From the NCBI GenBank assembly GCA_036489875.1, contig DASXEZ010000160.1, forward strand, positions 17,106 to 81,105: a DNA stretch of 64,000 nt, read 5' to 3'. Below the pieces are notes generated by a model. The model had not been told where the DNA came from. It saw only the letters and a list, made by a program, of their open reading frames with translations, and searched no databases. Of this stretch, positions 1 to 64,000 are shown piece by piece. The DNA is from Solirubrobacteraceae bacterium. Its GTDB lineage: Bacteria > Actinomycetota > Thermoleophilia > Solirubrobacterales > Solirubrobacteraceae. Numbering within the stretch: position 1 is the stretch's first letter; each line of letters starts with the position of its first letter. The translations under genes and the position numbers were made by a program.

Positions 1-111
1 ACGCTGGTCAGAGAAGTTGCGCAGCACCGCCACCGCGATCGCCAGCGGGCGACGACGACGCTGAAAACGATCGAACGCTCGCACCGGCGCGAGCAGCGGA
101 TCCAGGTTCAT
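1..111 (-). CDS. 5' end of a gene that runs off the left edge; N-terminus resembles YihY/BrkB-type membrane proteins (tentative)
   Basis: Reverse-strand ATG at 111 opens MNLDPLLAPVRAFDRFQRRRRPLAIAVAVLRNFSDQR with no stop before position 1. Only 37 codons are visible, so the family call is pattern memory only. Confidence 0.35.
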   Translation of the reverse strand, partial: MNLDPLLAPVRAFDRFQRRRRPLAIAVAVLRNFSDQR

Positions 112-372
112 GACTCGACCCTCCGCCTACCCCGGCTCCACTGAGACCAAATCGCGCAGCGTCCGAGAGCGTGTCCGACAAGGACCCATCGGCCGCGGGC
201 GATTCCTGGCCTCACGGACCACGCAGGTGCCGTCGTTGCGGACACCCGCATTGGCCACGATTGCCCAACCGTTGCGGGCCCCGCCTCGGGATTCGCATCT
301 GGGGCGACCTCGTGGGGATGCTCGACACGCTGGAGGAGCACTCGGCTCCTTGACGGCAGTGCGCCTAGCGGA

Positions 373-540
373 TCAGGTCGCGGACTTCTCGTTGCTCCGG
401 GGCCGAGCCTCGTTGGGAGACTCGTCCTCACCTGTCGGCCTCGCCTCCGCCGCTCGGCGCTGCGCCTCGGTGGCGGGATCGTCGATCGGTCCGCGATCCG
501 GCGGCGAGGTCTCGGTCTCCTCTGGCCTCTGTTCCATCAT
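373..540 (-). CDS. possible 55-aa acidic small protein (below the ORF-track length cutoff)
   Basis: Hand translation gives MMEQRPEETETSPPDRGPIDDPATEAQRRAAEARPTGEDESPNEARPRSNEKSAT with TGA at 373-375. Third positions are mostly G/C. It lies just downstream of the DUF1049-like gene on the same strand. Confidence 0.2.
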   Translation of the reverse strand: MMEQRPEETETSPPDRGPIDDPATEAQRRAAEARPTGEDESPNEARPRSNEKSAT

Positions 541-572
541 CTCTGGCTTCCGTTCGTTGTCTGTCGCGTCGC

Positions 573-917
573 TCAGCGGCGCGATTGTTTGCGGGCACGC
601 CGCAGCTGCAATATGCGGGCGCTGCCGGCAATACCGACGATGAGTGCGCCGGCGACGGCGGCGAGGAGCAGCGCAACGCCCAAGGGCAGGTGGCCGGAGG
701 CACCGAAGTAGCTGACGCTGACACGTTGGGTGTTCTCGAGGATGAACACGAGCAACAGAATCAGGATCACGGTGCCGGCCAGGAGCCCCTTGTAGGTGGC
801 GCTGAGGCGTGTACGTCTGACCGGGTCTGCTCGAGACTGCCGCTCGGAAGCGGCGGGGGCTGCGGTCGGTGGCGCCTCCGGCTCGGGAACGTCGTGCGGT
901 GGTTCAGCTGAGGTCAC
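573..917 (-). CDS. LapA/DUF1049-type small two-helix membrane protein
   Basis: C-terminal part of ORF 573..1190 reads LLAGTVILILLLVFILENTQRVSVSYFGASGHLPLGVALLLAAVAGALIVGIAG plus the basic tail RILQLRRARKQSRR, the typical DUF1049 layout. The upstream part of the ORF is Arg/Ser/Pro junk-like. GTG 917 is proposed as start but the start is uncertain. Confidence 0.6.
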   Translation of the reverse strand: MTSAEPPHDVPEPEAPPTAAPAASERQSRADPVRRTRLSATYKGLLAGTVILILLLVFILENTQRVSVSYFGASGHLPLGVALLLAAVAGALIVGIAGSARILQLRRARKQSRR

Positions 918-972
918 GGCTGTGGTGTACCCCGGCTCACGCCAAGCGAAGCTGCTTGAGTCGGTGAGTTGG

Positions 973-1218
973 CTACGACCACGAGGCCGGCGGATCGCTC
1001 GCTGGGAATGACTCTTCGCCCACCTCGTCCAGCTTGTCTTCGCCTCGGCGGTCGTCCGAGACGAGGGAGGGTCCGCTGAACGTCGACCGTTGCGTGTGCT
1101 CCGTTGATCGTTCTTCGAGCTTGTCGATGCCTGCCCGTAACAGCGCCACGGCGTGACGCGAACCGGCTTCGATGCCTGCCACGCCTCCACGCATCAGCTT
1201 CAACTGCCATGTCTTCAT
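973..1218 (-). CDS. 81-aa hypothetical protein ending in an E-E-S-F-P-A-S-D-P-P type tail
   Basis: ATG at 1218 inside ORF 973..1611 opens MKTWQLKLMRGGVAGIEAGSRHAVALLRAGIDKLEERSTEH...DEVGEESFPASDPPASWS. The rest of the long ORF upstream looks non-coding. I recall the FPASDPP tail as recurrent in small bacterial proteins of unknown function. Confidence 0.5.
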   Translation of the reverse strand: MKTWQLKLMRGGVAGIEAGSRHAVALLRAGIDKLEERSTEHTQRSTFSGPSLVSDDRRGEDKLDEVGEESFPASDPPASWS

Positions 1219-1682
1219 AGGTCCTCGAATCGTCGGCGGGTTGGTTGATCGGCAACCCCATCCTGGCGGTGGGCCGCTTGAAACGGCGGCCGCGCCGCGC
1301 TGCCCGTCCAGAATGAGGTCTTGTAGTGGACATGCCCTGTCTACCCGCGGACGCGGGACGCAACCCGCGCACGGACATTCCCCGAGGATCCATTCAGCCT
1401 GGCTCGAACCGTCGATCGGGCCGCGGCGGTGCCTCCTCGCCGCGGTCGCCACGCGCGACGCGGTGCGCGTTGGCGGCATCGAGCTCGCGCCCGGCGGGCC
1501 CCACGGTGACATCACCCGGGGGGTCGGAGAAGTCCACTCCGGCCGCTCGCCGAGCGCGGCGATTATGGATCGGACGGTTCCCCCTTCTGGCCTGGTTCGG
1601 CATCCTTTCACGACGGGCGGCGGGCACGTCCATCGGGAACGCGGCCGCGGACGCCGGGCAGGGCGTTGTGCGTCGAGCGTGA

Positions 1683-2663
1683 CTACCAGGTGTGACTGGA
1701 CGGGCAGCCAGTCGGCGCGGGCTGGTTGCCGGCGGCGGTGGTGCAGGAGTTGGCGAGGATGCCGCTCGGCTTCCGCGTCATCGAGAAGGTGTCGTGCGTG
1801 ACCGAGGTTGTCGTGATCACGTAGCCTCGGCCGCCGGCGAGGATGCGCACGGCGCTGACGTAGGCGTTGCCGTCGCCGGGCACGATCTGGATCGTGCTCT
1901 CGTATTCATGCAGGACCTTCCGCGTCGCTCGAGCGTAGGAGCCGTTGTTGTCAGTGGAGTAGGTCTCCATGGCGACCTGTGCGGTGTGGGCGAGCTCCTT
2001 CGCGGCGGCATCCTCGGCGTTGCTGTGCGATGCGGCGGCCTCACAGTTCAGGTTGTAGCGGGCCGCGGCCCGTTCGTCGGCCTGTTCGGCGCCGTCCGGA
2101 TGTGAGAGCTTGGCGAGGGCGCGATCGAAGGCGGTCAGGTTGTTGGCCTTGGCCGCCGCCTCCATCTGTTGAGTGATGTCCACAAGGACGCCGACCCCGG
2201 CGAGATAGGCGTTGTAGCCGGGGACCACGGACGCAGGCGGACTCAGCGCCCGCAGTGCCGCAAGGCCGTGCTCGTTGACACTGACGAGCCGCTCCGTCCA
2301 GGGCACGAGGCTGGTGGAGGTGGGAGTGCCGAGGGTCGAGTTGGAGTGGGTGATCTGCGCGCAGACCGCAGCGAAGCGCTGGCGGAACGCCGTCTGAGTG
2401 AGTGGGCCACTCGAGGCGGCGGTCAAGTGGGCGCTTGGAGTCGCACCCCCTGACTTGAAAACGCCGAGCGCGGCCACGAGCGCGAGCGCCACCACGACGA
2501 TGACGCCTCCCGCCCACGCCAGAGCCCGACGTTGCGAAGACACGGCGTGCGCCCTGCCTCCGTCTATTGGTGAACCCTGCGGCGGCGAGGAGCCGGCGGG
2601 CGAGTCCGCGGGCGTCGTCGGCTGCGTGCCCCACTCCCCGAACGGGTTCGGCTCGTCGGCCAT
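1683..2663 (-). CDS. membrane-anchored hypothetical protein (326 aa)
   Basis: Intact ORF. The N-terminal disordered segment is followed by one TM helix (WAGGVIVVVALALVAALGVF) and then an ordinary globular-looking extracytoplasmic domain. Third positions are G/C-rich. Confidence 0.6.
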   Translation of the reverse strand: MADEPNPFGEWGTQPTTPADSPAGSSPPQGSPIDGGRAHAVSSQRRALAWAGGVIVVVALALVAALGVFKSGGATPSAHLTAASSGPLTQTAFRQRFAAVCAQITHSNSTLGTPTSTSLVPWTERLVSVNEHGLAALRALSPPASVVPGYNAYLAGVGVLVDITQQMEAAAKANNLTAFDRALAKLSHPDGAEQADERAAARYNLNCEAAASHSNAEDAAAKELAHTAQVAMETYSTDNNGSYARATRKVLHEYESTIQIVPGDGNAYVSAVRILAGGRGYVITTTSVTHDTFSMTRKPSGILANSCTTAAGNQPAPTGCPSSHTW

Positions 2664-2863
2664 TGCGCTTGTATCGGCCTGCCATGCCGCCTGCGTGAAT
2701 CACCACGGTGCGCCCTTAGGGGAATCTTCAGATCGCTTCAGAGACTGCTCACATGCGCGTTCGAGACTCCTCGGGCACGAAGGCAGTGTGGGTCGCCCGG
2801 AAATCGGGGTATGCAGCCGACATCGCGCAGCCACAACCACCCGAGAAAGCCGAGCGTGCAGCG

Positions 2864-3391
2864 ATGACCGTGACCACCCCCGCGCACGAGCCGACTGCGA
2901 GCTTCGACGCTGCTTCCACGCCGGGCGGTGTCCCGCGCCGCCTTGCCGTCTTCGGCTCCGTCTCGGCGGAGGGCCCGTCGAGGGCTCTCGTCGAGCCCCC
3001 CGACTCCGCGGCCCGCGAGGTGCTCGAGCGCGTATTCGCGGAGATCGCGGCCCAGGCACCCGTGATCGCCGCCCCGGTGCTCGAGCGGGCGGTCGCCGCC
3101 GCCTCGATCACGAGCGACGAGCGCGACGAGCTCATACGCGCGCTGGCCGCGCCGCCGGAGGAGGCCGACCCCGACGCAGAGTTCGCGCCGCCGCAGCGCA
3201 GCGTCGCCGCGAGCAACGCCCTGCGCGAGGCTCTCTCGGCGGTCCGCCGCGCGTCTCCCGCGATCGCCGAGCCGATCCTCGATGCCGCCGTCACCGAGGG
3301 CCTGCTGACGGCCGCCCAGGAACAGCGCATCGTCGGACGCCTCAGCTCGAGCCCGGCGGCGATCTTCCGCCCGAACCGCGTTCGCGACTAG
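2864..3391 (+). CDS. hypothetical Ala/Pro/Glu-rich protein (175 aa)
   Basis: ORF 2753..3391. The first 37 codons use many A/T-ending codons, unlike the rest, so ATG 2864 (MTVTTPAHEP, preceded by gagaaag) is preferred. No recognisable domain. Confidence 0.45.
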   Translation: MTVTTPAHEPTASFDAASTPGGVPRRLAVFGSVSAEGPSRALVEPPDSAAREVLERVFAEIAAQAPVIAAPVLERAVAAASITSDERDELIRALAAPPEEADPDAEFAPPQRSVAASNALREALSAVRRASPAIAEPILDAAVTEGLLTAAQEQRIVGRLSSSPAAIFRPNRVRD

Positions 3392-3497
3392 TCCCTGACA
3401 CTCTCGCGCCGGCGCCCAGTCCGACGCTCCTCGCCGTCGAAACCGCCCGCGCCGCGACCGCTCGAGGCGCGCACCTCGGCGGAGTAATCTCAGCTGC

Positions 3498-4163
3498 ATG
3501 AGCCTCCTGCGCGACCTCTTCAGAGACAAGACCCGCATGATCACCGCCGAGCGCGCGCTGCGCGGTCGCGACACCGAGATGGCGGTGCCCGAGCGCCACT
3601 TCGTGCTCGGAACGCCGATCCGCCCGCCCTTCCCCGAGGGGATGCAGTCGATCGTCGTCGGCATGGGCTGCTTCTGGGGCGCCGAGCGCATCTTCTGGCA
3701 GGCGCCCGGGGTCTACACCACCGCGGTCGGCTACGCGGGCGGCTTCACGCCCAACCCGACCTACCAAGAGGTGTGCTCGGGCTCGACCGGCCACGACGAG
3801 GTCGTGCTGGCGGTGTTCGATCCGGCCAAGACCAGTCTCGACGAGATGCTGCGCGCGTTCTGGGAGGGCCACGATCCGACCCAGGTGATGCGCCAGGGAG
3901 CCGACGTCGGCACCCAGTACCGCTCGGCGATCTTCTATGGCGACGCCGCGCAGCAGGCCGCCGCCGAGCGCAGCCGCGACATCTACGCGGAGACGCTGCG
4001 GGCGAGCGGCTACGGCGAGATCGCCACCGAGATCGCTGCCGCCGGGCCTTTCTATTACGCTGAGTCCTACCACCAGCAGTACCTCGCGAAGAACCCCGCC
4101 GGCTATTGCGGAATCGGTGGAACGGGCGTCAGCTGCCCGATCGGGGCGCTCGCAGCAAGCTAG
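3498..4163 (+). CDS. msrA: peptide-methionine (S)-S-oxide reductase MsrA
   Basis: [55 protein letters not shown] and [10 protein letters not shown] are canonical MsrA motifs. Full-length ORF. Confidence 0.95.
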
Positions 4164-4232
4164 TTCGCGGGGGTTGGGTGTCGGCGCGGTTCACGGTGCC
4201 GCGTCGATTTCGAGACGACGTCAGGATGGGGA

Positions 4233-5210
4233 ATGGCTGAGGAGCACACACAGCCGGCGATCCTGGCCGAGGGGCTCATCAAGCGCTTCGGCAAGACGCT
4301 GGCATTGGACGGCCTCGATCTCGAGGTGGCTGCGGGCACGGTGCTCGGGCTGCTCGGGCCCAACGGCGCCGGCAAGACGACCGCGGTGCGGATCTTCACG
4401 ACGCTGCTCGAGCCCGACGGCGGCCGCGCGATGGTGGCTGGGCTCGACTGCGTGCGTGACGCACAGCGCCTGCGCGGGCGGATCGGCCTCGCGGGCCAGT
4501 ACGCGGCCGTGGATGCGCTGCTGACGGGCCGCGAGAACCTCGAGATGGTCGGTCGCCTCTACCGCCTCTCGCGCGCGGCCGCGCGTGCTCGTGCCGTCGA
4601 GTTGCTTGAGCAGTTCGATCTGACCGAAGCCGCCAACCGACCCGCCAAGACCTATTCAGGCGGCATGCGCCGGCGCCTGGACCTCGCCGCCTCGCTGATC
4701 GCGACGCCGCCGGTGCTCTTCCTCGACGAGCCGACGACGGGCCTTGATCCGAGCGGTCGCCTGGCGATGTGGGAGCGCATCAGCGTGCTGCGCGCGGAGG
4801 GCACGACGCTGCTGTTGACGACCCAGTACCTCGAGGAGGCCGACTTCCTCGCCGACCTGATCGTCGTGATCGACCACGGCCGCACGATCGCGCAGGGCAC
4901 CGCCGATGAGCTCAAGCGTCAGGTCGGTGGCGAGCGCATCGAGCTGACGCTCGCCCGCGGATCGGACATCGAGCTCGGCGCGCGCACGCTCGCGCCGCGC
5001 GTGGACGGGCAGGTCCGCGTGGAGCCCGAGGCTCGCCGGCTGTCGGCTGCGGCGGTCGACGGAGCGCGCCGCCTGGCCGACGTGGTGCGCGATTTCGACG
5101 CCGCCGGCATCAGCCTCGACGACCTCGCGGTCCGCCGTCCGACGCTCGACGACGTCTTCCTGACGCTGACCGGGCACGCCGCCCAGGTCGAGGAGCGGGA
5201 GGCCGCATGA
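4233..5210 (+). CDS. ABC transporter ATP-binding protein (DrrA/ABC-2 exporter type)
   Basis: Walker A GPNGAGKTT, signature YSGGMRRRL, Walker B LFLDEPTTGLD. There is a C-terminal DrrA-like extension. ATGA overlap with the next gene. Confidence 0.9.
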   Translation: MAEEHTQPAILAEGLIKRFGKTLALDGLDLEVAAGTVLGLLGPNGAGKTTAVRIFTTLLEPDGGRAMVAGLDCVRDAQRLRGRIGLAGQYAAVDALLTGRENLEMVGRLYRLSRAAARARAVELLEQFDLTEAANRPAKTYSGGMRRRLDLAASLIATPPVLFLDEPTTGLDPSGRLAMWERISVLRAEGTTLLLTTQYLEEADFLADLIVVIDHGRTIAQGTADELKRQVGGERIELTLARGSDIELGARTLAPRVDGQVRVEPEARRLSAAAVDGARRLADVVRDFDAAGISLDDLAVRRPTLDDVFLTLTGHAAQVEEREAA

Positions 5211-6019
5211 GTTTCGAACCCTTCGAGGCCGGTCGCGAGCACGGCTGGCTGTACTGGCAGATCTCAGACGCCCTCGTGCTCACCGGCCGGGCCCTGCGCC
5301 ACATCCCGCGCAGCCCGGAGATCCTGGTCTATTCGGCGATCCAGCCGGTGATGTTCGTGGTCCTCTTCCGCTACGTCTTCGGAGGCGCGATCAAGCTCCC
5401 GCCGGGCCTCTCCTACGTCAACTACCTGATGGCGGGGATCTTCATCAACACCGTCGCCTTCGGCTCCTTCTCGACTGGCGTCGGACTCGCGCTCGACCTC
5501 CAGAACGGCCTGATCGACCGCTTCCGCTCGCTGCCGATGTCGCGGGCCGCGGTGCTGATCGGTCGCACCGTCTCCGACCTGGTGCGCAACATCCTCACCG
5601 GCGCGGTGATGTTCGGCGTCGGCGTTCTCGTCGGCTTCAACCCGCAGGGCACGCCGCTCGAGATCCTCGCCGCGATCGCCATCCTGCTGCTCTACGGCCT
5701 CGCTTTCTCGTGGATCGGCGCGACGGTCGGGCTCGCGGTGCGAAACGTCGAGGCGGTCCAGTCGGCCGGCTTCATCTGGCTCTTCCCGCTGATCTTCGCC
5801 TCGAGCGCCTTCGTGCCGACCTCGGGCATGCCGTCGGGGTTGCGCGCGTTCGCCAACAACCAGCCGATCTCGCAGGTGGTCGACGCCGCCCGCGCCTGGT
5901 TCCTCGGCGTGCCCGTCGGCGACCACGCCTGGATCGCCGCGGTCTGGGGCGTCGGCATCATCGCCGTGTTCGTGCCGCTCTCGGTGCGCGTCTACCGCCA
6001 CGCCGCTTCGAAGTCCTGA
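5207..6019 (+). CDS. ABC-2 type transporter permease
   Basis: About six hydrophobic segments and an ABC-2 membrane-protein pattern. Translationally coupled (ATGA) to the ATPase. Confidence 0.85.
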   Translation: MSFEPFEAGREHGWLYWQISDALVLTGRALRHIPRSPEILVYSAIQPVMFVVLFRYVFGGAIKLPPGLSYVNYLMAGIFINTVAFGSFSTGVGLALDLQNGLIDRFRSLPMSRAAVLIGRTVSDLVRNILTGAVMFGVGVLVGFNPQGTPLEILAAIAILLLYGLAFSWIGATVGLAVRNVEAVQSAGFIWLFPLIFASSAFVPTSGMPSGLRAFANNQPISQVVDAARAWFLGVPVGDHAWIAAVWGVGIIAVFVPLSVRVYRHAASKS

Positions 6020-6043
6020 GCCACGCGCGGCAGATCTAAGGGC

Positions 6044-6166
6044 TCAGTGGTGGTGGCCGCCGGGGACGACCAGCGCCAGCACCACGCCCGCGATCACCGC
6101 GAGCACGATCAGCATCGCGACGCGGCGCAGGTAGGGGCGATATTCGGGTGGTAGCCGGTTGAGCAT
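6044..6166 (-). CDS. possible 40-aa single-helix membrane peptide ending in HHH
   Basis: ATG at 6166 gives MLNRLPPEYRPYLRRVAMLIVLAVIAGVVLALVVPGGHHH. Third positions are almost all G/C. It is the only coding-looking part of ORF 6044..6355. Confidence 0.3.
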   Translation of the reverse strand: MLNRLPPEYRPYLRRVAMLIVLAVIAGVVLALVVPGGHHH

Positions 6167-6206
6167 CGATCGGGGCGCCGCTTGCGGGATCATCCCAGGC
6201 CGGCCG

Positions 6207-7193
6207 ATGCACCACCTGCGCAGAAAACTCCTCGCCGCCGGCGCCGCGACCGCGGCTGCGGCGCTCGCCATCGCGGGGTGCGGCTCGAGCGCGCCGGCTC
6301 TCACACGCGCCACGCTGGTGCTCGATTTTGTGCCCAACGCCGTCCACGCCGGCATCTACCGAGCGATCGCTGCCGGTTACTACCGCGAGGCCGGCATCGA
6401 CCTGCGCGTGATCCCGCCCAGCTCGACCTCGACAACTCTGCAACTGATCGACGCCGGCAAGGCCCAGTTCGGCCTCGCTGACGGCATCGACGTCGCCGAG
6501 CAGATCGCGATGGGCCGCGACGAGAAGGCGATCATGGCGATCGTGCAGCGCCCGCTCGGCGCGCCGATCGCGCTCGCGAGCGAGCATCTGCACTCGGCCG
6601 CCGACCTTGTCGGGAAGACCGTCGGCATCACCGGCGTGCCCTCCGACCGCGCCGCGCTGGACACAGCGGTCGCCCACGCCGGCGGCAACCCGGCGAAGGT
6701 CAAGGTCGTGACGATCGGCTTCGACGGAGTGGCCGACCTCGAGGCCGGAAAGATCGCGGCCTTCACCGGCTACTGGCCCGACGACGGGGTCACCCTCAGC
6801 GTCAGCGGCTACCCCATCACCGTGTTCAAGCTCGACCAGAACGGCGGCCCCGCCTATCCGGGCCTCGTCGCCTTCACCACGCGCGCCCTGATCGCGCGGA
6901 GCCCGAAGCTCGTGCGCGGCTTCGTGCGCGCAACGGTCCGCGGTTACCAGGACACGCTCCGCGATCCCGCCAGGAGCCTTGACGATCTGCTGAAGCTCAA
7001 CCCCTCGATCGCGCGCAAGCTCACGCGCGCCTCGCTCGCCGCCTACCTGCCGGTCTTCGATGCCGGCGGCGTTCCCGACGGGACGCTCGTGGCTCCGCGG
7101 ATAGCGGCGCTGTCGGGGTGGCTCGTGCACAACCACCTGATCGCGCACCCGATCGCGGTCTCGCGCTTCGGGACCAACGCCTTCCTGCCGTGA
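6207..7193 (+). CDS. ABC transporter substrate-binding lipoprotein, NMT1/THI5-like (NitT/TauT family)
   Basis: Lipoprotein signal MHHLRRKLLAAGAATAAAALAIAGCGSS. The body has an NMT1-like pattern (LVLDFVPNAVHAGIY...). ATPase and permease follow with 4-nt overlaps. Confidence 0.85.
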   Translation: MHHLRRKLLAAGAATAAAALAIAGCGSSAPALTRATLVLDFVPNAVHAGIYRAIAAGYYREAGIDLRVIPPSSTSTTLQLIDAGKAQFGLADGIDVAEQIAMGRDEKAIMAIVQRPLGAPIALASEHLHSAADLVGKTVGITGVPSDRAALDTAVAHAGGNPAKVKVVTIGFDGVADLEAGKIAAFTGYWPDDGVTLSVSGYPITVFKLDQNGGPAYPGLVAFTTRALIARSPKLVRGFVRATVRGYQDTLRDPARSLDDLLKLNPSIARKLTRASLAAYLPVFDAGGVPDGTLVAPRIAALSGWLVHNHLIAHPIAVSRFGTNAFLP

Positions 7194-7975
7194 AGCCCGC
7201 AGGCGTGAAGCTCGCCGCCGCCAGCATCACCAAGCGCTTCGCCGACGGAGTCGAGGCGCTCGCCGGGGTCTCGATCGAGCTGCGCGAGGGAGAGTTCTGC
7301 TCGATCGTGGGGCCGAGCGGCTGCGGCAAATCGACGCTGCTGGGGATCCTCGCAGGCCTGATCGCGCCAACCTCCGGCAGCGTCCTTCTGGACGGCGAGG
7401 TGCCCCCCGGCGGACTGCTCGGGCGGATCGGCTACATGCCCCAGCGCGACCTGCTCATGCAGTGGCGCACGACGCTTGAGAACGCGACCGTCGGCCTCGA
7501 GCTCGCCGGCGTGGCGCGCGCGGAGGCGCAGCAGCGCGCGCTCGCGCAGATTCCTCGTTTCGGGCTCGCCGGCTTCGAGCACCGCCGCCCCTCGGCGCTT
7601 TCGGGTGGCATGCGCCAGCGCGCGGCGCTGCTTCGCACCTTCCTCGCCGGGCGCGACGTGCTGCTCCTCGACGAGCCCTTCGGGTCCCTCGACGCGCTCA
7701 CGCGCGAGGCGATGCAGGAGTGGCTGCTCGGCGTCTGGGAGACCGATCGCAAGACGATCCTCCTGGTCACCCACGACGTCGAGGAGGCCGTGTTCCTCTC
7801 CGACCGCGTGTATGTGATGTCCGGTCGCCCGGGCGCGATCCGCGCAACGCTCGAGGTGCCGATGGCGCGGCCGCGCTCGCTCGAGCTGACCGCGACCGTC
7901 CAGTTCGCCGCGCTGCGCGAGGAGCTGCTGGCGCCGCTTCGCGAAGAGGCCCGAGCGGCGCTGGGGGCGGTATGA
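7190..7975 (+). CDS. ABC transporter ATP-binding protein (NitT/TauT family)
   Basis: GTG 7190 overlaps the upstream stop (GTGA). Walker A GPSGCGKST, signature LSGGMRQR, Walker B LLLDEPFGSLD. Confidence 0.9.
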   Translation: MKPAGVKLAAASITKRFADGVEALAGVSIELREGEFCSIVGPSGCGKSTLLGILAGLIAPTSGSVLLDGEVPPGGLLGRIGYMPQRDLLMQWRTTLENATVGLELAGVARAEAQQRALAQIPRFGLAGFEHRRPSALSGGMRQRAALLRTFLAGRDVLLLDEPFGSLDALTREAMQEWLLGVWETDRKTILLVTHDVEEAVFLSDRVYVMSGRPGAIRATLEVPMARPRSLELTATVQFAALREELLAPLREEARAALGAV

Positions 7976-8799
7976 GCGCGCGCGGGATCGCACTCGCGCT
8001 GGGCGGGCGGGTGGCGCCGCGGCCGCTCGCCGCCGCCAGCCCGCGGGCGCTCGCCATGAGGGCGCTGCCGCCGCTCTGCCTGGGCGTGATCGTCGTCGCG
8101 CTCTGGCAGGCCTACGTCGCGATCTCGGGCGTGCGCGAGTCGATCTTTCCCTCACCGCTGGAGGTCGCGCGGGCGCTCGTGCGTGATCGTAGCGTGCTGC
8201 TCTCGGGCACGGGGACGACGCTGTCGGAGATCCTGATCGGGTTCGCGGTCGCGGTCGTGGTCGGCGTCGCGCTGGCGCTCGCGGTCTCGAGCTCGCGTCT
8301 GGTCGAGCGTGCGCTCTACCCGTGGCTCGTCGTCACGCAGATGATCCCGGTCCCGGCGATCGCTCCGGTGGTCGTTCTCTGGACCGGCTTCGACATCCGC
8401 CCGCGCGTGATCGTGATCGCGCTGGTCAGCTTCTTCCCGATCGCGGTCAACACGATCGACGGCCTGCGCGCGACCGACGCCGAGCTCGTCGGGCTCCTGC
8501 GCACCCTCGGGGCGGGGCGCCGCCAGCTCTTCCGCGTGGCCAAGCTCCCCGCCGCGCTGCCCTACCTCTTCTCGGGGCTGCGCGTGTCGGCGGCGCTGGC
8601 GGTCATCGGCGCCGTCTTCGCCGAGTGGGTCGGCTCCTCCGGCGGGCTCGGCTACCTGATCCTCACCTACAACTCCCAGACCGAGACGCCGGACGTTTTC
8701 GCGGCGATCGTCGTGCTCGCGGCGATCGGAGTGGCGCTGTTTGCGGCGGTCGGGGTCGCCGAGCGTTTACTGATCCCCTGGTGGCAACTCGACGACTGA
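7972..8799 (+). CDS. ABC transporter permease (BPD_transp_1 type)
   Basis: ATG 7972 overlaps the ATPase stop (ATGA). Multiple TM segments with the EAA-like loop region LRATDAELVGLLRTLGAGRRQLF. Confidence 0.9.
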   Translation: MSARGIALALGGRVAPRPLAAASPRALAMRALPPLCLGVIVVALWQAYVAISGVRESIFPSPLEVARALVRDRSVLLSGTGTTLSEILIGFAVAVVVGVALALAVSSSRLVERALYPWLVVTQMIPVPAIAPVVVLWTGFDIRPRVIVIALVSFFPIAVNTIDGLRATDAELVGLLRTLGAGRRQLFRVAKLPAALPYLFSGLRVSAALAVIGAVFAEWVGSSGGLGYLILTYNSQTETPDVFAAIVVLAAIGVALFAAVGVAERLLIPWWQLDD

Positions 8800-8862
8800 C
8801 TTTTGTGTTTGAAGGGGGCGCCGTTGGTGCAACAATCAACACAAGCCAGCGAAAGGAGCGCC

Positions 8863-9324
8863 ATGGAGTCCTCCACACCGGCGCGCGTGCTCGTCGTAGC
8901 TCACCGCACTGCCGCAACCGCGGGATTGGGTGATGCCGTCAGGAGACGCGCGAGCGAGGGTCCGGCCACTTTCACGCTGCTGGTCCCGCGCAGCGCGCAC
9001 GGGCTGCACCGACTGATGGACCCGGAGGAGGCCGACGTGGCCGAGGCGCAAGAGATCCTCGACCGGGCGCTGCCGATCCTCTCGAGCGCCGCCGGTTCGC
9101 CGGTCGACGGCATGATCGGGGACCCGACGCCGCTGACCGCGGTCGAGGACACGATCAACGCCAGGCCCTTCGACGAGATCATCATCTCGACGCTCCCGGC
9201 GCTCGTGTCGCGCTGGTTGCGCCTCGACCTGCCGAGCAAGGTCGGCGGGCTTGGTCTCCCCGTGACGACGGTCACGGCGACGGAGGAACCGGCTGCCAGC
9301 GAGCCGGCGACGGTCGCCGGCTGA
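8863..9324 (+). CDS. conserved-looking hypothetical protein (153 aa)
   Basis: ATG 8863 is preceded by gaaaggag. MESSTPARVLVVAHRTAATAGLGDAVRRRASEGPATFTLLVP... has an alpha/beta-like pattern. No firm family assignment. Confidence 0.6.
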   Translation: MESSTPARVLVVAHRTAATAGLGDAVRRRASEGPATFTLLVPRSAHGLHRLMDPEEADVAEAQEILDRALPILSSAAGSPVDGMIGDPTPLTAVEDTINARPFDEIIISTLPALVSRWLRLDLPSKVGGLGLPVTTVTATEEPAASEPATVAG

Positions 9325-9334
9325 ACCTCTCGAA

Positions 9335-9362
9335 GGCGCCGCCGCGCCACAGCGGCGGCGCC
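9335..9362. terminator. GC-rich hairpin between convergent genes (possible bidirectional terminator)
   Basis: ggcgccgccgc (9335-9345) and gcggcggcgcc (9352-9362) are perfect 11-bp complements around a 6-nt loop. The hairpin sits between the stop at 9324 (+) and the stop at 9428 (-). No U-tract. Confidence 0.4.
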
Positions 9363-9427
9363 GCAGCTTCAAGTCAGCTCCTGGACTCGACCCGACAAAG
9401 TGCCGCGCGGCGAGCGGCGAGGGTGCG

Positions 9428-10072
9428 CTAGGCGCTGAACCTGAAGGTGTGCTCGTGCGTCTTTGAGGGGCCGCTGACCGGCCTGAACGTGGCGCTCACG
9501 TGGATGTGCAGCGACTGGTTGTGCTTGCGATGGCGCGCGAGCAGCGCGATTCCGGACTTCGTGGGATGGATCCGCGCGTGGACCAGGCCTCGATGGTGGG
9601 CGACCGTCGAGTAGCTCGCGTATTTCACCTTGTGCAGGCGCCGCGCAGCTGCGAGCACACCCTTCAAGCCGCTCACAAAGGTCTCGGTCGTGGCCGTTAC
9701 GTGAAGGGTTCCTGGGCTGGGCAGGAATGCGGTGAGCGACAGGGTGCCATCGTGCGCGAGGATGACGGCCGGGAACTGGAAGTGTTGGCTGGGCTGTGGA
9801 GGCGCCGGGGGGTTCTCGGGCGCGCCCACGCCGGTCTGCGTTGTGGTCGTGGTTCCCGTCGAAGTGGCGGGCCCGGTCGTCCCGGTGGTCCCGGTCACAG
9901 GCCCGTTCGACAGAACCTTGCCGAGTGCCGCCTCGGCGAACGGCCCAGTCCACACGATCGCTGCGCCGACGGCGACTCCCGTTCCGACGAAGCGGCGACG
10001 CGTGATCCCCTCATCGTCGGGCGTTGGGGACTGCGGATGTTCGACGTCGCCAGTGACAACTCGAATATACAC
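9428..10072 (-). CDS. Tat-signal secreted hypothetical protein with Thr/Gly-rich linker
   Basis: Twin-arginine motif ITRRRFVGTGVAVGAAIV, then GPVTGTTGTTGPATSTGTTTTTQTG and a Pro-rich stretch, then a ~120-aa beta-rich-looking domain. Exact start uncertain. Confidence 0.6.
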   Translation of the reverse strand: MYIRVVTGDVEHPQSPTPDDEGITRRRFVGTGVAVGAAIVWTGPFAEAALGKVLSNGPVTGTTGTTGPATSTGTTTTTQTGVGAPENPPAPPQPSQHFQFPAVILAHDGTLSLTAFLPSPGTLHVTATTETFVSGLKGVLAAARRLHKVKYASYSTVAHHRGLVHARIHPTKSGIALLARHRKHNQSLHIHVSATFRPVSGPSKTHEHTFRFSA

Positions 10073-10116
10073 TCGGCGACGGAGGTCGGCTCACGCCGTC
10101 TTCGGGAATCTCGCCG

Positions 10117-10944
10117 GTGATTCGCCTCTACTCGTTCCATACTGCGCCGTCGGCGCTGCTCACCTACCAGCGCGAGATGTTCGCGAGGTTCATGGACGAG
10201 GACCATGAGCTCGTGGTCGTCAACGATGGCCGCGGCGCAACCGAGGCGGCAGTGATAGCGCAGGCCGCTACGACGCTTGGTCTGCGCTCGGCGCCGGTTC
10301 CGGCGCCCGAGCACAACAACCCGAGCGACGCGCTGGCCGCGGCGATGGAGTTCGTGGTCGCCCGGCTGCTCGGCGACGACGAGGAGATCTCCGTGCTCCT
10401 GCACGCGGATGTGCTGCCGGGCGCCCGCTTCTCGCTTCGAGAACTGCTCGGCGAGGGCGACATCGCTGCTGTGGCGGAGCGCAAATACTCGCCAGACGGC
10501 CAGCGCATGCTCAGCTATCCGTGGTCGGGGTTCATCTGCCTGCGCACCCCGACCCTGCCCGACCGCGCGACGATCGGCTTCGGGGCAGGTGTCATCGACG
10601 GGATCGCCTGCGACACCGGCGGTGCCTTTCGCCGCTATCGCCGCTCCCATCCTGAGCTTCGACTCGTCGAGCTGAGCTCGGCTGCGGATCTCGACGAGCG
10701 CGAGTCAGCCGACCGGCTGCCCGACCTCGGCATGCCCTACCCCCAGGGTCGGGGACCGCAGCGCTTTGCCGGCGTGCTGCTGCACTATCTGGGCGGAGCC
10801 GGCTGGAATCCCGACGACGCGCCGCACGAGCCGGCCAAGCGCAAATGGTTCACGGCGCTCTGCGACGGCCTCCTCACCGGAGAGGTGGCGCTGCCGTCCA
10901 GCCCTCAGCCTGCGACCGCCGCGTGGCCGGCCGACACGCCATGA
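10117..10944 (+). CDS. hypothetical protein, possibly GT-A-like (first gene of glycosyltransferase operon)
   Basis: GTG start, coding-like G/C third positions, HELVVVNDGRG and LLHADVLPG segments. ATGA overlap with the next gene. The domain call is weak. Confidence 0.55.
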   Translation: MIRLYSFHTAPSALLTYQREMFARFMDEDHELVVVNDGRGATEAAVIAQAATTLGLRSAPVPAPEHNNPSDALAAAMEFVVARLLGDDEEISVLLHADVLPGARFSLRELLGEGDIAAVAERKYSPDGQRMLSYPWSGFICLRTPTLPDRATIGFGAGVIDGIACDTGGAFRRYRRSHPELRLVELSSAADLDERESADRLPDLGMPYPQGRGPQRFAGVLLHYLGGAGWNPDDAPHEPAKRKWFTALCDGLLTGEVALPSSPQPATAAWPADTP

Positions 10945-13900
10945 AACGGATCATCAGCTTCAGCCTCTACAACGACCGCCGCAAGGATGTGGTGAACGCG
11001 GTCATCAACTGCCTGCTCGCCCCGGCTGTCTACCCGGGTTGGACGTGTCGCTTCTACCTCGATGACACGGTTCCTCAGGCGACGATCGCGGCGCTCGAGT
11101 CGTTCGACCAGGTGGAGCTGTGCTGGATGCCGCGCCACACGAGCTCGGCGGCGATGCTCTGGCGCTTCCTTGCCGCGGGTGATCCTGACGTGGATGCCGT
11201 GATCTTCCGGGACGCCGACTCCTGGCTCTCGGCTCGCGAGGTGGCGTGCGTGAACGCGTGGTTGTCTGCCGGACAGAACTTTCACCTCATACGAGACCAC
11301 TGCTACCACTCGCAGGCGATGATGGGCGGGATGTGGGGCGTCCGCGGTGGCGTGGTTCCCAACGTCGCCGCTTGGATCGAGGAGTACGAGGGCACTGGCG
11401 GGACCTACGACCAAGGCTTCCTCGCCGACTGGATCTATCCGCTCACGATCGGTAGGGCGACCGTCCATCGTGGCGAGCAGCGCGACAACACCGGCGCACC
11501 GACGGACTACATGCGCGACGGCGCGGTCGCGATTCCGGACTACGACGAGATCGATGAGGCCGCGGCGGGCATCTCGTGGCTTGAGGCGCACCGTCTCAAC
11601 GCGCACCGATGCTCGCACTGCGGAGAGGTCCACCCCAGCTACATCGGCCCGATCTTCGAGGAGATTCCGTCTTCGGCGCTCGAGCTTGTCGAGCGGCTGG
11701 GTGCCGAGCCCGACATCGGCTCCCGCACGCAGCGATCCGGTGCGCGCACGGTGGTGGCCGGAGACTTCGACGGGGGCTGTGGGTTTGATGTGCTGTGCCT
11801 CGGTGGCGAGGCACCGACACGCCGGCTCGCTCGCCGGCTCGCCGACACCGAGCATCGCGTTTTCCTGCTGGCTATCGAAAGCGACCCCTCCGCATCGGCG
11901 CTCGAGCTCTCCGAGGGCTGTTATGAGGTCCAGCTGCCGGTGGACGATCCGGCGGTCCCAGCGGCCCAGATCGCGGCTCTCACCGAACTGTGCGCCCAAG
12001 CCTCAATCGATCAGGCCTGCATGCTCTTCGACGCCGCCACCGTGGGGGCGTCGTCGGCGCTCGCGCTGGCCCGCCAACTCGGCTTCAAGCTCGTCCAGGT
12101 CGGAGCCGGAGAGGAGGCAGGCGCCGACCTCGAGCTTGCCGGCGGCGAGGAGGACGACGCTTGGCTGACCCTCCACGAGCGGTGGATCCCGTGGCACGCG
12201 AAGGTGGCGATCGTGATCGTCAGCTTCGACAACCGCGAGCAGCTCGCGGCGACGCTCGAGAGCCTATTCCGAAACACGCCCTACCCGAACTTCGAGGTGG
12301 TCGTCGTCGACAACGGCTCCGCCCCCGATCTGCTCGCCTACCTCGAGGGCTACATGACGGGCGAGTCGCGTCTGCGGGTGGTTCGCAACGATGCCAACCT
12401 CGGCTTCGCGCGGGCCTGCAACATCGGCATCGCCGCCTGCGCCGACGCCGAACGCGTGGTGCTCCTCAATGACGATGTGATCCTCACGCCGGGATGGCTG
12501 GCGGGCCTGTTGCGTCACCTCGGCGACGAGAGCGTCGGTCTCGTCGGCCCCGTCACCAACAACGCTCGCGGCGAGTCTCGGATCGAGGTGCTCTACACCG
12601 ACCTTCGTGATCTCGACGGCTTCGCGCTCGCGCAGGCGCGGGAGCATCGCGGGCAGACGCTCGAGGTCGGGATGCTTGCGATGTTCTGCGTTGCCTCCCG
12701 CGCCGAGGTCCTCGCCCGCGTCGGAGATCTCGACGAGCGCTTCACGATCGGTATGTACGAGGACGACGACTACGCGCTGCGTTTGCGTCGCGCCGGCTAT
12801 CGACTCCTTTGTGCCCGCGATGTCTACGTGCACCACTGGGGAGGGGTGTCCTTTCGGCGTCTCGATCCGGGCATCCACGACGAGGTGCACAGCACGCACC
12901 GGGCGGCCTTCGAGGAGAAATGGGGCGCGCCGCCGGAGGACCCCGCGCTTCTCGCTGACGCCGCCGCGGGAGTGCGAGAGGGCGGCATGGATCCGCGAAC
13001 GCCGTCGTTCGCGGCACATCTCGCGCGGCGTTTCGAAGCGCACGTCCCGATTGCGGGTCCCGGCGATAACCTCCGTTCGCTGCTCGCCTCGGCTCCCGCT
13101 GTCGTGCTGCAGGGCGGCGATCCGCAGCTGCTGCGGCGGCTGATCCGCGCGGCCGGTGGCAGCGACGCGTTCATCGGCGGCGCGCTAGCGGTCGCACTCG
13201 CGCAGCCGTTGGAGCGCCGCGCGCCACCGGATTTCCGCGTGCAGGCGTACGTGCCCGCCTTCAACGAGGCCGACATCCTCGCCGCCACGGTGGGTCACCT
13301 GCTGGCCCAGGGCGTCGAGGTGCACCTGCTTGAGAACCACTCGACCGATGGGACCTGGGAGCTCTGCCAGCGGCTCTGCGGTGACCCGCGTGTTGTGGCC
13401 GAGCGCTACGGGTCAGAGCGCCACTACGACTGGCGCACGATTCTGCGGCGCGTCGAGGATCTCGCCGCGGGCTCCGACGCTGACTGGCTGATGCTCCTGG
13501 ATGCCGACGAGTTGCGCGTTGCGCCATGGCCCGATCGGACGCTGCGCGACGCGCTGTGGGCGGTCGAGTGCGCCGGCTTCAACGCCGTCGATCACACAGT
13601 GTTGAACTTCCCGCCCACCGACGACGACTTCCAGCCCGGCATCGACCCGAGGGCCCACTTTCGCCATGTAGAGATGTGGGCGGGGCCGGGTTTCGCGCCA
13701 CAGATCAAGGCGTGGAAGTCCGGTCCTTGGCGAGCACAGCTCGCTCACAGCGGTGGGCACGAGGCGGAGTTCGCGCAGCGCCGCGTATTCCCGTTCAACT
13801 TCATCGATGAGCACTACCCGCTGCGCTCGCAGCGGCACGCCGAGCAGAAGGTATTCGCAGACCGCGTTCCGCGCTGGAACGAGGACGAGCGCCGAGATGG

Positions 13901-15041
13901 CTGGCACGCCCAGTACGACGGCCTCCGACCGGGTCATCGCTTCCTTCGCTCCGCACGCGAGCTCGAACGCTATGACCGGGCGCGCTACGTCCAGGACCAC
14001 CTCCTCGAGTGTCTTGCCCGGATCGGCGTCGGCGAGGAGAGCGCACCTCATGCGCGCCATGGGGGGCGGCGGGCCGCCGAGGTCAGCATCGTGTACGTGA
14101 CCCACCGGGGCGAGCCGCGTTTCGAATGGTTCGCGGACGCTCTCGGCGCGCAGCTGAACGGCGAGGACATAGAGGTGATCGTCGTGGACGGCCTCCACAG
14201 CGCCGAGCGCGGCGAGCGTTTCGTGCGGGCCGTCGATGGCCACTTCCCGCTGCGCCACGTGCCGGCCAAGCCGACGCCCTACAACGGTCCCCACCGTCGG
14301 ACGCGTCGTGAGTACTTCGCTCCGGCGAACGCCCGCAACAGCGGCATCGTGCACGCACAGCGACCGTACATCGTGTTCGTCGACGACCTGTCGCTGCCGG
14401 CGAGCGGCTGGTGGGAGGCGGCAGCGCAAGCCGCACGCGAGGGATATGTGGTCGCCGGCGCCTACCAGAAGCATCGCCAGATGGTCGTCCGGCGCGGCAT
14501 TCTCAACTCGAGCCGCCTCGACACCAGCGGCCTTGACTCCCGCTGGCAGCTCGGGAGCGAGGAGAGGCGAGTCGCTGTCGGCGGTGGCGCGCTGTTTGGC
14601 TGCAGCCTGGGCGCTCCGCGCGAGCTGCTCCTGCAGCTGAACGGATTCGACGAGCTGTGCGACGCGATCGCCGGCGAGGACGGCCAGCTCGGCTACCGCC
14701 TGGAGCACGCCGAGGTGCCGATCTATTATGACCGCCGCATGCTGACGATCGAGAGCGTCGAGGATCACACGCAGGAACCGGTGCTCGCGCGGCTCAATCA
14801 GGTGGCCCATCCCGCGGTGTATATGGCTCGCCTACGCGAGTTCGGCGTGCAGGAGCGCTGCCGGCCCGGAGGGTGGGACAACGAGCACATGATCTTCGAC
14901 CTCGTGCACGGCCAGCGGGCCACCGCAAGCATCGGCAATCACGCGGATCTGCGCGCGCTCGACCCCGGCGCGCTCGAGGCGACGACGGCAACCTTCCCGC
15001 GTCATCACTGGTTCGACCAGCAGCCGCTTGACGAGCTGTAG
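10941..15041 (+). CDS. 1366-aa four-module glycosyltransferase
   Basis: ATG 10941 (MKRIISFSLYNDRRKD...).
Module 1 is an uncharacterised GT-A-like module with FRDADSW.
Module 2 is classic GT2 (VAIVIVSFDNREQLAATLESL...VVVVDNGS...LLNDDVILTPGW...MYEDDDYALR).
Module 3 is GT2-like (YVPAFNEADIL...LENHSTDGT...LLDADE).
Module 4 (VSIVYVTHRGEPRF...VIVVDGLHSAERG...ARNSGI...FVDD) is paralogous to the next gene. Confidence 0.85.
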   Translation: MKRIISFSLYNDRRKDVVNAVINCLLAPAVYPGWTCRFYLDDTVPQATIAALESFDQVELCWMPRHTSSAAMLWRFLAAGDPDVDAVIFRDADSWLSAREVACVNAWLSAGQNFHLIRDHCYHSQAMMGGMWGVRGGVVPNVAAWIEEYEGTGGTYDQGFLADWIYPLTIGRATVHRGEQRDNTGAPTDYMRDGAVAIPDYDEIDEAAAGISWLEAHRLNAHRCSHCGEVHPSYIGPIFEEIPSSALELVERLGAEPDIGSRTQRSGARTVVAGDFDGGCGFDVLCLGGEAPTRRLARRLADTEHRVFLLAIESDPSASALELSEGCYEVQLPVDDPAVPAAQIAALTELCAQASIDQACMLFDAATVGASSALALARQLGFKLVQVGAGEEAGADLELAGGEEDDAWLTLHERWIPWHAKVAIVIVSFDNREQLAATLESLFRNTPYPNFEVVVVDNGSAPDLLAYLEGYMTGESRLRVVRNDANLGFARACNIGIAACADAERVVLLNDDVILTPGWLAGLLRHLGDESVGLVGPVTNNARGESRIEVLYTDLRDLDGFALAQAREHRGQTLEVGMLAMFCVASRAEVLARVGDLDERFTIGMYEDDDYALRLRRAGYRLLCARDVYVHHWGGVSFRRLDPGIHDEVHSTHRAAFEEKWGAPPEDPALLADAAAGVREGGMDPRTPSFAAHLARRFEAHVPIAGPGDNLRSLLASAPAVVLQGGDPQLLRRLIRAAGGSDAFIGGALAVALAQPLERRAPPDFRVQAYVPAFNEADILAATVGHLLAQGVEVHLLENHSTDGTWELCQRLCGDPRVVAERYGSERHYDWRTILRRVEDLAAGSDADWLMLLDADELRVAPWPDRTLRDALWAVECAGFNAVDHTVLNFPPTDDDFQPGIDPRAHFRHVEMWAGPGFAPQIKAWKSGPWRAQLAHSGGHEAEFAQRRVFPFNFIDEHYPLRSQRHAEQKVFADRVPRWNEDERRDGWHAQYDGLRPGHRFLRSARELERYDRARYVQDHLLECLARIGVGEESAPHARHGGRRAAEVSIVYVTHRGEPRFEWFADALGAQLNGEDIEVIVVDGLHSAERGERFVRAVDGHFPLRHVPAKPTPYNGPHRRTRREYFAPANARNSGIVHAQRPYIVFVDDLSLPASGWWEAAAQAAREGYVVAGAYQKHRQMVVRRGILNSSRLDTSGLDSRWQLGSEERRVAVGGGALFGCSLGAPRELLLQLNGFDELCDAIAGEDGQLGYRLEHAEVPIYYDRRMLTIESVEDHTQEPVLARLNQVAHPAVYMARLREFGVQERCRPGGWDNEHMIFDLVHGQRATASIGNHADLRALDPGALEATTATFPRHHWFDQQPLDEL

Positions 15042-15044
15042 CCG

Positions 15045-15986
15045 TTGACCCCCAGCGTGAGCATCGTATGCGCGACGCATCGCCCCGACCCTCGCTTCGA
15101 TCTCCTCGCCGAGAGTCTCGGCTCCCAGCTGGGCGATGATGGCGCCGAAGTCCAGGTCATCGTCGTCGATGGCCTGCACGACGCGGAACGCGGAGAGCTG
15201 CTTCTGGCGCAGACAGGTGACCGTTTCGCGCTCGAGCATGTGCCAGCAAAGCCGACTGCGTGGAACGGCGCCTATCGCGTGGCGGCCAACGACTACTACG
15301 CGCCTGCGAGCGCGCGCAACACCGCGATTGTGCACGCATCCGCTCCCTACGTCGCGTTTGTGGACGACTGGAGCACGCTGCAAGCCGACTGGTGGACACG
15401 CGTCCGCTCCGCCGCCGCGAACGGCCACGTGGTAGCAGGAGCCATTCACACCCGATGGGGGGACGGGGGCCGGCTCGAGCGCGACCGCCGCTGGACGCTC
15501 GGCGAGAGCGCGCATGCCGTTCCGGTGGGTGCCGGCAACCTGGCCGAGGCCAACTGCGCGGCGCCGAGGGACCTGCTCGTCTCGGTCAATGGCTTCGACG
15601 AGCTCTGCGATCCCGCCGGCAACGAGGGCTATCACCTCGGCACTCGTCTTTCGTGGGCCGGTGCGGAAGTGCTCTATGACCGCCGTATGCTCAGCGTGCG
15701 AAGCGCTGAGCGTCACCGCCACGACGTCGTGCGCCGCTTTGATCGAGTCACCGACCGCGTCCCCTACATGAACACGCTCCGCGGCTTCGGCGTCGCGCAG
15801 CGCTCTTTCGACGGACCCTTCGACAGCTCCCATCTCGTCTGGGATGTCCTGTTCGGTCGTCACGAGAAGGGCAGTCTTGGAAACCACTACGACCTCGCGA
15901 CGCTGTCAGTGGACGATCTCCCAGCCACAGCTGAGCGCCTCCCACTGACACACTGGCTGGACGGTCGATCGTTGGGGCGCCTATGA
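15045..15986 (+). CDS. glycosyltransferase-like protein, paralog of module 4 of the preceding gene
   Basis: VSIVCATHRPDPRF...VIVVDGLHDAERG...HVPAKPT.WNG...YYAPASARNTAIVHA..PYVAFVDD...NGFDELCD...YDRRML aligns by eye along its whole length with residues ~1040-1366 of the upstream protein. TTG 15045 or GTG 15057 start. Confidence 0.8.
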   Translation: MTPSVSIVCATHRPDPRFDLLAESLGSQLGDDGAEVQVIVVDGLHDAERGELLLAQTGDRFALEHVPAKPTAWNGAYRVAANDYYAPASARNTAIVHASAPYVAFVDDWSTLQADWWTRVRSAAANGHVVAGAIHTRWGDGGRLERDRRWTLGESAHAVPVGAGNLAEANCAAPRDLLVSVNGFDELCDPAGNEGYHLGTRLSWAGAEVLYDRRMLSVRSAERHRHDVVRRFDRVTDRVPYMNTLRGFGVAQRSFDGPFDSSHLVWDVLFGRHEKGSLGNHYDLATLSVDDLPATAERLPLTHWLDGRSLGRL

Positions 15987-17470
15987 GCGTGCATGCCATC
16001 GTCTTCTCGCGGGATCGAGCAGCCCAGCTCGACCTCCTCCTGACCTCGCTGACCACCAACGCGCCGGACTTGGCGGACTCGCTCACGGTGCTGTGGCGTG
16101 CAACCGACGAGCTCTACCGCCACGCCTACGACGTCTGCCGAGGCGAGCATCCCCAGGTCGAGTTCGTCGCGGAGTCGAGCTTCGCCGACGACGTGCGGAG
16201 CCTGCTGGCGCCGGCTGAGCAGATCGTCTTCTTCACCGACGACAGCGTTCTCTTCCGGCCGCTGGAGGGTCGTGAGCGTGCCCCGGGCGAGTGGCTGATC
16301 CACGATCCGGAGCTGCTGGCTTTCTCGCTGCGACTGGGGCGCAACTGCGAGGACTGCTATCCGCACTCGCGCCGCCAGCTCCAACCCGAATTCAGCGCGC
16401 ACGGTGACGCCCTGAGCTGGTCGTGGAGCGGCGCCGATGGGGACTTCGGATACCCCATGAGCCTCGACGGGCACGTCATGGACGCGGCTCTGCCGATGCA
16501 GTTGCTGGGCGCCCGGCAGCCGGCGAACCCGAACGAGCTCGAGGCCGCGATGGCCCAGGCCGTGGCCTCGGTACCGCTAGCGCGGCGTGTCGCGTCCTAC
16601 CGGGAGAGCCACCTGGTCTGCATCCCCGCCAACCGCGTCAACGAGACGCACCCCAACCGCTTCGACAGCGCCAGCGGCGCCGACCCCCATTCGCTCAACG
16701 TTCGCTACCTGAGCGGTGAGCGGCTCGACCTCGGCGGGATCGATTTCACGGCTGTCGACGCCGCCCACGCTGAGCTGCGTCTCGCCTGGCGAGGGGCGCC
16801 ACGAAGCGGCTCGCGCGAGAGCGTGTGCCTGATCGCGGTCGTGAGCGGCTCGAGCTACGAGGAGTACGCGGAGCGGATGTTCGAGTCTGCGCGGCGCATG
16901 TTCCATCCAGCCGACGACGTCGAGTTCCTCACGTTGCCGGGAGCCCCCGGTTGGCCGGAGGCGACGCTCTATCGCCATCACGTGCTCGCCCACCATCTCC
17001 CACAGCTGCGCCACGACTACGTCTTCATGGTAGACGCCGACATGCTCGTCGAGTCGCCCATCGGCCCGGAGATCCTCGCGCCGCTCGTGGCCACGCGTCA
17101 CCCGGGCTTCGTAACCACGGCACGCTCGGAGCTGCCCTACGAACGACGCCCCGAGTCGGCGGCGCAGGTGCGCGAGGACGAAGGCGGGGTCTACTACGCC
17201 GGCGGCTTCCTTGGCGGCGAGCGTGGGCGGCTGCTCGAGCTCTCACAGCGTATTGCCGCCAGCGTGGATCGCGACGAATCCCGCGGAGTCCTCGCCCGCT
17301 GGCACGACGAATCCCATCTCAACCGCAGTTTGATCGACACGCCGCCGTTCCTGACCCTCTCGCCCGCGTACTGCTATCCGGATGACGATTCGCGCTACCG
17401 CCGGATCTGGCGACAACGCTATCGGCGCGCGTTGGTGGCGCTCGACAAGCCCAACGGCGAGCGCGTGTGA
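15983..17470 (+). CDS. two-module glycosyltransferase: N-terminal GT-A-like module (TDD motif) + C-terminal GT6-family (ABO/alpha-1,3-Gal(NAc)T-like) module
   Basis: C-terminal half reads FMVDADM...TRHPGF...PYERRPESAA...EGGVYYAGGFLGG...ARWHDESHLNRSL...TLSPAYCYP, matching the hallmark GT6 motifs (DXD, YERR.ESAA, FYY.GG.FGG, WHDESHLN, LSPEY). N-terminal half reads IVFSRDRAAQLDLLL...IVFFTDDSVLF. ATGA overlap upstream. Confidence 0.9.
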   Translation: MSVHAIVFSRDRAAQLDLLLTSLTTNAPDLADSLTVLWRATDELYRHAYDVCRGEHPQVEFVAESSFADDVRSLLAPAEQIVFFTDDSVLFRPLEGRERAPGEWLIHDPELLAFSLRLGRNCEDCYPHSRRQLQPEFSAHGDALSWSWSGADGDFGYPMSLDGHVMDAALPMQLLGARQPANPNELEAAMAQAVASVPLARRVASYRESHLVCIPANRVNETHPNRFDSASGADPHSLNVRYLSGERLDLGGIDFTAVDAAHAELRLAWRGAPRSGSRESVCLIAVVSGSSYEEYAERMFESARRMFHPADDVEFLTLPGAPGWPEATLYRHHVLAHHLPQLRHDYVFMVDADMLVESPIGPEILAPLVATRHPGFVTTARSELPYERRPESAAQVREDEGGVYYAGGFLGGERGRLLELSQRIAASVDRDESRGVLARWHDESHLNRSLIDTPPFLTLSPAYCYPDDDSRYRRIWRQRYRRALVALDKPNGERV

Positions 17471-18153
17471 GCGACACGGTCACGGTCTGCGTGCCCTGCT
17501 ACGGCACCCCCGAGTTTCTTTCGCAGACGCTCGCGAGCGTCGCAGCGCAGACCGTCCCGGTGCTCGAGACGATCGTCGTAGATGACGGGTCGGAGCCCGC
17601 AGCCGCTGCGGCGATCCGCGCCATCAGCGAGCGCTTCGGTGCGCGCTACCTACGCGTGACGCACCGCGGCCTGCCGAATGCCAGAAATGCGGCGTTGATG
17701 CTCGCGCGCGGGTCCGGCTTCCTGCCGCTGGACTCCGATGATTGGATCGAGCCCGCCTACGTTGAGCGCACGCTGCCGCGGCTCCGCGACGCCGACGTGG
17801 TCTGCGTCGGTCTGCAGGAGCACGGCCTGCACAGCGGACGCTTCCTGCCGGGCTACGACCGGCCACTGGAAGAGGTCACCCTCGATCACCTCTGGCAGAT
17901 GAACCGCTTCTTCTACTGCTCGCTGCTGCGCACTCAGCTCCTGCGCGAGGTCGGGGGGTACAACGGACGTATGGTCACGGGCTACGAGGACTGGGACCTG
18001 ACGATCGACCTCCTCTCGCGGGGGGCGCGCTTCGTCGCGGTCAACGAAATCCTGTTCAACTACCGTACGCGCGCCGACGGCTTGCTGGCTCGGGCGGAGC
18101 GCGACCATAGGGAGGCCAACATCGCGCTGATGCGGGAGCACCACCGCCAATGA
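17467..18153 (+). CDS. GT2-family glycosyltransferase
   Basis: VTVCVPCYGTPEFLSQTLASVAAQT...IVVDDGS...GLPNARNAAL...LPLDSDDW are typical GT2 motifs. GTGA overlap upstream, ATGA downstream. Confidence 0.9.
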   Translation: MSDTVTVCVPCYGTPEFLSQTLASVAAQTVPVLETIVVDDGSEPAAAAAIRAISERFGARYLRVTHRGLPNARNAALMLARGSGFLPLDSDDWIEPAYVERTLPRLRDADVVCVGLQEHGLHSGRFLPGYDRPLEEVTLDHLWQMNRFFYCSLLRTQLLREVGGYNGRMVTGYEDWDLTIDLLSRGARFVAVNEILFNYRTRADGLLARAERDHREANIALMREHHRQ

Positions 18154-19082
18154 GACCGCGCCGCGTGGTGATCTGGGGCCACCCGCTTCACTCGCACACC
18201 CATTCCTATATCCACGAGGGCTTCGCTCGCGCCTTCGTGTCGCTCGGGATCGAGACGATCTGGACTGCCGACCCCCAGGCGCTTGCGGGACTCGACCTCG
18301 ACGGGACCCTCTTCATCACCGAGGGTCAGGTCATCTCCGGCATGCCCTACGACTCGCGCGCGCGCTATGTGGTCCATAACGTCGACGCCAGTTGGTGGCG
18401 CGGAGGCGAGCGCAGCGCCCTCGTTCTCCAGGTCTATACGAACGCCCCGCGCGAGCGTTTCGAGGCCGGCCTGTCGATCGAACGCCTCGACGCCTACACC
18501 TACGTCGAGCGTGACGACCGCGGCATCGTGACGCTCTATCAGCCCTGGGCCAGCGACCTGCTTCCCCACGAGTTCGACTTCGACGTGGCGCTTCCGCCGG
18601 TGTGGCCTGCAGGCGAGATGGACGGGCTGCCGGCGAGCCCCTACTTCGCCGCGTGGGTGGGCACGATCGGGGACGGCGTCTTCGGCAACCGCCCGCAGCT
18701 GAGCGGATTCTTCGAGGCCTGCGAGAGCCACGGCATCGATCTCCTTCACCGCGCCAGCGTCGATCGCGCCACCCACATGTGCGTCGTACGTTCGAGTCTG
18801 CTCGCGCCCGCAATCGTCGGCGCGTGGCAGCTCGAGCGCGGCTACATCCCATGTCGCATCTTCAAGAACATCAGCTACGGCCGGCTCGGGGTGACCAACT
18901 CCCCCCACGTGCAGGAGATCTTTGAGTCGGAGGTGCTCTGTCGCGGTGACGGCGGCGATCTGTTCGAGGTGGCCATCGAACGGGCCCGGGAGCGGGCCTT
19001 GCTGCGCGAGCAGATGCTCGAGGTGCAGGCCCGGCACACCTACCTGAATCGCATCGAGACGATCCTCGCCCTCCTGACGTGA
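18150..19082 (+). CDS. hypothetical protein of the glycosylation operon (possible glycosyltransferase)
   Basis: Intact 310-aa ORF, translationally coupled on both sides. The N-terminus VVIWGHPLHSHTHSYIHEGFARAF resembles uncharacterised GT-associated proteins I recall from phage and polysaccharide loci. No firm motif. Confidence 0.65.
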   Translation: MRPRRVVIWGHPLHSHTHSYIHEGFARAFVSLGIETIWTADPQALAGLDLDGTLFITEGQVISGMPYDSRARYVVHNVDASWWRGGERSALVLQVYTNAPRERFEAGLSIERLDAYTYVERDDRGIVTLYQPWASDLLPHEFDFDVALPPVWPAGEMDGLPASPYFAAWVGTIGDGVFGNRPQLSGFFEACESHGIDLLHRASVDRATHMCVVRSSLLAPAIVGAWQLERGYIPCRIFKNISYGRLGVTNSPHVQEIFESEVLCRGDGGDLFEVAIERARERALLREQMLEVQARHTYLNRIETILALLT

Positions 19083-20758
19083 TCGTCGCGCACCTCTCCA
19101 ACCACGGCGGCCTCATCGCGGACTTCGAATGCGTGGCCGCTGTGCTTGACCTCGACGTTCGCTCGTTTCGCTACGACGACGGCTACAACATCGGACCGGA
19201 GCGTGCGGAGCGCTCGTGGGAGCGATGGCGTGAGCGCCTTGCGAGCGCCGATGTGGTGCTCGTGTCCGACACGGCACCACTTGCGCGCATCGTCCTCGAG
19301 CGGCTTGAAGAATTCGCGGGTCATGTCGTCCTCTGGGTCTGCAACCGCTTCGACTACAGCGACCAGGCGACCAATGACTGCGGCTTTCCCGACCCCGGCT
19401 ACTACGAGCTGATCCGGCGCTGCGTTGACCATGAGCGCGTACACATTGCTCCCTACTCCGCATTCGAGATCGAGTACGCCCGAGACAAGGGCGTCGAGCT
19501 GGGCGAGCGTCTCATCAAGCCCCTCGGCCGCCGCCGGCCTGAGCCACACCGCGCATCAGCGCGCGGTGGCGTCGACCGCGCCGCGACCGTCTATGTGCCG
19601 CCCTACCACAACGACACGATCTTCATGGACCTGGCCGCTCGCTGCGAAGCGTTGGGGGTGCCCGCCTGGTGCGGGCGCTACAGCCGCCTGGAGGAGGTGA
19701 GTGAGTTCCGGGCGGTCGTACACATCCCCTACGCGTGGTCAACCGTCGCCTTTTTCGAGCGCTTGCAGGCCGCGATCCCGACCTTCATCCCGTCCGCCCG
19801 CCTGCTTCTCGAGATGTGGCGGCAGCCGAACTTCTTCTGGCCAGACTCCCAGCGTCTCGAGGAGCTGCTCACCGAATCAGAGTGGTATGCGCCCGAGCAC
19901 GAGGGCCTGCTCGTCCAATTCGACTCCTTCGAGGAGCTCGGCGAGAAGCTCCACGAGCTCGACCTCGAGCCCGTGTGCGAGCGGCTACGGGAGTTCGGGG
20001 AGCGGCACGCGATCCGAACCTCCGTCGCCTGGAGCGCGCTCTTCGACGAGATCGAGCACGATTCCGTCCGCCGCCTGCGTCCCTACAAGGAGCTCCTCGA
20101 GCGCCACACCGAGGTCGATGGCGATCAGCCGTCGCGGTTTGCCAGCTTCAGCTTCGCCTTCGAACACGTGCAGCAGACGCGGGCACGGACCGTCGTCGAG
20201 CTCGGCACCACCCGCAGCTACGTCCACGGCGGGCTTGCGGGCTGTAACGACGACGACCCGATCCACTGGCGTCCTGATGCTCCCGAACGCTGGGACTGGG
20301 GTGCCGGAGCCTTCACCCTGCTCGCGGCTCTCTGCCTCCCCGACTGCGAGATCCACACCGTCGACACCGCCTCGAGCCACATCGAGCGCGCCAAGGTGAT
20401 GACGGCCGCGCACGCGCGGCGCATTCGCTACCACGTCTGCGACTCGGTCGATTTCCTGCGCTCCTGGGGCCCGGGCACATTGGATCTCGTGTATCTCGAC
20501 ACCGGCGACATGTGGCCGATCGAGCCAACCGCTCGTCACCAGCTCGCGGAGGCGCAGGTGCTGTGCGAGGAGCGCTTGCTCTCGGGCCAGGGCCTGCTGT
20601 TGATCGACGACATCGGCAACCCGACCCCGGGGCGGTTTGGCGACGACTCCCCCCACGGCAAGGCCAAGTACTCGCTGCCCTATCTGCTGGAGCAGGGCTT
20701 CGAGGTCGTCTTCGAAGGGTTTCAGTTGGCGCTCAGGCCGCCGGCACGCCGAACCTGA
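19079..20758 (+). CDS. two-domain protein: unknown N-terminal (GT-like?) domain + C-terminal class I SAM-dependent methyltransferase-like domain
   Basis: GTGA overlap upstream. The C-terminal part TVVELGTTRSY...DLVYLDTGDMW...GLLLIDD fits an O-methyltransferase (Methyltransf_24-like) layout. The N-terminal domain is unassigned. Confidence 0.75.
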   Translation: MIVAHLSNHGGLIADFECVAAVLDLDVRSFRYDDGYNIGPERAERSWERWRERLASADVVLVSDTAPLARIVLERLEEFAGHVVLWVCNRFDYSDQATNDCGFPDPGYYELIRRCVDHERVHIAPYSAFEIEYARDKGVELGERLIKPLGRRRPEPHRASARGGVDRAATVYVPPYHNDTIFMDLAARCEALGVPAWCGRYSRLEEVSEFRAVVHIPYAWSTVAFFERLQAAIPTFIPSARLLLEMWRQPNFFWPDSQRLEELLTESEWYAPEHEGLLVQFDSFEELGEKLHELDLEPVCERLREFGERHAIRTSVAWSALFDEIEHDSVRRLRPYKELLERHTEVDGDQPSRFASFSFAFEHVQQTRARTVVELGTTRSYVHGGLAGCNDDDPIHWRPDAPERWDWGAGAFTLLAALCLPDCEIHTVDTASSHIERAKVMTAAHARRIRYHVCDSVDFLRSWGPGTLDLVYLDTGDMWPIEPTARHQLAEAQVLCEERLLSGQGLLLIDDIGNPTPGRFGDDSPHGKAKYSLPYLLEQGFEVVFEGFQLALRPPARRT

Positions 20759-23246
20759 ACGGCACTCGCCGCCAGTTGCGCCAGCGCGGGTACCAATCCG
20801 GCAGAGGGGAGGGGACCGCCGGTCGCTCCCCGCGGCGCTCGGGCGGCTGCTCCTCCCACGCCAGCAGCGCATTCGCCCAGGCCGGAGCCGGGTCGGGCGC
20901 CTCCGTGGGTCGCAGCGCCGGCATGACAAGGATCTCCGCCGTCGGTTCACTCCTCTGTCCGCCGGGGCCGATCGCACGCAGTGTGATCCTCGAGGTGCCG
21001 CTCGGATCAAAGCGCCGCAACACCCCCACGGTCTCGGAGCCGTCGTAAGAAGCGACGACCTCGCCGTTGAGCTCGAGCTCGTAGCGCTCCACGACTCCGG
21101 GCGGCGGCGTCCAGCTCAGTTGCAGCGCAGCGCCCTCGAAATGTCCGCTCAGACTGCTCGCGGCGTCCAGATCGTCCGAGACGATCGGAGGCGGCGTGTC
21201 GAAGGCCAGCGGCGGGGCGCCCGAACCGACGTGGGCGATCGGTTCGAGCAGGGCCAGCGCCTGCGCGAGCGGGACGATTGCAAGTCCGGCGGCGACGTCG
21301 CTGACGCCGAAGCTGAGCACGAGCGTTTCGTCGCGCAGCGCCATGCCGGCGCAAAACTCGACGCGGTCGGCGATGAAGCTGAAGGGCCGCGACATCGCCA
21401 TGATCGAGTGGTCGGGCCCCAGCGCCAGCAGCCGATGCAGGTAGCGGGCGGCGGGCCCGCTGCGGTCCACTTCATGCACGACGAAGAGGTGGCCGCCGTC
21501 GTAGGGCACGCCTTGGGATCCGCCCCGCAGGTGATGTGCCTCGGCGGGTGCGTCGTGCCGTGCGATCATCTCGGTGCCGCCGCTGTGCGGATCGCAACGA
21601 AGCAGCGCGGTGGGGGCGCAGCTGTAGAGGACGTGCGGGACACCAGCCAGGGAGAGCGGCATCCAGTTCTTCTCGTGGCGCTCACCGTGCGGCCCTGCGA
21701 GCGCGGTGACCTCGACGATTTCGGCGCCCTCGAGCCTGAGCAACGCCACCTCGCGCCGCTCATCGGGGTTGAGATCACAGACCGTCGCCGTCGCATACCA
21801 GGTGTTGTCGCACTGGAACAGCCGGCAGTCCTCGTAGCCCTCGACCCGGGTCGGGTAGCGCTTCGGCTGCTCGGTGCGATCGACCAGGGGCGCCATCGTC
21901 CTCACCGCCAGATCGGAATCCAGCTCGATCAGGTAATTGATGGTGCGGAGCACCCCGTCCTCGTCGAAGATGTCACCGCCGATCTCGTAGTTGGCGGTTC
22001 GCACGATCATTCGAAAGCCGTCCCCGTCGCTGGCGATGCTCGGGTTGAAGCAGGGCCATGCCGGCTCGACATCGAGCTTGATCTCGCCGATCCTCGTCCC
22101 GGGCGCCAGCGCCGTCAGCGTCGCCGCAGGCGAGCGCTCACCCACGACTGCGCCCGCCTCGGGTCCGAGGGCCGACACCCGCACCGCCTCGGGCGCGCGC
22201 TGGAGATCGCCGAGCTGGCGGCCGGCCGCCTGGCGCACCTCGTCGGGCGTATCAGTTCGCGTGACGAGCTCGTGCAAATCATCACGCGCCTCGTCCTCCC
22301 AACCGAGCCCCGCAGCCGCGAGGCCCCTCTCCAGGCGCAGGCCCCACCCATACACCTCGCGGTGAACGAACAGCACATCGGCGGGATAGGGAATCTCCAT
22401 GCCGCGGCTCGCGAACATGTGTGCCATCGAGAAGTCCCCGCGACGGCGGTGTATACGGGCCAGCTCGTAGAGCGGCTCGGCACGGGCCGGCCGCCGCTCC
22501 CACGCCTCCAGAAGGATCGATGTCGCCGCTCCAACATCCTCTTGAGCCACCAGCATGCCCTGCACCAGGTTGGCGTAGAAGACCTCCTCGTCCCATCCGC
22601 CGAGCTCGACGCGCTGACGGTAGGCATCGATCGCCGCCTCGCGCTCCCCGAGCTCCTTCAGCGTCTGCGCCAGGTAGAAGGTCGCGCGTGGGGCGTTCGG
22701 GCTCCGTGCGAGATCGCGTCGCAGCAGGCCCAGGTCGCGGATCAGCTTCTCGGGCCGCGCCGAGCCGTCCGCGTGATGCTCGACCGTCAGCACCTCGAGC
22801 TCGCCCTGCTCGAACCTGCCGTCGGTTGCGAGGTGCTCGTGCGTCGACCCGGAGTACCACCAGCGACGGTCTCCGCGTACCAGGCGGAGCACCCCATAGT
22901 CGAGCGTGCCAGTGTCGCGAATCAGGTACGCGTCGAGCGTCAGGTCCGGCAGCGGCCCGCTCAGGCGCACGGTCATGTCCGCGTCGAGCGCCAGTAGATA
23001 GTCGGCCTTGCCGTGAGCACGTTCCATCAGCTCGGTGCGGTTGTGGCCGAAGTCGATCCACGTCAGCTCGTGCAGTTCGCCCGGGAGATGGGACAAGGAT
23101 GAGCGCACAAGCTCCTGGGTGCCGTCCGTCGACCCCGTGTCACAGATGATCCAGCTGTCTATCAACCCCCGCACCGACGCGAGGCAGCGGTCGAGAATTG
23201 CTGCCTCGTTACGAACGATCATGCACAGGCAGATCGACTTCTTCAT
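20733..23246 (-). CDS. 837-aa GT2-family glycosyltransferase with TPR region and C-terminal beta-rich domains
   Basis: N-terminus reads SICLCMIVRNEAAILDRCLASV...WIICDTGSTDGT...LALDADM (GT2). A TPR-like segment follows (ATFYLAQTLKELGEREAAIDAYRQRVELGG...PLYELARIHRRRGDF). Then comes a ~330-aa domain with FNPSI and HEKNWMP motifs, and a final FN3-like ~90 aa. The domains after GT2/TPR are tentative. Confidence 0.85.
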   Translation of the reverse strand: MKKSICLCMIVRNEAAILDRCLASVRGLIDSWIICDTGSTDGTQELVRSSLSHLPGELHELTWIDFGHNRTELMERAHGKADYLLALDADMTVRLSGPLPDLTLDAYLIRDTGTLDYGVLRLVRGDRRWWYSGSTHEHLATDGRFEQGELEVLTVEHHADGSARPEKLIRDLGLLRRDLARSPNAPRATFYLAQTLKELGEREAAIDAYRQRVELGGWDEEVFYANLVQGMLVAQEDVGAATSILLEAWERRPARAEPLYELARIHRRRGDFSMAHMFASRGMEIPYPADVLFVHREVYGWGLRLERGLAAAGLGWEDEARDDLHELVTRTDTPDEVRQAAGRQLGDLQRAPEAVRVSALGPEAGAVVGERSPAATLTALAPGTRIGEIKLDVEPAWPCFNPSIASDGDGFRMIVRTANYEIGGDIFDEDGVLRTINYLIELDSDLAVRTMAPLVDRTEQPKRYPTRVEGYEDCRLFQCDNTWYATATVCDLNPDERREVALLRLEGAEIVEVTALAGPHGERHEKNWMPLSLAGVPHVLYSCAPTALLRCDPHSGGTEMIARHDAPAEAHHLRGGSQGVPYDGGHLFVVHEVDRSGPAARYLHRLLALGPDHSIMAMSRPFSFIADRVEFCAGMALRDETLVLSFGVSDVAAGLAIVPLAQALALLEPIAHVGSGAPPLAFDTPPPIVSDDLDAASSLSGHFEGAALQLSWTPPPGVVERYELELNGEVVASYDGSETVGVLRRFDPSGTSRITLRAIGPGGQRSEPTAEILVMPALRPTEAPDPAPAWANALLAWEEQPPERRGERPAVPSPLPDWYPRWRNWRRVPFRFGVPAA

Positions 23247-24757
23247 GCCGAGCTGCCGGCGAGCTGCGCGATCGACGCGGCTGCGATCGACTCCGCGTGA
23301 CCGTTGTGCAGGATTCGCCCGTCATGGATCCACATCAGCCGGTCGGGGCGCGCGATCAATCCACTCGGGTCGTGCACACGCTGGATGATCGAGGTTCCGT
23401 GACGCAAGAGCTCGCGCACATGCCGCTCGGTGCGCTGACGCAGCGCGGGGCTGTCCAGCGCCGGAAGGCCGTCGATAAGTAGCAGCGGGCCCGACGCGCA
23501 GTGCAGGGCGGCGCAGAGCATCACTCGTGCCGCTACGTCGCTTCCGGCCTGCTCCAAGCTCTGGGGGAGAGCCTCCGCGAAGCCGCCGTCACGCGCAAGC
23601 TGAGACATATGACGGTCCACCGCGCTCACATCGGCGCCGAGGAAGGCGGCAAGCAACTCCAGGTTCTGGGCCACGCTGAGACCCGCCTGCACGGCGTCGG
23701 CTAGACCCCTGACCAACGTCGGCCGAGCAAGCACCTCCAGCGTGCCTTGGTGGGGCTCGCCAATACCGGCGATCGCCTCGATCAAGGCGCCGCCGGCCGG
23801 CTCGTCGGCTGCCGCGACCACGCCGACGTATTGGCCGGCGCGCACATGGAAATGACCGTCACTAAGGCCGGCTGGCAGCGACAACGAGGCCGCGAGAACG
23901 ACGGTCTCATCGAGGCTGGGCCGGGGATCCGCTGCGGGCTTCGAGGCAGCGCGACCCATGCCTGCCCGCACTTGCGGCTCGATGTCGATCGCGAGCGTGG
24001 TCTGAGTCGCAGCCGCGGCCGGGTGGGTGCACGCCCCGAGCAGCCGTGCAGCGTGGAGTCGGCGAGTTGCACTAGGGCTGCTCGCCTCGTCGATAACACG
24101 GCTGCGCCTCCGATCGGCGTCAAGCGGCGGCTCGACCCGCCAGCCGCTCGGCGTGGCGTCGAGCATCGCGTAAGCGGACGCCGCGCTCGGCTGAGGGTCG
24201 GTCGGACTCGTCGCCACAAGCACCCCCTCACGTACCTCGTCGATCATCAGGACGTCGCGCCCGAGTCGGGCAACCTCGTTCCGCAGCTCGCCGAAGAAGA
24301 CGACCGAAGGACGGTCGAGCGCGACACGGAGCGCCTCGGGTATCCCCACCCGCAGCATCACGGCGTCGACCTGGTCCATGTCGATGCCCTCGACGCTCGA
24401 GGCGCAGATCACCCGCAGCCGGTCGAACCTGTTGCGCCGAGCGGCCGCCCGGACGAGGTCGACGTGGGTAGGTACGGAATCGATCGCGATCACATCGGCA
24501 CCCGCCGCGGCCGCGGCCAGAGCGAACGCGCCCACGCCGCAGCCCACTTCCACCACTCGTGCCTGAGCCGGCAGCGCGTCGAGCAGCAGGGCTATCTCGG
24601 GCGAGTCGATCCACCCGTGCTCCAGCATCCAGTTGGTCTCCTCGTCCCCGACCTCGGGGTCGACGCACAACCAGATTGGTGGGCGCCGGGACACCGACAC
24701 CCGGATCAGCCCGCGAACTCCGTTCATCGCGGCGCAGGCTAGCGAAAGCCGCGTCAA
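23243..24757 (-). CDS. fusion protein: class I SAM methyltransferase domain + degenerate (non-catalytic) Wzt/TagH-like ABC ATPase fold
   Basis: N-terminal motif I VVEVGCGVGAFALAAAAAGADVIAID. The C-terminal ~200 aa align by eye to polysaccharide-export ABC ATPases, but Walker A is replaced by VGVVAAADEPAGGA, the signature by AGSDV and Walker B by LLLIDG. ATGA overlap with the downstream gene. Start is at 24757 or ATG 24727. Confidence 0.8.
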   Translation of the reverse strand: MTRLSLACAAMNGVRGLIRVSVSRRPPIWLCVDPEVGDEETNWMLEHGWIDSPEIALLLDALPAQARVVEVGCGVGAFALAAAAAGADVIAIDSVPTHVDLVRAAARRNRFDRLRVICASSVEGIDMDQVDAVMLRVGIPEALRVALDRPSVVFFGELRNEVARLGRDVLMIDEVREGVLVATSPTDPQPSAASAYAMLDATPSGWRVEPPLDADRRRSRVIDEASSPSATRRLHAARLLGACTHPAAAATQTTLAIDIEPQVRAGMGRAASKPAADPRPSLDETVVLAASLSLPAGLSDGHFHVRAGQYVGVVAAADEPAGGALIEAIAGIGEPHQGTLEVLARPTLVRGLADAVQAGLSVAQNLELLAAFLGADVSAVDRHMSQLARDGGFAEALPQSLEQAGSDVAARVMLCAALHCASGPLLLIDGLPALDSPALRQRTERHVRELLRHGTSIIQRVHDPSGLIARPDRLMWIHDGRILHNGHAESIAAASIAQLAGSSA

Positions 24758-24827
24758 CCTTGGCGGGCCCGGTTTGGCGCCGGTCTTGCGGCGCTACGAT
24801 CAAGCTCCCGACCCAAAGCGAGCGCGA

Positions 24828-25199
24828 ATGACCGAGAAGCTGATCCTGCAGCCAGACGCCAGCCACCCGATCACAGTCGAGCGGGAGGGCGAGCATGTCG
24901 TGGTGTCGGTAGACGGACGCACCGTCGCAGACACCCATGCGGCACTGACGCTCCGCGAGGCGGACTACCCGCCCGTCCGATACATCCCGCTCGCGGACGT
25001 CGACTCATCGTTGCTGGAGGCGACCGACCACTCAAGCTACTGCCCCTACAAGGGCGACTGTAGCTACTACAGCCTCACAGTGGGCGATGGCGAGCTGGAG
25101 AACGTCGTATGGGAGTATCGGGACCCCTACGCTCCGGTATCCGACATCCGCGGCCACGTCGCCTTCTACCCGAACCGCGTCCAGATCACCTCGGCTTAG
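24828..25199 (+). CDS. DUF427 domain protein
   Basis: ATG 24828. VRYIPLADVD...SYCPYKGDCSYYSL...NVVWEYRDPY...GHVAFYPNRV is the characteristic DUF427 pattern. Confidence 0.85.
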   Translation: MTEKLILQPDASHPITVEREGEHVVVSVDGRTVADTHAALTLREADYPPVRYIPLADVDSSLLEATDHSSYCPYKGDCSYYSLTVGDGELENVVWEYRDPYAPVSDIRGHVAFYPNRVQITSA

Positions 25200-25405
25200 C
25201 CGGGGGGCCAGCGCCGCGCTTTCGGACCTCGTGATCGTGCGCGCGGGCCGGCCATTCGGCATGTGATTTCTGCTTTACGGCCTGCGAGGGAGCCGCCCCG
25301 GGCTTGCACGCCAGCGAGCGCTGCGGGCGGGGTCAGGACGCTCGTCCCGGAGACCGCGCGGCGTTGCGGGACCGGGCTCGGCCGGTACCATCCACTGCCG
25401 AGCGC

Positions 25406-25478
25406 GCCGACGTAGCTCAGCTGGTAGAGCACTTCACTCGTAATGAAGGGGTCCCCGGTTCGAATCCGGGCGTCGGCT
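25406..25478 (+). tRNA. tRNA-Thr (anticodon CGU)
   Basis: GCCGACG/CGTCGGC acceptor stem, D-arm TAGCTCAGCTGGTAGAGCA, anticodon stem-loop CTTCA-CTCGTAA-TGAAG (CGT), T-arm CCCGGTTCGAATCCGGG. 73 nt, CCA not encoded. Confidence 0.9.
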
Positions 25479-25704
25479 TGGGAGACGCCAAAGGCGATGA
25501 GCGACGCCTGCGGGCCTCAAGCGCCACGGTCACCTCGATGTGACGCGTTCCAAACCATCGGCGACTACGGCCAACGGCGCGGCGCCTACGACAGGGTTCG
25601 CGGAGGCGTCGTCACGCGGGCACGCCAGATGCTGCTGGCGGGTCGACCGCACTGACGCTCTCGCCGCACCGGCTAGCATCTCTGGCGAGAGCCCCTCGGC
25701 CACC

Positions 25705-26529
25705 ATGGCTCCTCGGCGCACCTTTTATCTGCTAAACGCTCCCGGGTGGTATCCGGGGTTTTTCTCGTGCTATCAGGTCGTCGTGGGGTTCCTGAATTGG
25801 TACGAACGCCAGGCGGCTGAAGGCTTGGCCTCTGGCATGAAGGTGTGGTTCGAACAGGGTCTCTACTTCGATCACCGCGTTGGACCGAACTGGTGGGAGT
25901 ACTACTTCGAGCCGATTCACACTGCCGAGCCGTCGGACGAGCACATCGAACTCATTAGCGACAGCCCCAAGGCTCTCTGGGCCACAGAAGCCATTTCGAC
26001 GATCTCGAGGGAGCGCGCAGGCCAGCTCATCCGGAAATACATCAAGGTGAAGCCGCATGTTCAGCGCAAGGTCGACGCGTTCGAGGAGCGGTATTTCGAA
26101 AGTCGGTACGTCGCGGGCGTCCATTACCGGGGAACCGACAAAGGCAACGAGGCTCCAAAAGTGGCCTACGAAGTCGTCGAGGCCGCCGTTCAGCAGGAAA
26201 TTGCGGGCCGCTCGGACGCGGTCATTTTCGTCGCCACCGATGAACAACAATGTCTTGACCACCTGAGGGCGGCGTTCGGTGCGCGGGTGGTCTTTATCGA
26301 TGCCCTCAGGTCAGCGAATTACGAACCCATCCACCACTTGAACGGAGGGTGGGCTGCAACGGATCGCTACGCCCTCGGGGAGGAGGCATTGATCGATTGC
26401 ATGCTGCTTTCCCGATCGAACGTCATCATTCGTACTCAATCAAACCTGAGTTCGTCGGCCGGCAACATCAATCCAACCGTGCCCGTGGTCGATCTCAATC
26501 GTGCGACCTACCACGACGGCCTGCGGTAA
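25705..26529 (+). CDS. GT23 (FUT8/NodZ)-like fucosyltransferase-superfamily protein
   Basis: ATG 25705 (MAPRRTFYLL). Three motifs appear in the right order: AGVHYRGTDKGNEA (cf. GVHVRRTDK), IFVATDEQQCLDHL (cf. VYLATDD) and LIDCMLLSRSNVIIRTQSNLSSSA (cf. D..FLS..DFLVCTFSS). G+C is visibly lower than in the neighbours. Confidence 0.7.
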   Translation: MAPRRTFYLLNAPGWYPGFFSCYQVVVGFLNWYERQAAEGLASGMKVWFEQGLYFDHRVGPNWWEYYFEPIHTAEPSDEHIELISDSPKALWATEAISTISRERAGQLIRKYIKVKPHVQRKVDAFEERYFESRYVAGVHYRGTDKGNEAPKVAYEVVEAAVQQEIAGRSDAVIFVATDEQQCLDHLRAAFGARVVFIDALRSANYEPIHHLNGGWAATDRYALGEEALIDCMLLSRSNVIIRTQSNLSSSAGNINPTVPVVDLNRATYHDGLR

Positions 26530-26810
26530 GTAGAGCGCGGGAGCGCACCGCTTGCTAAGTGCCGGCTGGTGGCGGCAGGGGGCTCCCAGTCGGGCCTCTG
26601 ATCTGCCAACCGGCCGCAGCGACGAGCAACAGCTGGGGAAGCGCTACCCGCCAGTTGGCGGGTCCCGAACGGGAAATTCCCGCCGTTCGGCACTGGTTTG
26701 TGCCGTGGAGGCGTGAATAGAGTCGCTCAGGTCGTTGCGGCTGGGGATCGAGGGTAGGAAAGTCCGACTCTGGCGGGAGCCCTGCGTCGCGCGGATCTAC
26801 CGGAGGAGAC

Positions 26811-27767
26811 ATGGACCCCGAACTTGCTGCCGTCGTCCCACTGATCCCGGATCTCGCGTTCGACGATCTCGATCAGACCCGCCGCATCGTTGAAGAGCTT
26901 GTCCGCAACCTGGACGTGGACCTGAGCGGGGTCCAGGTTGAGGATCGGACCATCCCCGGCGTCGGTTGCGACGTGCCGATCCGCATTTTCAGTCCGGCGG
27001 ATCGGGTTGAGGAGCGTCCAGGTGTCATGAGCATTCACGGTGGCGGATTCGCGTTGGGCCCGATGACCCTTGACGACGGCGCGAATGCCGCGATCGCTCG
27101 TGAGGTGGGGGTCGTGGTGGTGTCGGTGGACTACCGGCTCGCCCCTGAGCATCCGTTCCCTGCTGCCGCCGATGATTGCTATGCGACGCTGGAGTGGATG
27201 TATGAAAAGGGCAGCGAGGTGGGCATCAACCCAGCGCACCTTGCGGTGCTCGGAAGCAGCGCCGGCGGGGGGCTCGCCGCCACCACCGCGCTCTTCGCTC
27301 GCGATCGCGGTGGCCCAAGACTGGCGGTGCAAGTGCTCCTGGAACCGGAGCTCGATGATCGTCTCCAGACCCATTCGATGAGGCGCGGTCGCCACACCGT
27401 GGCCTGGTCCAGCACCCTTGCCGCGCTCAGCTGGAAGTACTACTTGGGTGGCATCGGGACTCCGCCGTTGCACGCGGTGCCCGCCCGGACCGAAGATCTC
27501 TCCGGCCTCCCGCCGGCGTACGTGTCGGTGAACGAGCTCGACTGCCTTCGTGATGAGGGCTTGGAGTATGCGGCACGCTTGCTCCAGGCGGAGGTGCCCA
27601 CGGAAATCCACTGTTGGCCGGGAGCGTTTCACTCGTTCCACAGCGTGTTGCCAGCCGCCGGCATATCGCGGCGTGCCTCCGCGGCAGTCCACGGCGTCCT
27701 GCGACGCGCTCTGCTCGTAGGGCGCTCGGAGGCGAGCGAAACGGTCTTCGACGGTCGTCATGCGTGA
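26811..27767 (+). CDS. alpha/beta hydrolase, hormone-sensitive-lipase-type esterase
   Basis: ggaggagac precedes the ATG. Oxyanion motif HGGGF and nucleophile elbow GSSAGGGLA. Acid and His residues sit in the C-terminal part. Confidence 0.9.
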   Translation: MDPELAAVVPLIPDLAFDDLDQTRRIVEELVRNLDVDLSGVQVEDRTIPGVGCDVPIRIFSPADRVEERPGVMSIHGGGFALGPMTLDDGANAAIAREVGVVVVSVDYRLAPEHPFPAAADDCYATLEWMYEKGSEVGINPAHLAVLGSSAGGGLAATTALFARDRGGPRLAVQVLLEPELDDRLQTHSMRRGRHTVAWSSTLAALSWKYYLGGIGTPPLHAVPARTEDLSGLPPAYVSVNELDCLRDEGLEYAARLLQAEVPTEIHCWPGAFHSFHSVLPAAGISRRASAAVHGVLRRALLVGRSEASETVFDGRHA

Positions 27768-27951
27768 CAAGCCGCTCGCATGACCGCTGCTCCTGTTCCT
27801 GTCGGCGCCAGCCGCGAACGCCGCGCCGCTAAGTGCGGTCCCCGGATCCGGCGCGCTAGCGGCTCGGTGACGCAAAGATGGTGCGAGACGAAGCGCTCGC
27901 GCCGAGGGGCAGGTCCAGATGGGTGCTGACGGGGCGAAGGAGGGACCCCGC

Positions 27952-29481
27952 ATGTTGGGAGGGACGCTGGCGCCTCATGCCGTGCGGATCACAGGCCTTG
28001 CGAAATCGTTCGGCCCCACCCGTGCGCTGCGCAACTGCAACTTCGAGTTACGTCGAGGCGAGGTGCATGCCCTTGTCGGCGAGAACGGGTGCGGCAAGAG
28101 CACACTCGTCAAGATACTGAGTGGAGTTCACGCCCCGGACGCCGGCCTTATCGATGTCAACGGCTCTCAATTCGCGTCGCTCCGTTCACCGCATTTCGCG
28201 CAGCAGAACGGAATAGTGACGGTCTTTCAGGAGATTCTCGTTGCCGGCGCGCGGTCGGTGTTGGACAACATATGGCTGGGATCAGAGACCGCCTTTCGTG
28301 CGCCCCGCTCGAGCCGCGAGAAGCGGCGACTGGCAAGCGAGACAATCGACGATCTCCTGGGTCGACCGCTGCGACTCAATGCGCCGATCGAGGAACTCTC
28401 CCTGAGCGATCGGCAGGCCTGCTGCATCGTCCGGGCGCTCGTAAGGCAGGCTTCGATCCTGATTCTTGACGAGGCTACTTCGGCCCTGGATGTGGAGGTC
28501 AGGGATCGCCTGTTTGCCCGGCTCGCCGGGTTGAGCGCGGCGGGTGCGGCTGTCGTCTTCATCTCACACCGGATCGACGAGATCACCGAGGTCGGCGACC
28601 GGACTACGGTGATGCGATCGGGGGACACGATTGCGACTGTCGAGCGTGGCAAATGGTCGCCGTCGGAACTTGTGAAGCTCATGACTGGCTCGGATCGGCT
28701 CGCCGATCCGGCCGCAGACGAGGACCGCAAGCCCGATGGACCCACGCGAGTCCTGGCCTCGGCGCGGGGGCTCCAGCTCCGAAGCGGGCGAGAGCCGTTC
28801 GACTTCTCGATCGCCTCGGGCGAGATCGTTGGTGTGGCGGGGCTCGAGGGACACGGCCAAACCGAGTTGCTGGAGGCTCTGCGCGGTGCCGGCAGCACGG
28901 GCGGACGCATCGTCGTCCACGATGAGGCTGGCCATGAGCTGATCGTGCGGTCGCGTCAGGAAGCCGCGAAGTACGGGATTGCGTACGTGGCGCGCGACCG
29001 GCGCGCTCAGATCTTCGGATGGATGTCGATCCGGGAGAACTTTGGGATCCCAACGTTGTCCCGCGATGGAGCGGCGGGCCTGCTGTTCCCCAACAGGACC
29101 GCGCGTCGTCTCGACTATTTCATCGGCCGTCTGGGGATACGGCTGGGTCGACAAGGCGATCGCATCACGACCCTGAGCGGTGGCAATCAACAGAAGGTTG
29201 TGATCGCTCGCTGGCTTGCGGCGCGCCCCAGCGTCCTCCTGCTCAACGACCCGACCAGGGGAATCGACATCGGTGCCAAGCGCGACCTCTACGCGCTGTT
29301 GCAGGAGCTCGCCCGTGAGGGCCTCGGCATCGTGATGCTCTCGAGCGAACTGGATGAGCACGTCGATTTGATGAGTCGTGTCATCGTTTTCCGCGAGCAC
29401 GAGCTCTTTCGAGAATTTCAACGAGCAGAGCTTTCGCGGGGCGCACTCGTATCCGCGTTCTTCGGTGAGGGCGACGAGTAG
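27952..29481 (+). CDS. sugar-type ABC transporter ATP-binding protein (duplicated ATPase, RbsA/MglA-like)
   Basis: First half has GENGCGKST and ILILDEATSALD. Second half has LSGGNQQKVVIARWL and LLLNDPTRGID. ATG 27952 preferred within ORF 27919..29481. Confidence 0.9.
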   Translation: MLGGTLAPHAVRITGLAKSFGPTRALRNCNFELRRGEVHALVGENGCGKSTLVKILSGVHAPDAGLIDVNGSQFASLRSPHFAQQNGIVTVFQEILVAGARSVLDNIWLGSETAFRAPRSSREKRRLASETIDDLLGRPLRLNAPIEELSLSDRQACCIVRALVRQASILILDEATSALDVEVRDRLFARLAGLSAAGAAVVFISHRIDEITEVGDRTTVMRSGDTIATVERGKWSPSELVKLMTGSDRLADPAADEDRKPDGPTRVLASARGLQLRSGREPFDFSIASGEIVGVAGLEGHGQTELLEALRGAGSTGGRIVVHDEAGHELIVRSRQEAAKYGIAYVARDRRAQIFGWMSIRENFGIPTLSRDGAAGLLFPNRTARRLDYFIGRLGIRLGRQGDRITTLSGGNQQKVVIARWLAARPSVLLLNDPTRGIDIGAKRDLYALLQELAREGLGIVMLSSELDEHVDLMSRVIVFREHELFREFQRAELSRGALVSAFFGEGDE

Positions 29482-30479
29482 TGCAGGCCGTCGCGACAGC
29501 GCGACGCGCGCGATCCTCGGAAAGGATCGGTGCTCTCGTCCTCCGGCTGCTCAACCGCTACACCTTTCTGTTCTCGTTGGTGCTGCTCGTCGCGTTGTTG
29601 ATCGCGAACCTCGCCGAGGATGGAGGGCATTTCAACTGGCAGGACCAGCTCGCCGACCTCGCTCCTGTCGCGCTCGCTGCCATGGCCAGCACGCCGGCCA
29701 TCATCAGCGGCGGGGGCGGTTTCGATCTGACCATCTCGCCGACCATGGTCCTGATGGGCGAGATCTTCGTGGTGTGGCTCGCGCCCCACGGTCTCGGCGG
29801 TGCCGTCGCAGTCCCCCTGATCCTCATCGCCGGCGCGACGGTGGGGCTGATCAACGGGATGCTCATCATGTGGCTACGAGTACCGCCGGTCGTGGTGACG
29901 CTATCGACCTACTTCATCTTGATCGGGGTCGATCTCGAGGTGTCACCGTATCCGGCCTACCTCCAGACGAGCTGGTTGCAACATCTCGCAGGCAGCGTCG
30001 CTGGGATTCCCGGTGCCTTCTTCACCCTGGGATTGCCGCTGGCCCTTTGGGGACTTCTGGGTCTGGTGCCGTTCAAGCGCACGCTGTTACTCGTCGGAGC
30101 AGGCGACGCGGCCGCCTTCGCCAGCGGCGTCAACGTCGCCCTGATCCGCGTCGCGGCGTATGCGCTCGGAGGGCTCTTTGCCGGAATCGGCGGATTGGCG
30201 CTGCTGGGGCTGACACTCTCGGCGAACGGGAATCTTGCGCAGACGTACACGCTGCTGGCCATCGCGGGCGTGGCTCTCGGCGGCACGTCGCTGTGGGGCG
30301 GGCGCGGCGGAATCATCGGCTCGCTGTTTGGCGCAGCCTGCATCTATCTGCTCAGCACGCTTCTGACCACGCTGCAGGTCGACGCTAGCTACCTGCAGGT
30401 GCTCTACGGCGGGATCCTGATCGTGGCCGTCGTGCTCGGGGGAGTCGCGGCGTCCGCGCGTAAGGCTGAGGAATCGTGA
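29481..30479 (+). CDS. ABC transporter permease (RbsC/branched-sugar type)
   Basis: GTG overlaps the upstream TAG. About 8-10 hydrophobic segments with an RbsC-like pattern. Confidence 0.85.
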   Translation: MQAVATARRARSSERIGALVLRLLNRYTFLFSLVLLVALLIANLAEDGGHFNWQDQLADLAPVALAAMASTPAIISGGGGFDLTISPTMVLMGEIFVVWLAPHGLGGAVAVPLILIAGATVGLINGMLIMWLRVPPVVVTLSTYFILIGVDLEVSPYPAYLQTSWLQHLAGSVAGIPGAFFTLGLPLALWGLLGLVPFKRTLLLVGAGDAAAFASGVNVALIRVAAYALGGLFAGIGGLALLGLTLSANGNLAQTYTLLAIAGVALGGTSLWGGRGGIIGSLFGAACIYLLSTLLTTLQVDASYLQVLYGGILIVAVVLGGVAASARKAEES

Positions 30480-31480
30480 TGGCCTCCGCGCTGGCCAACA
30501 GGACGGGGGTCATCCGCGTCGGACGGTGGGCCAAGGCGGCTCAGATGCGTGTGCCGCTACTGCAAATAGTGGCCGTGGGTGCTGTCTACGCGTACCTGGC
30601 GACGGACCTCGGCTTCACAAGCTGGCGCAGCATCAAGACCATCCTGACCCTGGCCGCCCTTGTCGGGCTTGCCTCCGTAGGGCAGACCCTGTTGATCCTG
30701 ATCGGCGGCATCGACTTGTCGATCTCGGGCATCATCGTCGGGAGCGCGCTCGTGGTGACCGTCCTGCCCGCGCTGTGGCACATCACGTTTCTCGTCGCCC
30801 TGTTGATCGCGCTCGGCTGCGGCGGCACCATGGCCGCGTTGGCCGGATACATCAGCCATCGATTTCGGGTTCAACCGCTGATTATCACGCTCGCCGTCGG
30901 GGCGATCGCCGTCGGGTTGACCCAGACACAGACCGGGGAGGCATTCGGTGGCGCAGCGCCCCGCTGGCTGCAGAATCTAGCCTCGCCACAGTCACACACC
31001 TTCGGAGTCAACGTGCCTCCGACGCTGACCATCTGGCTCGTGGTGACGCTGATCATGGCGCTGGTGTTGCACCGGACCACGATGGGCCGGCGGCTGATGG
31101 CCACCGGTGCAAATCCCGAGGCGGCTGAGTATGCCCTCGTCCGCACGCGACGCGTGTGGACCCTCACGTTCGCCTTCAGCGGCGTGTGCTCAGTGCTTGT
31201 CGGTGTGCTCGTCGCTGGCTTCGCAGGAAGCGTGGACAGCGGCGTGGGAGACCCGTACCTGTTCCAGAGCGTGGTGGCCGTGATCGTTGGGGGGACCGTA
31301 TTTGGTGGACCGGGTGACTACACACGCACGGCCATCGGCGCTCTTTTCATAAGTCTTGTCACCGAGGCACTCGTGGGAAACAACGTGAGTGCGGCTGTGC
31401 AGAACATGGTGTACGGCGCGGCGATTCTCGTCGCAGTTTCGGTCTACGGAAGGGAGCGGCGGCTGCGAGATCGCATCTGA
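30476..31480 (+). CDS. ABC transporter permease (second RbsC-like subunit)
   Basis: GTGATG start overlaps the upstream stop. Paralogous polytopic membrane protein. Confidence 0.85.
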   Translation: MMASALANRTGVIRVGRWAKAAQMRVPLLQIVAVGAVYAYLATDLGFTSWRSIKTILTLAALVGLASVGQTLLILIGGIDLSISGIIVGSALVVTVLPALWHITFLVALLIALGCGGTMAALAGYISHRFRVQPLIITLAVGAIAVGLTQTQTGEAFGGAAPRWLQNLASPQSHTFGVNVPPTLTIWLVVTLIMALVLHRTTMGRRLMATGANPEAAEYALVRTRRVWTLTFAFSGVCSVLVGVLVAGFAGSVDSGVGDPYLFQSVVAVIVGGTVFGGPGDYTRTAIGALFISLVTEALVGNNVSAAVQNMVYGAAILVAVSVYGRERRLRDRI

Positions 31481-31529
31481 GAGGGACGGTGCCACATGAA
31501 GTCAACGACGATTTACGTGAAGGAGAGGT

Positions 31530-32801
31530 ATGACTAGGATGTTGAAAAGTATGAGCGCCGGTAAGCGGAAGGGCAGGCTCGCGCTTGCCTCCGTTACGTG
31601 CGCGGCGGTCGTGATCGCAATGGCGCTGGGTACCCAGGCTTCCGGCGCGACGGCAACGTCGGCATCGGCGACGAAGTGCGGCCAGAGCGTGAAATACAAC
31701 GTGCCCGATTCCGCGGGCTTCCTGAAGACCCTGCCGGCCAACATCCGCGCCGGTTACGACAGCTGGCCCTATTCCGTGGATTCCACCCCGTGGAGCGCCT
31801 TCAAGGGGGTCAAGAAGCCATGGAAGATCGGGCTGATCCTGGATCCGGTGACCGGACCGTATGCGCAGGACTTCCTCAACGAGTTCACGGCGCAGTTCAA
31901 TGCGGCTGAAAAGCTTGGATTGGTCAAGGGCCCGCTCGTCAAATACATCCTGCCGAGCTATGCCACCGCCACGCCGGAGCAACAGATCTCGGCGGTGCAG
32001 CAAATGGTCAGCGAGGGCGTCAACGGGATCGTCTTGCAGCCGCTGGCAGGACCGCCACTGGCGCCGGCGATCGACGCGGCGGGCAAGGCCGGTGTGCCGG
32101 TCGTGATGTTCTTCAACGACATCGACCAGTCGAAGTACGTCGTCAACATGTGGACCCAGAACAACTCGCCCGCCGATGCGGCGCTCGCGGGCATGGTCAA
32201 GACCGGCAACGTGCTCGTCGTGCGCGGCACCGCGGGCATCCCCGTGGAGCAGGCCTACGAAGACGCGGCCGTCGCAGATATCGCGGCATGTCCGGGCCTT
32301 CATATCGTAGGCACGGTGTACGGCGATTTCGATACGACGACCGCAAAAACGGCGGTGAGCCAGTGGCTCGCGGCGCATCCGACGACCAAGATCTCCGCCG
32401 TGTTCCAAAACGGAGTGATGATGGCGGGCGTCGTGGAGGCCTTCCAATCCGCCGGGCTGCACGTGCCCCCGGTCAGCGACGGAGGTTGCCAGGGCGGTGA
32501 CCTCTCGTGGTGGCTCGCTCATAAGAGCGGCTACAAGACTGCCGGTGTTTGCATCAGCGGCAACGCCACGGCCTGGTCGACGATTCGGGTGCTTTTCCGG
32601 ATTCTCGCCGGCGATGGGTTGAAGACCCGCGACATCGCGGTTCCCGCGCCACTCGTCACGAACGCGAATCTGGCGCAGTTCGCAACGCGGGGCAAGGGCC
32701 TCGACTGGGCGGGAGATCCGCGCAGTCCGGTCAACGGCTGGGCATCTGACACCTTCTTGAATTCGTTCTTCAAGAAGTCTGGAGACCCGGCCAACTTCTA
32801 A
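31530..32801 (+). CDS. ABC transporter periplasmic sugar-binding protein (Peripla_BP_4-like)
   Basis: gaaggagaggt precedes the ATG. Signal peptide with an Ala-rich cleavage region, and a periplasmic binding protein type I pattern (VNGIVLQPLAG...VPVVMFFNDID). Confidence 0.85.
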   Translation: MTRMLKSMSAGKRKGRLALASVTCAAVVIAMALGTQASGATATSASATKCGQSVKYNVPDSAGFLKTLPANIRAGYDSWPYSVDSTPWSAFKGVKKPWKIGLILDPVTGPYAQDFLNEFTAQFNAAEKLGLVKGPLVKYILPSYATATPEQQISAVQQMVSEGVNGIVLQPLAGPPLAPAIDAAGKAGVPVVMFFNDIDQSKYVVNMWTQNNSPADAALAGMVKTGNVLVVRGTAGIPVEQAYEDAAVADIAACPGLHIVGTVYGDFDTTTAKTAVSQWLAAHPTTKISAVFQNGVMMAGVVEAFQSAGLHVPPVSDGGCQGGDLSWWLAHKSGYKTAGVCISGNATAWSTIRVLFRILAGDGLKTRDIAVPAPLVTNANLAQFATRGKGLDWAGDPRSPVNGWASDTFLNSFFKKSGDPANF

Positions 32802-32814
32802 GACACAATGCCGT

Positions 32815-32844
32815 CCGTGTGCGTCGCTTCGGCGGCGCACACGG
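32815..32844 (+). terminator. strong hairpin with UUCG loop after the binding-protein gene (terminator/attenuator candidate)
   Basis: ccgtgtgcgtcgc-ttcg-gcggcgcacacgg forms a 13-bp stem (one G-U pair) starting 14 nt after the stop at 32801 and ending 32 nt before the monooxygenase start. Confidence 0.45.
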
Positions 32845-32875
32845 CGCGGCGACTATGCGGAGTGGATGAAGGACT

Positions 32876-34495
32876 ATGAGCGACAAGACGCACACACCCA
32901 AAAAAGCGACACCCAGCATCGCCATCATCGGCTGCGGTCTCGGTGGCATCGCTGCCGCCGTGAAGTTGCGGAAGGCCGGCATCGAGTCGTTCACCATCTT
33001 CGAGCGCCAAAGCGGACCCGGCGGCGTGTGGTGGCAAAACCGCTACCCCGGGCTCGGCGTGGACGTGCCGTCGCACCTCTATTCGTTTTCGTTCAAGCCT
33101 CACGACTGGAGCCGAACGCATGCCATGCGCGATGAGCTGCTGGGCTACGCGCAGGAGGTCATTGATGAGAATCGGCTCGCCGGGCACATCCATTTCAACG
33201 TCACGGTGGAACGAGTTTCATGGGACGACGATCTGCACGAGTACACGCTGACCTTCGCTGATGGGGCGACGGCAACCGCCGATGTCGTCATCTGCGCGGC
33301 CGGCCTCTTCCACACCGCGAAGTATCCGACGTGGCCCGGGCTCGACATGTTTTCCGGCGAGACGATCCACACCGCTCATTGGGAGGGCGATTATCGCCTC
33401 GAAGATAAGCGCATCGCCATCGTGGGTACGGGCGCGACATCGATCCAGCTCGTTCCCGCCCTGAGCAAAATCGCCGGGCACGTCTACGTCTTCCAGCGAG
33501 AGCCGGGTTGGGCCATCGCGCGAGGAGATCGAGACTTCTCGGAGGCTGAGCGTGCCCGCAATCGGCGCCCCGGCATGGCCCGCCTCAATCGCATGCGGAT
33601 GTATTGGCGGTTCGAACGGCTGATCATCGGCATGCGCAAGATCAGACCCAACAAGTCGCGCCTCCAGGTCGTGGCCGAGACCTACATCGACTCGATCTTG
33701 GCTGATCATCCTGAGCTCAAGGCCGCGGTAACGCCGAGATACCCGTTTCCGGGCAAGCGCCCCCTGTTCGACGCGGGGTTCTACAGGGCCCTGACCGAAC
33801 CCAATGTGACCCTGGTTCCGCGCGCTGTTGATCGCGTGACGGAAACGAGCGTTGTCGACGTCGGCGGAGGTGACTGGCCTGTCGACGTGCTGATCTTCGC
33901 GACCGGATTCAACGTCGGCGACTACCTCGGCACCCTGACCGTCATCGGTCGCGGCGGCCGATCGCTGCACGAGTTCTGGGAGGGCGAGCCAACTGGCTTC
34001 CTCGGGATCACGGTCCCGGGGTTCCCGAACTTCTACATGCTCTATGGACCCAATACCAACGGCGGCGGGTCGCTGTTGGTACAGCTCGAGCGACAGGCGG
34101 AGTATGCCGTGAAGGCCATTCAGAGGATGGCCAAAGAGGGCATCACGGCGATCGAGCCCACCGGCTGGGCGTATCGCATCTGGGACGAGTACCTGCGGTG
34201 GCGCAACTCTAAGCAGGTCTATGCGATCTCGAATAACTACTACAAGGCGAGTTCGGGAAAAGTTCTCACCGAGTGGCCGGGAACGATGACGGAGTACCTC
34301 GTTCTGACACGGTCGCTCGGACGCATCTGCTCGGCGGCATGGACCAGCCACGCGCGGCCGCCGCGCACGGGCCGGCCGCCGGAGCTTCGGCTTGGGCAGT
34401 CAGAGGCGGAGGAGATCGGCGCCGTGGAGGGTGCTACGAGTGTCGATGGCCGCGATGCGCAGGCAGCGGCGGAGGGCATCGGGGAAGGCCGCTAA
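32876..34495 (+). CDS. flavin-containing / Baeyer-Villiger-type monooxygenase
   Basis: FAD fingerprint IAIIGCGLGGIAAA, then FERQSGPGGVWWQNRYPG and a second Rossmann motif IAIVGTGATSIQ. The C-terminal ~70 aa are low-complexity, so the true stop may effectively be functionally earlier. Confidence 0.9.
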   Translation: MSDKTHTPKKATPSIAIIGCGLGGIAAAVKLRKAGIESFTIFERQSGPGGVWWQNRYPGLGVDVPSHLYSFSFKPHDWSRTHAMRDELLGYAQEVIDENRLAGHIHFNVTVERVSWDDDLHEYTLTFADGATATADVVICAAGLFHTAKYPTWPGLDMFSGETIHTAHWEGDYRLEDKRIAIVGTGATSIQLVPALSKIAGHVYVFQREPGWAIARGDRDFSEAERARNRRPGMARLNRMRMYWRFERLIIGMRKIRPNKSRLQVVAETYIDSILADHPELKAAVTPRYPFPGKRPLFDAGFYRALTEPNVTLVPRAVDRVTETSVVDVGGGDWPVDVLIFATGFNVGDYLGTLTVIGRGGRSLHEFWEGEPTGFLGITVPGFPNFYMLYGPNTNGGGSLLVQLERQAEYAVKAIQRMAKEGITAIEPTGWAYRIWDEYLRWRNSKQVYAISNNYYKASSGKVLTEWPGTMTEYLVLTRSLGRICSAAWTSHARPPRTGRPPELRLGQSEAEEIGAVEGATSVDGRDAQAAAEGIGEGR

Positions 34496-34669
34496 CCGCT
34501 GCGGACGCGTCGACTTCGCGGGCGACCCTTGTCTCGTTTGGCAAGCACGGGTCCACCACCTAGGGGACGGGCCCAGGGCGGTTTGCAGGCCACTCGATCA
34601 GTGGAGGATGTACCGGCGGCGGCCGTCGCAGAGCCGGTGATGACCAGCAAAGGACTTGGGCTGCCAGGG

Positions 34670-35338
34670 ATGACTTCCACACACCGAGCCGAGACATCCG
34701 CGCACGGCAGAAGGCACGAGGTGGTGTATCAAGCCCTGCGGGAGCGCATCATCTGGGGAGCCTACGGGCCGGGCTATCGCATCGTGGTGGACGTGATTGC
34801 TGATGAGCTGGGCGTCTCCGCAACGCCCGTGCGAGAGGCGATGAGGCGGCTTGAGGCGGAGCGACTGATCAGTTATCGCCCCAACGTGGGCGCGCAGGTT
34901 GCCGTGGGCGATCCGCGCCGATTGGCGGAGGAGGTCGATGTGATCGCCGTGCTGGATGGCGCCGTCACGGCGTTGGCGGCCCCGTGGATCGACGATCCCG
35001 AGGTCGCACGGCTGACCGAGATCAACCACGATATGGCTGAGGCAATCGCTGGGCTCGACCTTCAACGGCTCCGTCGACGCGATCACGACTTCCATCGCTT
35101 GATCCACGGCATCTGCCCGAACGGGGCGCTGGTTGCGGCTCTTCACCGTCTCGACCTGGCGCGTCGCCTGTCGTTGACGCAGATCACCGGTGTCTGGATC
35201 GCCGCTGTCGCCGAGCATCGGATTCTGATCCAGCTGCTTGCGGGACACGTGCAGGCAGCGATCATCGAAGAGGTTGCTCGTCAGCACACCTTCAACACCT
35301 TGACCGGCATGCGGCGCGATCGCGGCTGGGTTTCGTGA
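34670..35338 (+). CDS. GntR-family (FadR/FCD subfamily) transcriptional regulator
   Basis: Winged HTH IADELGVSATPVREAMRRLEAERLISYRPNVGAQV followed by an all-helical FCD-like domain. Start is ambiguous (ATG 34640 or 34670 within ORF 34529..35338). Confidence 0.8.
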   Translation: MTSTHRAETSAHGRRHEVVYQALRERIIWGAYGPGYRIVVDVIADELGVSATPVREAMRRLEAERLISYRPNVGAQVAVGDPRRLAEEVDVIAVLDGAVTALAAPWIDDPEVARLTEINHDMAEAIAGLDLQRLRRRDHDFHRLIHGICPNGALVAALHRLDLARRLSLTQITGVWIAAVAEHRILIQLLAGHVQAAIIEEVARQHTFNTLTGMRRDRGWVS

Positions 35339-35446
35339 CCCCTGTGCCGGCTAGTTTCCCCGGGGAGGTGGCGACCGAGGGTCGGGGATGGTGAGTCGGG
35401 CGATGTGACTGCCGGTGTCGCCGGCCAGGCGTGCGGCCGCACGGGC

Positions 35447-36529
35447 TCAGCCCGCGTTGTCACGCAAGCGCCGCAGCGCCATGGCGAGCGCGAGACGGTG
35501 GCGGCCGGGCGCCGGTCGTACCGAGAAGCCGAGGGTTTGTTCAGCGTGGTCGAGGCGCTGGCCCATCGAGCTGTGATGCATGTGCATTGTCCGTGCGGCG
35601 AGCCGAATCGATTCCGCTTCGCACAGCGCTCGCAGGGCATCGAGAGTGACCGTACCGGTGCGCTCGGAGGCCAGCTGATCCAGGGCTATGACGTCCGGGA
35701 TCTGGGAGATCGCCTCGGTCGGGACATACTCCGCGACGGTCGCCAGGCCGCCAAGGTCGTCCCAAAAGACGACGCCCGGATCGCGCTCCGAGCACCCTGC
35801 GCCCGTGCGGCTCGCGCCATCGGCGAGGCGTGCGGCGAGGCGGGCCGCCTGCCACGATCGCCATGCCTCACCTGCCGGCACGCGCGGGCCGACCCCCACT
35901 CGAACGCCGGCTGCCAGATGCTTGAGCCTGACTCGCAGGTCCTCATCGCCGAAGACGATTACGGCGAGCACATCGCCGATGGGACTCTTGCCCAGCGGCC
36001 GCGCGCAGCGTCCAAGGACCTCCGTGGCCCGCCCAGCCACGACCAGGGCACGGATGGGGCTCGTAGGCACGAGCCCGAACAGTTGGATGGCTCGCATCCG
36101 ATCCGCCTCGTCGGTGTCGGGGCTGAGCATCAGCTCGACGAGGGCTGGGTCGCCCGCCCGCGGCTGAACGGCCTCGCGCTTGCGGGCGAGCGCGACCGCG
36201 GTCGCGAAACGCTCGAGTACAAGCTCGTCGAGCGCCAGCGGTGGCCCGTCTCGCTCGAGCCAGACGTCTCCACCGCCGTCCACCGGTTGCCCGACAGCAG
36301 TCTCAGGTCTTTGCAACTCCAGGCGCTGGCCGTCGACGCTAATGCGCAGGACCACAGTGCCATCGGGGTCGCTGACACCGATCGGGCATTCGCTGAACAG
36401 GGCGGCCGACCGGACGAGATCCGCCAAGCTAAGCCGTTCCTGCGCCAGCTTGTCGAATAGCTCGATGATCCGCACTGCGCTCTCGGCTACGTCGTCTAAC
36501 CCCGACAGCCGCTGGAGTAGGGCCCGCAT
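35447..36529 (-). CDS. PucR/CdaR-family transcriptional regulator
   Basis: The C-terminal HTH ARTMHMHHSSMGQRLDHAEQTLGFSV is typical of PucR_C. Full 360-aa ORF. Confidence 0.8.
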   Translation of the reverse strand: MRALLQRLSGLDDVAESAVRIIELFDKLAQERLSLADLVRSAALFSECPIGVSDPDGTVVLRISVDGQRLELQRPETAVGQPVDGGGDVWLERDGPPLALDELVLERFATAVALARKREAVQPRAGDPALVELMLSPDTDEADRMRAIQLFGLVPTSPIRALVVAGRATEVLGRCARPLGKSPIGDVLAVIVFGDEDLRVRLKHLAAGVRVGVGPRVPAGEAWRSWQAARLAARLADGASRTGAGCSERDPGVVFWDDLGGLATVAEYVPTEAISQIPDVIALDQLASERTGTVTLDALRALCEAESIRLAARTMHMHHSSMGQRLDHAEQTLGFSVRPAPGRHRLALAMALRRLRDNAG

Positions 36530-36728
36530 TCAGTCAGGATACGCCGACCCATGGAACCGGGATGCAGGCCCCGAATCTCTGGCGTACGAGCGAATCTCGC
36601 CATGCGACGCCGCCTTGGAACCAGAGCTCCCAGGGTCCATGCACCTAGGAGCGGGACGCGGTCGTCGGCGATGGGGGCATCCGCAAGATGGGCGGCTGGC
36701 GACGAGCGATGACGTCGCGCTTCGCGCG

Positions 36729-37022
36729 TCAGGAGAGGGGAGTGCCGTTCCTGCCGTTCTGCCAGGGGGTGCCCGTCGGGCCAGCGCCGTTAGCGGGCTG
36801 TCCGCCTCGCCCGCCCTTCCCGACGGTGCCGACCGCCGCACCGCCATCCCCGCCTGCGCCGTTGCCGCCGTTGCCGCCCGGGACGCGCTCGCCCGTTGCT
36901 GGCGCACGGGCTGCTCCGTTTCCGCCGGTCCCCGCGTTTCCGCCGGTGCGCCCGTCAGTGCGGTTCCCGGGCCCGCTCGGCGAGCCGCACTCCCTAGAAC
37001 CCTGCAGGCGTGACGAGAACTG
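36729..37022 (-). pseudogene. start-less Gly-rich reading frame (remnant of a GGX-repeat gene?)
   Basis: A 98-codon open frame bounded by TAG (37023-37025) and TGA (36729-36731) has no ATG/GTG/TTG. It reads ...GPGNRTDGRTGGNAGTGGNGAA...GGNGGNGAGGDGGAAVGTVGKGGRGGQPANGAGPTG..., the same composition as the 866-aa GGX protein 1 kb away. Confidence 0.3.
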
Positions 37023-37740
37023 CTAGGAACTCGGTGTAGAGGCTGGGATAGCCGTCACCAGGGCCGTTCTGGCTGTCGTCGCCCCCCGGCCCCAATCCTC
37101 TGCAGCACGCTCATGCCGCTGATCACAGTGCCGAAGGGGGTGTAGTCCGGAGCCAGCGTGGTGTTCTGCCAGGTGAAGAAGAACTGGCTGCCGTTGGTGT
37201 TCGGTCCGGCATTGGCCATGGCGAGCGTGCCGGCCGGGTAGGTGGCCCCGGTGAGGGTCTCGTCGTTGAATTCGTAGCCGGGACCGCCCGATCCGGTGCC
37301 GGTCGGGTCGCCGCACTGGAGCACGAAGATCCCTTGGGTGGTGAGCCGGTGGCAGTGGGTGAGATTGAAGTAGCCGCGGCTTGCCAGGAAGCGGAACGAA
37401 GTGGTGGTACACGGCGGCGCGGCGGTCAGCATCCGGACAGTGATGATGCCTCGCGTGGTGATGAAGGTGACGTTGAAAGGCTGCCCTCCTGTGTCGCATT
37501 GAACACGGGGATGCCCTTGAAGCTATCCGCGAGGACCGACGCTTGGAAGCCGCACGGGTTGGTGACTGTGGGCGTGGCGGCAGCCGTCCGCGCACGGAGG
37601 CCGGGAGCATTGAGGTAGGGACGGTGCACGGGGCTACTGAGGGCACCGGACGCGCTCGCCCCGGCGACTGTGACCGCAGCGGTCACAGTGGCAGTAGCGA
37701 GCAACCAACGAAAACGGCGTTCACCGAACATGGCGGGCAA
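36994..37740 (-). pseudogene. secreted cyclophilin-type peptidyl-prolyl isomerase, disrupted by two frameshifts (or two assembly errors)
   Basis: The signal-peptide ORF 37426..37740 has to jump frame near 37480-37495 to reach FNVTFITTRGIITVRMLTAAPPCTTTSFRFLASRGYFNLTHCHRL...QCGDPTGTGSGGPGY...LAMANAGPNTNGSQFFF...FGTV (ORF 37055..37432). A second shift at the C6 run (37082-37087) is needed to recover a cyclophilin-like tail ...GDGYPSLYTEF. Confidence 0.6.
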
Positions 37741-37968
37741 CCTCTCTCTGAGGGCGGCCCCGATTGTGACCCTTGTGGGTCCGCCGAATCAAGGCGTGTG
37801 ACGAACGTGTTTCGCCGCATAGCAAGCGACCTGCGGCTCGGCGGCTCGGCGGCTCGCGACAAGGTTGTCCCGCTCAGCAATCGGGCAGTGCGTGACGCAG
37901 TCCGGCCACCGGCGTCGTCGAGTGCCGCAACGTTCGAGCGAGGCAGCCTCCCTGTTCTGGGTGGAGCG

Positions 37969-40569
37969 TCAGGAGGGTGCGCCGCTTCCGCCAGCCCCCC
38001 CGGGGGTACCCGCCGGCCCAGCGCCGGCACCGGCCGCCCCGCCCTGTCCCCCGGTCCCGCCTGCGCCGCCGGCGCCGCCGGCGCCGCCCGCGCCGCCGTC
38101 GCCGTTCGCGCCTGGGGATCCGGCCGCGCTGCCAGCTGTTCCGCCGTCGCCGGCGGCTCCGCCGTTGCCGCCGGCTCCGCCGTTCTGTCCGCCTGCGCCG
38201 CCCGCGCCACCGTCGCCACCCGCACCTGCGTTCCCGCTGATGCTGCCCCCATTCCCGCCGGCGCCTCCGCTGCCCCCGCTGCCACCGGTGCCGCCGGCGC
38301 CGTCAGTCCCGCCCGCGGCGCCGGTGCCGCCGGCGCCGCCGTCGCCACCGTCACCGAAGTTGCCGCCGTTACCACCGTGTCCGCCGCCGCCGCCGTCGGT
38401 CCCGGGTGCGGTTGCTCCGAATCCAGCCCCGCCGTCCCCACCGTTTCCGCCGCCGGGCGCGGGTTGACCGCCGGCGCCGGTGGACCCTCCGGTCCCGCCA
38501 ATGCCGCCGGTACCGGAGGGTCCACCAGCACCGGCGCTGCCGGGCGTCCCGCCGTTGCCGCCATTACCGCCGTTGCCGCCGTCGGGTTTGGCGGCGGTTC
38601 CGGCCAACCCGTTCCCGCCGTTTCCTCCGATACCGGCGGTGCCGCCGTTGCCGCCAGTACCGCCCACACCATTAGCCCCGGCTCCGCCTGAATTGCCGCC
38701 GCTGCCGCCCGTGCCGCCGCTGCCACCCGAGGCGCCGTTGCCCCCGTTGCCGCCGTTGGGGTCAGTGGCGGTTCCACCCAACCCGTCGCCGCCGTTCCCG
38801 CCCTCACCGGCGCCGCCGCCGGCGCCGCCGCCGCCGCCGGCACCGGCAGTCATACCGGCTCCGGCCGCGCCACCCTCACCGCCGCTGCCGCCGTTGCCGC
38901 CTGCGCCCCCGGGGGCACCGTCGCCACTGGCGCCGTTGTCGACTCCGGCCTCTCCCGTGCCGCCGTCGCCGCCGTTCGCCCCGGTCCCGCCTGCGCCACC
39001 ACGGCCGCCCGTTGCGCCGCGACCGCCAGTTCCGCCAGTGCCGCCGTCGCCGCCAGCGGCGCCGGCGGTCGCTGCTGGGTAGCCGGCGCCCCCGGTGCCG
39101 CCAGTCCCGCCGGTGGCGGCCTGACCAGCGACACCGGTCGTCCCAGCGCTCGCACCAGCCCCGCCAGCTGCTCCACCCATGCCGCCGCTGCCCGGCGTCC
39201 CAGGATCGCCGCCCGTGCCGCCCTCGCCGCCATTGGGGGTATCAGCTGTCCCTGCCCCACCGGTGCCGCCGCGCCCGCCCACACCGGCCGTACCGCCAGC
39301 GCCGCCGCTACCGCCGTTGCCAGCAGCGCCGCCGTTGACGCCGTGGATCGCCACGCCGCCGCTGCCGCCGGCGCCGCCGTGCCCGCCCATCTCGCCCGCG
39401 CCGCCGGTGCCGCCGGTGCCCGCTCCGCTCGTTCCGGCGACGCCGGTGGCGCCGTTGCCGCCGGCACCCCCGGCCCCCCCGTTGGCCCCCGGACCGCCGT
39501 TCCCACCGGTGCCACCAGCGCCGGCGGCGCCACCGAGCGTGGTTGATGAAGACCCGGCGCCGCCATTGCCGCCCACCCCGCCGGCGGAGGCGTTTCCAGT
39601 TTGTCCTGCGGTGCCGCCCGCTCCGGCGAGGCCACCCGCACCGCTGCTTCCGGGGTTCCCGCCGTTCCCGCCGTTGCCGCCCGTGACGTCGTCGCCGGTT
39701 CCTAGCGCACCGGCTGCTCCGTTCCCGCCGGCTCCGGCATTTCCGCCGGCACCGCCATTAGCGCCCGCGCCGCCGGCGCCGCCGGCGCCGCCGTTACCGC
39801 CGGCGCCGCCGGATTGGCTGGCTGTGCCTCCTGCACCACCAGCGCCGCCGTTACCGCCGCGGCCACCGTTCGCCCCGGTGCCGCCAGGGCCGCCAGGGCC
39901 GCCGGCGCCGCCGGCGCCACCGGAACCAGTGCCGGCCGCGCCGTTTCCGCCGGCCCCGCCGCTGCCGCCGGCAGCAGTGTTCACCACACCACGCAATCCG
40001 AGCACGAGGAGATGCGTTCCGGGATTCCCGCCTGCGCCGCCGCTCGATCCTGACTGTCCCGGTGTGCCGCCGGCAGCGCCGCTGCCGCCGGCGCCTCCGT
40101 TGCCGGCCTGGGATCCAAACTCAGCGTTCCCCCCGTTCCCGCCGGCGGTCCCGGCGTCGGCCGGGTTGTTGCTGCTCCACCCGTTCCCCCCGTTTCCGCC
40201 GCGGCCGGTGAGTAGTCCGCCGGTGCCGCCGTTGCCCCCGGGCACACCAGGAATGGTGCTTGACCAGCCGTTCCCGCCGTTGCCGGCGATCAGGCCACCG
40301 CTCTGACCATTCGGATGCTGAGCGGTGCCGTTGGCCCCGTTGCAAACGAGGCCACAGATGCTCGTCGTCGATGGCTGTGCCAACGCAACGAATCCCGTGG
40401 CGTTCGCGGGAGACGCACTCACCGCACAAGGCACCGCCCAAAGCAACACGCCGCCAAGGACGACGAATGCCACACGGAACGGTCGCCGACCACGCAGGCG
40501 ACCTCCACGTCGGGCCTTGCTCACCGAATCAAATCGAAAATCATCAGCGAACCTGCGATCTCGTGACAT
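37969..40569 (-). CDS. 866-aa secreted Gly-Gly-X repeat protein (PGRS-like composition, no PE domain)
   Basis: Uninterrupted 2.6-kb ORF. ATG 40569 is preceded by aggaaggctgagg. The signal peptide is RPFRVAFVVLGGVLLWAVPCAVSASPANA. The remainder is almost entirely GGN/GGA/GGT/GGS triplets (GGNGGNGGTGG, GGAGGNGGAGG, GLIAGNGGNGWSS). The opposite-strand Pro-rich ORFs are broken into pieces. Confidence 0.75.
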   Translation of the reverse strand: MSRDRRFADDFRFDSVSKARRGGRLRGRRPFRVAFVVLGGVLLWAVPCAVSASPANATGFVALAQPSTTSICGLVCNGANGTAQHPNGQSGGLIAGNGGNGWSSTIPGVPGGNGGTGGLLTGRGGNGGNGWSSNNPADAGTAGGNGGNAEFGSQAGNGGAGGSGAAGGTPGQSGSSGGAGGNPGTHLLVLGLRGVVNTAAGGSGGAGGNGAAGTGSGGAGGAGGPGGPGGTGANGGRGGNGGAGGAGGTASQSGGAGGNGGAGGAGGAGANGGAGGNAGAGGNGAAGALGTGDDVTGGNGGNGGNPGSSGAGGLAGAGGTAGQTGNASAGGVGGNGGAGSSSTTLGGAAGAGGTGGNGGPGANGGAGGAGGNGATGVAGTSGAGTGGTGGAGEMGGHGGAGGSGGVAIHGVNGGAAGNGGSGGAGGTAGVGGRGGTGGAGTADTPNGGEGGTGGDPGTPGSGGMGGAAGGAGASAGTTGVAGQAATGGTGGTGGAGYPAATAGAAGGDGGTGGTGGRGATGGRGGAGGTGANGGDGGTGEAGVDNGASGDGAPGGAGGNGGSGGEGGAAGAGMTAGAGGGGGAGGGAGEGGNGGDGLGGTATDPNGGNGGNGASGGSGGTGGSGGNSGGAGANGVGGTGGNGGTAGIGGNGGNGLAGTAAKPDGGNGGNGGNGGTPGSAGAGGPSGTGGIGGTGGSTGAGGQPAPGGGNGGDGGAGFGATAPGTDGGGGGHGGNGGNFGDGGDGGAGGTGAAGGTDGAGGTGGSGGSGGAGGNGGSISGNAGAGGDGGAGGAGGQNGGAGGNGGAAGDGGTAGSAAGSPGANGDGGAGGAGGAGGAGGTGGQGGAAGAGAGPAGTPGGAGGSGAPS
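37990..40330 (-). repeat. GGX-codon low-complexity array inside the 866-aa gene
   Basis: About 2.3 kb of ggc-ggc-nnn type periodicity (read as gcc-gcc on the + strand). This is degenerate triplet periodicity rather than long exact repeats. Confidence 0.8.
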
Positions 40570-40776
40570 CCTCAGCCTTCCTGCCTCAGACGCCGGCAAG
40601 CGCCCGGAACTCACGGAAGGGCAACCTAAACGAACGCCCGAGGCACTGCAACGCTCGCGGAAGTGCCGCGGTAGCGAGTGGGGCTCGGTCCTGCGCCCGA
40701 CATCGGGTCTGTTAACCGACGCGACGGGCGCTCCATCGCGATCCCGCGCCAGGTCGGCTCGAGTGCGTAAGCGCCC

Positions 40777-40819
40777 GCAGCAGGCCGGCCGCCCCTAGGT
40801 GGGTCGGCCGGCTGGCTGC
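40777..40819 (-). terminator. 15-bp GC-rich hairpin between the Asn/Gly-repeat gene and the GGX gene
   Basis: gcagcaggccggccg (40777-40791) pairs with cggccggctggctgc (40805-40819), with one mismatch and one G-U pair, around a 13-nt loop. It lies 94 nt downstream of the stop at 40913. No U-tract. Confidence 0.35.
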
Positions 40820-40912
40820 TTCGGTGCTTCTCGTGACGTGAGGCCTTATCGGAAGCCCCTAGTCATCTCCTCTCTTGCCAATTTCAGAACGATTCGACTG
40901 CGTTGATTCGGC

Positions 40913-42406
40913 TCAGCAGGGACTCGGGGCGCACTTGTCCTTCTGGCATGACGACGCGCACTGCTGACCGCAGCCCGGAGACTGGTGCCCGCAGCCCGGT
41001 GACTGCTGTCCGCATCCGTTGGTGTCGCACTGCTGCTGGCAGTCGCAGTTGCACGACGGCTCGCAGCTGTTGCCGCACTGCTGCTGGCAGTTGCACTGGC
41101 ATGTCGGCGGTGGCGGCGGTGGCGATGGCGGGTTGTTGCACGGGTAGTTGCCGCCGCTGTTGCTGTTGCCGCCGTTGCTGTTGCCGCCGCTAGCGGTGTT
41201 CGAGGCCGTGCCTCCGTTGCCGCCGTTGGCGTTGACCGTGCCGCCATTGGCAGACGACGGGCCGCTAGAGACCGCGGTGTTGCCACCGCGCGTGTTCTGC
41301 CCGACCGCGTCACCGTTGAGGAACACGAGGTTGCCGCTGTTGGACTGGCCGCCGTTGGCGGTGTTGCCGTTTCCTCCGCCGCCACCGTTGGCGTTGTTGT
41401 CGCCCTGCGTGATGCTTTGCGGTCCTTGGTTGTTGGTGGAGTCTGCGGCGTTGTTGGTGGCGGTGCCGCCGTTGCCGCCGTTGGCGTTGACGGTGCCGCC
41501 GTTGGCGTTTGAGGATCCGCTCGTCACGACGGTGTCGCCACCGCTCGTGCCGTGCTTGTGGTGGTGCTTGTGCTGCGAGTACGTCGACTCCGAGTCCTGG
41601 CAGCCGCAATTCTGCTGGTGACCCTTGTCGCCGGTCGATACCGCGTCACCGTTCAGGAAGACGGCGTTGCCGCTGTTGGACTGGCCGCCGTTGGCGGTGT
41701 TGCCGTTTCCTCCGCCGCCACCGTTGGCGTTGTTGTCGCCCTGCGTGGCGCCTTGCTGTCCTTGGTTGTTGTCCTCGTTCTTGCAGCCGCAACCGGGCGA
41801 GCCACTTCCACCGCTGTCGCCTGCGGTGTTCGAGGCGGTGCCGCCGTTGCCGCCGTTGGCGTTGACGGTGCCGCCGTTGGCGTTTGAGGATCCGCTCGAG
41901 ACGGCGGTGCTGCCGCCCTTCGCGTTCCCGCCCAGACTGACTGAGTCGCCGTTCAGCGCGACAATGTTGCCGCTGTTGGACTGGCCGCCGTTGGCGGTGT
42001 TGCCGTTTCCTCCGCCGCCACCGTTGGCGTTGTTGTCGCCCTGCGTGCCGCCATCGACTCCGGTCGGGCTGGTCGCGCCGTTCGTGGCCGTGCCGCCGTT
42101 GCCGCCGTTGTCATTGGTGGTCCCGCCATTGGCTGAGGAGGATCCGCTCGAGACGGTGGTGTTGCCACCGCTGGCGTTCCCGCCCAGGCCGACCGCGTCG
42201 CCGTTGAGGACGGCGATGTTGCCGCTGTTGGACTGACCGCCGTTGGCGGTGTTGCCGTTACCGCCGCCGCCGCCGTTGGCGGTGTTGGCGCCCTGCGTCA
42301 AGGCTCCCGCATTCCCAGACACGGGCGGCTGGGCCAGTGCTGAGGGTGCGCAAGCTCCCGCGATTGCGAGCACGCCTAGCGTGATCGCCGCGAAGTGTCG
42401 TCTCAT
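40913..42406 (-). CDS. 497-aa secreted Asn/Gly-rich four-repeat protein with His-rich insert and Cys-rich C-terminal tail
   Basis: ATG start and signal peptide MRRHFAAITLGVLAIAGACAPSALA/QPP. Four repeats follow: TQGDNNANGGGGGNGNTANGGQSNSGN.V.LNGD...VSSGSSNANGGTVNANGGNGGTA. Linkers contain GCGC, CGC and HKHHHKH. The last 77 aa contain 17 Cys (CQCNCQQQCGNSCEPSCNCDCQQQC...). Confidence 0.8.
   Translation of the reverse strand: MRRHFAAITLGVLAIAGACAPSALAQPPVSGNAGALTQGANTANGGGGGNGNTANGGQSNSGNIAVLNGDAVGLGGNASGGNTTVSSGSSSANGGTTNDNGGNGGTATNGATSPTGVDGGTQGDNNANGGGGGNGNTANGGQSNSGNIVALNGDSVSLGGNAKGGSTAVSSGSSNANGGTVNANGGNGGTASNTAGDSGGSGSPGCGCKNEDNNQGQQGATQGDNNANGGGGGNGNTANGGQSNSGNAVFLNGDAVSTGDKGHQQNCGCQDSESTYSQHKHHHKHGTSGGDTVVTSGSSNANGGTVNANGGNGGTATNNAADSTNNQGPQSITQGDNNANGGGGGNGNTANGGQSNSGNLVFLNGDAVGQNTRGGNTAVSSGPSSANGGTVNANGGNGGTASNTASGGNSNGGNSNSGGNYPCNNPPSPPPPPPTCQCNCQQQCGNSCEPSCNCDCQQQCDTNGCGQQSPGCGHQSPGCGQQCASSCQKDKCAPSPC
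41331..42298 (-). repeat. intragenic tandem repeats with 100%-identical DNA cores
   Basis: The 80-bp core ttgccgctgttggactggccgccgttggcggtgttgccgtttcctccgccgccaccgttggcgttgttgtcgccctgcgt occurs identically at 41331-41410, 41667-41746 and 41967-42046, with a diverged copy at 42219-42298. A second 65-bp block is identical at 41459-41523 and 41834-41898. Confidence 0.9.
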
Positions 42407-42495
42407 GACACCTGCTCACTTTCATCTCGTTCAAGAAGATCCGCCGGGCAGTAGGAGGCCCCCGACGGCCGGCCTGGTCAGACCCCGCGGACGGG

Positions 42496-43893
42496 TTAAC
42501 CAGGTCGCTCGAGCGGTGAATGAAAGGCGTGACGCGCGAAGCCAGCCGGAACGACGGGCAGGCCGGAAACCCGCGTCAGCGCCAGTGCGAACAAGAAGAG
42601 CGAAAGCAGAGCGGCGATCCCGGTGCCGTTGGCGCCGAGTGATCGCACGAGCCCGCCGAGACCGCCGGTGCCCAGCGACAGAACTGGCTGGGCCGTCGGG
42701 CGGACGTTGTCTGCGCCGTTGCTTGCGGGCGTAGCGCGCACCGCGGACGGCGGCAACGCGATCACGTGGAGGGGACCAATCAGGCTTGCCGTCGGTGTCT
42801 CAAGTCCTGCTGGTGCGGTTCCGAGCGGAATAGACACACCGACAGGCCTAGGGGCGTCGCCGTCGCGACGATCGGAACCCGCATGCGGCGGTGTCGGAAA
42901 CGAGACGCTCGGTGGGCTAGTCATCACTGCTGAAGAAGCCGGACCGGCGCCACGCGAGAGGTCAGCGGGTGGGGATGCGGGAGAGGCTTCGGGCGAGACG
43001 GCTCCGAGTGCGATACCGGGGGAGCTCGCCGAACCTTCGGGGGTGCGGGTAGCCATCGATCCGGTGGCGCTTCCGCTGATCGAGCCGATCGCGGACTTCG
43101 CGGTACCGGCATCGAGAGTGATCGACTTGGCCGCAGAGAGGTGCGTGACAAATCCGCTAACGGGTGGGATGGACACCGCGGCGTGGGCGGTGGTGGTCAC
43201 GGTCTGGGTCGGAGTCGAGGTGACGGAACCAATCGAGGAGTTGGCTGTGTCCCGAACCTTCGTCGTGATGGAAGTGGCGGCAGCGATCGCGCGGGTCGGC
43301 GCGACCTGTCCCACGCTCGGGGCGCCACCCTGCGGCACGAGCGACTGAACTCTCGTCGGTGTGACCACCCGAGGAACTGAAAGCTGCTTCACCGGCGAAA
43401 CGACCGGATGCGCGGATGCTGCGCTCGACGCGATGGCGGAGCCTGCCGCTACCGCCGCCGGCCGCAGCGTCTTCGGAGCGGTCGCGGCCGCGAGGGCGGG
43501 TCGGTCCGGGGGAGGACCAACTGCTGGCACTGGGGACGTCACGACCGCTGGAGCGGAACCTGTCGTCTGCGAACTCGCCACCGCGATGACCTGCGAGCTC
43601 GGAACGGCATCGGAAGTCGGGGCGGCGTCGGACGTCTGTGTCGTGCCAAGTGAAGAAGCGCCGCTGTCACCGGACGCGACGGTTGAACCCGTCGCCGGGA
43701 CCACGTCGGAGACAACCGTGGTCGGTTGGGGGGCAGCCACGATGCTCTGATTCGGGAGCGACCCGGCGGCCGCCGCTCCGGGGGCGCCGAAGGCGCAGAT
43801 GGCCAACAGCGTGACTGCACACACACCGCCGGCACAGAGAGACCGACGACTGATCGCGATGGAGCGCGCGAGGCGCTCGTCCGCGAGGTGCAT
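42496..43893 (-). CDS. ~465-aa Ser/Thr/Ala/Pro/Val-rich envelope protein with hydrophobic segments at both ends
   Basis: ORF 42496..43962 has TTG at 43962 and ATGs at 43944 and 43893. The N-terminal anchor/signal is SLCAGGVCAVTLLAICAFGAPGAAAAG. About 380 aa of mucin-like low complexity follow. A C-terminal hydrophobic stretch GIAALLSLFLFALALT is followed by a ~25-aa tail. Confidence 0.6.
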   Translation of the reverse strand: MHLADERLARSIAISRRSLCAGGVCAVTLLAICAFGAPGAAAAGSLPNQSIVAAPQPTTVVSDVVPATGSTVASGDSGASSLGTTQTSDAAPTSDAVPSSQVIAVASSQTTGSAPAVVTSPVPAVGPPPDRPALAAATAPKTLRPAAVAAGSAIASSAASAHPVVSPVKQLSVPRVVTPTRVQSLVPQGGAPSVGQVAPTRAIAAATSITTKVRDTANSSIGSVTSTPTQTVTTTAHAAVSIPPVSGFVTHLSAAKSITLDAGTAKSAIGSISGSATGSMATRTPEGSASSPGIALGAVSPEASPASPPADLSRGAGPASSAVMTSPPSVSFPTPPHAGSDRRDGDAPRPVGVSIPLGTAPAGLETPTASLIGPLHVIALPPSAVRATPASNGADNVRPTAQPVLSLGTGGLGGLVRSLGANGTGIAALLSLFLFALALTRVSGLPVVPAGFARHAFHSPLERPG

Positions 43894-44155
43894 TTCGGTC
43901 CCAGTCGTAACTGGCGGCCTGTAGGAGTCCCCCGACTCAACCATGCTTGGGCGTATACCCAAACCTCCGCAAAGCTAACAAAGGCTTTACAAACCTACCC
44001 AGGTTCCCCGCACAATCCATCCTTTTTGCGACCGCAGACCAAGCCGCTACCGCCGCCGACGCGGCTGATGCCGGCGCCTCGGTTGGGCTCTTGGGAGAGC
44101 GGGTACGGGAGCGCGATCGGTGGCTCGACGCGCGCGAGGAAAGGATGGGATTCCA

Positions 44156-46279
44156 ATGGCTGCAAACGGCTCAGGCCGCGGCAGGAGTGTTCGTTACGGA
44201 GACGAGGAGATCAAGCGGGGTGGCGGCGGCGAGACGCACCAAGTCGCCGATGGCGACGGCACCCAGCCGCTGACGACTCAACAGGGAGTTATCGTCGCCG
44301 ATGACCAGAATAGTTTGCGCATCGGCGAACGCGGGCCAGCGGCCTTGGAGGACTTTCACCTTCGCGAGAAGATCTTCCACTTCGACCATGAGCGGATTCC
44401 CGAGCGCGTGGTGCACGCGCGCGGCTACGGCGCCCACGGCCACTTCGAGAACTACGCTCCGCTAGGCGAATTCACGCGCGCGGACCTCTTCCAGCGTCGT
44501 GGCGAGCGTACCCCGGTATTCGTCCGCTTCTCCACCGTGGCGGGCAACAAGGGCTCGGCGGACCTGGCGCGCGACGTCCGCGGCTTCGCCGTGAAGTTCT
44601 ACACACAGGAGGGCAATTGGGATCTTGTCGGCAACAACATCCCGGTGTTCTTCATCCAGGATCCGATCAAATTCCCGGACCTGGTTCACGCGGCCAAGGA
44701 CGAGCCCGATCGAGGCTTCCCGCAGGCACAGACCGCTCACGACAACTTCTGGGACTTCGTGTCGCTGATGCCAGAGTCCACACACATGCTGATGTGGATC
44801 ATGTCGGACCGCGCGATACCCCGATCGTTTCGGTTCATGGAGGGATTCGGCGTCCACACGTTTCGTTTCGTCAATGACCGAGGTCGCTCGACGTTCGTGA
44901 AGTTCCACTGGAAGCCGCTGGCAGGCATGCAGTCGGTGGTATGGAACGAGGCCGTGAAGATCAACGGCGCCGACCCGGACTTTCATCGTCGCGACCTTTG
45001 GGATGCGATCCAGCAAGGCTCCTTCCCGGAATGGGAGCTGGGTCTGCAGTTGTTCGATGAGGACTTCGCTGACCGGTTCGAGTTCGACGTCCTCGACCCG
45101 ACGAAACTCATTCCCGAGGAGCAGGTGCCGATCCGGCGCGTCGGAAAGCTCGTCTTGGACCGCCTCGTCGACAATTTCTTCGCCGAGACCGAGCAGGTCG
45201 CTTTCTGTACGCAGAACATCGTGCCGGGGGTCGACTTCAGCAACGATCCGCTGCTGCAGGGGCGCAACTTCTCCTACCTTGACACCCAGGTAAAGCGCCT
45301 CGGAGGTCCCAACTTCACGCATATTCCCGTGAACGCTCCCAAATGTCCGATGGCGCACTTCCAACAGGACGGCCATATGGCGATGAGCAATCCCACCACG
45401 CGGGCGAACTACGAGCCCAACTCCTGGAGCGGTGCCGAGGGCGGCCCGCGGGAGGACCCGCAGGGCTTCACCAGCTTCGCCGCCGAGGAGGCCGGAGCCA
45501 AGCGCCGGCTGCGCCCCGAGGGTTTCTCCGATCACTACAGCCAGGCTCGACAGTTCTACATCAGCCAGACCGATCCCGAGCGTCGCCATATCGCCGACGC
45601 CTTTGTGTTCGAGCTGAGCAAGTGCGAACGCGCGGACATTCGTGAGCGGATGGTGGCTGGGCTGCGTAACGTCGACGACGACCTTGCCCGTGAGGTGGCC
45701 GACGGGTTGGGCCTGGACCGGCTGCCACGTGCTCTTCCCGCGGCCCGGCGGCCACGACAGGATCTGCCGCCGTCGGCGGCCCTCAGCATCCTCGCCAATC
45801 CGCCCGAGAGCTTTGCCGGGCGCAAGCTTGGTGTCGTCGTCACCGATGGGTTCGACGCGCGTTTGCTGGCGGGCTTACGAGCTGCCGCGAAGAAGGAGGG
45901 CGCCACCCTCGAGGTGATCGCCCCCGTGATCGCTGGGGCGCGTCCCCGCGACGGTGCCCAGGTGGCCGCCGATCAGACGATGGCCGGAGCGCCGTCGGTG
46001 CTCTTCGATGCTGTCGTCCTGCTCACGTCGACTGAGCACGCGGACGTCCTCACCGAGGACTCGGTCGTCCGGGAGTTCCTGGCCGATGCCTTCACGCACG
46101 GCAAGTTCATTGGCTACAGCAGTGAGGCGGGCCCAGTCCTTGAGGCCGCCAGGATCGCGGTGTCCGCGGCGCAAGGGGTTGTCGAGCTCAGTAACCGCGC
46201 GGCCGCGGGATCGTTCCTCGAGCGATGCCGGGAGCTGCGTGCGTGGGATCGCGAGGCCGTCGACGTGGTGGTCGCATAG
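44156..46279 (+). CDS. katE: large-subunit monofunctional catalase (HPII type)
   Basis: gaggaaagga precedes ATG 44156. [27 protein letters not shown] and [10 protein letters not shown] are present, plus the C-terminal flavodoxin/DJ-1-like domain typical of HPII catalases. Confidence 0.95.
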
Positions 46280-46376
46280 GGCGGCCCTCGTCAGCCCGAT
46301 GGTGCCGCGCTGGAGACGCGGCCACGAGCGGTCTCGTGCAGTTCGCCGCGAGTGGTCGCGCAGGGCGCGCGGGCGA

Positions 46377-47123
46377 TCAGTTGCGGGCGTAACGCAGGAA
46401 AAGCTGGCTGTCGTGGACGAGCGCTCGAATGAGTTGCAGGCCCAAGCTGAGCGGGACGGACGGTCCTTCGGTCACGGCGTGCTCTCCGCCACCCACCAGC
46501 GTGGGCGCGAGGGTGAGGAAGAGCTCATCGACGAGGTCAGCGGCGATCAGGCTGTTGAAGAGGAGGGGTCCGCCTTCGCAAAGCAGACTGCGCACGTCGT
46601 GGTGCTCGCGCAGCGACAGAAGCACGGATGACAGATCCGCGCCGCCGCCCTCGAGACGATGCACGTGCAGCCGCGCCTCGCAGTCCGGCGGCTCCGGCGC
46701 GGAGACGGGCAGGTACAAGGCGACTTCGGAGTCCGGATCACGAAACAGCGGGATGTCGTAGGGAATCGCCCCGGTCCGGCTGATGACCACGGCCAGTGGG
46801 CGAGGCGACATGCCGGCCGCCTCGCGGATGCCGGCGATTTGCTCCTGCCGCACCAGCGGGCCGTAGCGCTCCACGCGCAACGTCCCGGTGCCGACGCTGA
46901 CCGCGTCAACCTGGCTGCGCAGGAGATGGAAGGCGGCACGGTCGCTCGGATCCGAGAGCGGACTCGTGCGACCCCCGACCGTCGCCTTGCCGTCGAGGCT
47001 CGCGACGAAATTGCAGACCACATAGGGTCGGTCGCGGGGGGCCTGCGCACCGAGTTCCAGGTTCGCGAACAGCTGCTCGGGTACCTCAGGCACGCCGGGC
47101 GGGATCAGCTGTTCGAAGAGCAT
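46377..47123 (-). CDS. RibD C-terminal domain / dihydrofolate-reductase-family protein
   Basis: VVCNFVASLDGKATVGGRTSPLSDPSDRAAFHLLRSQVDAVSVGTGT...LLCEGGPLLFNSL fits the pyrimidine reductase-like fold. Confidence 0.85.
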   Translation of the reverse strand: MLFEQLIPPGVPEVPEQLFANLELGAQAPRDRPYVVCNFVASLDGKATVGGRTSPLSDPSDRAAFHLLRSQVDAVSVGTGTLRVERYGPLVRQEQIAGIREAAGMSPRPLAVVISRTGAIPYDIPLFRDPDSEVALYLPVSAPEPPDCEARLHVHRLEGGGADLSSVLLSLREHHDVRSLLCEGGPLLFNSLIAADLVDELFLTLAPTLVGGGEHAVTEGPSVPLSLGLQLIRALVHDSQLFLRYARN

Positions 47124-47148
47124 CGGTTGGCAAGGCTATCGACGGGGG

Positions 47149-47646
47149 GTGGGCGTGACCGGTAATGCAGACTTCACTCGCCTGACCCGCAGGCTCGACT
47201 ATCCGATGTTCGTGGTCACCGTCCGCGAGGGAGAGGAGCGCGACGGCTGCCTCATCGGGTTTGCTACCCAGTGCAGCATCCACCCCCCGCGCTTCCTCGC
47301 TTGTCTGTCCGTGAAGAACCGCACGTGGCGGATCGCTCGTGACGCCCGGTCGCTTGCCGTGCACCTCCTGCGCGCCGACCAGGCTGCGCTAGCACGGCTC
47401 TTCGGCGGCGAGACCGGCGATGACGTCGACAAGTTTGCGCACTGCGCCTGGCACGACGGACCGGACGGTCTCCCGATCCTCGACGAATGTGACGCGTGGT
47501 TTGAGGGGATCGTTCTCGTTCGCTACGAGCTCGGCGACCACGTTGGCTTTTTGCTCGAGCCCGCCGTCGCCCACGACGGGGGCAACGAACGCCCACCCCT
47601 CTTCTTCAGCCAGATCAAGTCGCTTGATCCGGGCCATCCGGCCTAG
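47149..47646 (+). CDS. flavin reductase-like domain protein
   Basis: YPMFVVTVREGEERDGCLIGFATQCSIHPPRF...GDHVGFLLEP fits the flavin reductase (FMN-binding split barrel) pattern. GTG start. Confidence 0.85.
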   Translation: MGVTGNADFTRLTRRLDYPMFVVTVREGEERDGCLIGFATQCSIHPPRFLACLSVKNRTWRIARDARSLAVHLLRADQAALARLFGGETGDDVDKFAHCAWHDGPDGLPILDECDAWFEGIVLVRYELGDHVGFLLEPAVAHDGGNERPPLFFSQIKSLDPGHPA

Positions 47647-47714
47647 ATCGATCGGGCGCGACCGCTAGCGCGACCGTGCGCTCGCCAGATGGGCTCGGCT
47701 GTCGGGTGCGCGCG

Positions 47715-49673
47715 TCATTCCGAGCCCGTAAAGCGAAGGCGCCCGAACTCGACGTTCGTGAGGCAGGCGCGCGGCGGGAGATGGAACGCAAGTTCCCGGA
47801 CCACTCCGGTGAACTGCAGAGGCAGTAGTTCGCCGCCGCGACCGCGGCCCCAGAAGTGCGTCACGGTGGCGAAGCCGAGACCGCGACGCTTCGCCAGGAG
47901 CTTCACGGAGATCCACGAGTTCGCCGGCATGCGAAAACGCACCTGAATCGCATAAGCGAGATCGGGTGGGAGGGAGACCATCCGCTGGGGGCGTGCGAGT
48001 GGTACCTGCAGCCAAGAGCGCGTCCCGGCGGCACACGCGAGAGATCGACTGCGTCGCGGTGCCGAAGCCGAATCTGAGCCGAGACGATCGCTGGCCCTCG
48101 CCCGCTCGATCGATCCGCGTCGGTCGGCTGCGAAGCGAACCGGAACCAGCCGGCCGCGGCGGGCGATCACGTAGATCCGCTTCGCGATCTTGTCGACACG
48201 CAGCCTGGGGTTGAACAGCGCGAAGAAATGGGCGTAGGTCGTGTAGGGCCACAGCGGCGTTGGCAGAACCTGCTTTGGCACCTTGAGATCAACGAGCACG
48301 GGTTCGGTGCCGGTGATCTTCCGCAGCCGCCTGTCGCTGGCGAGATAGGTGTGCACGTAGGCGCTGTTCTGCCGAGGCTGCCACGAGGCCCGCGACATCG
48401 CGCTCAGCGAGGTCAGCAGCAGCACGGCGTAGGCCGCCGCTGCCGCCACGCCGACAACAGCCAGCGCGCCGCTGGAAGGCCGGCGAAGGGCGAGCACGCG
48501 GAGACTGCGGCTCGCTGAGGAGCGGCTGCGTTGTCCGCCCCACCGCGGACTGATCGCAAGCGCCGCGAGGATCAAGAACATGAACTGCAACGACTGTTGG
48601 TAATAGATCACGTGGCCAATGCTGACCCCGAACTCCCTGATCCGTGTGAGCGCGACCGGCAGCATCGTGAGTAGGAACACCAGAGCGAACGCCAGCAGGC
48701 AGCGCCAGGCGCGCGGGCGCAGGTAGAGCGTTACCGCCACGGCCGCCACCACGACGAGCGTCGCTGCGACGATCGCGGTGGTGTGGCGCCCTGGGTGCGC
48801 CGGATACTTGATGCCGACCAGCGCGGGTATGAAGGTCTGGAAGAGCGCAATCTCGATGTAGTGCGCCACCGAGGAAAGCGAGGGTCGCGCCGCCGCCGCG
48901 TAGTAGTTGGCGTAGTAGTTGATGATCGCCGCGGCGTCGAGAACGACCAAGCCGACCCATACCCAACGCTCGCGCCACAGGGTGTGCAACCAGCCCCGTG
49001 GGCTGAGATCGCGCTCGAGCACGAGAAACGTGATCGCGGCGAGGTAGGCGGGGAAGAGGATCGCCGTCTCGTAGTCGAGCAGCGAGAGCGTGTAGGACAC
49101 CAAGCACGCAGCCAGCAGCGTGCCGGACCGGGACTCGCGCCAGCGCAGATAGCAACCCAGCGCGAGCAACATGAAGAGTGTCGAAGGGAGGATGTTCGCC
49201 GTCGCCGTCCACCAGTTGAGGAGGCGGATCACGAAGATCGACTGTCCGAACAGCAGCGTCATCACGAGCGCGATCCAGCCGTTCCCGAGGATCCAGCGCA
49301 CAACCATCGCGAAGGCGATCAGCGCGCCGGCGTACATCACCAGCTCGAAGGCGTGGGCAAGGACGAAGCTGCCCGGAGCGACCGCCACGAGGACCGTGTC
49401 AAGGACGCGGCTGATCGGAGAGAAGTGCTCGAAGAGGTTCTCGCGCAGGTAGGTGAGGCTCAGGCTTTGCGTGCGCGCTTGGCCCAAGAACAAGAAGTCA
49501 TCGACGAAGAAGAACGTGTAGCTCGTCAGCGCTGCCGCGCAGGCGACCTGCACCAGCACCGACGCTCCCCAGAGCCAGGCCGGCGGTGTCCGCCAGCGCT
49601 GCCGGCGATCGTGAGCGCCGGTCGCACCCGCCGGGCCCTTGGGATCGATCGGCAACTGCGCGGCCCGGCTCAC
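47715..49673 (-). CDS. 652-aa polytopic membrane protein, GT-C-fold glycosyltransferase-like, with ~200-aa C-terminal soluble domain
   Basis: The GTG start overlaps the upstream stop (GTGA). At least 10 hydrophobic segments. An acidic FFFVDDFLFLG motif follows the first TM helix directly, as in PMT/ArnT-type enzymes. The family call is inferred. Confidence 0.7.
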   Translation of the reverse strand: MSRAAQLPIDPKGPAGATGAHDRRQRWRTPPAWLWGASVLVQVACAAALTSYTFFFVDDFLFLGQARTQSLSLTYLRENLFEHFSPISRVLDTVLVAVAPGSFVLAHAFELVMYAGALIAFAMVVRWILGNGWIALVMTLLFGQSIFVIRLLNWWTATANILPSTLFMLLALGCYLRWRESRSGTLLAACLVSYTLSLLDYETAILFPAYLAAITFLVLERDLSPRGWLHTLWRERWVWVGLVVLDAAAIINYYANYYAAAARPSLSSVAHYIEIALFQTFIPALVGIKYPAHPGRHTTAIVAATLVVVAAVAVTLYLRPRAWRCLLAFALVFLLTMLPVALTRIREFGVSIGHVIYYQQSLQFMFLILAALAISPRWGGQRSRSSASRSLRVLALRRPSSGALAVVGVAAAAAYAVLLLTSLSAMSRASWQPRQNSAYVHTYLASDRRLRKITGTEPVLVDLKVPKQVLPTPLWPYTTYAHFFALFNPRLRVDKIAKRIYVIARRGRLVPVRFAADRRGSIERARASDRLGSDSASAPRRSRSLACAAGTRSWLQVPLARPQRMVSLPPDLAYAIQVRFRMPANSWISVKLLAKRRGLGFATVTHFWGRGRGGELLPLQFTGVVRELAFHLPPRACLTNVEFGRLRFTGSE

Positions 49674-51187
49674 CAGGGGGCCGGCGACTCGTCGACCAGC
49701 ACGGGTGCCGGGTTCATCTCGCAGTGATAGAGGAACTGATAGCCGAAGAGGGTGGGTCGCAGGGCCACGGCCATGCGATCCACCAGCGAGACGAGCATCT
49801 TGCCCTTGCCGCGATCCTTGGCGAGCACGTCGAGCGGCAGCCCGGTGACCTCCGAGCGCACCGTGCGAAAGCCGGCGCGGCCCAGCTCACGCTCGATGCT
49901 GCGCCGTGTGAAGAAGCGCACGTGCGTGCGGTCGAGCAAACCTCGCTGGTCGTAGTCGAAGATCCCGAGCAGCGCACGCGCACGCACGTACCAGTGCCCG
50001 AAGTTCGGGACGGACGCGATCAGCGCTCCGCGCGGCGCCAATATCCGGCGCGCATGCTCGAGCACCAGGGCGGGGTCGCGCACGTGTTCCAGCACGTCCC
50101 CCGCGAGGACGATGTCGAACGGTCCGTGCTCCGCAACCTGGGGCGGCAGGCCGTGATCGAGGTCCGCCTGGATGAAGTGATCAAGGCGCCCGCGGGTCTC
50201 GGGCAGTTCGAGGACATCCACCCCCACGACGCGGTGACCGAGGGCTCGGGCACGCTCAGCCAGCAGCCCTCCCGAACAGCCAAGGTCGAGCAGGTTCCCT
50301 GCCGGCAGTTGCTCCAACCAGCGCAGCATCACCGCGTGCGAGCTGCGCTGATCCGCCTTGAGCGTGTACTCCTTCCCGACCGCGCCCAGATCAGCGGAGG
50401 TGAAGCCGAGCTTGGCCAGCCGGTAGCGCACGACATCCGCTGAGACATCCCGGGCGTACTTGACGCCGTTGACGTAGCAGATCTCATCCCCGTAATAGGT
50501 CGGAACCGGCACCTCGACGATGCGCTTGCCGGCGTCGGTCAGTTGGATGATGATCTGGGTGTCGAAGTTGAAGCCGTCGGAGTTGCGCTCGAACGGAATC
50601 GACTTCAGCGCCTTCACGCTGTAGGCGCGGTAGCCGGAATGGAACTCGCTCAGGCTCGTGCCGAGCAGGCGGTTCTCAAATCTGGTCAGCAGTTTGTTGC
50701 CGACGTACTTGTAGAGGGGCATGCCCCCTTGGCGCGCCGCCCCAGGGACCAGCATTCGCGAGCCCATCACCGCGTCGCACTCGCCTCGTTCGAGCGGCGC
50801 CACCATCTCCGCCAGACATTCCGGCGCGTATTGACCGTCGCCGTGTAGGAGCACCACGATGTCCAGGCCATGCTCGATCGCGAGCCGGTAGCCGGCCTTC
50901 TGGTTGCCGCCGTAGCCGAGGTTGTCGTCATGACGGATCACCGTCAGCGGCAGATCTCTGACCAGCTGCTGGTATCCAAGACCTACGAGATAGGTGGAGT
51001 CCTGGCTCGCGTCGTCGCACACGAACACGCGCGTGATTCGCGGACGGAAGTCCTTGGGGACGCGATCGAGGACCTCGGCGAGCGTCGAAGCAGCGTTGTA
51101 GGCCACCACGATGATGCCGATCTTCGGTCCGGTCACCTGAGCCGGATCGCGCCCCACCAGCTCAAGCCGCGCAGCGTCGTCGCTCAT
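49670..51187 (-). CDS. bifunctional GT2 glycosyltransferase (DPM1/GtrB-like) / class I SAM methyltransferase
   Basis: N-terminal half reads IGIIVVAYNAASTL...VFVCDDASQDST...LLHGDGQYAPE...FHSGYRAYS. C-terminal half reads LLDLGCSGGLLAERARALGHRVVGVDV...FDIVLAGDVLEH. Confidence 0.9.
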   Translation of the reverse strand: MSDDAARLELVGRDPAQVTGPKIGIIVVAYNAASTLAEVLDRVPKDFRPRITRVFVCDDASQDSTYLVGLGYQQLVRDLPLTVIRHDDNLGYGGNQKAGYRLAIEHGLDIVVLLHGDGQYAPECLAEMVAPLERGECDAVMGSRMLVPGAARQGGMPLYKYVGNKLLTRFENRLLGTSLSEFHSGYRAYSVKALKSIPFERNSDGFNFDTQIIIQLTDAGKRIVEVPVPTYYGDEICYVNGVKYARDVSADVVRYRLAKLGFTSADLGAVGKEYTLKADQRSSHAVMLRWLEQLPAGNLLDLGCSGGLLAERARALGHRVVGVDVLELPETRGRLDHFIQADLDHGLPPQVAEHGPFDIVLAGDVLEHVRDPALVLEHARRILAPRGALIASVPNFGHWYVRARALLGIFDYDQRGLLDRTHVRFFTRRSIERELGRAGFRTVRSEVTGLPLDVLAKDRGKGKMLVSLVDRMAVALRPTLFGYQFLYHCEMNPAPVLVDESPAPW

Positions 51188-51796
51188 CGCTCGTCACACC
51201 GCACGGCGCACCGACCACACTCCTCGCCGAAGGCCGACGACGCGAGCTTTGCCGCAGCGAGCCCATCGCGAACGTTGCCGCAGCATGGGGCAGCGCGCGC
51301 GTCCGATTGGACTGGCGGTACCGCGGCGCGTCGCCGCCTGGATTTCGCAGAAGTGGGTCGAGCCACCAGTCCTCCTGTGGCCTGACAGCTTAGGCCCATG
51401 CATCCTCGTCCGTGTCGCGTGATCGGGGTCGTCGGGCGCGGCCGCAGGCAGGCGACAGCGACCGACTCTGGCGAGAACGCGCGTGAACCCGAAAAGTCAT
51501 GCAAACCTGGGTTGCTCGAGAGCACGGCGGGCCTCTATGCCGATGGGCGCGGAGTGGCAGCTAGGACCGCGGAACTTGCTCGGGGTAGCCATGCTGAAGG
51601 CGCTCTATCTGGGAAGGCTTCCTGGTGACGCGCCTTACCCGGCATGGTGCTCCGATGGGGCGATTTTCAACCATTCGCCAGAGCAATCGCGGGATAGACT
51701 CCGCATTTCCGCGCGGCGGAGGGGGCGCCACAGCTGTGGTGTAGGGGGTGCCGCGGAGACTCGGAGAGCCGGGCCCGAGCCGGCGCTGGGAGCGTA

Positions 51797-54457
51797 ATGC
51801 TGAGACGCGCAGTGGCAGTGGCTTTGGGCCTCGCGGTGATCGGCTGCGGCTTGCTGCTTGGGGCCAACATGGCGACCGCTACTGGAACAGGCGCGATTTC
51901 AGGCGTGCTCACGAATCCTTCTGGCGCGGCGATTGCAGACGCGACCGTCTTGGTGTACGAAAACGGCACGATCGCGGCTTCCGCCTCCACGTCGTCGAAC
52001 GGGAGCTACACCGCCGGGTCGCTCGTCGCGGGTTCCTATACGGTCAGCTTCAGACCGCCGCCCGTCCCAGCGAGTGGCCCGGATACGGGGAATTATCTGC
52101 CGCAGAACTACAGCGGCCGATCACCGAACGCCGGCGCGGACCCCGTCACAGTGCAGACCGGCGTCACGACTCCCGATGTTGACGGCGTGCTGCAGCCGGG
52201 CGGAGCGATCTCCGGAGTTGTCGAAGATAGCTCTGGCAACCCCGTGGTCGGTATCGACGTGGGGGCCTCGGACAGCGATGGCGTCTTCGCCGGGTCATCA
52301 GCGACCACCGCGGCGGACGGCAGCTATTCGATCGACAGGCTTCCGGCCGGCGAATACAGCGTCTCTTTTCTAACCGAGGGGCAGAGCTCGTATCAGCCCG
52401 ACTACACCGGCGGTAGTCCCACGCTCGCCGGCGCCTACGGTGTCGCCGTCACCGCCGGCTCAACGACCTCGGGTGTGGATGCCCATCTCGTCGTAGGGGG
52501 TGTGCTCACCGGCACCGTGACGGACACCTCTGCCGCGCCAGTAGAGGACGTTGGTGTAAGCGTTCTCGACAGCACCGGCAACGACGTCGCCAACGCCTCG
52601 ACAGGGACCGACGGCGTGTACTCGGTCACTGGCCTCGCCACCGGCTCCTACAGGGTTGAGTTCCTGCCGGAGCCGGAGTTCCCGTTCTCCCCTGTTCCCA
52701 ATTACCTCGCGTCCTACTTCGGCGGCTCGGCCACACTTTCCGGCGCGGCCACTGTGGAGGTCGGCGCGGGAAGCACCACTTCCGGCGTCGATGGGCGGCT
52801 CGCCGCCGGGGCGGTGATCGGTGGGACGGTCACGGACCCGGCTGATAAGCCCCTCGATGGCGTCGGTGTGAGTCTGTACGGCAGCGACGGGACAGAGGTC
52901 CAGCTTGCCACCACTGGTAGCGACGGCACCTATCAGATCGCGGGCTTGCCGAGCGGGAGCTACAAGATCGATTTCGACACCGAGGGCGGCTTTACGACGC
53001 TGAACGACGTCGGGGAGTTCTACGGCGGCAGCTCGCTTGCCAGCGCCACGGCTATCCATCTGACTTCGGGCGACCCGCCAGCGGTCATCAACGCGCAGCT
53101 CGCCGCCGGCGCGACGATCTCCGGGACGGTCACGGACTCGCTCGGCGATCCGCTCAGTGGCGTGCCAGTCGAGGCCTTTGACGTCGACGGCAATGTCGTG
53201 ACTGGCGCGACGACCGCCCACTTCAACGGCGACTACGAGATCGAGGGTCTACCCCAGGGCACCTACCGCATCGGCTTCGACCAGGGACTCGGGTGCTGCA
53301 GCCTGGCTGGCAACTACTCGCCGCAGTTCAGCGGCGACAAATCGACCCTCGCGGCCGCAGAGACGGTGACCGTGGGACCTGCGGGCAGCGCGAGCGGCGT
53401 TGATGCCGCTCTCACTCCCGGAGGGCGAATCTCCGGCCGGGTCACCGATGCCGGCGGCTCGACCCTTGGGGACATCAACGTCGAGGCCATCGACGCCGCA
53501 GGCAACGTCGTCGCCGCGACGCAGACCTTCCCGGATGGCACGTATTGGCTCTCCGGGCTCGGCAGCGGTAGCTACAGGATCCAGTACGCCGGTGCCTTCG
53601 CACTGGTCGGTCCGGTGGTCAATACGGAGTACTTCGGAGGTAGCGCCACCCTGGCCGGTGCGGCCGGAGTCTCCGTCGTCGCCGGAGCGACGACTGCGGG
53701 TGTCGATATGGAGCTCTCGCGCACGGCCGGCGGCATCGCAGGCGTCGTGACCAACGGGACCGACGGCTCCCTCGCGGGCGCCTCGGTGACCGTGTATGAG
53801 CTGTCTGGCAGCACCGCCGTGGCAACCTCGGTCACCGCCGCCGACGGCAGCTTCGCCCTCGCGGGTCTGGGCCCCGGCTTCTACCGAGTGGGATTCGCGC
53901 TCACGGGATACGCGTCCGCGTATTACTCCGGCGCTACCTCGCTGTCTGCGGCGCAACCCATCTATGTTGCGTCGGGGGCTAGCGCGACCGGCATCGATGC
54001 AGCGCTTCCAACGAGCGGCGCCAGCTCTCCGCCGGCCCCGCGAGCTCCGGCACCGCAGGCTTACGCACAACCCTCTCCGGGGCCGACGCCATCGCAGGGC
54101 TCAGCCGGCTCGCAGCCGCCGGGAGGCTCCGTTGTCGAGTTCGTCGTGCTCCCCTCAGTACGGAAGCTGAAGCTCTCGTCTCGCGGTTTCAAGATTCCCG
54201 TGCAATGTCTGGAGAAAGCACCGTGTACCGGGGAGGTCACGCTATCGGTCACCCATCGCAAAGCCCGGGTGAAGCTGGCTAGCGCTTCCGTGAAGATCGC
54301 TCCCGGCGGCGAGCACTACGCGATCGTAAAGCTCAACGCTTACGGAGCAAAGCTGTTCCGCTCGGCAAGGCACCGCCTACGCGTGACGGTCACGGTCTCG
54401 GTCCTCGGGCCAGGTACCGCGACGCAGACCGTCCGCGAAACCGTTCTGATCGTGTAG
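51797..54457 (+). CDS. 886-aa secreted protein with seven CarboxypepD_reg-like (Cna-B/SdrD-like) repeats
   Basis: Signal peptide MLRRAVAVALGLAVIGCGLLLGANMATA. There are seven copies of G.ISG.VTD..G.PL.GV.V...D..G..V..A.T..DG.Y.I.GL..GSY.V.F with YFGGS.TL..A linkers. A Pro-rich spacer and a ~110-aa C-terminal domain follow. Confidence 0.85.
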   Translation: MLRRAVAVALGLAVIGCGLLLGANMATATGTGAISGVLTNPSGAAIADATVLVYENGTIAASASTSSNGSYTAGSLVAGSYTVSFRPPPVPASGPDTGNYLPQNYSGRSPNAGADPVTVQTGVTTPDVDGVLQPGGAISGVVEDSSGNPVVGIDVGASDSDGVFAGSSATTAADGSYSIDRLPAGEYSVSFLTEGQSSYQPDYTGGSPTLAGAYGVAVTAGSTTSGVDAHLVVGGVLTGTVTDTSAAPVEDVGVSVLDSTGNDVANASTGTDGVYSVTGLATGSYRVEFLPEPEFPFSPVPNYLASYFGGSATLSGAATVEVGAGSTTSGVDGRLAAGAVIGGTVTDPADKPLDGVGVSLYGSDGTEVQLATTGSDGTYQIAGLPSGSYKIDFDTEGGFTTLNDVGEFYGGSSLASATAIHLTSGDPPAVINAQLAAGATISGTVTDSLGDPLSGVPVEAFDVDGNVVTGATTAHFNGDYEIEGLPQGTYRIGFDQGLGCCSLAGNYSPQFSGDKSTLAAAETVTVGPAGSASGVDAALTPGGRISGRVTDAGGSTLGDINVEAIDAAGNVVAATQTFPDGTYWLSGLGSGSYRIQYAGAFALVGPVVNTEYFGGSATLAGAAGVSVVAGATTAGVDMELSRTAGGIAGVVTNGTDGSLAGASVTVYELSGSTAVATSVTAADGSFALAGLGPGFYRVGFALTGYASAYYSGATSLSAAQPIYVASGASATGIDAALPTSGASSPPAPRAPAPQAYAQPSPGPTPSQGSAGSQPPGGSVVEFVVLPSVRKLKLSSRGFKIPVQCLEKAPCTGEVTLSVTHRKARVKLASASVKIAPGGEHYAIVKLNAYGAKLFRSARHRLRVTVTVSVLGPGTATQTVRETVLIV

Positions 54458-54523
54458 GCGCCCGAAGGCGCGAAGTACGAGCACGGCGGTCATGCTCGGC
54501 AACCCTGCCGACCACGGCCGGGC

Positions 54524-55651
54524 TCATTGGGAGCGACCGTCGGATTTCAAGTGCGCGCTCCAGCGTTCCTCGATTCGCCCGAAGCGCCAGATTGCGAGTG
54601 CGATCGCCCAGGTCGCTACGAACAGGCCCACGATCACGAAGCCGAGCGCGTTGATGTCGATGTTTTCGAACCAGTTCCAGAAGGACCCGGACAAGTCGAG
54701 CTGGGACGCGAGAAGGCCACCGAGCTCGACAGTGCCGATAACCAGCGCCACGGCGATGGAGAGGCCGGTGATCGTGAGGTTGTAGAAGACCTTGCGCACG
54801 GGCTTGGACAGAGCCCAGCCGTAGGCGAAGTTCATGAACGACCCGTCGATCGTGTCCATCAGCGTCATGCCCGCAGCGAACAGCACCGGTAGGCACAAAA
54901 CGGCGTACCAAGGCAGCCCGGCAGCGCCGGCGCTGGCGGCGATCACGAGCAGGGCCACCTCCGTGGCGGTATCGAAGCCGAGGCCGAACAGCACGCCCAG
55001 CGGGTACATCTGGTGCGGCGTGGCGACCGCTCGCGTGGCTCGACTGAAAACGCGGGTCATGAGACCACGGCTATTCAGGTGCTGCTCGAGCGCGTGTTCG
55101 TCGTAGGCGCCGGTGCGCATCTCGCGGAAGACCTTGACAATGCTCACGAGGATCACCAGGTTGAGGGCGGCGATGAGATAGAGGAAGGCACCGGACACTC
55201 CGGTGCCGACGACGTCGCCGATCCGGTGCAGTTGCGAGCCGTGGTTCTTGACCGGGTCGTCGACGGCACGCACGCCGACGGAGATCAGGAACGCGAGCGC
55301 GAAGACGATCGTTGAGTGACCGAGGGAGAACCAGAAGCCGACGCTCAGCGGCCGTTTGCCCTCCGCCATCAGCTTGCGTGTGGTGTTGTCGATCGCGGCG
55401 ATGTGATCGGCATCGAACGCGTGCCGCAGCCCGAGCGCGTACGCCGTGACTCCGATCCCCACCGTGAACGTTCCGGCTGTTGCGAGCCGGTAGTGGCCGG
55501 GAGCGACCAGCGCCAACAGCGTGAAGATGCCGACCACGTGCAGACCCACTACGACTGCCGCCATCGCCGCCAAGGTCCGCCGCTGACCGCTGTCCAACGA
55601 TCCCATCACCTCGCGCAGCCGCCGTCGCGTGCCGCCATGGGAGCCGCTCAT
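54524..55651 (-). CDS. NiCoT-family nickel/cobalt transporter (HoxN/NixA-like)
   Basis: The signature LRHAFDADHIAAIDNTTRKL is present and the protein is polytopic. ATG 55651 (MSGSHGG) is preferred over the Arg/Cys-rich extension of ORF 54524..55882. Confidence 0.9.
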   Translation of the reverse strand: MSGSHGGTRRRLREVMGSLDSGQRRTLAAMAAVVVGLHVVGIFTLLALVAPGHYRLATAGTFTVGIGVTAYALGLRHAFDADHIAAIDNTTRKLMAEGKRPLSVGFWFSLGHSTIVFALAFLISVGVRAVDDPVKNHGSQLHRIGDVVGTGVSGAFLYLIAALNLVILVSIVKVFREMRTGAYDEHALEQHLNSRGLMTRVFSRATRAVATPHQMYPLGVLFGLGFDTATEVALLVIAASAGAAGLPWYAVLCLPVLFAAGMTLMDTIDGSFMNFAYGWALSKPVRKVFYNLTITGLSIAVALVIGTVELGGLLASQLDLSGSFWNWFENIDINALGFVIVGLFVATWAIALAIWRFGRIEERWSAHLKSDGRSQ

Positions 55652-55857
55652 CTCCGTCGACCGCCGTCCTCGCCGCTCGCATTCCGTGCTGGCATCGGCC
55701 TTGCAACCTAGCGTTGCGTGAAGGATCGATGCAAGCCTCGCGCACCCGCACCGGCGGCACTGGCGACGCTCTGGGCCCGGCTTGGCGCAACCGACGAGAC
55801 CCGGCGCAGAGGTGCACGGCAGACCGTGTGCCACGATGGTCTCTTGGCGGTCAGGCG

Positions 55858-56742
55858 ATGAAAGTGCGCTTCGCGGTTGCACCGGGCGCCGGCGCGCCGG
55901 AGACCGACCTTGAGACCTTCGCCGACGTGCTCGAGACCAGCGGCTTTGATGGTGTCTGGCTGTCTGACCTTCCGGCCGGGCCGCTGGTCGATCCGCTGAT
56001 TGGACTGGCGCTGATCGCGGGGCGGAGCAGACGTCTTAAGCTCGGGGCGAACCTGGTGCCGTTGGGGCGCAATCCCTTCCTGTTGGCCAAGGCGCTGGCG
56101 CACCTCGACCAGCTGTCACGCGGTCGCCTGCTGCTCAGCTTCGTGACCGGGGTCGGGCAGCCCGACGAGGCGCAGGTCCTGGGCACCGATGGCGCCAACC
56201 GCGGTGTGGTGCTCGAGGAGATCATCGCCCTGCTGCGGTCGTGGTGGGCGGGAGACACAGTCGACCATGAGTCGGCTCGGTGGTCGTTTGCCTCCCTGAT
56301 GGCGCCGGTGCGACCCGTGCAGCAGCCGCTCGAGATTTGGCTGGGCGGGCGAGGCCCCAAGGCGCTCGACCGCGTCGGGAGGATCGCTGACGGCTGGCTC
56401 GGCGCCGCGCTGACGCCGGAGGAGGCCGTCGTCGCTTGCGAGCAGATCAGGGACTCGGCGGTACGCGCGGGGCGCGAGGTCGACCCGGAGCACTTCGGCC
56501 TCAGCATCGCCTATGCCCGCGAAGCGCCCGATCCGCTGCTGCTCGAGACGATGAGGAAGCGCCGCGACGACATCGACCCACTCGAACTGCTCCCGGTCGG
56601 CGCGCCGGCGCTGCGCTTGCTTCTCGAGCGCCACATCGACGCCGGGCTCTCGAAATTCGTCGTGCGCCCGGCCGGGCCCGTTTCCTCCTGGGCCGAGGAG
56701 ATCGATTGGCTGGCTGCCGCGATTCTCGACCTTCAGAGCTGA
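55858..56742 (+). CDS. luciferase-like monooxygenase (LLM class, probably F420-dependent oxidoreductase)
   Basis: ATG 55858 (MKVRFAV). SGFDGVWLSD...LKLGANLVPLGRNPFLLAKALAHLDQLSRGRLLLSFVTG fits the LLM pattern. Confidence 0.85.
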   Translation: MKVRFAVAPGAGAPETDLETFADVLETSGFDGVWLSDLPAGPLVDPLIGLALIAGRSRRLKLGANLVPLGRNPFLLAKALAHLDQLSRGRLLLSFVTGVGQPDEAQVLGTDGANRGVVLEEIIALLRSWWAGDTVDHESARWSFASLMAPVRPVQQPLEIWLGGRGPKALDRVGRIADGWLGAALTPEEAVVACEQIRDSAVRAGREVDPEHFGLSIAYAREAPDPLLLETMRKRRDDIDPLELLPVGAPALRLLLERHIDAGLSKFVVRPAGPVSSWAEEIDWLAAAILDLQS

Positions 56743-57040
56743 GCGTCGCCTGGCTTTGCGTGAGCTGCTCGCGCGGGCCCGGCGGCGCGTTCGCGCCGCG
56801 TGGCGGTGCTCCTCGGGAGTGGCGAGAGCAAACGCAGGCCGGCCCGCCACGGCGAGCGTGAGCTTGCGATGTCGCCGCCGTCGTACATGCGCCGACCCTG
56901 TAACGGCCGCGTTACTTGTTAGGGCGTTGCGCCTCCGGGTTGGCTACCTTGTGAGGACAGGCGCGTCGGGGGAGTTCGCCGCGCCGCCGTAAGCGTGCCG
57001 CGAGCCCGTGGCGCAGACACTGACTGACGAGGAGTCAGCC

Positions 57041-59296
57041 ATGCAGAAGCTCACCCGCTGGTGCATCGATAATCGACGCAAGGTCGTCATCGCGTGGATC
57101 CTGATCGCGGTTGGCTCCAGCGTCGCCGCGCAGGCCGCAGGGCGCAACTACGCGACGAACTTCACGCTGCCGGGCACGCAGTCCCAGCGCGCGCTCGACC
57201 TGCTCGGGAAGGAATTTCCGGCTCAGGGCGGCGACGCCGACATCCTCGTTTTCCACATGGCGACGGGCACGATCGAATCACCGGCGGTCAAGACCGCGAT
57301 GACCAAGGCGATCAAGGGTGTGGGCACGTTCCCGCACGTGGTGCCAAACGGCGTGATCAGCCCTTACGGCCCGCACGGTGCCGTCGAGATATCGCGCGAT
57401 CATAAGACGGCCTTCGCGACGATCAACTACGACAAGCGCGCGAACCTGTTGCCCAACGACACCGGCGCTCCGGTGCTCGCGCTCGTCAAGTCGATCCACG
57501 TGCCAGGTCTTTCGGTTGCCGCCGGCGGCCAGGTGATCGAGCAGGCGGAGGGCTTCAGCATCGGGCCGGCAACGACTGTCGGCGTGATCGCCGCGTTGGT
57601 GATCCTGCTGATCACCTTTGGCTCGATGATGGCCGCCGGCATGCCGCTGGTCACCGCCGGCTTCGGCCTGATCACCGGGGTGGCGCTGATCGGTCTCGCC
57701 ACGCACATCACGAGCATGTCGAACGTCGCGCCGGAGCTCGCGCTGATGATCGGACTGGGCGTGGGCATCGACTACGCACTCTTCATAGTCACGCGCTTCC
57801 GAGAGAACTACGTCATCACGGGCGACGTCGAGCGCTCTGTGATGGAGGCGATGGACACCTCCGGCCGCGCGATCCTGCTCGCCGGAACGACGGTCGTGAT
57901 TGCCCTGCTGGGCATGTTCGCGACCGGCGTCAGCTTCATGTACGGGCTCGCGATCGCCTCGGTGCTCGCTGTCATCCTCACCCTGGCGGCATCGCTGACG
58001 GTGCTTCCCGCAATCCTGTCGCGCTTTGGCGCGCGTATCGTCAAGCCTCGCCGACGTCGTCGCGGCGCCCGCGCGAGCGCCAACGGGCATGGAGCAGCAG
58101 CAGAGGTTCCGGCGATCGCCGAGCTGCATCCCTCCCGCTGGCGCCAGTGGAGCCAGATGGTGCAGGCCCGGCCGTGGCCCCTGGCGATTGTCTCACTGGT
58201 CGTGATGGTGGTCCTGCTCTCGCCCGTGTTCGGCCTGCGTCTGGATACCAGCGACGCCGGCAACGACCCGGCGAACCTGAGCTCGCGGCATGCCTTCGAC
58301 CTGCTCGCCCAGGGCTTTGGCCCCGGCTTCAACGGCCCGCTGCTGCTCGTCGCCGAACTCCCTCACCGCGACGACAACGCCGCGATGGCGTCGATCGCTG
58401 CCGCCGTGCGCGAGACCAAGGACGTCGCGGCGGTCACGCAGCCGCGGCTGTCGCCGTCGGGCAACGTGGCCGTGATCGAGGCCTATCCGGCGTCCGCGCC
58501 GCAGGATTCGGCGACCACCGATCTCGTCAACCAGCTGCGCAACAGCGTGCTGCCCCCGCTTGAACGGCAGACCTCTACGCCCGTGCTCGTGGGTGGCTTC
58601 ACCGCGGGCTCGATCGACTTCTCGAACGTGCTCTCGGGCAAGCTCCCGCTCTTCATAGCGATCGTCGTGATCCTCTCGGCGCTGCTGCTGCTCGTCGTGT
58701 TCCGCTCGATCGTGATCGCGATCCAGGCGGCGGCGATGAATCTGCTGAGCATCGGCGGCGCGCTCGGCGTCACCGTCGCGGTGTTCCAGTGGGGCTGGCT
58801 CGGGGGCCTTCTGGGAGTCGAGAAGGGGCCGATCGAGCCGTGGATACCTGTGCTGATGTTTGCCGTCGTGTTCGGGCTCTCGATGGACTATGAGGTCTTC
58901 CTCGTCTCGCGCGTGCGCGAGGAGTGGGTGCTGCGGCGGGACGCCTCGGTCGCGGTCGCGGACGGCATCGCCTTCACCGGGCGGGTGATCAGCGCGGCGG
59001 CGGCGATCATGGTCTGCGTGTTCCTCTCGTTCATGCTCGGCAACGAGCGCACGATCAAGGAGTTCGGTTTCGGCCTTGCGGCGGCCGTCTTCCTCGACGC
59101 GTTGGTCGTGCGCTGCGTGATGTTGCCGGCGGTGCTCGAGCTGCTCGGGTCGTTCACCTGGAAGCTGCCGCCGTGGCTGGATGCGCGCCTGCCGCACATC
59201 AACATCGAGGGGCACAGCGCTCGCGGGGCGCTCGCGGGCGGAGTGAGCTCCGTTGCGTCAGAGCCCGAGCCCGAGCTCGAGCCGACGCCAAGCTGA
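57041..59296 (+). CDS. MMPL-family (RND superfamily) membrane transporter
   Basis: gacgaggag precedes ATG 57041. Two blocks of ~6 TM helices with two large loops, and typical MMPL segments (GIDYALFIVTRFRE, GLSMDYEVFLVSRVREE). Confidence 0.9.
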   Translation: MQKLTRWCIDNRRKVVIAWILIAVGSSVAAQAAGRNYATNFTLPGTQSQRALDLLGKEFPAQGGDADILVFHMATGTIESPAVKTAMTKAIKGVGTFPHVVPNGVISPYGPHGAVEISRDHKTAFATINYDKRANLLPNDTGAPVLALVKSIHVPGLSVAAGGQVIEQAEGFSIGPATTVGVIAALVILLITFGSMMAAGMPLVTAGFGLITGVALIGLATHITSMSNVAPELALMIGLGVGIDYALFIVTRFRENYVITGDVERSVMEAMDTSGRAILLAGTTVVIALLGMFATGVSFMYGLAIASVLAVILTLAASLTVLPAILSRFGARIVKPRRRRRGARASANGHGAAAEVPAIAELHPSRWRQWSQMVQARPWPLAIVSLVVMVVLLSPVFGLRLDTSDAGNDPANLSSRHAFDLLAQGFGPGFNGPLLLVAELPHRDDNAAMASIAAAVRETKDVAAVTQPRLSPSGNVAVIEAYPASAPQDSATTDLVNQLRNSVLPPLERQTSTPVLVGGFTAGSIDFSNVLSGKLPLFIAIVVILSALLLLVVFRSIVIAIQAAAMNLLSIGGALGVTVAVFQWGWLGGLLGVEKGPIEPWIPVLMFAVVFGLSMDYEVFLVSRVREEWVLRRDASVAVADGIAFTGRVISAAAAIMVCVFLSFMLGNERTIKEFGFGLAAAVFLDALVVRCVMLPAVLELLGSFTWKLPPWLDARLPHINIEGHSARGALAGGVSSVASEPEPELEPTPS

Positions 59297-59306
59297 ATCG
59301 AAGGTC

Positions 59307-59335
59307 GGCGGGCGCGCCTTCCCGGCTCGCCCGCC
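59307..59335 (+). terminator. hairpin after the MMPL gene
   Basis: ggcgggcg (59307-59314) and cgcccgcc (59328-59335) form an 8-bp GC stem with a 13-nt loop, 11 nt after the stop. Confidence 0.3.
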
Positions 59336-59425
59336 GCACGCTTCGAGCACCGTCGGGAACCGGATCGGCCGCTGCGGGAATGAATGGGTTGCAGGCTCAG
59401 GTCCACCACTCCGAGAGGTTTCCCG

Positions 59426-59830
59426 ATGTCCCGTTCGCTTATCGCCGCCGCCACGACCATTGCCCTTGCCGCGGCGCTTGCCGCCGTCGCCTCGGCCGCC
59501 GCTCCCGTCCCCAAGCTGCTCAGCTGTAGCGGCAAGCCGCTCCTGCGCCCGGCAGCGACCGTGGTGCTCTCGTGCGCTGACGGCAACAGCGAGCTCAAAG
59601 CGACACACTGGCGCTCGTGGGGAGCGAGCGCGGCCGTTGGCAGCACCGACTTCGGCGTCAACCTGTGCACGCCGACCTGTGTGGCTTCGCGGATGCGCTT
59701 CTTCCCGGCAAGCAGCGTCCGGCTGAGCGATCCCAAGCGTACGAGCAAGGGACTCCTCTTCACCAAGGCCGTGATCACCTACGCCTTCAACGGCTCCAAG
59801 CGGACCTTCACCGCCTACCCGGCGACCTAG
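59426..59830 (+). CDS. secreted hypothetical protein (134 aa, 4 Cys)
   Basis: ATG 59426 gives MSRSLIAAATTIALAAALAAVASAAAP as signal peptide. The mature part carries CSGK...SCADG...LCTPTC. No known domain. Confidence 0.55.
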   Translation: MSRSLIAAATTIALAAALAAVASAAAPVPKLLSCSGKPLLRPAATVVLSCADGNSELKATHWRSWGASAAVGSTDFGVNLCTPTCVASRMRFFPASSVRLSDPKRTSKGLLFTKAVITYAFNGSKRTFTAYPAT

Positions 59831-59924
59831 GAGCAGGCGACAGCGCGACGATGACTTCGGCAGCGGTCGGTCGATGCCCCTGCTCGAGCGCCCCCCAGGG
59901 CACATATCCGCAGGCGAGGAGCGT

Positions 59925-60518
59925 GTGAGCGCCTCGCCGCAGCGCGGCCGCGCCGCGGGTGACGACGCCAGCGTGATCGCGCGCTCGGTGGCCGAGCCGC
60001 AGGCGTTCGCTGTGATCTTCGAGCGCCACTTCGACGAGATCCACCGCTACCTGCGCCGCCGGCACCCGCAGGAGGCCGACGAGCTCGCCGCCGAGGTCTT
60101 CACCGCGGCGTTTGACGGCCGCGACCGCTACCGCGCCGTCGGGGACTCGGCGCGCCCATGGCTCTATGGAATCGCCTCCAACCTGCTGGCGAAGCGGCGA
60201 CGTGGCGAGCAGCGGGCACTGCGCGCGCACGCTCGCGCAGGCGGCAGGCGGGAGCAACCCGCGGATGAGTACGAGGCGGCGCGCGAGCGCGCCGACGCCG
60301 AGCGGCTCTCGGCCGCCGTCGCGAATGCGCTGAGCGGTCTGCGCGCCCCCGAGCGCGACACGCTGCTGCTCTACGCACTCAGCGATCTGAGCTACGAGGA
60401 GGTCGCCTTTGCTCTCGAGGTGCCGATCGGCACGGTGCGCTCGCGCCTTGCTCGCGCTCGCGCCCGCGCGAGCCGGGACCTCGTGGGTCTGATCGAGGAG
60501 GAGCCCAGTGATGTCTGA
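59925..60518 (+). CDS. ECF-type RNA polymerase sigma-70 family factor
   Basis: Region 2 (FERHFDEIHRYLRRR...ADELAAEVF...PWLYGIASNLL) and region 4 (LSYEEVAFALEVPIGTVRSRLARAR). GTG 59925 after gaggag is proposed as start (ORF opens at 59874). Confidence 0.85.
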   Translation: MSASPQRGRAAGDDASVIARSVAEPQAFAVIFERHFDEIHRYLRRRHPQEADELAAEVFTAAFDGRDRYRAVGDSARPWLYGIASNLLAKRRRGEQRALRAHARAGGRREQPADEYEAARERADAERLSAAVANALSGLRAPERDTLLLYALSDLSYEEVAFALEVPIGTVRSRLARARARASRDLVGLIEEEPSDV

Positions 60519-61293
60519 CGACCCGACCCGCTCACCGTTCTCTGCCCTACGCGCGTCTGTAGCCGAAAACGACGGCGCCGCTCGTGAGCGCGCCCGCGCG
60601 CTGCTGGACGAGCGCATCGCCTCGGAGGTTGTAGCAGGCGCGCCCGTTATCCCGCGTCGCGCGCGCCTGCGCCGCGAGCTGCGTCGCGGGCACTGGATTG
60701 CGTCGGTCGCCGCGGCGGTGCTGGTCGCCGGCGGCGGAGGAGCGCTTGCAGCGATCCTGCTGCAGACGGAGCACACGGGCCACCTGCCGGTGTTCACGCC
60801 GCAGGGGACGCTCTCCGCGCGTTTCCATGTGGGCAGCCGCGCGCGCGGCTACTGCTGGACTTCATCGCTTGCCGCCGACGCCGCCGACGCCTACCGGTGC
60901 ATGGCGGGCAACGCGATCAACGACCCTTGCTTTGCGGCGAGCGCACATGCGCGCACCGTCGCCTGCTTCATCGACCCCTGGCACGCGGTCACCTTGCTCA
61001 CCCTCTCGCGTCCGCTGCCGCGACACGGGCCGCCGGTGCGCGACGCTCTGCCGTGGGCGATCGAAACCAGCAACGGGCACCGATGCGTGTTCCTGACCGG
61101 CGCGACCGCGCCCATGGGTGGGGAGCGGATCAACTATGGCTGCGTGGGCGGCTCCTACCTGATCGGTTCACCCGATCGCCGTGCCCCGCTGTGGACGATT
61201 CGCAGCGCCGCCCGCTACATCCCCGATCGCCCTGGGCACCCCACGCCGATCGGTCACTTCCCGCTGGTCGCGATCAAGCTGACCGTACCCTGA
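60508..61293 (+). CDS. putative anti-sigma factor / membrane protein with Cys-containing extracytoplasmic domain
   Basis: Overlaps the sigma gene stop. One TM helix (IASVAAAVLVAGGGGALAAILL) separates a ~70-aa cytoplasmic N-terminus from a ~170-aa outer domain with 7 Cys. The role is inferred from position. Confidence 0.55.
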   Translation: MMSDDPTRSPFSALRASVAENDGAARERARALLDERIASEVVAGAPVIPRRARLRRELRRGHWIASVAAAVLVAGGGGALAAILLQTEHTGHLPVFTPQGTLSARFHVGSRARGYCWTSSLAADAADAYRCMAGNAINDPCFAASAHARTVACFIDPWHAVTLLTLSRPLPRHGPPVRDALPWAIETSNGHRCVFLTGATAPMGGERINYGCVGGSYLIGSPDRRAPLWTIRSAARYIPDRPGHPTPIGHFPLVAIKLTVP

Positions 61294-61347
61294 GCGGCGG
61301 CGCGGCCAGCCATCCAGCCACATAGCTGCGGCGAGGCCCCCGGGGAT

Positions 61348-61674
61348 TCAGGCCCCGGCGAGAGCGCGCAGCCTCTTGCGAGCCGCGCGGTTGCGCGAGA
61401 GCCAGATCGGCGTCCAGATCAAGCCGAACGGAAGCCCCCACCAGCCGAGCGCCAGGTTGTGGCGCAGCGTGGAGCGGTAGGTGCTCTCGAGCTCATCGAG
61501 CGTCCCGTTGTGGACCTTGGCCTTGCGCTGGGTGAGGAGCAGCCAGCTGGTGACCGTTCCGAGCATGAGCTGGTAGCCGCCGGTCTGCGCGACCGTCTCG
61601 CCCATCGGCGCGGGCTTCGGCTGCGCGAGCGTCGCGGTCGCGGCGGTCGGATCGTCCTGCCAGGTGAATGACAT
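61348..61674 (-). CDS. hypothetical small membrane-associated protein (108 aa)
   Basis: Intact ORF with strongly G/C-biased third positions and hydrophobic segments (LMLGTVTSWLLL, LALGWWGLPFGLIWTPIWL). Confidence 0.5.
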   Translation of the reverse strand: MSFTWQDDPTAATATLAQPKPAPMGETVAQTGGYQLMLGTVTSWLLLTQRKAKVHNGTLDELESTYRSTLRHNLALGWWGLPFGLIWTPIWLSRNRAARKRLRALAGA

Positions 61675-61843
61675 CTTCGCTCCTGTGGTTGCCGTTGCGA
61701 TCCGGCCGAGCGCGCACGCGGCGCCCCGGCCCCCCGACTGCCGGACATTTCAATATCGGCCCCTGGGGCCCGAGGGTTGAGTCCGCCGCGGCCGGAGGCA
61801 ACCGCGGAACCGCCAGCCACGATGCGCAGCGCGTCGCCCGCGC

Positions 61844-62602
61844 TCAGATGAACTGGCGCCCGCCGTCGACCACGAGTGTCTGGCCGGTCACCATCGCGCT
61901 CCCCGCCGAGGCCAGGAACACCGCGGCGCCGACGATGTCCTCCGGCACGATCGCGCGCTTGATCGCGCCGCGCTCGACACCGTAGGTCTCGGCATCCGCG
62001 ATCTGCTCGCGGCTGGCGTCGGTCAATGTGAAGCCGGGGGCGATGGCGTTGACACGGATCCCGTCGCCGCCCAGCTCGCGCGCCATCGCCCGTGTCATGG
62101 CGATCAGCGCGCCCTTGGAGGAGACGTAGTGCGCCAACATCGGCGAGCCGCTGAGGACCGTGGCCGAGGCGATGTTGACAATCGAGCCGCCGCCGCGCGC
62201 TCGCATCGATCCCACGCACTCGCGCGCGCAAAGCCAAGGGCCGCGAACGTTTACGGCCATCACCCGGTCCCACTCCTCGAGCGGGATCTCCTCGAAGCCG
62301 CGGCGCTTGAGCCCCGCGTACACCGCTGCGTTGTTCACAAGCACGTCGATGCCGCCGAAGGCATCTCGGGCCGCGGCCGCGATCGCCCCTGCCCCTTCGG
62401 AGGTTGCGACGTCGCCGCTCGCCGCGACGACACTGCCGCCGCTATCGCCGATGCTTGCCGCGGTGGCAGCGGCAGCTCCCGCGTCGATGTCGGCGGCGCA
62501 GACGTCGGCCCCGGCGGCGGCGAAGGCGAGCGCGAATGCGCGGCCGATACCGCCACCGGCGCCGGTGATGAGCGCCGAGCGGCCCGCGAGCGCGTCGCTC
62601 AC
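61844..62602 (-). CDS. SDR-family oxidoreductase (FabG-like)
   Basis: GTG 62602 overlaps the upstream stop (GTGA). ITGAGGGIGRA, NNAAV and YVSSKGA motifs are present. Confidence 0.9.
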   Translation of the reverse strand: MSDALAGRSALITGAGGGIGRAFALAFAAAGADVCAADIDAGAAAATAASIGDSGGSVVAASGDVATSEGAGAIAAAARDAFGGIDVLVNNAAVYAGLKRRGFEEIPLEEWDRVMAVNVRGPWLCARECVGSMRARGGGSIVNIASATVLSGSPMLAHYVSSKGALIAMTRAMARELGGDGIRVNAIAPGFTLTDASREQIADAETYGVERGAIKRAIVPEDIVGAAVFLASAGSAMVTGQTLVVDGGRQFI

Positions 62603-63201
62603 GAGGCCGGCGCCCGCGCTAACAGTTCGGTGCGCAGAACCGCGCGTGTGTGGGCCATGTCGCCGCGACCCATCGCTCTTGACTCGGCCAGGAAGAGCCC
62701 CTCGATCTGAGGCTCGATGAAGTCCGCGTAGGCGCCGGGGCTGAGGTCGAGCCAGTCGCAGCCCACGCTGATTCCGGCGACGCAGTAGCGCCACAGCTTG
62801 TCGGAGTCCTTGACGAGCTCGTCGTTGCGCGACAGCGCGTGCGCGCGCGTGTCGTGCCCGGCGATGATCTCGACAACCTCGTCGCGCAGCGCTGCCGGCT
62901 CGCCGAGGGAGTCGAGGATCTCCCCAGCTAGGCGCGCGCCTTCGCGTTCGTGGGCTATGCGCACCCCGGAGGTCATCATGTTCGGCCCGAAGCCCTCGGT
63001 GAAAATCGCCTCCTGATCCACCACGGCCCAGCCGATGTCATGCAACATGATGCCGAGGAGCACGACGTCACGATCGGCTTCGGGATGGCTTTCGAGCAGG
63101 CGCGTGGCGTAGTCGAAGCTGAGGGGGATGTGAACGTCGTTCTTGCGCGCCCGCATATAGGGGCGCGCGGCATCCCAGGCGGCGTCGTAGCGCTCGCTCA
63201 T
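62599..63201 (-). CDS. HD-domain metal-dependent phosphohydrolase
   Basis: LLGIMLHDIGW (H...HD) is present along with later His/Asp residues. Full ORF. Confidence 0.85.
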   Translation of the reverse strand: MSERYDAAWDAARPYMRARKNDVHIPLSFDYATRLLESHPEADRDVVLLGIMLHDIGWAVVDQEAIFTEGFGPNMMTSGVRIAHEREGARLAGEILDSLGEPAALRDEVVEIIAGHDTRAHALSRNDELVKDSDKLWRYCVAGISVGCDWLDLSPGAYADFIEPQIEGLFLAESRAMGRGDMAHTRAVLRTELLARAPAS

Positions 63202-63331
63202 TGGCGCTCCGGCAGCTCGGCGAAGGAGTCGAGCGCCGCAGCGGCGATCCCCACCGCGCGAACCGGCGTAGACGCCTCAGCCCGCATTGGCCAAGCCTAC
63301 CTCGGCTCCTCGCTTAGGGCCACCGGCGGCG

Positions 63332-63610
63332 CTACTGCGCGTCGATCCAGGCCAGGATCGCCCGCGACGGCGTCAGCACGCGGCCGTCGGCGAGCTTCAG
63401 GGCGGGCAGCTTCGTCTGCCCGGTATCGGCACGCAGCTGCTCGCGAGATCCCTTACGCAGGAACGGGATCGGGCTACCGTGGGCGGCGAGCACCCTGTCG
63501 TAGGCGATCCCCTTGACGCGCAAAGCCTCCTGCGCGCGACGGCACGGGTGGAATGGCGGACCGCCGTCATCGCCGTGGCAGACAAACAGGGTGGGGGCGC
63601 TCTCGGACAC
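63332..63610 (-). CDS. thioredoxin-fold protein (glutaredoxin / GST N-terminal-like)
   Basis: A 92-aa ORF. LFVCHG...HPCRRAQEALRVKGIAYDRV...KLPALKLADGRVL fits a GST_N/Grx-like topology. Confidence 0.65.
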   Translation of the reverse strand: MSESAPTLFVCHGDDGGPPFHPCRRAQEALRVKGIAYDRVLAAHGSPIPFLRKGSREQLRADTGQTKLPALKLADGRVLTPSRAILAWIDAQ

Positions 63611-63638
63611 TCTCTCTCCCGGGTCGGTGATGGCCTGG

Positions 63639-64000
63639 CTAGGCGCTCTCGGTGACGAGGCCGCTGAAGAAGTCGATGTCCTCGCCCTGCAGCTGGCAGA
63701 TCTCGACGTAGTGGCCGAGCTGCGCGGTCATGTCGACGTAACCCGCGCGAACGCGGTCGGGGATCAGGACCGTGTAGTCGAAGCGCAGCCCGGCGTCGTG
63801 CAGCAGCGAGCGCATGTCCTCCCAGCCCTCGTCACCGGTCTCCATGAAGGTCGCGAAGTGGTGGAAGCGGATCGCAAAGGAGCCGTCGCTCGGCAACAGC
63901 CGTGTGTAGAAGTCGACCGCGCCGGCGACCGGCTCGATCAACTCGACGATCAGGCCTCCACGCGAGCCCATCCCGAAGCGCGCCTCCCACGGTGCTGGAT
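63639..64000 (-). CDS. VOC (glyoxalase/bleomycin-resistance/dioxygenase) family protein, 5' end beyond the window
   Basis: The frame stays open upstream of the listed ATG (63971) to position 64000 (..PAPWEARFGMGSRGGLIVELIEP). A VOC-like beta-alpha-beta-beta-beta pattern is present. Confidence 0.55.
   Translation of the reverse strand, partial: PAPWEARFGMGSRGGLIVELIEPVAGAVDFYTRLLPSDGSFAIRFHHFATFMETGDEGWEDMRSLLHDAGLRFDYTVLIPDRVRAGYVDMTAQLGHYVEICQLQGEDIDFFSGLVTESA

Follow-up and report, generated by a model that had tools for sequence, protein, structure and literature searches.

A DXD-type GT6 domain fused to an unclassified GT-A-fold module in a Solirubrobacteraceae bacterium

The gene, its surroundings, and the fusion

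The gene of interest lies in a 64,000-nucleotide stretch of contig DASXEZ010000160.1 from a Solirubrobacteraceae bacterium, a soil actinobacterium (hereafter the window), where it occupies positions 15983..17470 of the + strand, begins with ATG, and encodes a two-domain glycosyltransferase of 495 residues, exactly as given in the initial annotation. Upstream, and in a co-directional run with it, are genes for a 1398-aa protein in which Pfam recognizes several GT2 modules (10845..15041, +) and a 313-aa, weakly GT2-like paralogue of the C-terminal module of that protein (15045..15986, +). The larger of the two has a syntenic 1151-aa homologue in two other loci (L001 and L005). Downstream follow a 228-aa GT2 glycosyltransferase (17467..18153, +; 83.6 bits in Pfam) with homologues in L005 and in a phage-like contig (L003), a 310-aa GT1-like protein (18150..19082, +) whose homologues occur in 16 of the 80 GT6 loci surveyed below, and a 559-aa protein with a C-terminal methyltransferase-like domain (19079..20758, +). 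Two convergent genes on the - strand (20733..24757), likewise with homologues in L001 and L005, encode an 837-aa GT2 and TPR protein (20733-23246) and a 504-aa methyltransferase (23243-24757). Here, the start codon of the 495-aa gene overlaps the upstream stop (ATGA), and the same kind of overlap (GTGA) joins its own stop to the GTG that opens the translationally coupled GT2 gene behind it. Because of such 4-nt start/stop overlaps, we regard the run as a translationally coupled operon. A search of the 64-kb window for 6-deoxyhexose (4,6-dehydratase) genes, including RmlB-, RmlD-, and GMD-like ones, found none, and the window also has no genes for GT11, a lipid carrier, or export.

The 495-aa protein is 100% identical to an NCBI entry (hypothetical protein VGG41_18670 [Solirubrobacteraceae bacterium]), and we refer to it as VGG41_18670. 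Six independently sampled contigs encode the identical protein between the same flanking genes, and the two-domain layout is kept in orthologues at 56-81% identity, which excludes an artefact of assembly or frameshift. Elsewhere in the databases, the same domain order forms about nine clusters (at 50% identity), whose members carry the label 'hypothetical protein' or 'glycosyltransferase family 6' and nothing more specific, and such fusions occupy at least four separate positions in the GT6 tree. As the identical gene is present in independent assemblies and the domain order recurs in divergent clusters, the fusion is real. Our literature search found no paper describing it, in agreement with the opening remark, which knew of no description of such an architecture. 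In the full-length model, the mean pLDDT is 92.6, yet the pTM is only 0.60, and the interdomain linker (residues about 273-279; 16799..16819, +) is disordered, with a pLDDT <50 at residues 273-276. For these reasons, the two modules are predicted to fold independently on either side of a short flexible connection.

The GT6 domain and its prokaryotic relatives

The C-terminal half (residues 280-495; 16820..17467, +) is a bona fide GT6 catalytic domain, complete and of the minimal kind. Its residues 314-473 are matched by the Pfam Glyco_transf_6 profile (PF03414) with 120.1 bits (E 1.1e-34; cut-off 25 bits), in line with what the initial annotation had expected of such a search. Moreover, phmmer against PDB sequences retrieved BoGT6a (E 2e-34) and human GTA/GTB (about 1e-27), and our own clade profile aligns along the full span of BoGT6a residues 2-233 (E 5e-58). 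Such scores are well outside what chance would give. The AF2 model of the domain, with pLDDT values mostly >90, superposes in Foldseek on BoGT6a with a TM of 0.81-0.82 and an rmsd of 2.4 Å, and on GTA/GTB with a TM of 0.65-0.70. The NCBIfam model NF041524 (Gltr_6 subfamily) gave 123.8 bits where its curated cut-off asks for 250, and so marks a relative and non-member. All of the hallmarks first read from the sequence (FMVDADM, TRHPGF, PYERRPESAA, EGGVYYAGGFLGG, ARWHDESHLN, and LSPAYCYP) are present in this order and with correct numbering.

In a column-wise alignment, VDADM falls on VDVDM of human GTA (D211-V-D213) and on FNANL of BoGT6a, and the proposed metal-binding motif D351-A352-D353 (17033..17041, +) is thereby homologous to the catalytic DXD of GTA and to N95-A-N97 of BoGT6a. 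The acceptor determinants A1 and A2 are the His and Gly of H373-P374-G375 (17099..17107, +; in TRHPGF), as in GTA and BoGT6a, whereas bovine alpha3GT has Gln and Trp. Position A7, the alanine of A486-L-D-K489 (17438..17449, +), is also Ala in GTA and Trp in alpha3GT. The donor-selecting motif Y404-Y405-A406-G407-G408 (17192..17206, +), in which A406 and G408 take the positions of GTA L266 and G268, carries the small residues noted at the outset. It is the same as the YYAGG of BoGT6a, a proven GalNAc-transferase, and AGG is the commonest donor-motif state within the clade. In W440-H441-D442-E443-S444 (17300..17314, +), E443 corresponds to the key catalytic glutamate (GTA E303, BoGT6a E192) and W440 to the acceptor-stacking tryptophan, while K489 is the invariant C-terminal lysine (BoGT6a K231, alpha3GT K359), with R494 further on. 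All three of E443, W440, and K489 are invariant or nearly so in the clade alignment. More conspicuously, P385 stands where GTA has T245 and BoGT6a has T134, a position in contact with acceptor or product, and because of this replacement the acceptor may differ from the H-antigen.

A prokaryotic D-X-D clade consisting of cyanophage P-SSM2, marine metagenome homologues, and Parachlamydia PaGT6 was described in 2012 and 2014 (PMC3516806, PMC3961637), at which later date a single non-Gram-negative case of GT6 was known (PMC3961637). In our census of GTDB species representatives, 69 of the 80 GT6 loci are of the DxD type and 11 of the NxN type, and among 186 metagenomic GT6 proteins the count is 184 to one. 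DXD, not NXN, is therefore the majority state of prokaryotic GT6, and the view from which the initial annotation started, that bacterial and phage enzymes typically have NXN, is outdated and, for phages, wrong. That annotation had also made its claim depend on whether many DXD-containing bacterial GT6 proteins with this fusion were already catalogued. The answer is divided: the DXD proteins are indeed many, and the fusion is present in some nine clusters, though under labels that do not identify it.

The GT6 domain of VGG41_18670 shares 38.6% identity with BoGT6a, 35.2% with the P-SSM2 protein, and 33.2% with human GTA, and it nests among standalone prokaryotic GT6 from soil and actinobacteria (61-65% identity), so the label 'vertebrate-like' has to be dropped. 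A crude neighbour-joining tree, which carries no support values, likewise groups it with the DXD prokaryotes and apart from the NXN clade. Horizontal acquisition from vertebrates was rejected on this position among prokaryotic standalone proteins. The chain ends 6 residues past K489, with no C-terminal BHB membrane-binding domain, and its minimal domain and DXD place the protein in clade 1 as Thiyagarajan et al. defined it in 2012. In the annotated phage genomes of INPHARED, GT6 is found only in cyanophage and uncultured phage (<=34% identity), with none from actinophage. The GT6 half is an ordinary member of the known bacterial and phage group, and taken alone it adds little beyond extending this clade into Actinomycetota and bearing out DXD as the usual state in prokaryotes. 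The main lead is its unnamed partner.

The N-terminal domain and its genomic association with GT6

The N-terminal domain (residues 1-272; 15983..16798, +) is an unclassified glycosyltransferase module with a confidently modelled GT-A fold (AF2 pLDDT 92.1, pTM 0.91). Foremost among its Foldseek matches are GnT-I, POMGnT1, SpsA, TarP/TarS, and GnT-II, with a TM of about 0.45-0.5 and 9-15% identity, the top one being 1foa (GT13; E 2e-8, TMq 0.51, 13% identity), and these nearest structures are inverting GT-A enzymes. Viral predicted structures returned generic GT2-like GT-A matches only. The TDD motif of the initial annotation is borne out as T85-D86-D87 (16235..16243, +; in FFTDD), which is of the DXD type, ends a beta strand (E80-85 in the model), and has both aspartates invariant in 23 family members. 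Given the GT-A fold, it may well serve in metal and nucleotide binding. Lying 75 residues from the DD motif, a spacing that resembles GnT-I, S160-L-D162-G163 (16460..16471, +) is a candidate catalytic-base region, and S160, D162, and G163 are each kept in >=90% of members. The polar residues conserved besides D86 and D87, in members of only 30-50% identity, are D162, E187, N217, H262, and E264.

Searches of the domain against Pfam (E<=10; VGG41_18670 and five family members), NCBIfam, PHROGs, and PDB sequences (as a single sequence and as a family profile) gave no match, and hhalign with the neighbouring bona fide GT2 returned a probability of 0.05%. We accordingly rejected GT2 as its family, the likeness being that of a generic GT-A fold. 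GT13 (GnT-I/POMGnT1) was rejected at 13% identity with no sequence match in Pfam or the PDB, and so was GT11, for which there was no Pfam match and a jackhmmer profile seeded with the GT11 of P-SSM2 missed all of the N-domain ORFs. The family is large, with >600 proteins in a word-indexed search and at least 529 metagenome and 164 viral-contig places, is widespread as a standalone protein of ~270 aa, and has only unnamed 'hypothetical protein' entries as database relatives.

Of the 80 GT6 loci from GTDB species representatives, 36 have a homologue of the N-terminal domain no more than 10 kb from GT6. These loci come from several phyla, and in most of them the homologue shares the GT6 strand at a distance of 0.1-3 kb. 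No other gene adjoins DXD-type GT6 as often. GT11 adjoins GT6 in 20 of the 80, and GT11-GT6 fusions in a single ORF are found at L050, L068, and L081. The two partners occur together in none of the 56 informative GT6 loci (Fisher p = 6e-7 for all loci and 1e-4 for DxD-type loci only, kinship among loci being ignored). This mutual exclusivity could reflect two types of cassette, not functional equivalence. Genes for 6-deoxyhexoses are no more than suggestive as markers of the N-domain loci, with RmlB-like genes in 17/36 vs 5/20 of the GT11 loci, RmlD-like genes in 7/36 vs 0/20, and GMD-like genes in 13/36 vs 5/20. The pocket residues of GT6 do not differ between the two groups (His/Gly/Ala-or-Ile in both), a sameness that fits the idea of partner replacement but does not discriminate.

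In a related actinobacterial genome (P0014, locus L001), the N-terminal domain is fused to a module like the 310-aa GT1-like protein of our locus, with GT6 as the next gene, and it also occurs inside giant multi-GT proteins. Viewed from the N-domain side, in loci of at least 12 kb each, GT6 is nearby in 9 of 30 from metagenomes and 15 of 72 from viruses. These GT6-linked loci are concentrated among the closest relatives of VGG41_18670, and most of the distant members have no GT6 nearby. Since so few have GT6 beside them overall, the family as a whole is not dedicated to GT6, and a dedicated partnership was rejected in favour of a link in the closest subfamily only. Dependentiae are among the hosts considered below, and our literature search for them together with GT6 found nothing.

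Proposed function, alternatives, and known systems

What the analysis shows directly is that the gene is intact, which families and folds its domains have, that their motifs are homologous, and how the neighbouring genes are distributed; the metal dependence, donor, acceptor, order of both reactions, and final product are inferred. We consider it rather probable that VGG41_18670 is a bifunctional two-module enzyme, with a GalNAc-type GT6 and a branch-adding N-terminal domain, acting within a glycan operon. The protein would be cytoplasmic, with both catalytic modules on one chain. Its C-terminal module is predicted to be a retaining, divalent-metal-dependent GT6, as it has the DXD and as the DXD-type PaGT6, which transfers GalNAc to the H-antigen, is inactive without Mg2+ or Mn2+ (PMC3516806, PMC3961637). 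This module would transfer alpha-1,3-GalNAc most likely (Gal less likely) from the UDP-sugar to a 2-O-branched beta-Gal, the product being a blood-group-A-like determinant. GalNAc is favoured because A406 and G408 match BoGT6a, and a branched acceptor because A1/A2/A7 are His/Gly/Ala, as in enzymes for fucosylated acceptors, and not the Gln/Trp/Trp of alpha3GT. The N-terminal module, probably inverting and metal-dependent, would carry out an adjacent step on that glycan, making the GT6 acceptor or acting next to it, and most likely adds the branch that elsewhere is supplied by a GT11 alpha-1,2-fucosyltransferase, which it seems to replace. The adjacency in 36 of 80 loci, the exclusivity with GT11, the parallel GT11 fusions, the recurrent N-domain-GT6 fusions, and the P0014-type arrangement all argue for functional coupling. 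The operon, with its GT2, GT1-like, and methyltransferase genes, may build a methylated oligosaccharide or polysaccharide, or else a glycan attached to protein. More tentatively, and with some doubt on our part, the N-terminal domain could be a new GT family whose GT6-linked subfamily replaces GT11 and adds to Gal the 2-O branch, of fucose or another 6-deoxyhexose, that DXD-type GT6 enzymes would need, which would make the fusion an ABO-A-like synthase on a single chain and the pair a mobile two-step cassette. A cassette of this sort would be common to Actinomycetota, Dependentiae, Chlamydiota, and many phages, and could decorate cell or virion surfaces.

Among the alternatives, the most serious concerns the GT6 product, which would not be A-like if the donor were UDP-Gal, as for GTB and alpha3GT, or UDP-Glc/GlcNAc, or if the acceptor were not the H-antigen. 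The specificity of GT6 enzymes can be switched by one or two residues, as between GTA and GTB, and with P385 in place of the conserved Thr and the closest characterised enzyme <=39% identical, such a shift is a possibility that we take seriously but do not favour, since A406/G408 and G375 are as in the GalNAc-transferases BoGT6a and GTA, and PaGT6 of the DXD clade uses GalNAc on H-type acceptors. Somewhat less likely still is that both modules are active in one pathway but at non-consecutive steps, the fusion serving co-expression or complex assembly and the N-terminal domain adding, for example, a beta-linked backbone sugar and not a GT11-like branch. The fusion to a GT1-like module in P0014, the giant multi-GT proteins, the distant members with no GT6 nearby, and fold neighbours that are mostly beta-GlcNAc or beta-hexosyl transferases all speak for it. 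Set against these are the complete exclusivity with GT11, fusions to GT6 that recur in parallel with those of GT11, and a pocket type fitting a branched acceptor in the linked GT6 enzymes.

GT-A pseudo-enzymes exist in other families, and the N-terminal domain might by analogy be a non-catalytic relic with a carbohydrate-binding, scaffolding, or regulatory role. We hold this to be very unlikely for a domain that is widespread as a standalone protein and in which D86/D87 are invariant and further polar residues persist (D162, E187, N217, H262, and E264 at 30-50% identity). Hardly to be entertained is the thought that DXD sets this GT6 apart as an unusual, vertebrate-like metal-dependent enzyme, possibly through exchange with vertebrates. 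The motif is homologous to that of vertebrates, and the small residues at the 266 and 268 positions do resemble GTA, but DXD is the commonest state in prokaryotic GT6 and its clade was already published. Moreover, the identities (38.6% to BoGT6a vs 33.2% to GTA, and 61-65% to soil and actinobacterial standalone neighbours) point the other way, as does a minimal catalytic domain that lacks the stem of the vertebrate enzymes.

Of the known relatives, PaGT6 and the P-SSM2 protein share with VGG41_18670 a minimal domain of about 220 aa, DXD, the catalytic Glu, the acceptor Trp, the C-terminal Lys, and a His/Gly/small-residue pocket, and PaGT6 is a metal-dependent enzyme that adds GalNAc onto Fuc-alpha-1,2-Gal acceptors. 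In contrast to our fusion with an unclassified GT-A in a high-G+C actinobacterium, these are standalone proteins of other hosts, and P-SSM2 and Parachlamydiaceae-type loci (L028) pair GT6 with GT11, which our locus lacks. BoGT6a from Bacteroides ovatus (PDB 4AYJ/4AYL/4CJ8) is the best match in sequence and structure, with the same YYAGG and His/Gly determinants, though it is unfused, NXN-type, and metal-independent, falls in the separate NXN clade, and has Ile at A7 in place of Ala. Human GTA/GTB and bovine alpha3GT share the fold, the DXD-Mn2+ site, the catalytic Glu, and the C-terminal Lys, and GTA also has Ala at A7 and Gly at A2. However, GTA is only 33% identical, and the vertebrate members sit in the membrane as type II proteins, in which a stem region precedes a catalytic domain of larger size. 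At residue 266, our Ala stands against the Leu of GTA and the Met of GTB, and T245 is replaced by Pro.

For the linking of two steps, the nearest parallels are the GT11-GT6 fusions of Alphaproteobacteria MAGs (L050, L068, and L081) and the WbnK/WbnI-type pairs, where an enzyme of the neighbouring step is likewise fused or adjacent, though the partner there is GT11 and the GT6 is of the NXN type. Dictyostelium PgtA is a cytoplasmic bifunctional diglycosyltransferase that joins a GT2 beta-3-GalT to a GT74 alpha-1,2-FucT. It resembles our proposal, in concept only, as a soluble polypeptide with two GT modules for consecutive steps and a non-GT11 alpha-1,2-fucosyltransferase. GT11 is predicted to have a GT-B fold, while GT74 is mentioned as a predicted GT-A (PMC12595478). 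If the N-terminal domain does supply the branched acceptor, it would open a new route to blood-group-like glycans, become a candidate new CAZy family, set apart by the comparison with Pfam, NCBIfam, PHROGs, and the PDB, and offer a compact two-step enzyme for the chemo-enzymatic synthesis of A-type antigens. As a pair, the N-terminal domain and GT6 flag a phage-carried glycosylation cassette.

The fusion gene and its two modules

The fusion gene (15983..17470, + strand) lies in a window of ~68% G+C and encodes a 495-aa protein with no signal sequence, in which all of the motifs quoted in the initial annotation were found at the residue numbers assigned there. At NCBI, 'MAG TPA: hypothetical protein VGG41_18670 [Solirubrobacteraceae bacterium]' is 100% identical to this protein, the Solirubrobacteraceae being placed in the Actinomycetota, class Thermoleophilia. 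Here, we noticed that six contigs from independent samples carry an identical copy of the gene between the same neighbours, and that its length and layout are kept in orthologues at 56–81% identity; the fusion is therefore real. Moreover, the gene overlaps its neighbours at both ends, its start codon with the stop of the gene before it (ATGA) and its stop with the GTG start of the next gene (GTGA), and the genes downstream show overlaps of the same type; this indicates that the genes between 10845 and 20758 form a run with translational coupling.

[quoted passage not shown] The closest solved structures by sequence were Bacteroides ovatus BoGT6a (E 2e-34) and the human ABO transferases GTA/GTB (~1e-27), and a profile of the query's clade aligned residues 2–233 of BoGT6a end to end (E 5e-58). 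Superposition of the modelled domain on BoGT6a gave a TM of 0.81 and a rmsd of 2.4 Å. By residue alignment, D351-A-D353 corresponds to D-V-D in GTA and N95-A-N97 in BoGT6a, H373 and G375 to the determinants A1 and A2 (GTA H233 and G235), and A406 and G408 to GTA L266 and G268; these two query residues are the ones that BoGT6a has in its YYAGG. The same alignment places W440 as the acceptor Trp, E443 as the catalytic Glu, A486 at position A7 (where GTA likewise has Ala, but BoGT6a has Ile and bovine alpha3GT has Trp), and K489 as the invariant C-terminal Lys. The single notable departure is P385, which is Thr in both GTA (T245) and BoGT6a (T134).

For the N-terminal half (residues 1–272, the N-domain), searches of Pfam (E<=10), NCBIfam, PHROGs, and PDB sequences returned zero matches. 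Its family is large, consists mostly of standalone 'hypothetical proteins' of ~270 aa, and shares the strongly conserved motifs FSRDRxxQLDxLLxS, SLRLGxN, YPxSLDG, NPNxLE, NRV...NR, and AHxE, together with the invariant D86-D87. The AlphaFold2 model (pLDDT 92, pTM 0.91) was nearest to the solved folds of GnT-I, POMGnT1, SpsA, TarP/TarS, GnT-II, K4CP, and WrtF, all inverting GT-A enzymes, albeit at a TM of only 0.45–0.5 and 9–15% identity. Model and nearest folds bear out the GT-A-like character suggested for this half; together with the database negatives, they mark it as a GT-A glycosyltransferase module whose family is unclassified. We infer an inverting mechanism, as well as functional roles for D162, E187, and H262. 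In the full-length model (mean pLDDT 92.6), both domains are confident, the linker 273–276 is disordered, and the pTM is 0.60, which indicates that each module folds on its own. As far as we searched, neither this domain fusion nor the family of the N-domain has been described, yet both recur in sequence databases.

Place of the GT6 domain among prokaryotic homologs

GT6 has already been split into three clades, one of which, prokaryotic and with DXD retained, comprises cyanophage P-SSM2, marine metagenome homologs, and Parachlamydia PaGT6, an enzyme that requires Mg2+ or Mn2+ and transfers GalNAc to H-type acceptors (PMC3516806; PMC3961637). Our census gave 69 DxD against 11 NxN in 80 GT6 loci from GTDB species representatives, and 184 against 1 among metagenomic proteins. 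The taxa included Dependentiae, Chlamydiota, Pseudomonadota, Bacillota, and Actinomycetota, as well as Verrucomicrobiota, Planctomycetota, Cyanobacteria, and one Woesearchaeota MAG. In a neighbour-joining tree, which was crude and carried no support values, the query clustered with standalone prokaryotic GT6 (61–65% identical), and the NXN enzymes formed a separate clade. Its GT6 domain shares 38.6% identity with BoGT6a, 35.2% with P-SSM2, and 33.2% with human GTA.

Hence, while the observation behind the initial annotation was confirmed, its interpretation stood only in part. The GT6 assignment was right, but the view of DXD as unusual in bacterial GT6 is contradicted by both the census and the published clades (PMC3516806; PMC3961637). 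Nor, given the identities, the tree position, and the DxD majority, is 'vertebrate-like' an apt description. Instead, the domain adds a further member to a clade that was already known, and it is reasonable to regard it as metal-dependent and probably GalNAc-transferring, which is the norm there.

DxD-type GT6 genes lie on contigs binned to the Candidatus Woesearchaeota archaeon MAG (L064 and L067, contigs CAZHOH010000002.1 and CAZHOH010000001.1), whereas according to the 2014 literature GT6 is absent from archaea; a binning error may account for them.

N-domain and GT11 as partners of GT6

The N-domain-then-GT6 order was found in about nine clusters at 50% identity (P0004, P0176, P0011, P0177, P0020, P0182, P0222, P0243, and P0227), which occupy no fewer than four distinct positions in the GT6 tree. 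Much commoner than fusion are separate neighbouring genes, with an N-domain homolog, usually on the same strand and 0.1–3 kb off, less than 10 kb from GT6 in 36 of the 80 genome loci. In a related actinobacterial chromosome (L001/L005), whose cluster is syntenic with the window, the N-domain is instead joined to the GT1-like module, with GT6 as the gene that follows.

Another partner is GT11, the alpha-1,2-fucosyltransferase family, with which GT6 is paired in cyanophage P-SSM2. Within 10 kb of GT6, we found the N-domain alone in 36/80 loci, GT11 alone in 20/80, neither in 24/80, and both in 0/80. With kinship ignored, this exclusivity gave a Fisher's exact p of 6e-7 over the 80 loci, and of 1e-4 for DxD-type loci only. 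Moreover, in three alphaproteobacterial MAGs one ORF carries both GT11 and a GT6 of the NXN type (L050 9017-10756, L068 870-2570, and L081 9413-11587); this naturally occurring fusion of two steps, 'H then A/B', is a parallel to the one in the window. The His/Gly/small-residue pocket, which houses the 2'-fucose in GTA and BoGT6a (PMC3516806), is kept in GT6 linked to either partner. On the simplest reading, the step next to that of GT6 is supplied either by the N-domain or by GT11, and this step would most likely place a 2-O branch on the acceptor Gal. The interest of the system rests on this testable idea, in which the N-domain family would take the place of GT11 in the synthesis of GT6 acceptors.

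GT6 was nearby in only 9/30 metagenome and 15/72 viral (>=12 kb) N-domain loci, the linked ones being concentrated in the closest relatives (8/10 best viral matches versus 7/66 others); only a subfamily of the N-domain is linked to GT6. Around N-domain loci, genes for 6-deoxyhexose synthesis showed no more than moderate enrichment, and the 64-kb window has none.

Gene neighbourhood and related loci

The fusion gene lies among others of the glycosylation type, which include a GT2, a GT1-like protein, and a protein with a methyltransferase-like end, with a GT2-TPR protein and a methyltransferase on the opposite strand. Upstream lie a multi-GT2 protein (1398 aa, 10845-15041, +) and a 313-aa GT2-like paralogue of its C-terminal module (15045-15986, +). 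Paralogy between that module (VSIVYVTHRGEPRF...) and the smaller protein (VSIVCATHRPDPRF...) is clear; this weakly GT2-like module has been duplicated in tandem, as it also has in the syntenic locus L005. The 310-aa GT1-like protein (18150-19082, +), whose sole Pfam match, to Glyco_trans_1_2, is weak, may be a third conserved cassette member; it has strong homologs in 16/80 GT6 loci across phyla and in phage-like L003, and in P0014 it is joined to the N-domain. Within the glycosyltransferase cluster, we saw neither a priming transferase nor a flippase, polymerase, or dedicated exporter; the acceptor could therefore be a protein, a glycan of the cytoplasm, or a lipid-linked intermediate whose synthesis takes place elsewhere. 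The ATPase and permease of an ABC-2-type transporter pair (4233-6019, +) are encoded ~5 kb upstream, and NMT1-type genes and genes for binding-protein-dependent transport stand between this pair and the cluster.

Elsewhere in the window, an 881-aa ORF (37969-40614, −) has a hydrophobic N-terminus followed by ~800 residues of glycine-rich, PGRS-like GGxGGxGGN repeats; its DNA is an imperfect repeat of 9-bp period, which accounts for the 80% G+C and strong skew at 38–40 kb. A second, candidate ORF of repetitive sequence (40913-42406, −) is rich in Gly and Asn, with ~5 copies of NANGGGGGNGNTANGGQSNSGN and a C-terminus rich in Cys. Here, however, a filter on codon-position G+C preferred + strand ORFs (41148-41621 and 41625-42236), so that either strand may be the coding one.

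In IMG/VR viral contigs, relatives of the N-domain occupy 164 places. The phage-like contig L003 (JGI 3300039466 Ga0415148_0000206), with terminase, portal, and capsid-protease genes, bears a glycosylation cassette (2793-9037) of GT6, N-domain, GT2, GMD-like dehydratase, and methyltransferase as separate genes; L168–L176 and other IMG/VR contigs belong to the same observation. Together with the viral N-domain loci that have a GT6 nearby, this suggests that phages carry genes for making a GT6-type glycan. In the intracellular-symbiont MAGs of Dependentiae and Chlamydiota (for example, L057 9062-10669, L070 11809-12528, and L013 16012-16962), hydrophobic signal-like N-termini are frequent on GT6, the N-domain, and the sugar-modifying genes beside them, whereas the window fusion protein looks cytoplasmic. 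Some GT6 in these MAGs are joined to GT2 modules.

Follow-up and report, generated by a model that had tools for sequence, protein, structure and literature searches.

Three consecutive minus-strand ORFs of extreme composition, each with an N-terminal signal peptide, lie side by side in a Solirubrobacteraceae (Thermoleophilia) MAG, and raise the question of whether they encode one system or several. The initial annotation of the window, i.e. the whole 64,000-nucleotide stretch of DNA that was analysed, had proposed a single three-gene envelope or surface-matrix module. The best reading of the region is now that it holds two independent things, a P3-P2 cassette and P1. The joint explanation favoured here, an autonomous, translationally coupled P3-P2 surface-structure cassette next to an independent PE-less PGRS protein, P1, would on the sequence evidence be given an even chance of being right.

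The three reading frames and their products

All three ORFs were found where they had been claimed (Table 1; P3 in its long form), and their descriptions agreed with the measured properties. P3, described as an S/T/A/P/V-rich protein of ~465 aa with hydrophobic segments at both ends, has that length from its ATG, and its composition (A17/S13/P11/G10/V10/T10 %) and hydropathy agree. P2, an Asn/Gly repeat protein (G24/N16/S11 %), has the 497 aa and the 17 tail Cys reported for it. In P1, said to be nearly pure Gly-Gly-X, Gly makes up 45% of the 866 aa overall and 49% past the N-terminus, with GGC as the Gly codon in 235 of 400 cases. The spacers, given as 89 nt and about 340 nt with a 15-bp hairpin in the second, measure 89 and 343 nt, and the hairpin is of ~16 bp and interrupted. 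All three products are predicted to be exported, as had been proposed. The trio is also, as noted before, without an adjacent sortase or dedicated secretion gene; the L[PA]xTG sortase motif is absent from P1, P2 and P3, and their neighbourhood holds no sortase gene. The remark that none of the three was recognisable as a characterised family holds for P2 and P3, which have no family match, and fails for P1, which scores above the Pfam PGRS threshold.

Table 1. Positions of the features in the window
Feature	Position	Strand	Description
P3	42496-43893	-	465 aa from ATG at 43893; predicted type-I membrane protein
P3, long form	42496-43962	-	488 aa from alternative TTG start at 43962
P3 signal peptide	~43765-43893	-	by hydropathy
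P3 C-terminal TM helix	42574-42621	-	by hydropathy
P3 C-terminal tail	42499-42573	-	25 aa, ending HAFHSPLERPG
Structured RNA, three-way junction	42402-42524	-	from the last ~9 codons and stop of P3 to the P2 start codon
RNA outer helix, 5' strand	42510-42524	-	
RNA hairpin H1	42470-42507	-	includes P3 stop codon
RNA hairpin H2	42441-42468	-	
RNA outer 3' strand	42402-42420	-	includes P2 Shine-Dalgarno region and ATG
P2	40913-42406	-	497 aa, secreted (predicted), Asn/Gly/Ser repeats
P2 signal peptide	42332-42406	-	
P2 four repeats	42053-42304, 41753-42052, 41417-41752, 41147-41416	-	~84-112 aa each
P2 Cys tail	40916-41146	-	77 aa, P/Q/Cys-rich, exactly 17 Cys
P2/P1 hairpin	40777-40819	-	GC-rich, interrupted; ~95 nt past P2 stop codon
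P1	37969-40569	-	866 aa; alternative GTG start at 40614 gives 881 aa
P1 Arg-rich N-region and hydrophobic signal	40402-40515	-	
P1 CGLVCNGANGT junction motif	40324-40356	-	
P1 Pfam PGRS match (PF21526)	40174-40344	-	followed by ~790 aa of GGX-type repeats
Cyclophilin (PPIase), secreted, frameshifted	37055-37740	-	neighbour outside the conserved cassette
Start-less Gly-rich frame	36732-37022	-	blastp to P1: 39-45% identity, E down to 3e-20

The ectodomain of P3 is a low-complexity, A/S/P/T/V-rich stretch of ~380 aa, and the protein has no match in Pfam or NCBIfam. In P2, CGC motifs follow repeat 2 and recur within repeat 3, which also carries a His-rich insert. P2 has homologs at 60-64% identity in two Solirubrobacteraceae MAGs, and its family is rare, as evident from the six matches obtained in an exhaustive search of 1.84 billion representative proteins. 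No match to P2 was found in Pfam (hmmscan, E<=0.1), NCBIfam or the PDB (profile search), and five other P2-family or cargo proteins have no Pfam family at E<=1. AlphaFold predictions of P2 are unreliable, with a pLDDT of 32 from the single sequence and of 41, with short strands only, from a 13-row alignment.

It is scarcely credible that the ORFs arise spuriously from GC-rich repetitive DNA, or that coding lies on the opposite strand. Such a reading could point to P3, whose codon-position GC is flat in the window (weak codon periodicity, GC3 0.72) and within which JGI calls a plus-strand ORF, and to the antisense frames of P1 and P2, which are long as well. P1 and P3 are fragmented by public gene callers, P3 being called as 89 aa by JGI and as 113 aa by NCBI (the latter annotated as a hypothetical protein), and the 465-aa form is called by Logan. 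Against an artefact, the minus-strand frames stay open for 465-881 codons, whereas the antisense frames are interrupted. Across loci, the starts, the signal peptides and the motif at the C-terminus are kept, and the P3 homologs have open frames of 340-530 codons with the same end motif and a GC3 of up to 0.92. The strong codon bias of P2 (GC3 0.85; AAC:AAT = 76:5) and the Pfam match of P1 also favour coding, which is thus supported beyond chance.

The conserved P3-P2 pair

At 17 other loci, a P3-like gene is followed 76-160 nt downstream by a gene with a signal peptide. The P3-like architecture is the same throughout: a signal peptide comes first, then a fast-evolving A/P/T/S/V region, and finally a TM helix at the C-terminus and an invariant ...LERPG tail. 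Five of these loci (L007, L008, L009, L010 and L011) were found independently via P2 similarity, and in 5/5 the (L/V)ERPG-stop of the P3-like gene lies 77-90 nt upstream of the P2-like gene. Further loci, obtained from soil metagenomes by a DNA-motif search, display the same P3 architecture and then a signal-peptide gene in 12/12 cases; the retrieval pattern for these 12 of the 17 comparison loci itself demands ERPG-stop and CGGGGGCC, and for these two features only the five loci are independent. The signal peptides of P2, P3 and their homologs have AxA-type sites.

The downstream gene is usually P2-like, but two other cargo types also occur behind P3-type genes, one of them a Q/N/T repeat protein of 231 aa and the other a protein of 136 aa without repeats. 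Since these two are unrelated, P3 may have a general rather than a P2-specific role. The flanks of the cassette vary by locus (catalase, recJ, transketolase, SARP regulator), so that the pair is the conserved unit. The best reading of P3-P2 is a rare, undescribed, autonomous and conserved bicistronic cassette of soil bacteria.

Solirubrobacterales-type soil Actinomycetota are abundant, little cultured and little studied. The locus defines in them a compact, mobile-looking two-gene cassette, of which both protein families and the structured RNA are undescribed.

The linkage of P3 and P2 upholds one part of the three-gene proposal; the other part, which would join P1 to the pair, is not supported. 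That P3, P2 and P1 are exported and assembled together as one envelope or matrix module is very unlikely. The genes are co-directional neighbours, export signals and a non-globular composition are common to all three, and no alternative function is evident. However, the synteny check of trio co-occurrence found a Gly-rich, P1-like gene at 0/17 of the other P3/P2-type loci, an absence that holds for the available sequence only, because many of the comparison contigs are short. The relatives of the P1 N-terminus sit in unrelated neighbourhoods, the 343-nt gap between P2 and P1 contains a strong hairpin, and PGRS, the family of P1, occurs alone elsewhere.

The structured RNA and the role of the pair

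A conserved ~115-nt structured RNA, overlooked in the initial annotation, takes in the 89 nt that separate P3 from P2. The DNA block TCGAGCGnCCTGGyTAr is invariant across loci, the same fold is predicted at all of them, and H1 folds better than its shuffles (mean z -3.4). Covariance model R2 has its sole match in the window at 42409-42521 (78.8 bits) and finds exactly one element per locus; in the window and five other loci, no Rfam match overlaps the element at E<=1. Paired cells amount to 88.2%, whereas shuffles reach 74.3% and slid controls 30-47%; compensatory changes occur in 25 of 38 pairs, the corresponding numbers being 13.4 for shuffles and 4-9 for slid controls. At an Arg codon, the wobble base and its partner covary (G:C in four loci, C:G in six). 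Covariation is more secure for H1 and H2 than for the outer helices, because the model-fitted alignment places the outer 3' strand out of register in some rows.

With the same caveat on register, the outer helices are predicted to pair the end of P3 with the Shine-Dalgarno (SD) region of P2 and thereby to sequester it. The predicted unpaired value of this region in the window rises from 0.05 to 0.72 once the end of P3 is masked, and over 13 loci from 0.38 to 0.58 (p=0.048). It speaks against coupling that an in-silico footprint of a ribosome sitting right on the stop codon did not free the RBS (0.48 vs 0.51, not significant). [quoted passage not shown] Since the last codons of P3 would be paired with the SD region and its stop codon would lie inside a hairpin, ribosomes ending P3 could melt the RNA and license the translation of P2. 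The arrangement resembles E. coli rpmI-rplT (+52 nt) and MS2 coat-lysis, where the end of the upstream cistron pairs with the downstream RBS region and upstream translation opens the RBS (PMC12548453). It differs from them in its spacing of 76-160 nt, bridged by a conserved three-way junction with the stop codon in H1, in its absence from Rfam and in that coupling is here inferred. As the RNA ties the end of one cistron to the next RBS over ~90 nt, it would offer a clean natural model for structure-mediated coupling or arrest-type regulation.

In the mechanism proposed for the products, P3 would be exported by Sec and kept in the membrane by its C-terminal helix, its long, fast-evolving Ala/Pro/Thr/Ser/Val-rich stalk pointing outward. 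P2 would be secreted; its four repeats, rich in Asn/Gly and prone to form beta strands, contain CGC motifs and may build a beta-solenoid or fibre, and its 17-Cys tail could cross-link through disulfides. P3 may then serve as the membrane-anchored partner or anchor of a surface fibre or matrix made by P2; a structural-matrix function is plausible for these candidates. A secreted Asn/Gln/Gly-rich, beta-prone repeat protein beside a cell-anchored partner and without an enzyme is reminiscent of curli CsgA/CsgB, Bacillus TasA/TapA and the short and long chaplins of Streptomyces, and the P2 unit strings S-x-I/V-x-Q-G-x-N-x-A-x-GG ... N-x-A-x-V-x-Q-x-N are curlin-like. No sequence or profile similarity of the candidate fibre protein to the curlin, chaplin or TasA families was found, however (no profile match of the P2 family to curlin repeat PF07012, chaplin PF03777 or RTX HemolysinCabind PF00353). 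P3 and P2 also have no repeat in common, unlike known nucleator/fibre pairs, and the anchor of P3 is a TM helix and not a sortase, unlike that of functional-amyloid pairs. If P2 makes a surface fibre or matrix, the locus would encode a candidate cell-surface fibre system in Thermoleophilia, for which none was found described in the literature.

Other roles can be envisaged for the RNA, for P3 and for P2. The intergenic hairpins could act on the transcript, as a partial terminator or attenuator or as a processing or stability element setting the P3:P2 mRNA ratio, which is possible though not probable. Two tandem GC-rich hairpins directly past a stop codon would suit such a role, as would the U-rich stretch that follows H2 in the window (AUCUUCUU), L007, L008 and L010, and one screen found a negative correlation of coupling with stable structure right behind the stop codon (PMC12548453). 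The U-tract is, however, missing at most loci, the conserved outer helices join the coding end of P3 to the SD of P2, which a terminator does not need, and the gap of about 35 nt between H2 and the RBS is too small for a separate P2 promoter. P3 could alternatively be mainly a regulatory leader resembling monitoring substrates, whose conserved tail would hold up the ribosome when it terminates or is about to, until export of the nascent chain frees it, the stalled or passing ribosome remodelling the RNA junction and setting cargo translation. By analogy with SecM-secA, MifM-yidC2 and ApcA/ApdA, it would control cargo rather than translocon genes. This is unlikely on present sequences, although conservation among P3 homologs is confined to the signal peptide, the TM helix and a 17-aa tail, in which F/Y at -9 is invariant in 13/13 homologs (positions -17, -12 and -10 being Pro and position -13 Arg; consensus ...RPxP[F/Y]hxhLERPG-stop). 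The tail ends in Arg-Pro-Gly, like RAPG/RAGP/RAPP arrest motifs, and the SD-sequestering structure comes after it. The same P3-plus-RNA unit stands ahead of three unrelated cargo types, as would be expected of a regulator more than of a structural partner specific to one of them. Likewise, the monitoring substrates (SecM-secA, MifM-yidC2, VemP-secDF2, ApcA/ApdA/ApdP, RQH family) have an upstream ORF that starts with an export signal, is poorly conserved along its body and has a conserved C-terminal motif with Pro, Arg and Gly; mRNA structure sequestering the downstream SD comes next.

The differences weigh against such a leader. ERPG lies outside the defined RAPP-like motifs (RAPP, RAPG, RAGP, RGPP, ...; PMC10987492), P3 having neither R[AG]P[PG] nor RAGP and only RPG in ERPG-stop. 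The P3-type ORF is of 340-530 aa with a C-terminal TM helix rather than a short uORF, and secreted repeat or small secreted proteins, not secA, secDF or yidC, lie downstream. The in-silico footprint leaves the RBS closed, and RNA pairing explains part of the LERPG conservation, because CUCGAG and CCUGG are helix strands. Somewhat more doubtful still is a new kind of export-monitoring leader, in which the tail would pause the ribosome at termination with the chain still on the Sec translocon, and pause and three-way-junction RNA together would gate, and perhaps membrane-localise, the translation of aggregation-prone secreted cargo. If true, the arrest-peptide principle of SecM/MifM/ApdA would reach beyond translocon homeostasis to secreted-cargo control in Thermoleophilia. 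As for P2, it is rather improbable that its family binds or sequesters metal in place of forming fibres. CGC/CxC motifs recur in loops and linkers throughout the family, His-rich inserts occur (HKHHHKH in the window, HHHHHH in L015), the Cys tail of the window clade is metallothionein-like, and other clades have Asp-rich GGDGGDA units like Ca-binding repeats. But Pfam, HemolysinCabind included, detects no metal-binding family, the window clade has Asn in place of Asp, and exported Cys of Actinomycetota are usually oxidised to disulfides. The coupled surface-structure cassette remains the preferred reading of P3-P2.

P1 and its neighbours

P1 is a PGRS protein, its match to PF21526 (residues 91-147 of the 881-aa form) scoring 37.5 bits against a cut-off of 27, and nearly all of the 102 homologs found have PF21526. 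By its sequence, it is assigned to a PE-less subfamily, annotated by NCBI as "PGRS repeat-containing protein". The junction of these relatives, CGLVCNGADGTxxHPxGQxGGLxxGNGGNGW, lies after a signal/TM N-terminus and before the PGRS repeats. P1 has SICGLVCNGANGTAQHPNGQSGGLIAGNGGNGW at this junction, which is also found in P0007, P0008 (Smaragdicoccus niigatensis) and P0009, and corresponds to the CGLVCNGADGT...GNGGNGW of such proteins, that of Smaragdicoccus included. Two close relatives of its N-terminus have unrelated gene contexts.

As compared to mycobacterial PE_PGRS proteins (PF00934 + PF21526), P1 has similar GGX/GGAGG-type repeats, and the PGRS units that come first in it (GNGANGT...GGLIAGNGGNG) look like those with which mycobacterial PGRS domains begin. 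It differs in lacking both the PE domain (no PF00934 at E<=0.1) and the GRPLI linker, and a Sec/Tat-like signal peptide stands in place of ESX-5 targeting. PGRS domains have been described as a polyglycine-II sandwich, in which Phe/Trp-rich loops make up a straight hydrophobic edge that would associate with the mycomembrane (PMC9436101). By analogy, the fold of P1 is probably such a sandwich. [quoted passage not shown] In P1, PGRS repeats occur behind an ordinary signal peptide in a member of the Thermoleophilia, in which a mycomembrane is not expected. This is relevant to the proposed design of PGRS domains for sitting on the mycomembrane.

P1 would be transcribed separately and adjoin the cassette in this genome merely by position. 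The P2/P1 hairpin has no U-tract and is likely a factor-independent terminator, a role inferred from its structure and place, or an mRNA 3' stabiliser, separating P2 from P1. On the other side of P1, the broken secreted cyclophilin and the start-less Gly-rich frame noted earlier were both located on the minus strand. The cyclophilin is split between PF00160 at 37055-37432 and a signal-peptide part in another frame at 37426-37740, a frameshift also present in the independent assembly L001. The Gly-rich frame is, from its similarity to P1, taken as a relic piece of a PGRS-like gene paralogous to P1.

Source, coding content and distribution of the P3-P2 pair

The three minus-strand open reading frames of the initial annotation, here called P1 (Gly-rich), P2 (Asn/Gly repeat, secreted) and P3 (low-complexity, predicted membrane-anchored), are present with the lengths, compositions, hydrophobic ends, spacers and cysteine count ascribed to them. 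The host is a Thermoleophilia actinobacterium with a GC content of about 68%, since the proteins and the contig of the window match MAG and JGI records. A JGI metagenome contig (L001) is 99.995% identical to the window, and six window proteins have exact matches in the collection, five of which carry NCBI accessions (HEY1778201-HEY1778217, 'MAG TPA: Solirubrobacteraceae bacterium'). The exact record of the catalase in the window comes from JGI only, and the representative of its 90% cluster is the MAG protein HEY1778210.

P2 displays a GC3 of 0.85 and an AAC:AAT ratio of 76:5, and 235 of the 400 glycine codons of P1 are the host-preferred GGC. The codon-position GC of P3 is nearly flat in the window (0.66/0.67/0.72), and public pipelines call its last 89-113 codons and nothing more. 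P3 is nevertheless a genuine gene whose body evolves fast, because the homologous loci retain an open frame of 340-530 codons with an identical end motif and a GC3 of up to 0.92.

A P2 scan of 185,579 species-representative genomes revealed two relatives with 60-64% identity, both in Solirubrobacteraceae MAGs, and each carries a P3 homolog on the upstream side, at a distance of 85-86 nt from the P2 homolog. In these P3 homologs the signal peptide is followed by a low-complexity body with only 26-33% identity to P3 of the window, whereas the C-terminus, GGLxRSxGG...TM...CHAFLSPLERPG, is conserved. With HMMER, an exhaustive comparison against 1.84 billion representative proteins yielded six P2 relatives only (E<=1e-3). 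The three with retrievable context, two of them on frameshift-ridden long-read assemblies, have a low-complexity ORF ending in ...LERPG-stop or ...VERPG-stop 77-90 nt upstream. In these two assemblies (L010 and L011; ENA ERZ25039483 and ERZ25039591) single genes, among them dnaB and the P2-like ones, are spread over several frames; the gene calls are truncated because of the frameshifts, P0005 and P0006 being artefacts of this kind.

Word-indexed homolog searches were uninformative both with full-length P2, where the list was saturated by 8000 low-complexity candidates, and with the P3 tail, nothing being returned in either case; a first metagenome scan with the P2 alignment confirmed zero loci. 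When JGI metagenomes were screened for a DNA motif, 12 further loci were recovered; in all of them the P3 architecture is found on the upstream side, and a gene with a signal peptide follows after 76-160 nt. Since ERPG-stop and CGGGGGCC are requirements of the search pattern, independent evidence for both comes from the five P2-found loci only; the P3 architecture, F/Y at -9, prolines at -17/-12/-10 and the RNA helices beyond the pattern are not imposed by it. P2 and P3 form a cassette for secreted proteins that is conserved, very rare and hitherto undescribed. Upstream of the cassette in the MAG locus L008, a ribonucleotide reductase ORF appears to be interrupted, between conserved RNR blocks, by an intein-like sequence of ~400 aa.

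Coordinates of features in the window and in comparison loci
Feature	Sequence	Positions	Strand	Remark
Start-less Gly-rich frame	window	36732-37022	-	39-45% identity to several P1 segments
Cyclophilin (PF00160), secreted	window	37055-37740	-	frameshift between signal-peptide and catalytic parts
P1	window	37969-40569	-	
CTCGAGCCGACCTGG	window	40749-40763	-	within P2-P1 spacer
Strong hairpin	window	40777-40819		within P2-P1 spacer
P2	window	40913-42406	-	
Intergenic RNA element	window	42402-42524	-	
Covariance-model match	window	42409-42521		78.8 bits
GGGGGCC	window	~42452-42461		5' side of H2 loop
P3	window	42496-43893	-	
Protein of 652 aa	window	47715-49673	-	no Pfam match
GT2 glycosyltransferase-methyltransferase fusion	window	49670-51187	-	
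CarboxypepD_reg/SdrD_B-repeat protein	window	51797-54457	+	886 aa
Class-II-type ribonucleotide reductase ORF	L008	2368-6516		1382 aa
P2-family member	L015	159-1298		Asp-rich
P2-family member	L019	1958-3442		Asp-rich
P2-family member	L021	2981-4609		Asp-rich
Cargo type two	L013	1965-2201		
Cargo type two	L023	812-1507		231 aa
Cargo type three	L012	1323-1733		136 aa
Cargo type three	L014			

P1 and the neighbouring genes

The reading of the three genes as one envelope or surface-matrix module holds for the link between P2 and P3 and fails for P1 as the third member. Among all loci with a P3/P2-type pair, a Gly-rich ORF is present in the window only. Neither P2 nor P3 occurs near two loci that encode close relatives of the P1 N-terminus, and synteny between these loci and the window was not found. 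The P2-P1 spacer of 343 nt contains a strong hairpin. The trio is therefore not a unit.

P1 matches the Pfam PGRS family (PF21526) with 37.5 bits (cut-off 27). Its first 210 residues retrieved 102 proteins, almost all with PF21526 and the majority being Mycobacterium PE_PGRS proteins; the best matches are without a PE domain, and neither a PE domain (Pfam scan) nor a GRPLI linker was found in P1. In the PE-less relatives, one of them a Smaragdicoccus niigatensis protein annotated as 'PGRS repeat-containing protein', the N-terminus is a signal or anchor, as in P1, and the shared motif CGLVCNGADGTxxHPxGQxGGLxxGNGGNGW comes next. P1 is accordingly a PGRS protein in which an ordinary export signal precedes the repeats, and its RRPF string could also be a Tat motif. 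Aromatic residues are almost absent from the repeat body of P1; in mycobacteria, insertion into the mycomembrane has been proposed for Phe/Trp-rich loops (PMC9436101). The earlier statement that none of the three proteins was recognised as a characterised family is hence upheld for P2 and P3, which have no family match, and has to be withdrawn for P1, a recognisable PGRS variant.

The broken cyclophilin and the start-less Gly-rich frame described downstream are both real. The cyclophilin frameshift is seen also in the independent assembly L001; the NCBI calls contain only a 135-aa fragment, and cluster relatives measure 170-298 aa. The Gly-rich frame beyond it is a relic PGRS-like gene fragment paralogous to P1, which suggests a past rearrangement or the decay of a second PGRS gene. 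Three genes at 47715-54457, 4-10 kb from the P1-P3 locus, may represent a separate surface-protein or glycosylation locus.

The intergenic RNA element and its possible function

Alignment of the DNA from the P3 end to the P2 start revealed an invariant block, TCGAGCGnCCTGGyTAr. Since the invariance extends to the third positions of codons and to CCT, a rare codon for proline, the conservation acts at the nucleotide level. One three-way junction fold is common to all sequences. The outer helix is typically CUCGAG/CUCGAG, extended by preceding P3 codons that pair with the purine-rich Shine-Dalgarno (SD) region of P2; the stop codon lies within hairpin H1, and hairpin H2 reads CCGyCGGG...CCCGGCGG. 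H1 folds far better than shuffles of its non-coding 3' part, with a mean z of -3.4, and in 10 of 14 loci its native energy is reached by 0-2 of 300 shuffles. In the Arg codon, the wobble position and the base paired to it change together (G:C in four loci, C:G in six), and the positions immediately 3' of the stop codon display all four Watson-Crick pair types.

MAFFT with RNAalifold recovered H2 only, H1 and the outer strands being misaligned, and iterative covariance models were used instead. The resulting model detects a single element in every locus and none in control loci; Rfam contains no match to the element. On the model alignment, 88.2% of the cells pair as compared to 74.3% in shuffles and 30-47% when the partners are slid by 1-3 columns; compensatory changes occur in 25 of 38 pairs (13.4 +/- 1.9 in shuffles, 4-9 in slid controls), and the covariation score is 0.267 (0.097 and <=0.059, respectively), all on an alignment that is fitted to the model and mis-registered in the outer 3' strand of a few rows. 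H1 and H2 are secure, and the outer helices less so for these reasons. The cassette is held together by this new structured RNA, which the initial annotation had overlooked.

The GGGGGCC of the H2 loop, unpaired in the model, is kept also in loci found independently of the pattern. As GGCC is self-complementary and found also at the H1 base, the element might form a pseudoknot, pair in another way or dimerise. In the P2-P1 spacer, CTCGAGCCGACCTGG is a near-copy, one base longer, of the CTCGAGCGACCTGG core of the RNA motif; it obtains no covariance-model score and may be a chance or decayed copy.

As to the function of the cassette, we infer an opening of the RNA by translation. In the outer helices P3 coding sequence supplies the 5' strand, the 3' strand takes in the P2 SD region, and ribosomes translating the last ~10 P3 codons would have to open the structure. 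With the P3 end masked, the predicted unpaired fraction of the window P2 SD rises from 0.05 to 0.72, and over 13 loci from 0.38 to 0.58 (Wilcoxon p=0.048). This agrees with the RNA-unfolding model, an established account of translational coupling that is known to hold for rpmI-rplT with a spacing of +52 nt (PMC12548453). Evidence against it is that the ribosome-binding site stays closed in silico when a ribosome footprint is modelled exactly at the P3 stop codon. The hairpins could conceivably serve as a terminator or attenuator, a reading favoured by the U-rich stretch after H2 in some loci; terminator and promoter scans gave nothing decisive and no sigma-70-like promoter.

Members of the P3 family begin with a signal peptide, continue with 300-450 A/P/T/S/V(E)-rich, often internally repetitive residues, and reach a TM helix followed by a tail of 17-27 residues (a crude hydropathy estimate), ...P-A-x-[LW]-R-P-x-P-[FY]-h-x-h-L-E-R-P-G. 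This anatomy is that of a putative membrane-anchored, wall-spanning stalk. A sortase substrate was rejected on sequence grounds, no LPXTG motif being found. By its export signal, its Pro/Arg/Gly-containing motif directly at the stop codon and a downstream structure by which the SD of the following gene is sequestered, P3 recalls the Sec/YidC 'monitoring substrates' SecM, MifM, VemP, ApcA, ApdA and the RQH family (PMC10987492). However, its ERPG is not RAPP-like, its ORF is long, and the genes downstream encode secreted cargo, not components of the translocon; moreover, RNA pairing accounts for some of the conservation of LERPG. It is thus improbable that P3 acts like a monitoring substrate, and opening of the RNA by ribosomes translating the P3 end is the reading retained here.

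The P2 family and alternative cargo

The repeat unit of P2 spans 85-160 aa in two conserved halves, V-x-Q-G-D-N-x-A-x-GG-x-GG-x-A-x-GG-x-GG-x-A-x-SGN-x4-NGNA... and ...GG-x-T-x3-SG-x-A-x-GG-x-GG-x-A-x-A-x-GGD...V-A-x-V-x-Q, with variable loops and linkers that often hold CGC, His-rich or Lys/Asp-rich inserts. The P/Q/Cys-rich tail is confined to the clade of the window and the MAG loci L007 and L008. No relatives of the family were found in Pfam, NCBIfam or the PDB. AlphaFold2, proposed earlier as a check, was run on P2, and its low-confidence all-beta models with short strands (pLDDT 32 for the single sequence, 41 for two repeats with a 13-row alignment) are too poor for a fold search. The sequence style resembles that of beta-solenoid or functional-amyloid repeats, and P2 with its anchored partner is reminiscent of CsgA/CsgB, TasA/TapA and the short and long chaplins, by analogy and not by membership. 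An RTX reading was rejected from the sequence, as was a lipoprotein, 'AGAC' being a poor lipobox and the equivalent position of L007 and L008 also unfitting.

Two further kinds of cargo follow P3-type genes, with an RNA junction as in the P3-P2 loci: a 231-aa Q/N/T-rich repeat protein with ...TQTAPVNIGGAQVTVTGDNTNNQ... units (type two; L013 and L023) and a 136-aa non-repeat secreted protein (type three; L012 and L014). Neither has similarity to P2, and for this reason P3 and the RNA are the constant module and the cargo is exchangeable.

P2-family members of other clades (L015, L019 and L021) are built of Asp-rich GGDGGDADA units in place of Asn-rich ones, and their linkers contain HHHHHH, KDDYKxCGC or DxCGCK strings. 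Outside the repeat core, no other feature persists as well as CGC or CxC.

What the first reader, a model, noticed from the sequence alone, without database searches (positions are those of the whole stretch)
37969..40569. PGRS-like Gly-Gly-X protein carrying a Sec-type signal peptide instead of a PE domain
Seen: after the signal peptide (…LLWAVPCAVSASPANA) the protein is triplet-periodic GGX for about 800 residues. Strings such as GGNGGNGGTGG, GGAGGNGGAGGAGG, GLIAGNGGNGWSS and GGLLTGRGGNGGNGWSS recur.

Established knowledge: this composition (GGA/GGN triplets, 'GGLL.G.GG.GG' punctuations) is the hallmark of the PGRS domain of mycobacterial PE_PGRS proteins. That family is considered restricted to mycobacteria, and its N-terminal PE domain routes it through ESX-5. 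Gly-triplet arrays have been modelled or solved as polyglycine-II helix bundles (snow-flea antifreeze protein, PGRS models).

Inference: this is either an independent invention or a PE-less relative of PGRS using Sec export, which would bear on the origin and function of PGRS domains. The N-terminal 30 codons also use unusually A/T-rich codons (ttc gct gat gat ttt cga ttt gat) compared with the rest.
Basis: partly seen in the sequence, partly recalled or inferred. Interest (0 to 1): 0.75.

Follow-up and report, generated by a model that had tools for sequence, protein, structure and literature searches.

The report
Secreted PGRS glycine-repeat protein outside mycobacteria
A soil bacterium only distantly related to the tuberculosis bacillus encodes a true relative of the mycobacterial "PGRS" glycine-repeat surface domain, led by an ordinary export signal instead of the PE domain, so this domain is tied neither to mycobacteria nor to their special ESX secretion system.

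Summary
A minus-strand ORF (37969..40569, 866 aa) encodes a protein that is 46% Gly. Its local Gly-Gly-X periodicity is far above shuffled controls, and it starts with an n/h/c signal peptide ending in ANA|T.

It is a homologue of PGRS, not an independent invention:
- Pfam PGRS (PF21526) scores above its gathering threshold on residues 76-131.
- The segment CGLVCNGANGTAQHPNGQSGGLIAGNGGNGWSS aligns with the GRPLIGxGAxGT "cap" of real PE_PGRS proteins (hhalign probability 99.5%).
- With a 64-sequence alignment, AlphaFold2 builds residues ~68-147 at pLDDT 75-95 with no helix or strand. The best PDB match is a springtail antifreeze bundle of polyproline-II helices.

There is no PE domain and no ESX gene in the window. 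The contig belongs to a Solirubrobacteraceae MAG (class Thermoleophilia). Two truncated orthologues with the same layout exist, and NCBI already names one "PGRS repeat-containing protein".

PE-less PGRS proteins are common in environmental mycobacteria, and the target's cap falls within their diversity. Horizontal transfer is therefore the simplest origin.

Residues 200-866 lack the hydrophobic edge typical of mycobacterial PGRS, which fits a host not expected to have a mycomembrane. Whether export is Sec or Tat is unresolved, and the function is only inferred.

The parts
37969..40569 (-). Full coding sequence, 866 aa: signal peptide + PGRS cap + about 735 aa of Gly-Gly-X array. No C-terminal domain and no sorting motif.
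   Evidence: This is the longest ORF across the 80% GC block. Its Gly codon usage (GGC/GGG/GGT/GGA 59/15/15/12%) matches other genes of the window, while the antisense ORFs do not. Differences from the orthologues are mostly synonymous: 9 synonymous vs 2 amino-acid-changing (L017), 12 vs 8 (L011).
40576..40581 (-). Shine-Dalgarno-like GGAAGG, 6 nt upstream of the ATG.
   Evidence: Read directly from the sequence.
40399..40569 (-). Signal peptide, residues 1-57. Arg-rich n-region with an RR pair (GRRPFRV), h-region VAFVVLGGVLLWAVPCAV, c-region SASPANA, predicted cleavage ANA|T.
   Evidence: Assigned by inspection. Mean Kyte-Doolittle hydrophobicity of the h-region is 2.44. The same layout is seen in orthologues L011/P0059 and L017. 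No Tat-signal HMM hit in Pfam or NCBIfam.
40177..40356 (-). PGRS 'cap', residues 72-131: C72-G-L-V-C76-NGANGT...GGLIAGNGGNGWSS...GGLLTGRGGNGGNGW. It corresponds to the GRPLI motif and the first hairpins of PE_PGRS.
   Evidence: Pfam PF21526 scores 37.1 bits (threshold 27) on residues 76-131. phmmer hits to PE_PGRS52 and to PE-less PGRS proteins reach E 1e-8 to 3e-16. hhalign gives 99.5% probability against an alignment of GRPLI caps. The AF2 model has pLDDT 75-95 here.
37972..40176 (-). Gly-Gly-X array, residues 132-866 (X = A > N > T > S > D). It is acidic, and after residue 200 it has no hydrophobic doublets.
   Evidence: Periodicity and run statistics. Hydrophobic content compared with PE_PGRS and CMD-PGRS (carboxymuconolactone-decarboxylase fusion) proteins. 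Mature protein pI 4.08. The DNA repeats are degenerate (60-70% matches, periods 9/18/27). Residues up to 300 were modelled at pLDDT 50-75. The fold of the rest is inferred.

Best explanation
The gene encodes an exported PGRS-domain protein of a Solirubrobacteraceae bacterium (class Thermoleophilia).

Proposed sequence of events:
1. A cleavable N-terminal signal peptide takes the chain across the cytoplasmic membrane. Sec is more likely because the h-region is very hydrophobic, but Tat is not excluded.
2. After cleavage at ANA57|T58, the conserved cap (C72-x3-C76-NGANGT..., probably disulphide-bonded outside the cell) nucleates folding.
3. The Gly-Gly-X triplets fold into short antiparallel polyglycine-II (PGII) helices of 2-4 triplets, stacked as a flat two-layer sandwich.
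4. The result is a long, acidic, hydrophilic sheet of about 63 kDa outside the cell.

Because it lacks the aromatic/hydrophobic 'straight edge' of mycobacterial PGRS, it probably does not sit in a lipid layer. It is more likely released or loosely associated with the wall, acting as a surface or matrix protein.

In evolutionary terms it belongs to the PE-less 'CxxxC-cap' branch of PGRS, which is common in environmental Mycobacteriaceae, and it was most likely acquired by horizontal transfer.

Shown: the coding frame, homology to PGRS, absence of PE, the signal-peptide layout, and a PGII-type model for the N-terminal ~90 residues of the mature protein. Inferred: the export route, the disulphide, the fold of residues 300-866, localisation, function and the direction of transfer.
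For: Coding frame:
- Gly and Ala codon usage match the genome.
- Mostly synonymous differences from orthologues.

Homology:
- Pfam PGRS above its gathering score.
- In the two single-sequence searches, nearly all significant hits fall on residues about 50-170 and are PGRS proteins. These include M. tuberculosis complex PE_PGRS52 (E 1.6e-8 against 5.8 billion sequences). The top hits in an exhaustive HMMER search of 1.84 billion representatives reach E 3e-16.
- hhalign 99.5%, 60% identity over 57 columns against GRPLI caps.

Fold:
- AF2 with a 64-sequence alignment gives pTM 0.62, pLDDT 75-95 for model residues 11-90, and no helix or strand.
- Best Foldseek PDB match is 7jjv_A, the nine-helix polyproline-II bundle antifreeze protein (E 7e-4, probability 1.0). 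Snow-flea antifreeze protein follows only weakly (3bog E 0.63, 2pne E 1.1).

No PE or ESX:
-, and the Pfam content of the whole window.

Host:
- Neighbouring proteins are records of a 'Solirubrobacteraceae bacterium' MAG. The same sequence lies on a 365-kb metagenome contig.
- Orthologue P0059 is from a second Solirubrobacteraceae MAG.
- The window's MsrA, MmpL-like protein and cyclophilin are only distant from the M. tuberculosis proteins. By contrast, RpoC of a truly mycobacterial locus scores 2579 bits.

Orthologues with the same signal + cap layout.

Missing hydrophobic edge: no hydrophobic doublets and 0.5 aromatic residues per 100 aa in residues 200-866, against 4.1-5.4 doublets and 2.5-4.4 aromatics per 100 aa in PE_PGRS and CMD-PGRS proteins.

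Cap identity to the mycobacterial 'AIELASV' PE-less family is 0.68, equal to that family's internal mean.
Against: - There is no expression or protein evidence.
- The signal peptide was judged by eye; no SignalP or TatP was available, and a conserved RR pair leaves Tat open.
- Only residues 58-300 were modelled, and confidence falls to 50-70 beyond about residue 150. The single-sequence model of the whole protein was uninformative (pLDDT 26).
- Pfam matches only one stretch. For residues 200-866, similarity to PGRS rests on composition and periodicity.
- The host assignment rests on MAG labels plus indirect checks; the window holds no universal marker gene.
- The scan of 185,579 species genomes used only exact peptides from the query. 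It found no relative outside mycobacteria, and not the source genome either.
- The cap is too short (46 aa) to root a tree, so the direction of transfer is not established.
Confidence: 0.75

Rival explanations
1. Ancient module. Sec-exported PGRS is an old Actinomycetota domain inherited vertically in Thermoleophilia and Mycobacteriales. PE_PGRS then arose later, when a PE/ESX-5 targeting domain was fused in front of it.
For: PGRS caps occur behind at least four kinds of N-terminus: PE, signal peptide or membrane anchor, a 'DWINS' domain (my label for an N-terminal region with a DWINS-like motif), and CMD-fusion proteins. The target's Gly codon usage is native-like. Three Solirubrobacteraceae-type orthologues have diverged from each other.
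Against: All other named carriers are Mycobacteriaceae. The target's cap is as close to one mycobacterial family as that family's members are to each other, which looks nested rather than basal. No relative turned up in other actinobacterial genomes, though that scan was narrow.
Confidence: 0.15
2. Binning error. The contig is really from an environmental mycobacterium, so this is just one more PE-less mycobacterial PGRS protein.
For: The closest cap relatives are mycobacterial. The window's GC (about 68%) would fit either group. The window has no universal marker gene to check.
Against: The sequence lies on a 365-kb contig. The window's own records and a cap orthologue come from two differently labelled Solirubrobacteraceae MAGs. 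MsrA, MmpL-like protein and cyclophilin are far from the M. tuberculosis proteins: 115, 197 and 65 bits. No PE, PPE, ESX or Mce genes occur in 64 kb. The 90%-identity clusters of the neighbouring proteins contain only metagenome or MAG members.
Confidence: 0.06
3. Convergence. This is an unrelated low-complexity Gly-rich protein that only resembles PGRS in composition.
For: Beyond residue 200 there is no alignable, non-repetitive similarity, and Pfam matches a single stretch.
Against: The cap shares Cys, Asn, Ala, Thr, Pro and Trp/Ser positions with PGRS proteins. E-values reach 3e-16 after HMMER's composition correction, and hhalign gives 99.5%.
Confidence: 0.03
4. Different function. The protein is a secreted ice-binding, antifreeze or water-structuring protein, like the springtail bundles of polyproline-II helices, rather than a PGRS-style surface 'sail'.
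For: The best structural match is springtail antifreeze protein 7jjv. The X positions are mostly Ala, Asn, Thr and Ser, and the surface is hydrophilic with no lipid-binding edge. The protein is exported.
Against: The fold match follows largely from the composition, with TM-scores only 0.32/0.58. To my knowledge, the mycobacterial homologues have no known link to ice. The protein is about ten times larger than the antifreeze proteins. The sampled habitat could not be traced.
Confidence: 0.05
5. Non-coding shadow. The real gene is a Pro-rich ORF on the opposite strand, or the region is not expressed at all.
For: Long antisense ORFs (375-386 aa) exist. JGI's gene caller split the ORF into 535 aa plus an out-of-frame 72-aa ORF.
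Against: The Gly frame is the only one open across the whole block. Its codon usage matches the genome, while the antisense ORFs have aberrant Gly/Ala codon usage. Substitutions against orthologues are mostly synonymous in this frame. The N-terminus has a signal peptide and a conserved domain.
Confidence: 0.02

Closest known systems
PE_PGRS proteins of Mycobacterium (e.g. PE_PGRS52, PE_PGRS33)
   Same: Homologous PGRS domain, with Pfam PF21526 above threshold. The cap segment xGxGAxGTxxxPNGxxGGLxxGNGGNG(W/F/Y) aligns at 60% identity over 57 columns. Both have GGA/GGN triplets with phase-breaking indels, an acidic surface, and a predicted sandwich of polyglycine-II (PGII) helices (PMC9436101).
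   Different: No PE domain and no helical linker. The literal GRPLIG is replaced by C-G-L-V-C. A signal peptide replaces ESX-5 targeting. No ESX genes are nearby. The hydrophobic/aromatic edge is missing after residue 200. The host is not a mycobacterium and, as a member of Thermoleophilia, is not expected to have a mycomembrane (my knowledge).
PE-less 'PGRS repeat-containing proteins' of environmental Mycobacteriaceae
   Same: These comprise the CMD-PGRS fusions of Mycolicibacterium, the 'DWINS' type of Mycolicibacter, and the 'AIELASV..WWL..CGLVCNG' type found next to rpoC. They share the CxxxC form of the cap (66-80% identity over 46 aa) and have no PE. Many have an N-terminal hydrophobic signal or anchor followed by 400-1600 aa of Gly array.
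   Different: Their N-terminal regions are unrelated to the target's. Most keep frequent hydrophobic doublets. The CMD type carries C-terminal enzyme domains. The hosts are mycobacteria wherever this could be tested.
Solirubrobacteraceae orthologues (NCBI MGH2873175.1 = P0059; metagenome contig Ga0182030_10353914 = L017)
   Same: Same layout: Arg-rich n-region with an RR pair, hydrophobic h-region, AxA site, short linker, then CGLICNGANGT... (78-93% identity in the cap).
   Different: Both are cut off by contig ends after 27-37 residues of the domain, so the window holds the only full-length copy seen here. The flanking genes are not syntenic.
Springtail and snow-flea antifreeze proteins (PDB 7jjv, 3bog, 2pne)
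   Same: The best solved-structure match for the model is a two-layer bundle of antiparallel polyproline-II-type helices built from Gly-rich triplets. My knowledge: these proteins are also stabilised by disulphides.
   Different: No sequence homology was shown. They are 80-125 aa against about 800 aa here. Only 7jjv matches significantly; the snow-flea entries match weakly (E 0.63 and 1.1). Ice binding is untested.

Membership tests
PE_PGRS (PE family, PGRS subfamily) | N-terminal PE domain (Pfam PF00934, about 110 aa) | tested here: not met
   Pfam scan of the 866-aa protein at E <= 1 gives only PGRS. The upstream frame has a stop 75 codons above the ATG and nothing PE-like.
PE_PGRS (PE family, PGRS subfamily) | GRPLI linker motif at the start of the PGRS domain | tested here: inconclusive
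   The literal GRPLIG is absent. The homologous position reads I-C-G-L-V-C (R replaced by C, G replaced by C). The segment after it aligns to GRPLI caps with hhalign probability 99.5%.
PE_PGRS (PE family, PGRS subfamily) | Export through ESX-5 (type VII secretion) | not testable with these tools
   Pfam content of the 64-kb window shows no EccC/FtsK, WXG100, PPE or mycosin genes. The rest of the genome was not available.
PE_PGRS (PE family, PGRS subfamily) | Mycobacterial host | tested here: not met
   Neighbouring proteins are records of a Solirubrobacteraceae MAG. Three window proteins are distant from their M. tuberculosis counterparts. Caveat: no universal marker gene lies in the window.
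PGRS domain (Pfam PF21526, 'PGRS repeat-containing protein') | Profile match above the curated threshold | tested here: met
   37.1 bits against a gathering score of 27, residues 76-131, E 4.3e-9. NCBIfam has no model that hits.
PGRS domain (Pfam PF21526, 'PGRS repeat-containing protein') | Gly-Gly-X triplet array in short runs separated by turns | tested here: met
   Lag-3 autocorrelation z = 14. Of 40 GGX runs, 34 are 2-4 triplets long. Coverage is 384/776 residues against 68 +/- 19 in shuffles.
PGRS domain (Pfam PF21526, 'PGRS repeat-containing protein') | Predicted polyglycine-II (PGII) sandwich fold | tested here: met
   Met for residues about 68-147 (pLDDT 75-95, no helix or strand, Foldseek top hit 7jjv). 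Residues 150-300 are low confidence, and 300-866 were not modelled.
PGRS domain (Pfam PF21526, 'PGRS repeat-containing protein') | Regular hydrophobic/aromatic 'straight edge' (GG-hydrophobic-hydrophobic-x-G-x-GG turns) proposed to embed in the mycomembrane (PMC9436101) | tested here: not met
   Two such turns occur in residues 72-200, then none. Residues 200-866 have 0 hydrophobic doublets and 0.5 aromatics per 100 aa. The PE_PGRS and CMD-PGRS comparators have 4.1-5.4 doublets and 2.5-4.4 aromatics per 100 aa.
Sec-type cleavable signal peptide | Positive n-region, hydrophobic h-region, AxA cleavage site | tested here: met
   Judged by inspection. Residues 1-57; h-region mean hydrophobicity 2.44; ANA|T site. 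The layout is conserved in two orthologues. No dedicated predictor was available.
Tat (twin-arginine) signal peptide | S/T-R-R-x-F-L-K motif at the n/h boundary with a weakly hydrophobic h-region | tested here: inconclusive
   An RR pair is present in all three orthologues (GRRPFRV, ARRVLRL, TRRSGWR). However, the motif match is partial, the h-regions are strongly hydrophobic (2.3-2.9), and no Tat-signal HMM hit was found.
Collagen-like repeat proteins | G-X-Y triplets rich in Pro | tested here: not met
   The unit is G-G-X, with Pro only 3.5%. The only PDB sequence 'hit' is collagen at E 0.67.

The most novel reading that the evidence does not exclude
PGRS is not a mycobacterial invention. 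On this reading it is an older, Sec-exported polyglycine-II surface module of soil Actinomycetota that works without a mycomembrane. PE_PGRS would then be a late mycobacterial derivative, made by placing a PE/ESX-5 targeting domain in front of it and adding a lipid-binding hydrophobic edge.
Probability: 0.15. Interest if true: 0.75.

Novelty: new variant of a known kind. Interest (0 to 1): 0.5.

Why it matters
Reviews up to 2025 still describe PE/PPE/PGRS as exclusive to Mycobacterium (PMC11939664, PMC6016250). They also explain the PGRS fold as a device for 'sailing' on the mycomembrane after ESX-5 export (PMC9436101).

A full-length PGRS protein with a general export signal contradicts both points: it has no PE domain, no hydrophobic edge, and its host is not expected to have a mycomembrane. 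It shows the domain can be exported and presumably folded without either feature. It also offers a simpler, non-pathogen model for studying the still unsolved PGRS structure.

It separates two features that are confounded in mycobacteria: the Gly-triplet sandwich itself and its lipid-binding edge.

The novelty is limited. Automated annotation already recognises the domain, PE-less PGRS proteins are common in environmental mycobacteria, and horizontal transfer is a sufficient explanation.

Tried and rejected
- Single-sequence AlphaFold2 of the whole protein gave pLDDT 26 and was unusable.
- Foldseek against viral structures found nothing significant.
- PDB sequence search with the target found only a chance collagen hit.
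- Exact look-ups of the protein failed, both as 866 aa and as other start variants. JGI split the gene, and my GTG-start variants were probably translated with Val, so how NCBI annotates this very gene remains unknown.
- The genome-contig scan used only six exact peptides of the query. It returned two mycobacterial loci, not the source genome, so it says little about distribution.
- The metagenome collection searched does not hold the source contigs. I could therefore not compare the target's length between the 79-kb and 365-kb assemblies.
- Word-indexed protein searches were swamped by Gly-rich words: only the 8000 candidates sharing most words were scored.
- Taxonomy of metagenome locus L060 could not be settled.
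- No paper could be found for the sample accessions or for PGRS outside mycobacteria.
- RTX-like calcium motifs: only 4 GGxGx(D/N)x(hydrophobic)x sites and 3 GGxGxD. This is too few to argue for a beta-roll or for calcium binding.
- Lipoprotein reading rejected: the residues before Cys48 (A-V-P-C) do not fit a lipobox.
- No LPXTG motif or C-terminal anchor.
Full report
**1. What is there**

The 80% GC block at about 38.0-40.3 kb is spanned by one uninterrupted minus-strand ORF. Its stop is at 37969-37971, its ATG at 40569, and it stays open up to a GTG at 40614. A GGAAGG lies 6 nt upstream of the ATG.

The 866-aa product is 46% Gly, 16% Ala, 7% Thr and 6.6% Asn.

The Gly-Gly-X periodicity is real:
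- Gly autocorrelation at lag 3 is 0.52 (z = 14 against shuffles) and stays significant at lags 6, 9 and 12.
- Runs of at least two GGX triplets cover 384 of 776 residues, against 68 +/- 19 in shuffles.
- Of the 40 runs, 34 are 2-4 triplets long.
- Global period-3 power is not raised, because indels keep resetting the phase.

X is A (43), N (34), T (27), S (12), D (7). At DNA level the repeats are old and degenerate, with 60-70% matches at periods 9/18/27.

**2. It is a real gene in this frame**

- Gly codon usage (GGC/GGG/GGT/GGA = 59/15/15/12%) matches the catalase, glycosyltransferase and other genes of the window (58/15/14/14, 60/14/16/10 and so on). The long antisense ORFs have aberrant Gly and Ala codon usage.
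- Against two orthologues, codon differences in the alignable part are mostly synonymous: 9 synonymous vs 2 amino-acid-changing, and 12 vs 8.
- JGI's gene caller split the ORF into a 535-aa piece plus a 72-aa ORF that is out of frame with it. That probably explains why the full-length protein is missing from the protein collections.
- The low GC3 of the first 50 codons (0.54) is confirmed. Reduced GC at the 5' end of genes is common, so this needs no special explanation (my knowledge).

**3. N-terminus**

Residues 1-57 read MSRDRRFADDFRFDSVSKARRGGRLRGRRPFR-VAFVVLGGVLLWAVPCAV-SASPANA|T. That is an Arg-rich n-region, an 18-residue h-region (mean Kyte-Doolittle 2.44) and an AxA site.

There is no PE domain. 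Pfam at E <= 1 reports only PGRS. The upstream frame holds a stop 75 codons above the ATG and nothing PE-like.

An RR pair sits at the n/h boundary here and in both orthologues. The motif fits the Tat consensus only partly, the h-regions are strongly hydrophobic, and no Tat HMM hits. I therefore favour Sec but cannot exclude Tat. There is no lipobox and no C-terminal anchor.

**4. Homology to PGRS**

Pfam PF21526 (PGRS repeats) matches residues 76-131 at 37.1 bits, above its threshold of 27.

In the two single-sequence searches, nearly all significant hits fall on residues about 50-170:
- The word-indexed search of 5.8 billion proteins returned M. tuberculosis complex PE_PGRS52 and other PE-PGRS proteins (E about 1e-8). 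It also returned Mycolicibacter and Mycolicibacterium 'PGRS repeat-containing' proteins.
- The exhaustive HMMER search of 1.84 billion representatives gave 79 hits, the best at E 3e-16.

The shared segment is not low-complexity:
- target: CGLVCNGANGTAQHPNGQSGGLIAGNGGNGWSSTIPGVPGGNGG
- PE_PGRS52: RPLIGDGANGTAENPDGQNGGLLFGNGGNGFTQTTAGVAGGNGG

A profile of the target-type caps against a profile of GRPLI caps gives hhalign probability 99.5% and 60% identity over 57 columns. Independent invention is therefore rejected.

Among all retrieved sequences, the cap comes in three forms:
- GRPLIG, after a PE domain.
- C-G-L-(I/V)-C, always PE-less. The target belongs here; its Cys72/Cys76 replace the Arg and Gly of GRPLIG.
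- (L/I)FIGNG, PE-less and following a signal peptide.

**5. Fold**

The single-sequence AF2 model failed (pLDDT 26).

With a 64-sequence alignment, residues 58-300 gave pTM 0.62. pLDDT was 75-95 for model residues 11-90 and 50-75 beyond, with no helix or strand assigned.

The best solved-structure match is 7jjv_A, a springtail antifreeze protein built from nine polyproline-II helices (E 7e-4, probability 1.0, TM 0.32/0.58). Snow-flea antifreeze protein follows only weakly (3bog E 0.63, 2pne E 1.1).

This agrees with the polyglycine-II (PGII) sandwich proposed for PGRS (PMC9436101). The run length of 2-4 triplets also roughly matches the '3 to 4 triplets per PGII helix' described there. The fold of residues 300-866 is inferred from composition and periodicity only.

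**6. Host and relatives**

Exact look-ups place the neighbouring proteins in NCBI records HEY1778188-HEY1778215 of a 'Solirubrobacteraceae bacterium' MAG. They also lie on JGI metagenome contigs of 79 kb and 365 kb that are identical to the window except for a few single-base differences. Solirubrobacteraceae belong to class Thermoleophilia.

The window contains no universal marker gene. As a proxy I compared window proteins with M. tuberculosis proteins in the PDB:
- MsrA: 115 bits, while the E. coli/mammalian type scores 264 bits.
- MmpL-like protein: 197 bits over about 700 aa.
- Cyclophilin: 65 bits.

By contrast, RpoC on metagenome locus L055 scores 2579 bits against M. tuberculosis RpoC. 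The Pfam content of all 64 kb shows no PE, PPE, ESX or Mce genes.

Two orthologues have the same signal-plus-cap layout:
- P0059 (MGH2873175.1) comes from a second Solirubrobacteraceae MAG. NCBI already names it 'PGRS repeat-containing protein, partial'.
- L017 is a JGI soil metagenome contig.

Both are cut by contig ends just inside the repeat.

**7. PE-less PGRS is common in mycobacteria**

A metagenome scan for CGL[VI]CNGAxG gave 54 loci. They carry 100-1660 aa of Gly array behind signal/anchor N-termini or a 'DWINS'-type domain.

One large family (AIELASV..WWL..CGLVCNG) is mycobacterial by its adjacent rpoC. The CMD-PGRS fusions carry Mycolicibacterium labels.

The target's cap is 0.68 identical on average to the AIELASV family, which equals that family's internal mean. 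It is 0.66 identical to CMD-type caps and 0.55 to GRPLI caps. The Solirubrobacteraceae genes thus look nested within mycobacterial diversity. That favours horizontal transfer from mycobacteria, although 46 residues cannot root a tree.

**8. How it differs from canonical PGRS**

After the first about 130 residues of the domain, the hydrophobic turns disappear. Residues 200-866 have no hydrophobic doublets, 0.5 aromatics and 2.3 L/I/F/W/M/Y per 100 aa. The PE_PGRS and CMD-PGRS comparators have 4.1-5.4 doublets, 2.5-4.4 aromatics and 8.4-14.4 L/I/F/W/M/Y per 100 aa.

The mature protein is acidic (pI 4.08, 26 D+E against 7 K+R after the cap). The 'straight hydrophobic edge' thought to insert into the mycomembrane is therefore missing. 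That fits a host not expected to have a mycomembrane. RTX-like calcium motifs are too few to matter.

**9. Mechanism proposed**

1. Export by Sec (or possibly Tat) and cleavage after Ala57.
2. A cap, probably stabilised by a Cys72-Cys76 disulphide, nucleates stacking of short antiparallel PGII helices into a long, flat, acidic two-layer sheet.
3. The product is released or held loosely on the wall as a surface or matrix protein.

The frame, the homology, the absence of PE and the N-terminal fold model are shown. The export route, the disulphide, the rest of the fold, the localisation and the function are inferred.

**10. Novelty and verdict**

The domain family is known and is recognised automatically. 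PE-less members are numerous in databases. However, I found no paper describing them or any PGRS outside mycobacteria, and reviews still call the family exclusive to mycobacteria.

This is a new variant of a known kind: full length, led by a signal peptide, lacking the hydrophobic edge, and in a Thermoleophilia host. Interest is moderate (0.5). It would rise if a taxonomically labelled survey showed that PGRS is old and widespread in Actinomycetota. It would fall to ordinary if the contig proved to be mycobacterial.

Noticed in passing
window 40913-42406 (-): The adjacent upstream gene encodes a second secreted repeat protein of 497 aa. It has a signal peptide ending ALA|QPP, four repeats of about 100 aa rich in Gly and Asn (..NANGGGGGNGNTANGGQSNSGN..LNGD..), and a Cys-rich tail (CQCNCQQQCGNSCEPSCNCDCQQQC..). 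Neither Pfam nor NCBIfam hits it. With the same start codon, its product is 462 aa on the 79-kb JGI contig but 587 aa on the 365-kb contig, so its length differs between assemblies.
   Followed up: partly
window 37055-37740 (-): The gene just downstream of the target is a secreted cyclophilin broken by two frameshifts relative to intact 240-243-aa homologues. The same split products occur on contigs of three assemblies, so it is a pseudogene or a consistent assembly error.
   Followed up: yes
window 37969-39576 and 39702-39920 (-): The public JGI gene call splits the target ORF into a 535-aa protein without signal peptide or cap, plus a 72-aa ORF that I found to be out of frame with it. The informative N-terminus is therefore absent from the protein databases searched.
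   Followed up: yes
window 20733-23246 (-); loci L013 10100-11878, L055 8425-10125, also L025 and L056: In four loci of the AIELASV-type PE-less PGRS family (mycobacterial where tested, L055), a family-2 glycosyltransferase gene (with TPR in L055) lies just after the PGRS gene. It is 34-38% identical over 340-400 aa to a window gene sitting in a glycosyl-/methyltransferase cluster 15 kb from the target. This may be a functional link, such as glycosylation of the exported protein, or a coincidence.
   Followed up: partly
L055 26-8233: In an environmental mycobacterium (RpoC 2579 bits to M. tuberculosis), a 794-aa PE-less PGRS protein with an N-terminal membrane anchor or signal lies about 2 kb downstream of rpoC. 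An AbiEi-like gene and an endonuclease IV-like gene lie in between.
   Followed up: partly
L060 7719-9068 (also L061, L063): A 449-aa protein with a signal peptide and a PGRS cap (Pfam PGRS 33 bits) lies on a 248-kb metagenome contig. Next to it are thiolase-like, ChsH2-like, P450 and enoyl-CoA hydratase genes. The ChsH2-like protein has no close PDB relative, so the taxon is unknown and this may be another non-mycobacterial carrier.
   Followed up: partly
P0001-P0017 (Mycolicibacterium proteins): A family of 680-1000-aa proteins joins a CxxxC-capped PGRS domain to two C-terminal carboxymuconolactone-decarboxylase/alkylhydroperoxidase-like domains. Several have no obvious signal peptide, so PGRS is combined with quite different partners.
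   Followed up: no
window 25406-25478 (+): A tRNA gene, the only Rfam match in the window.
   Followed up: no
window 51797-54457 (+): An 886-aa secreted protein with seven CarboxypepD_reg / SdrD_B-type beta-sandwich repeats, another large surface-type protein in the neighbourhood.
   Followed up: no
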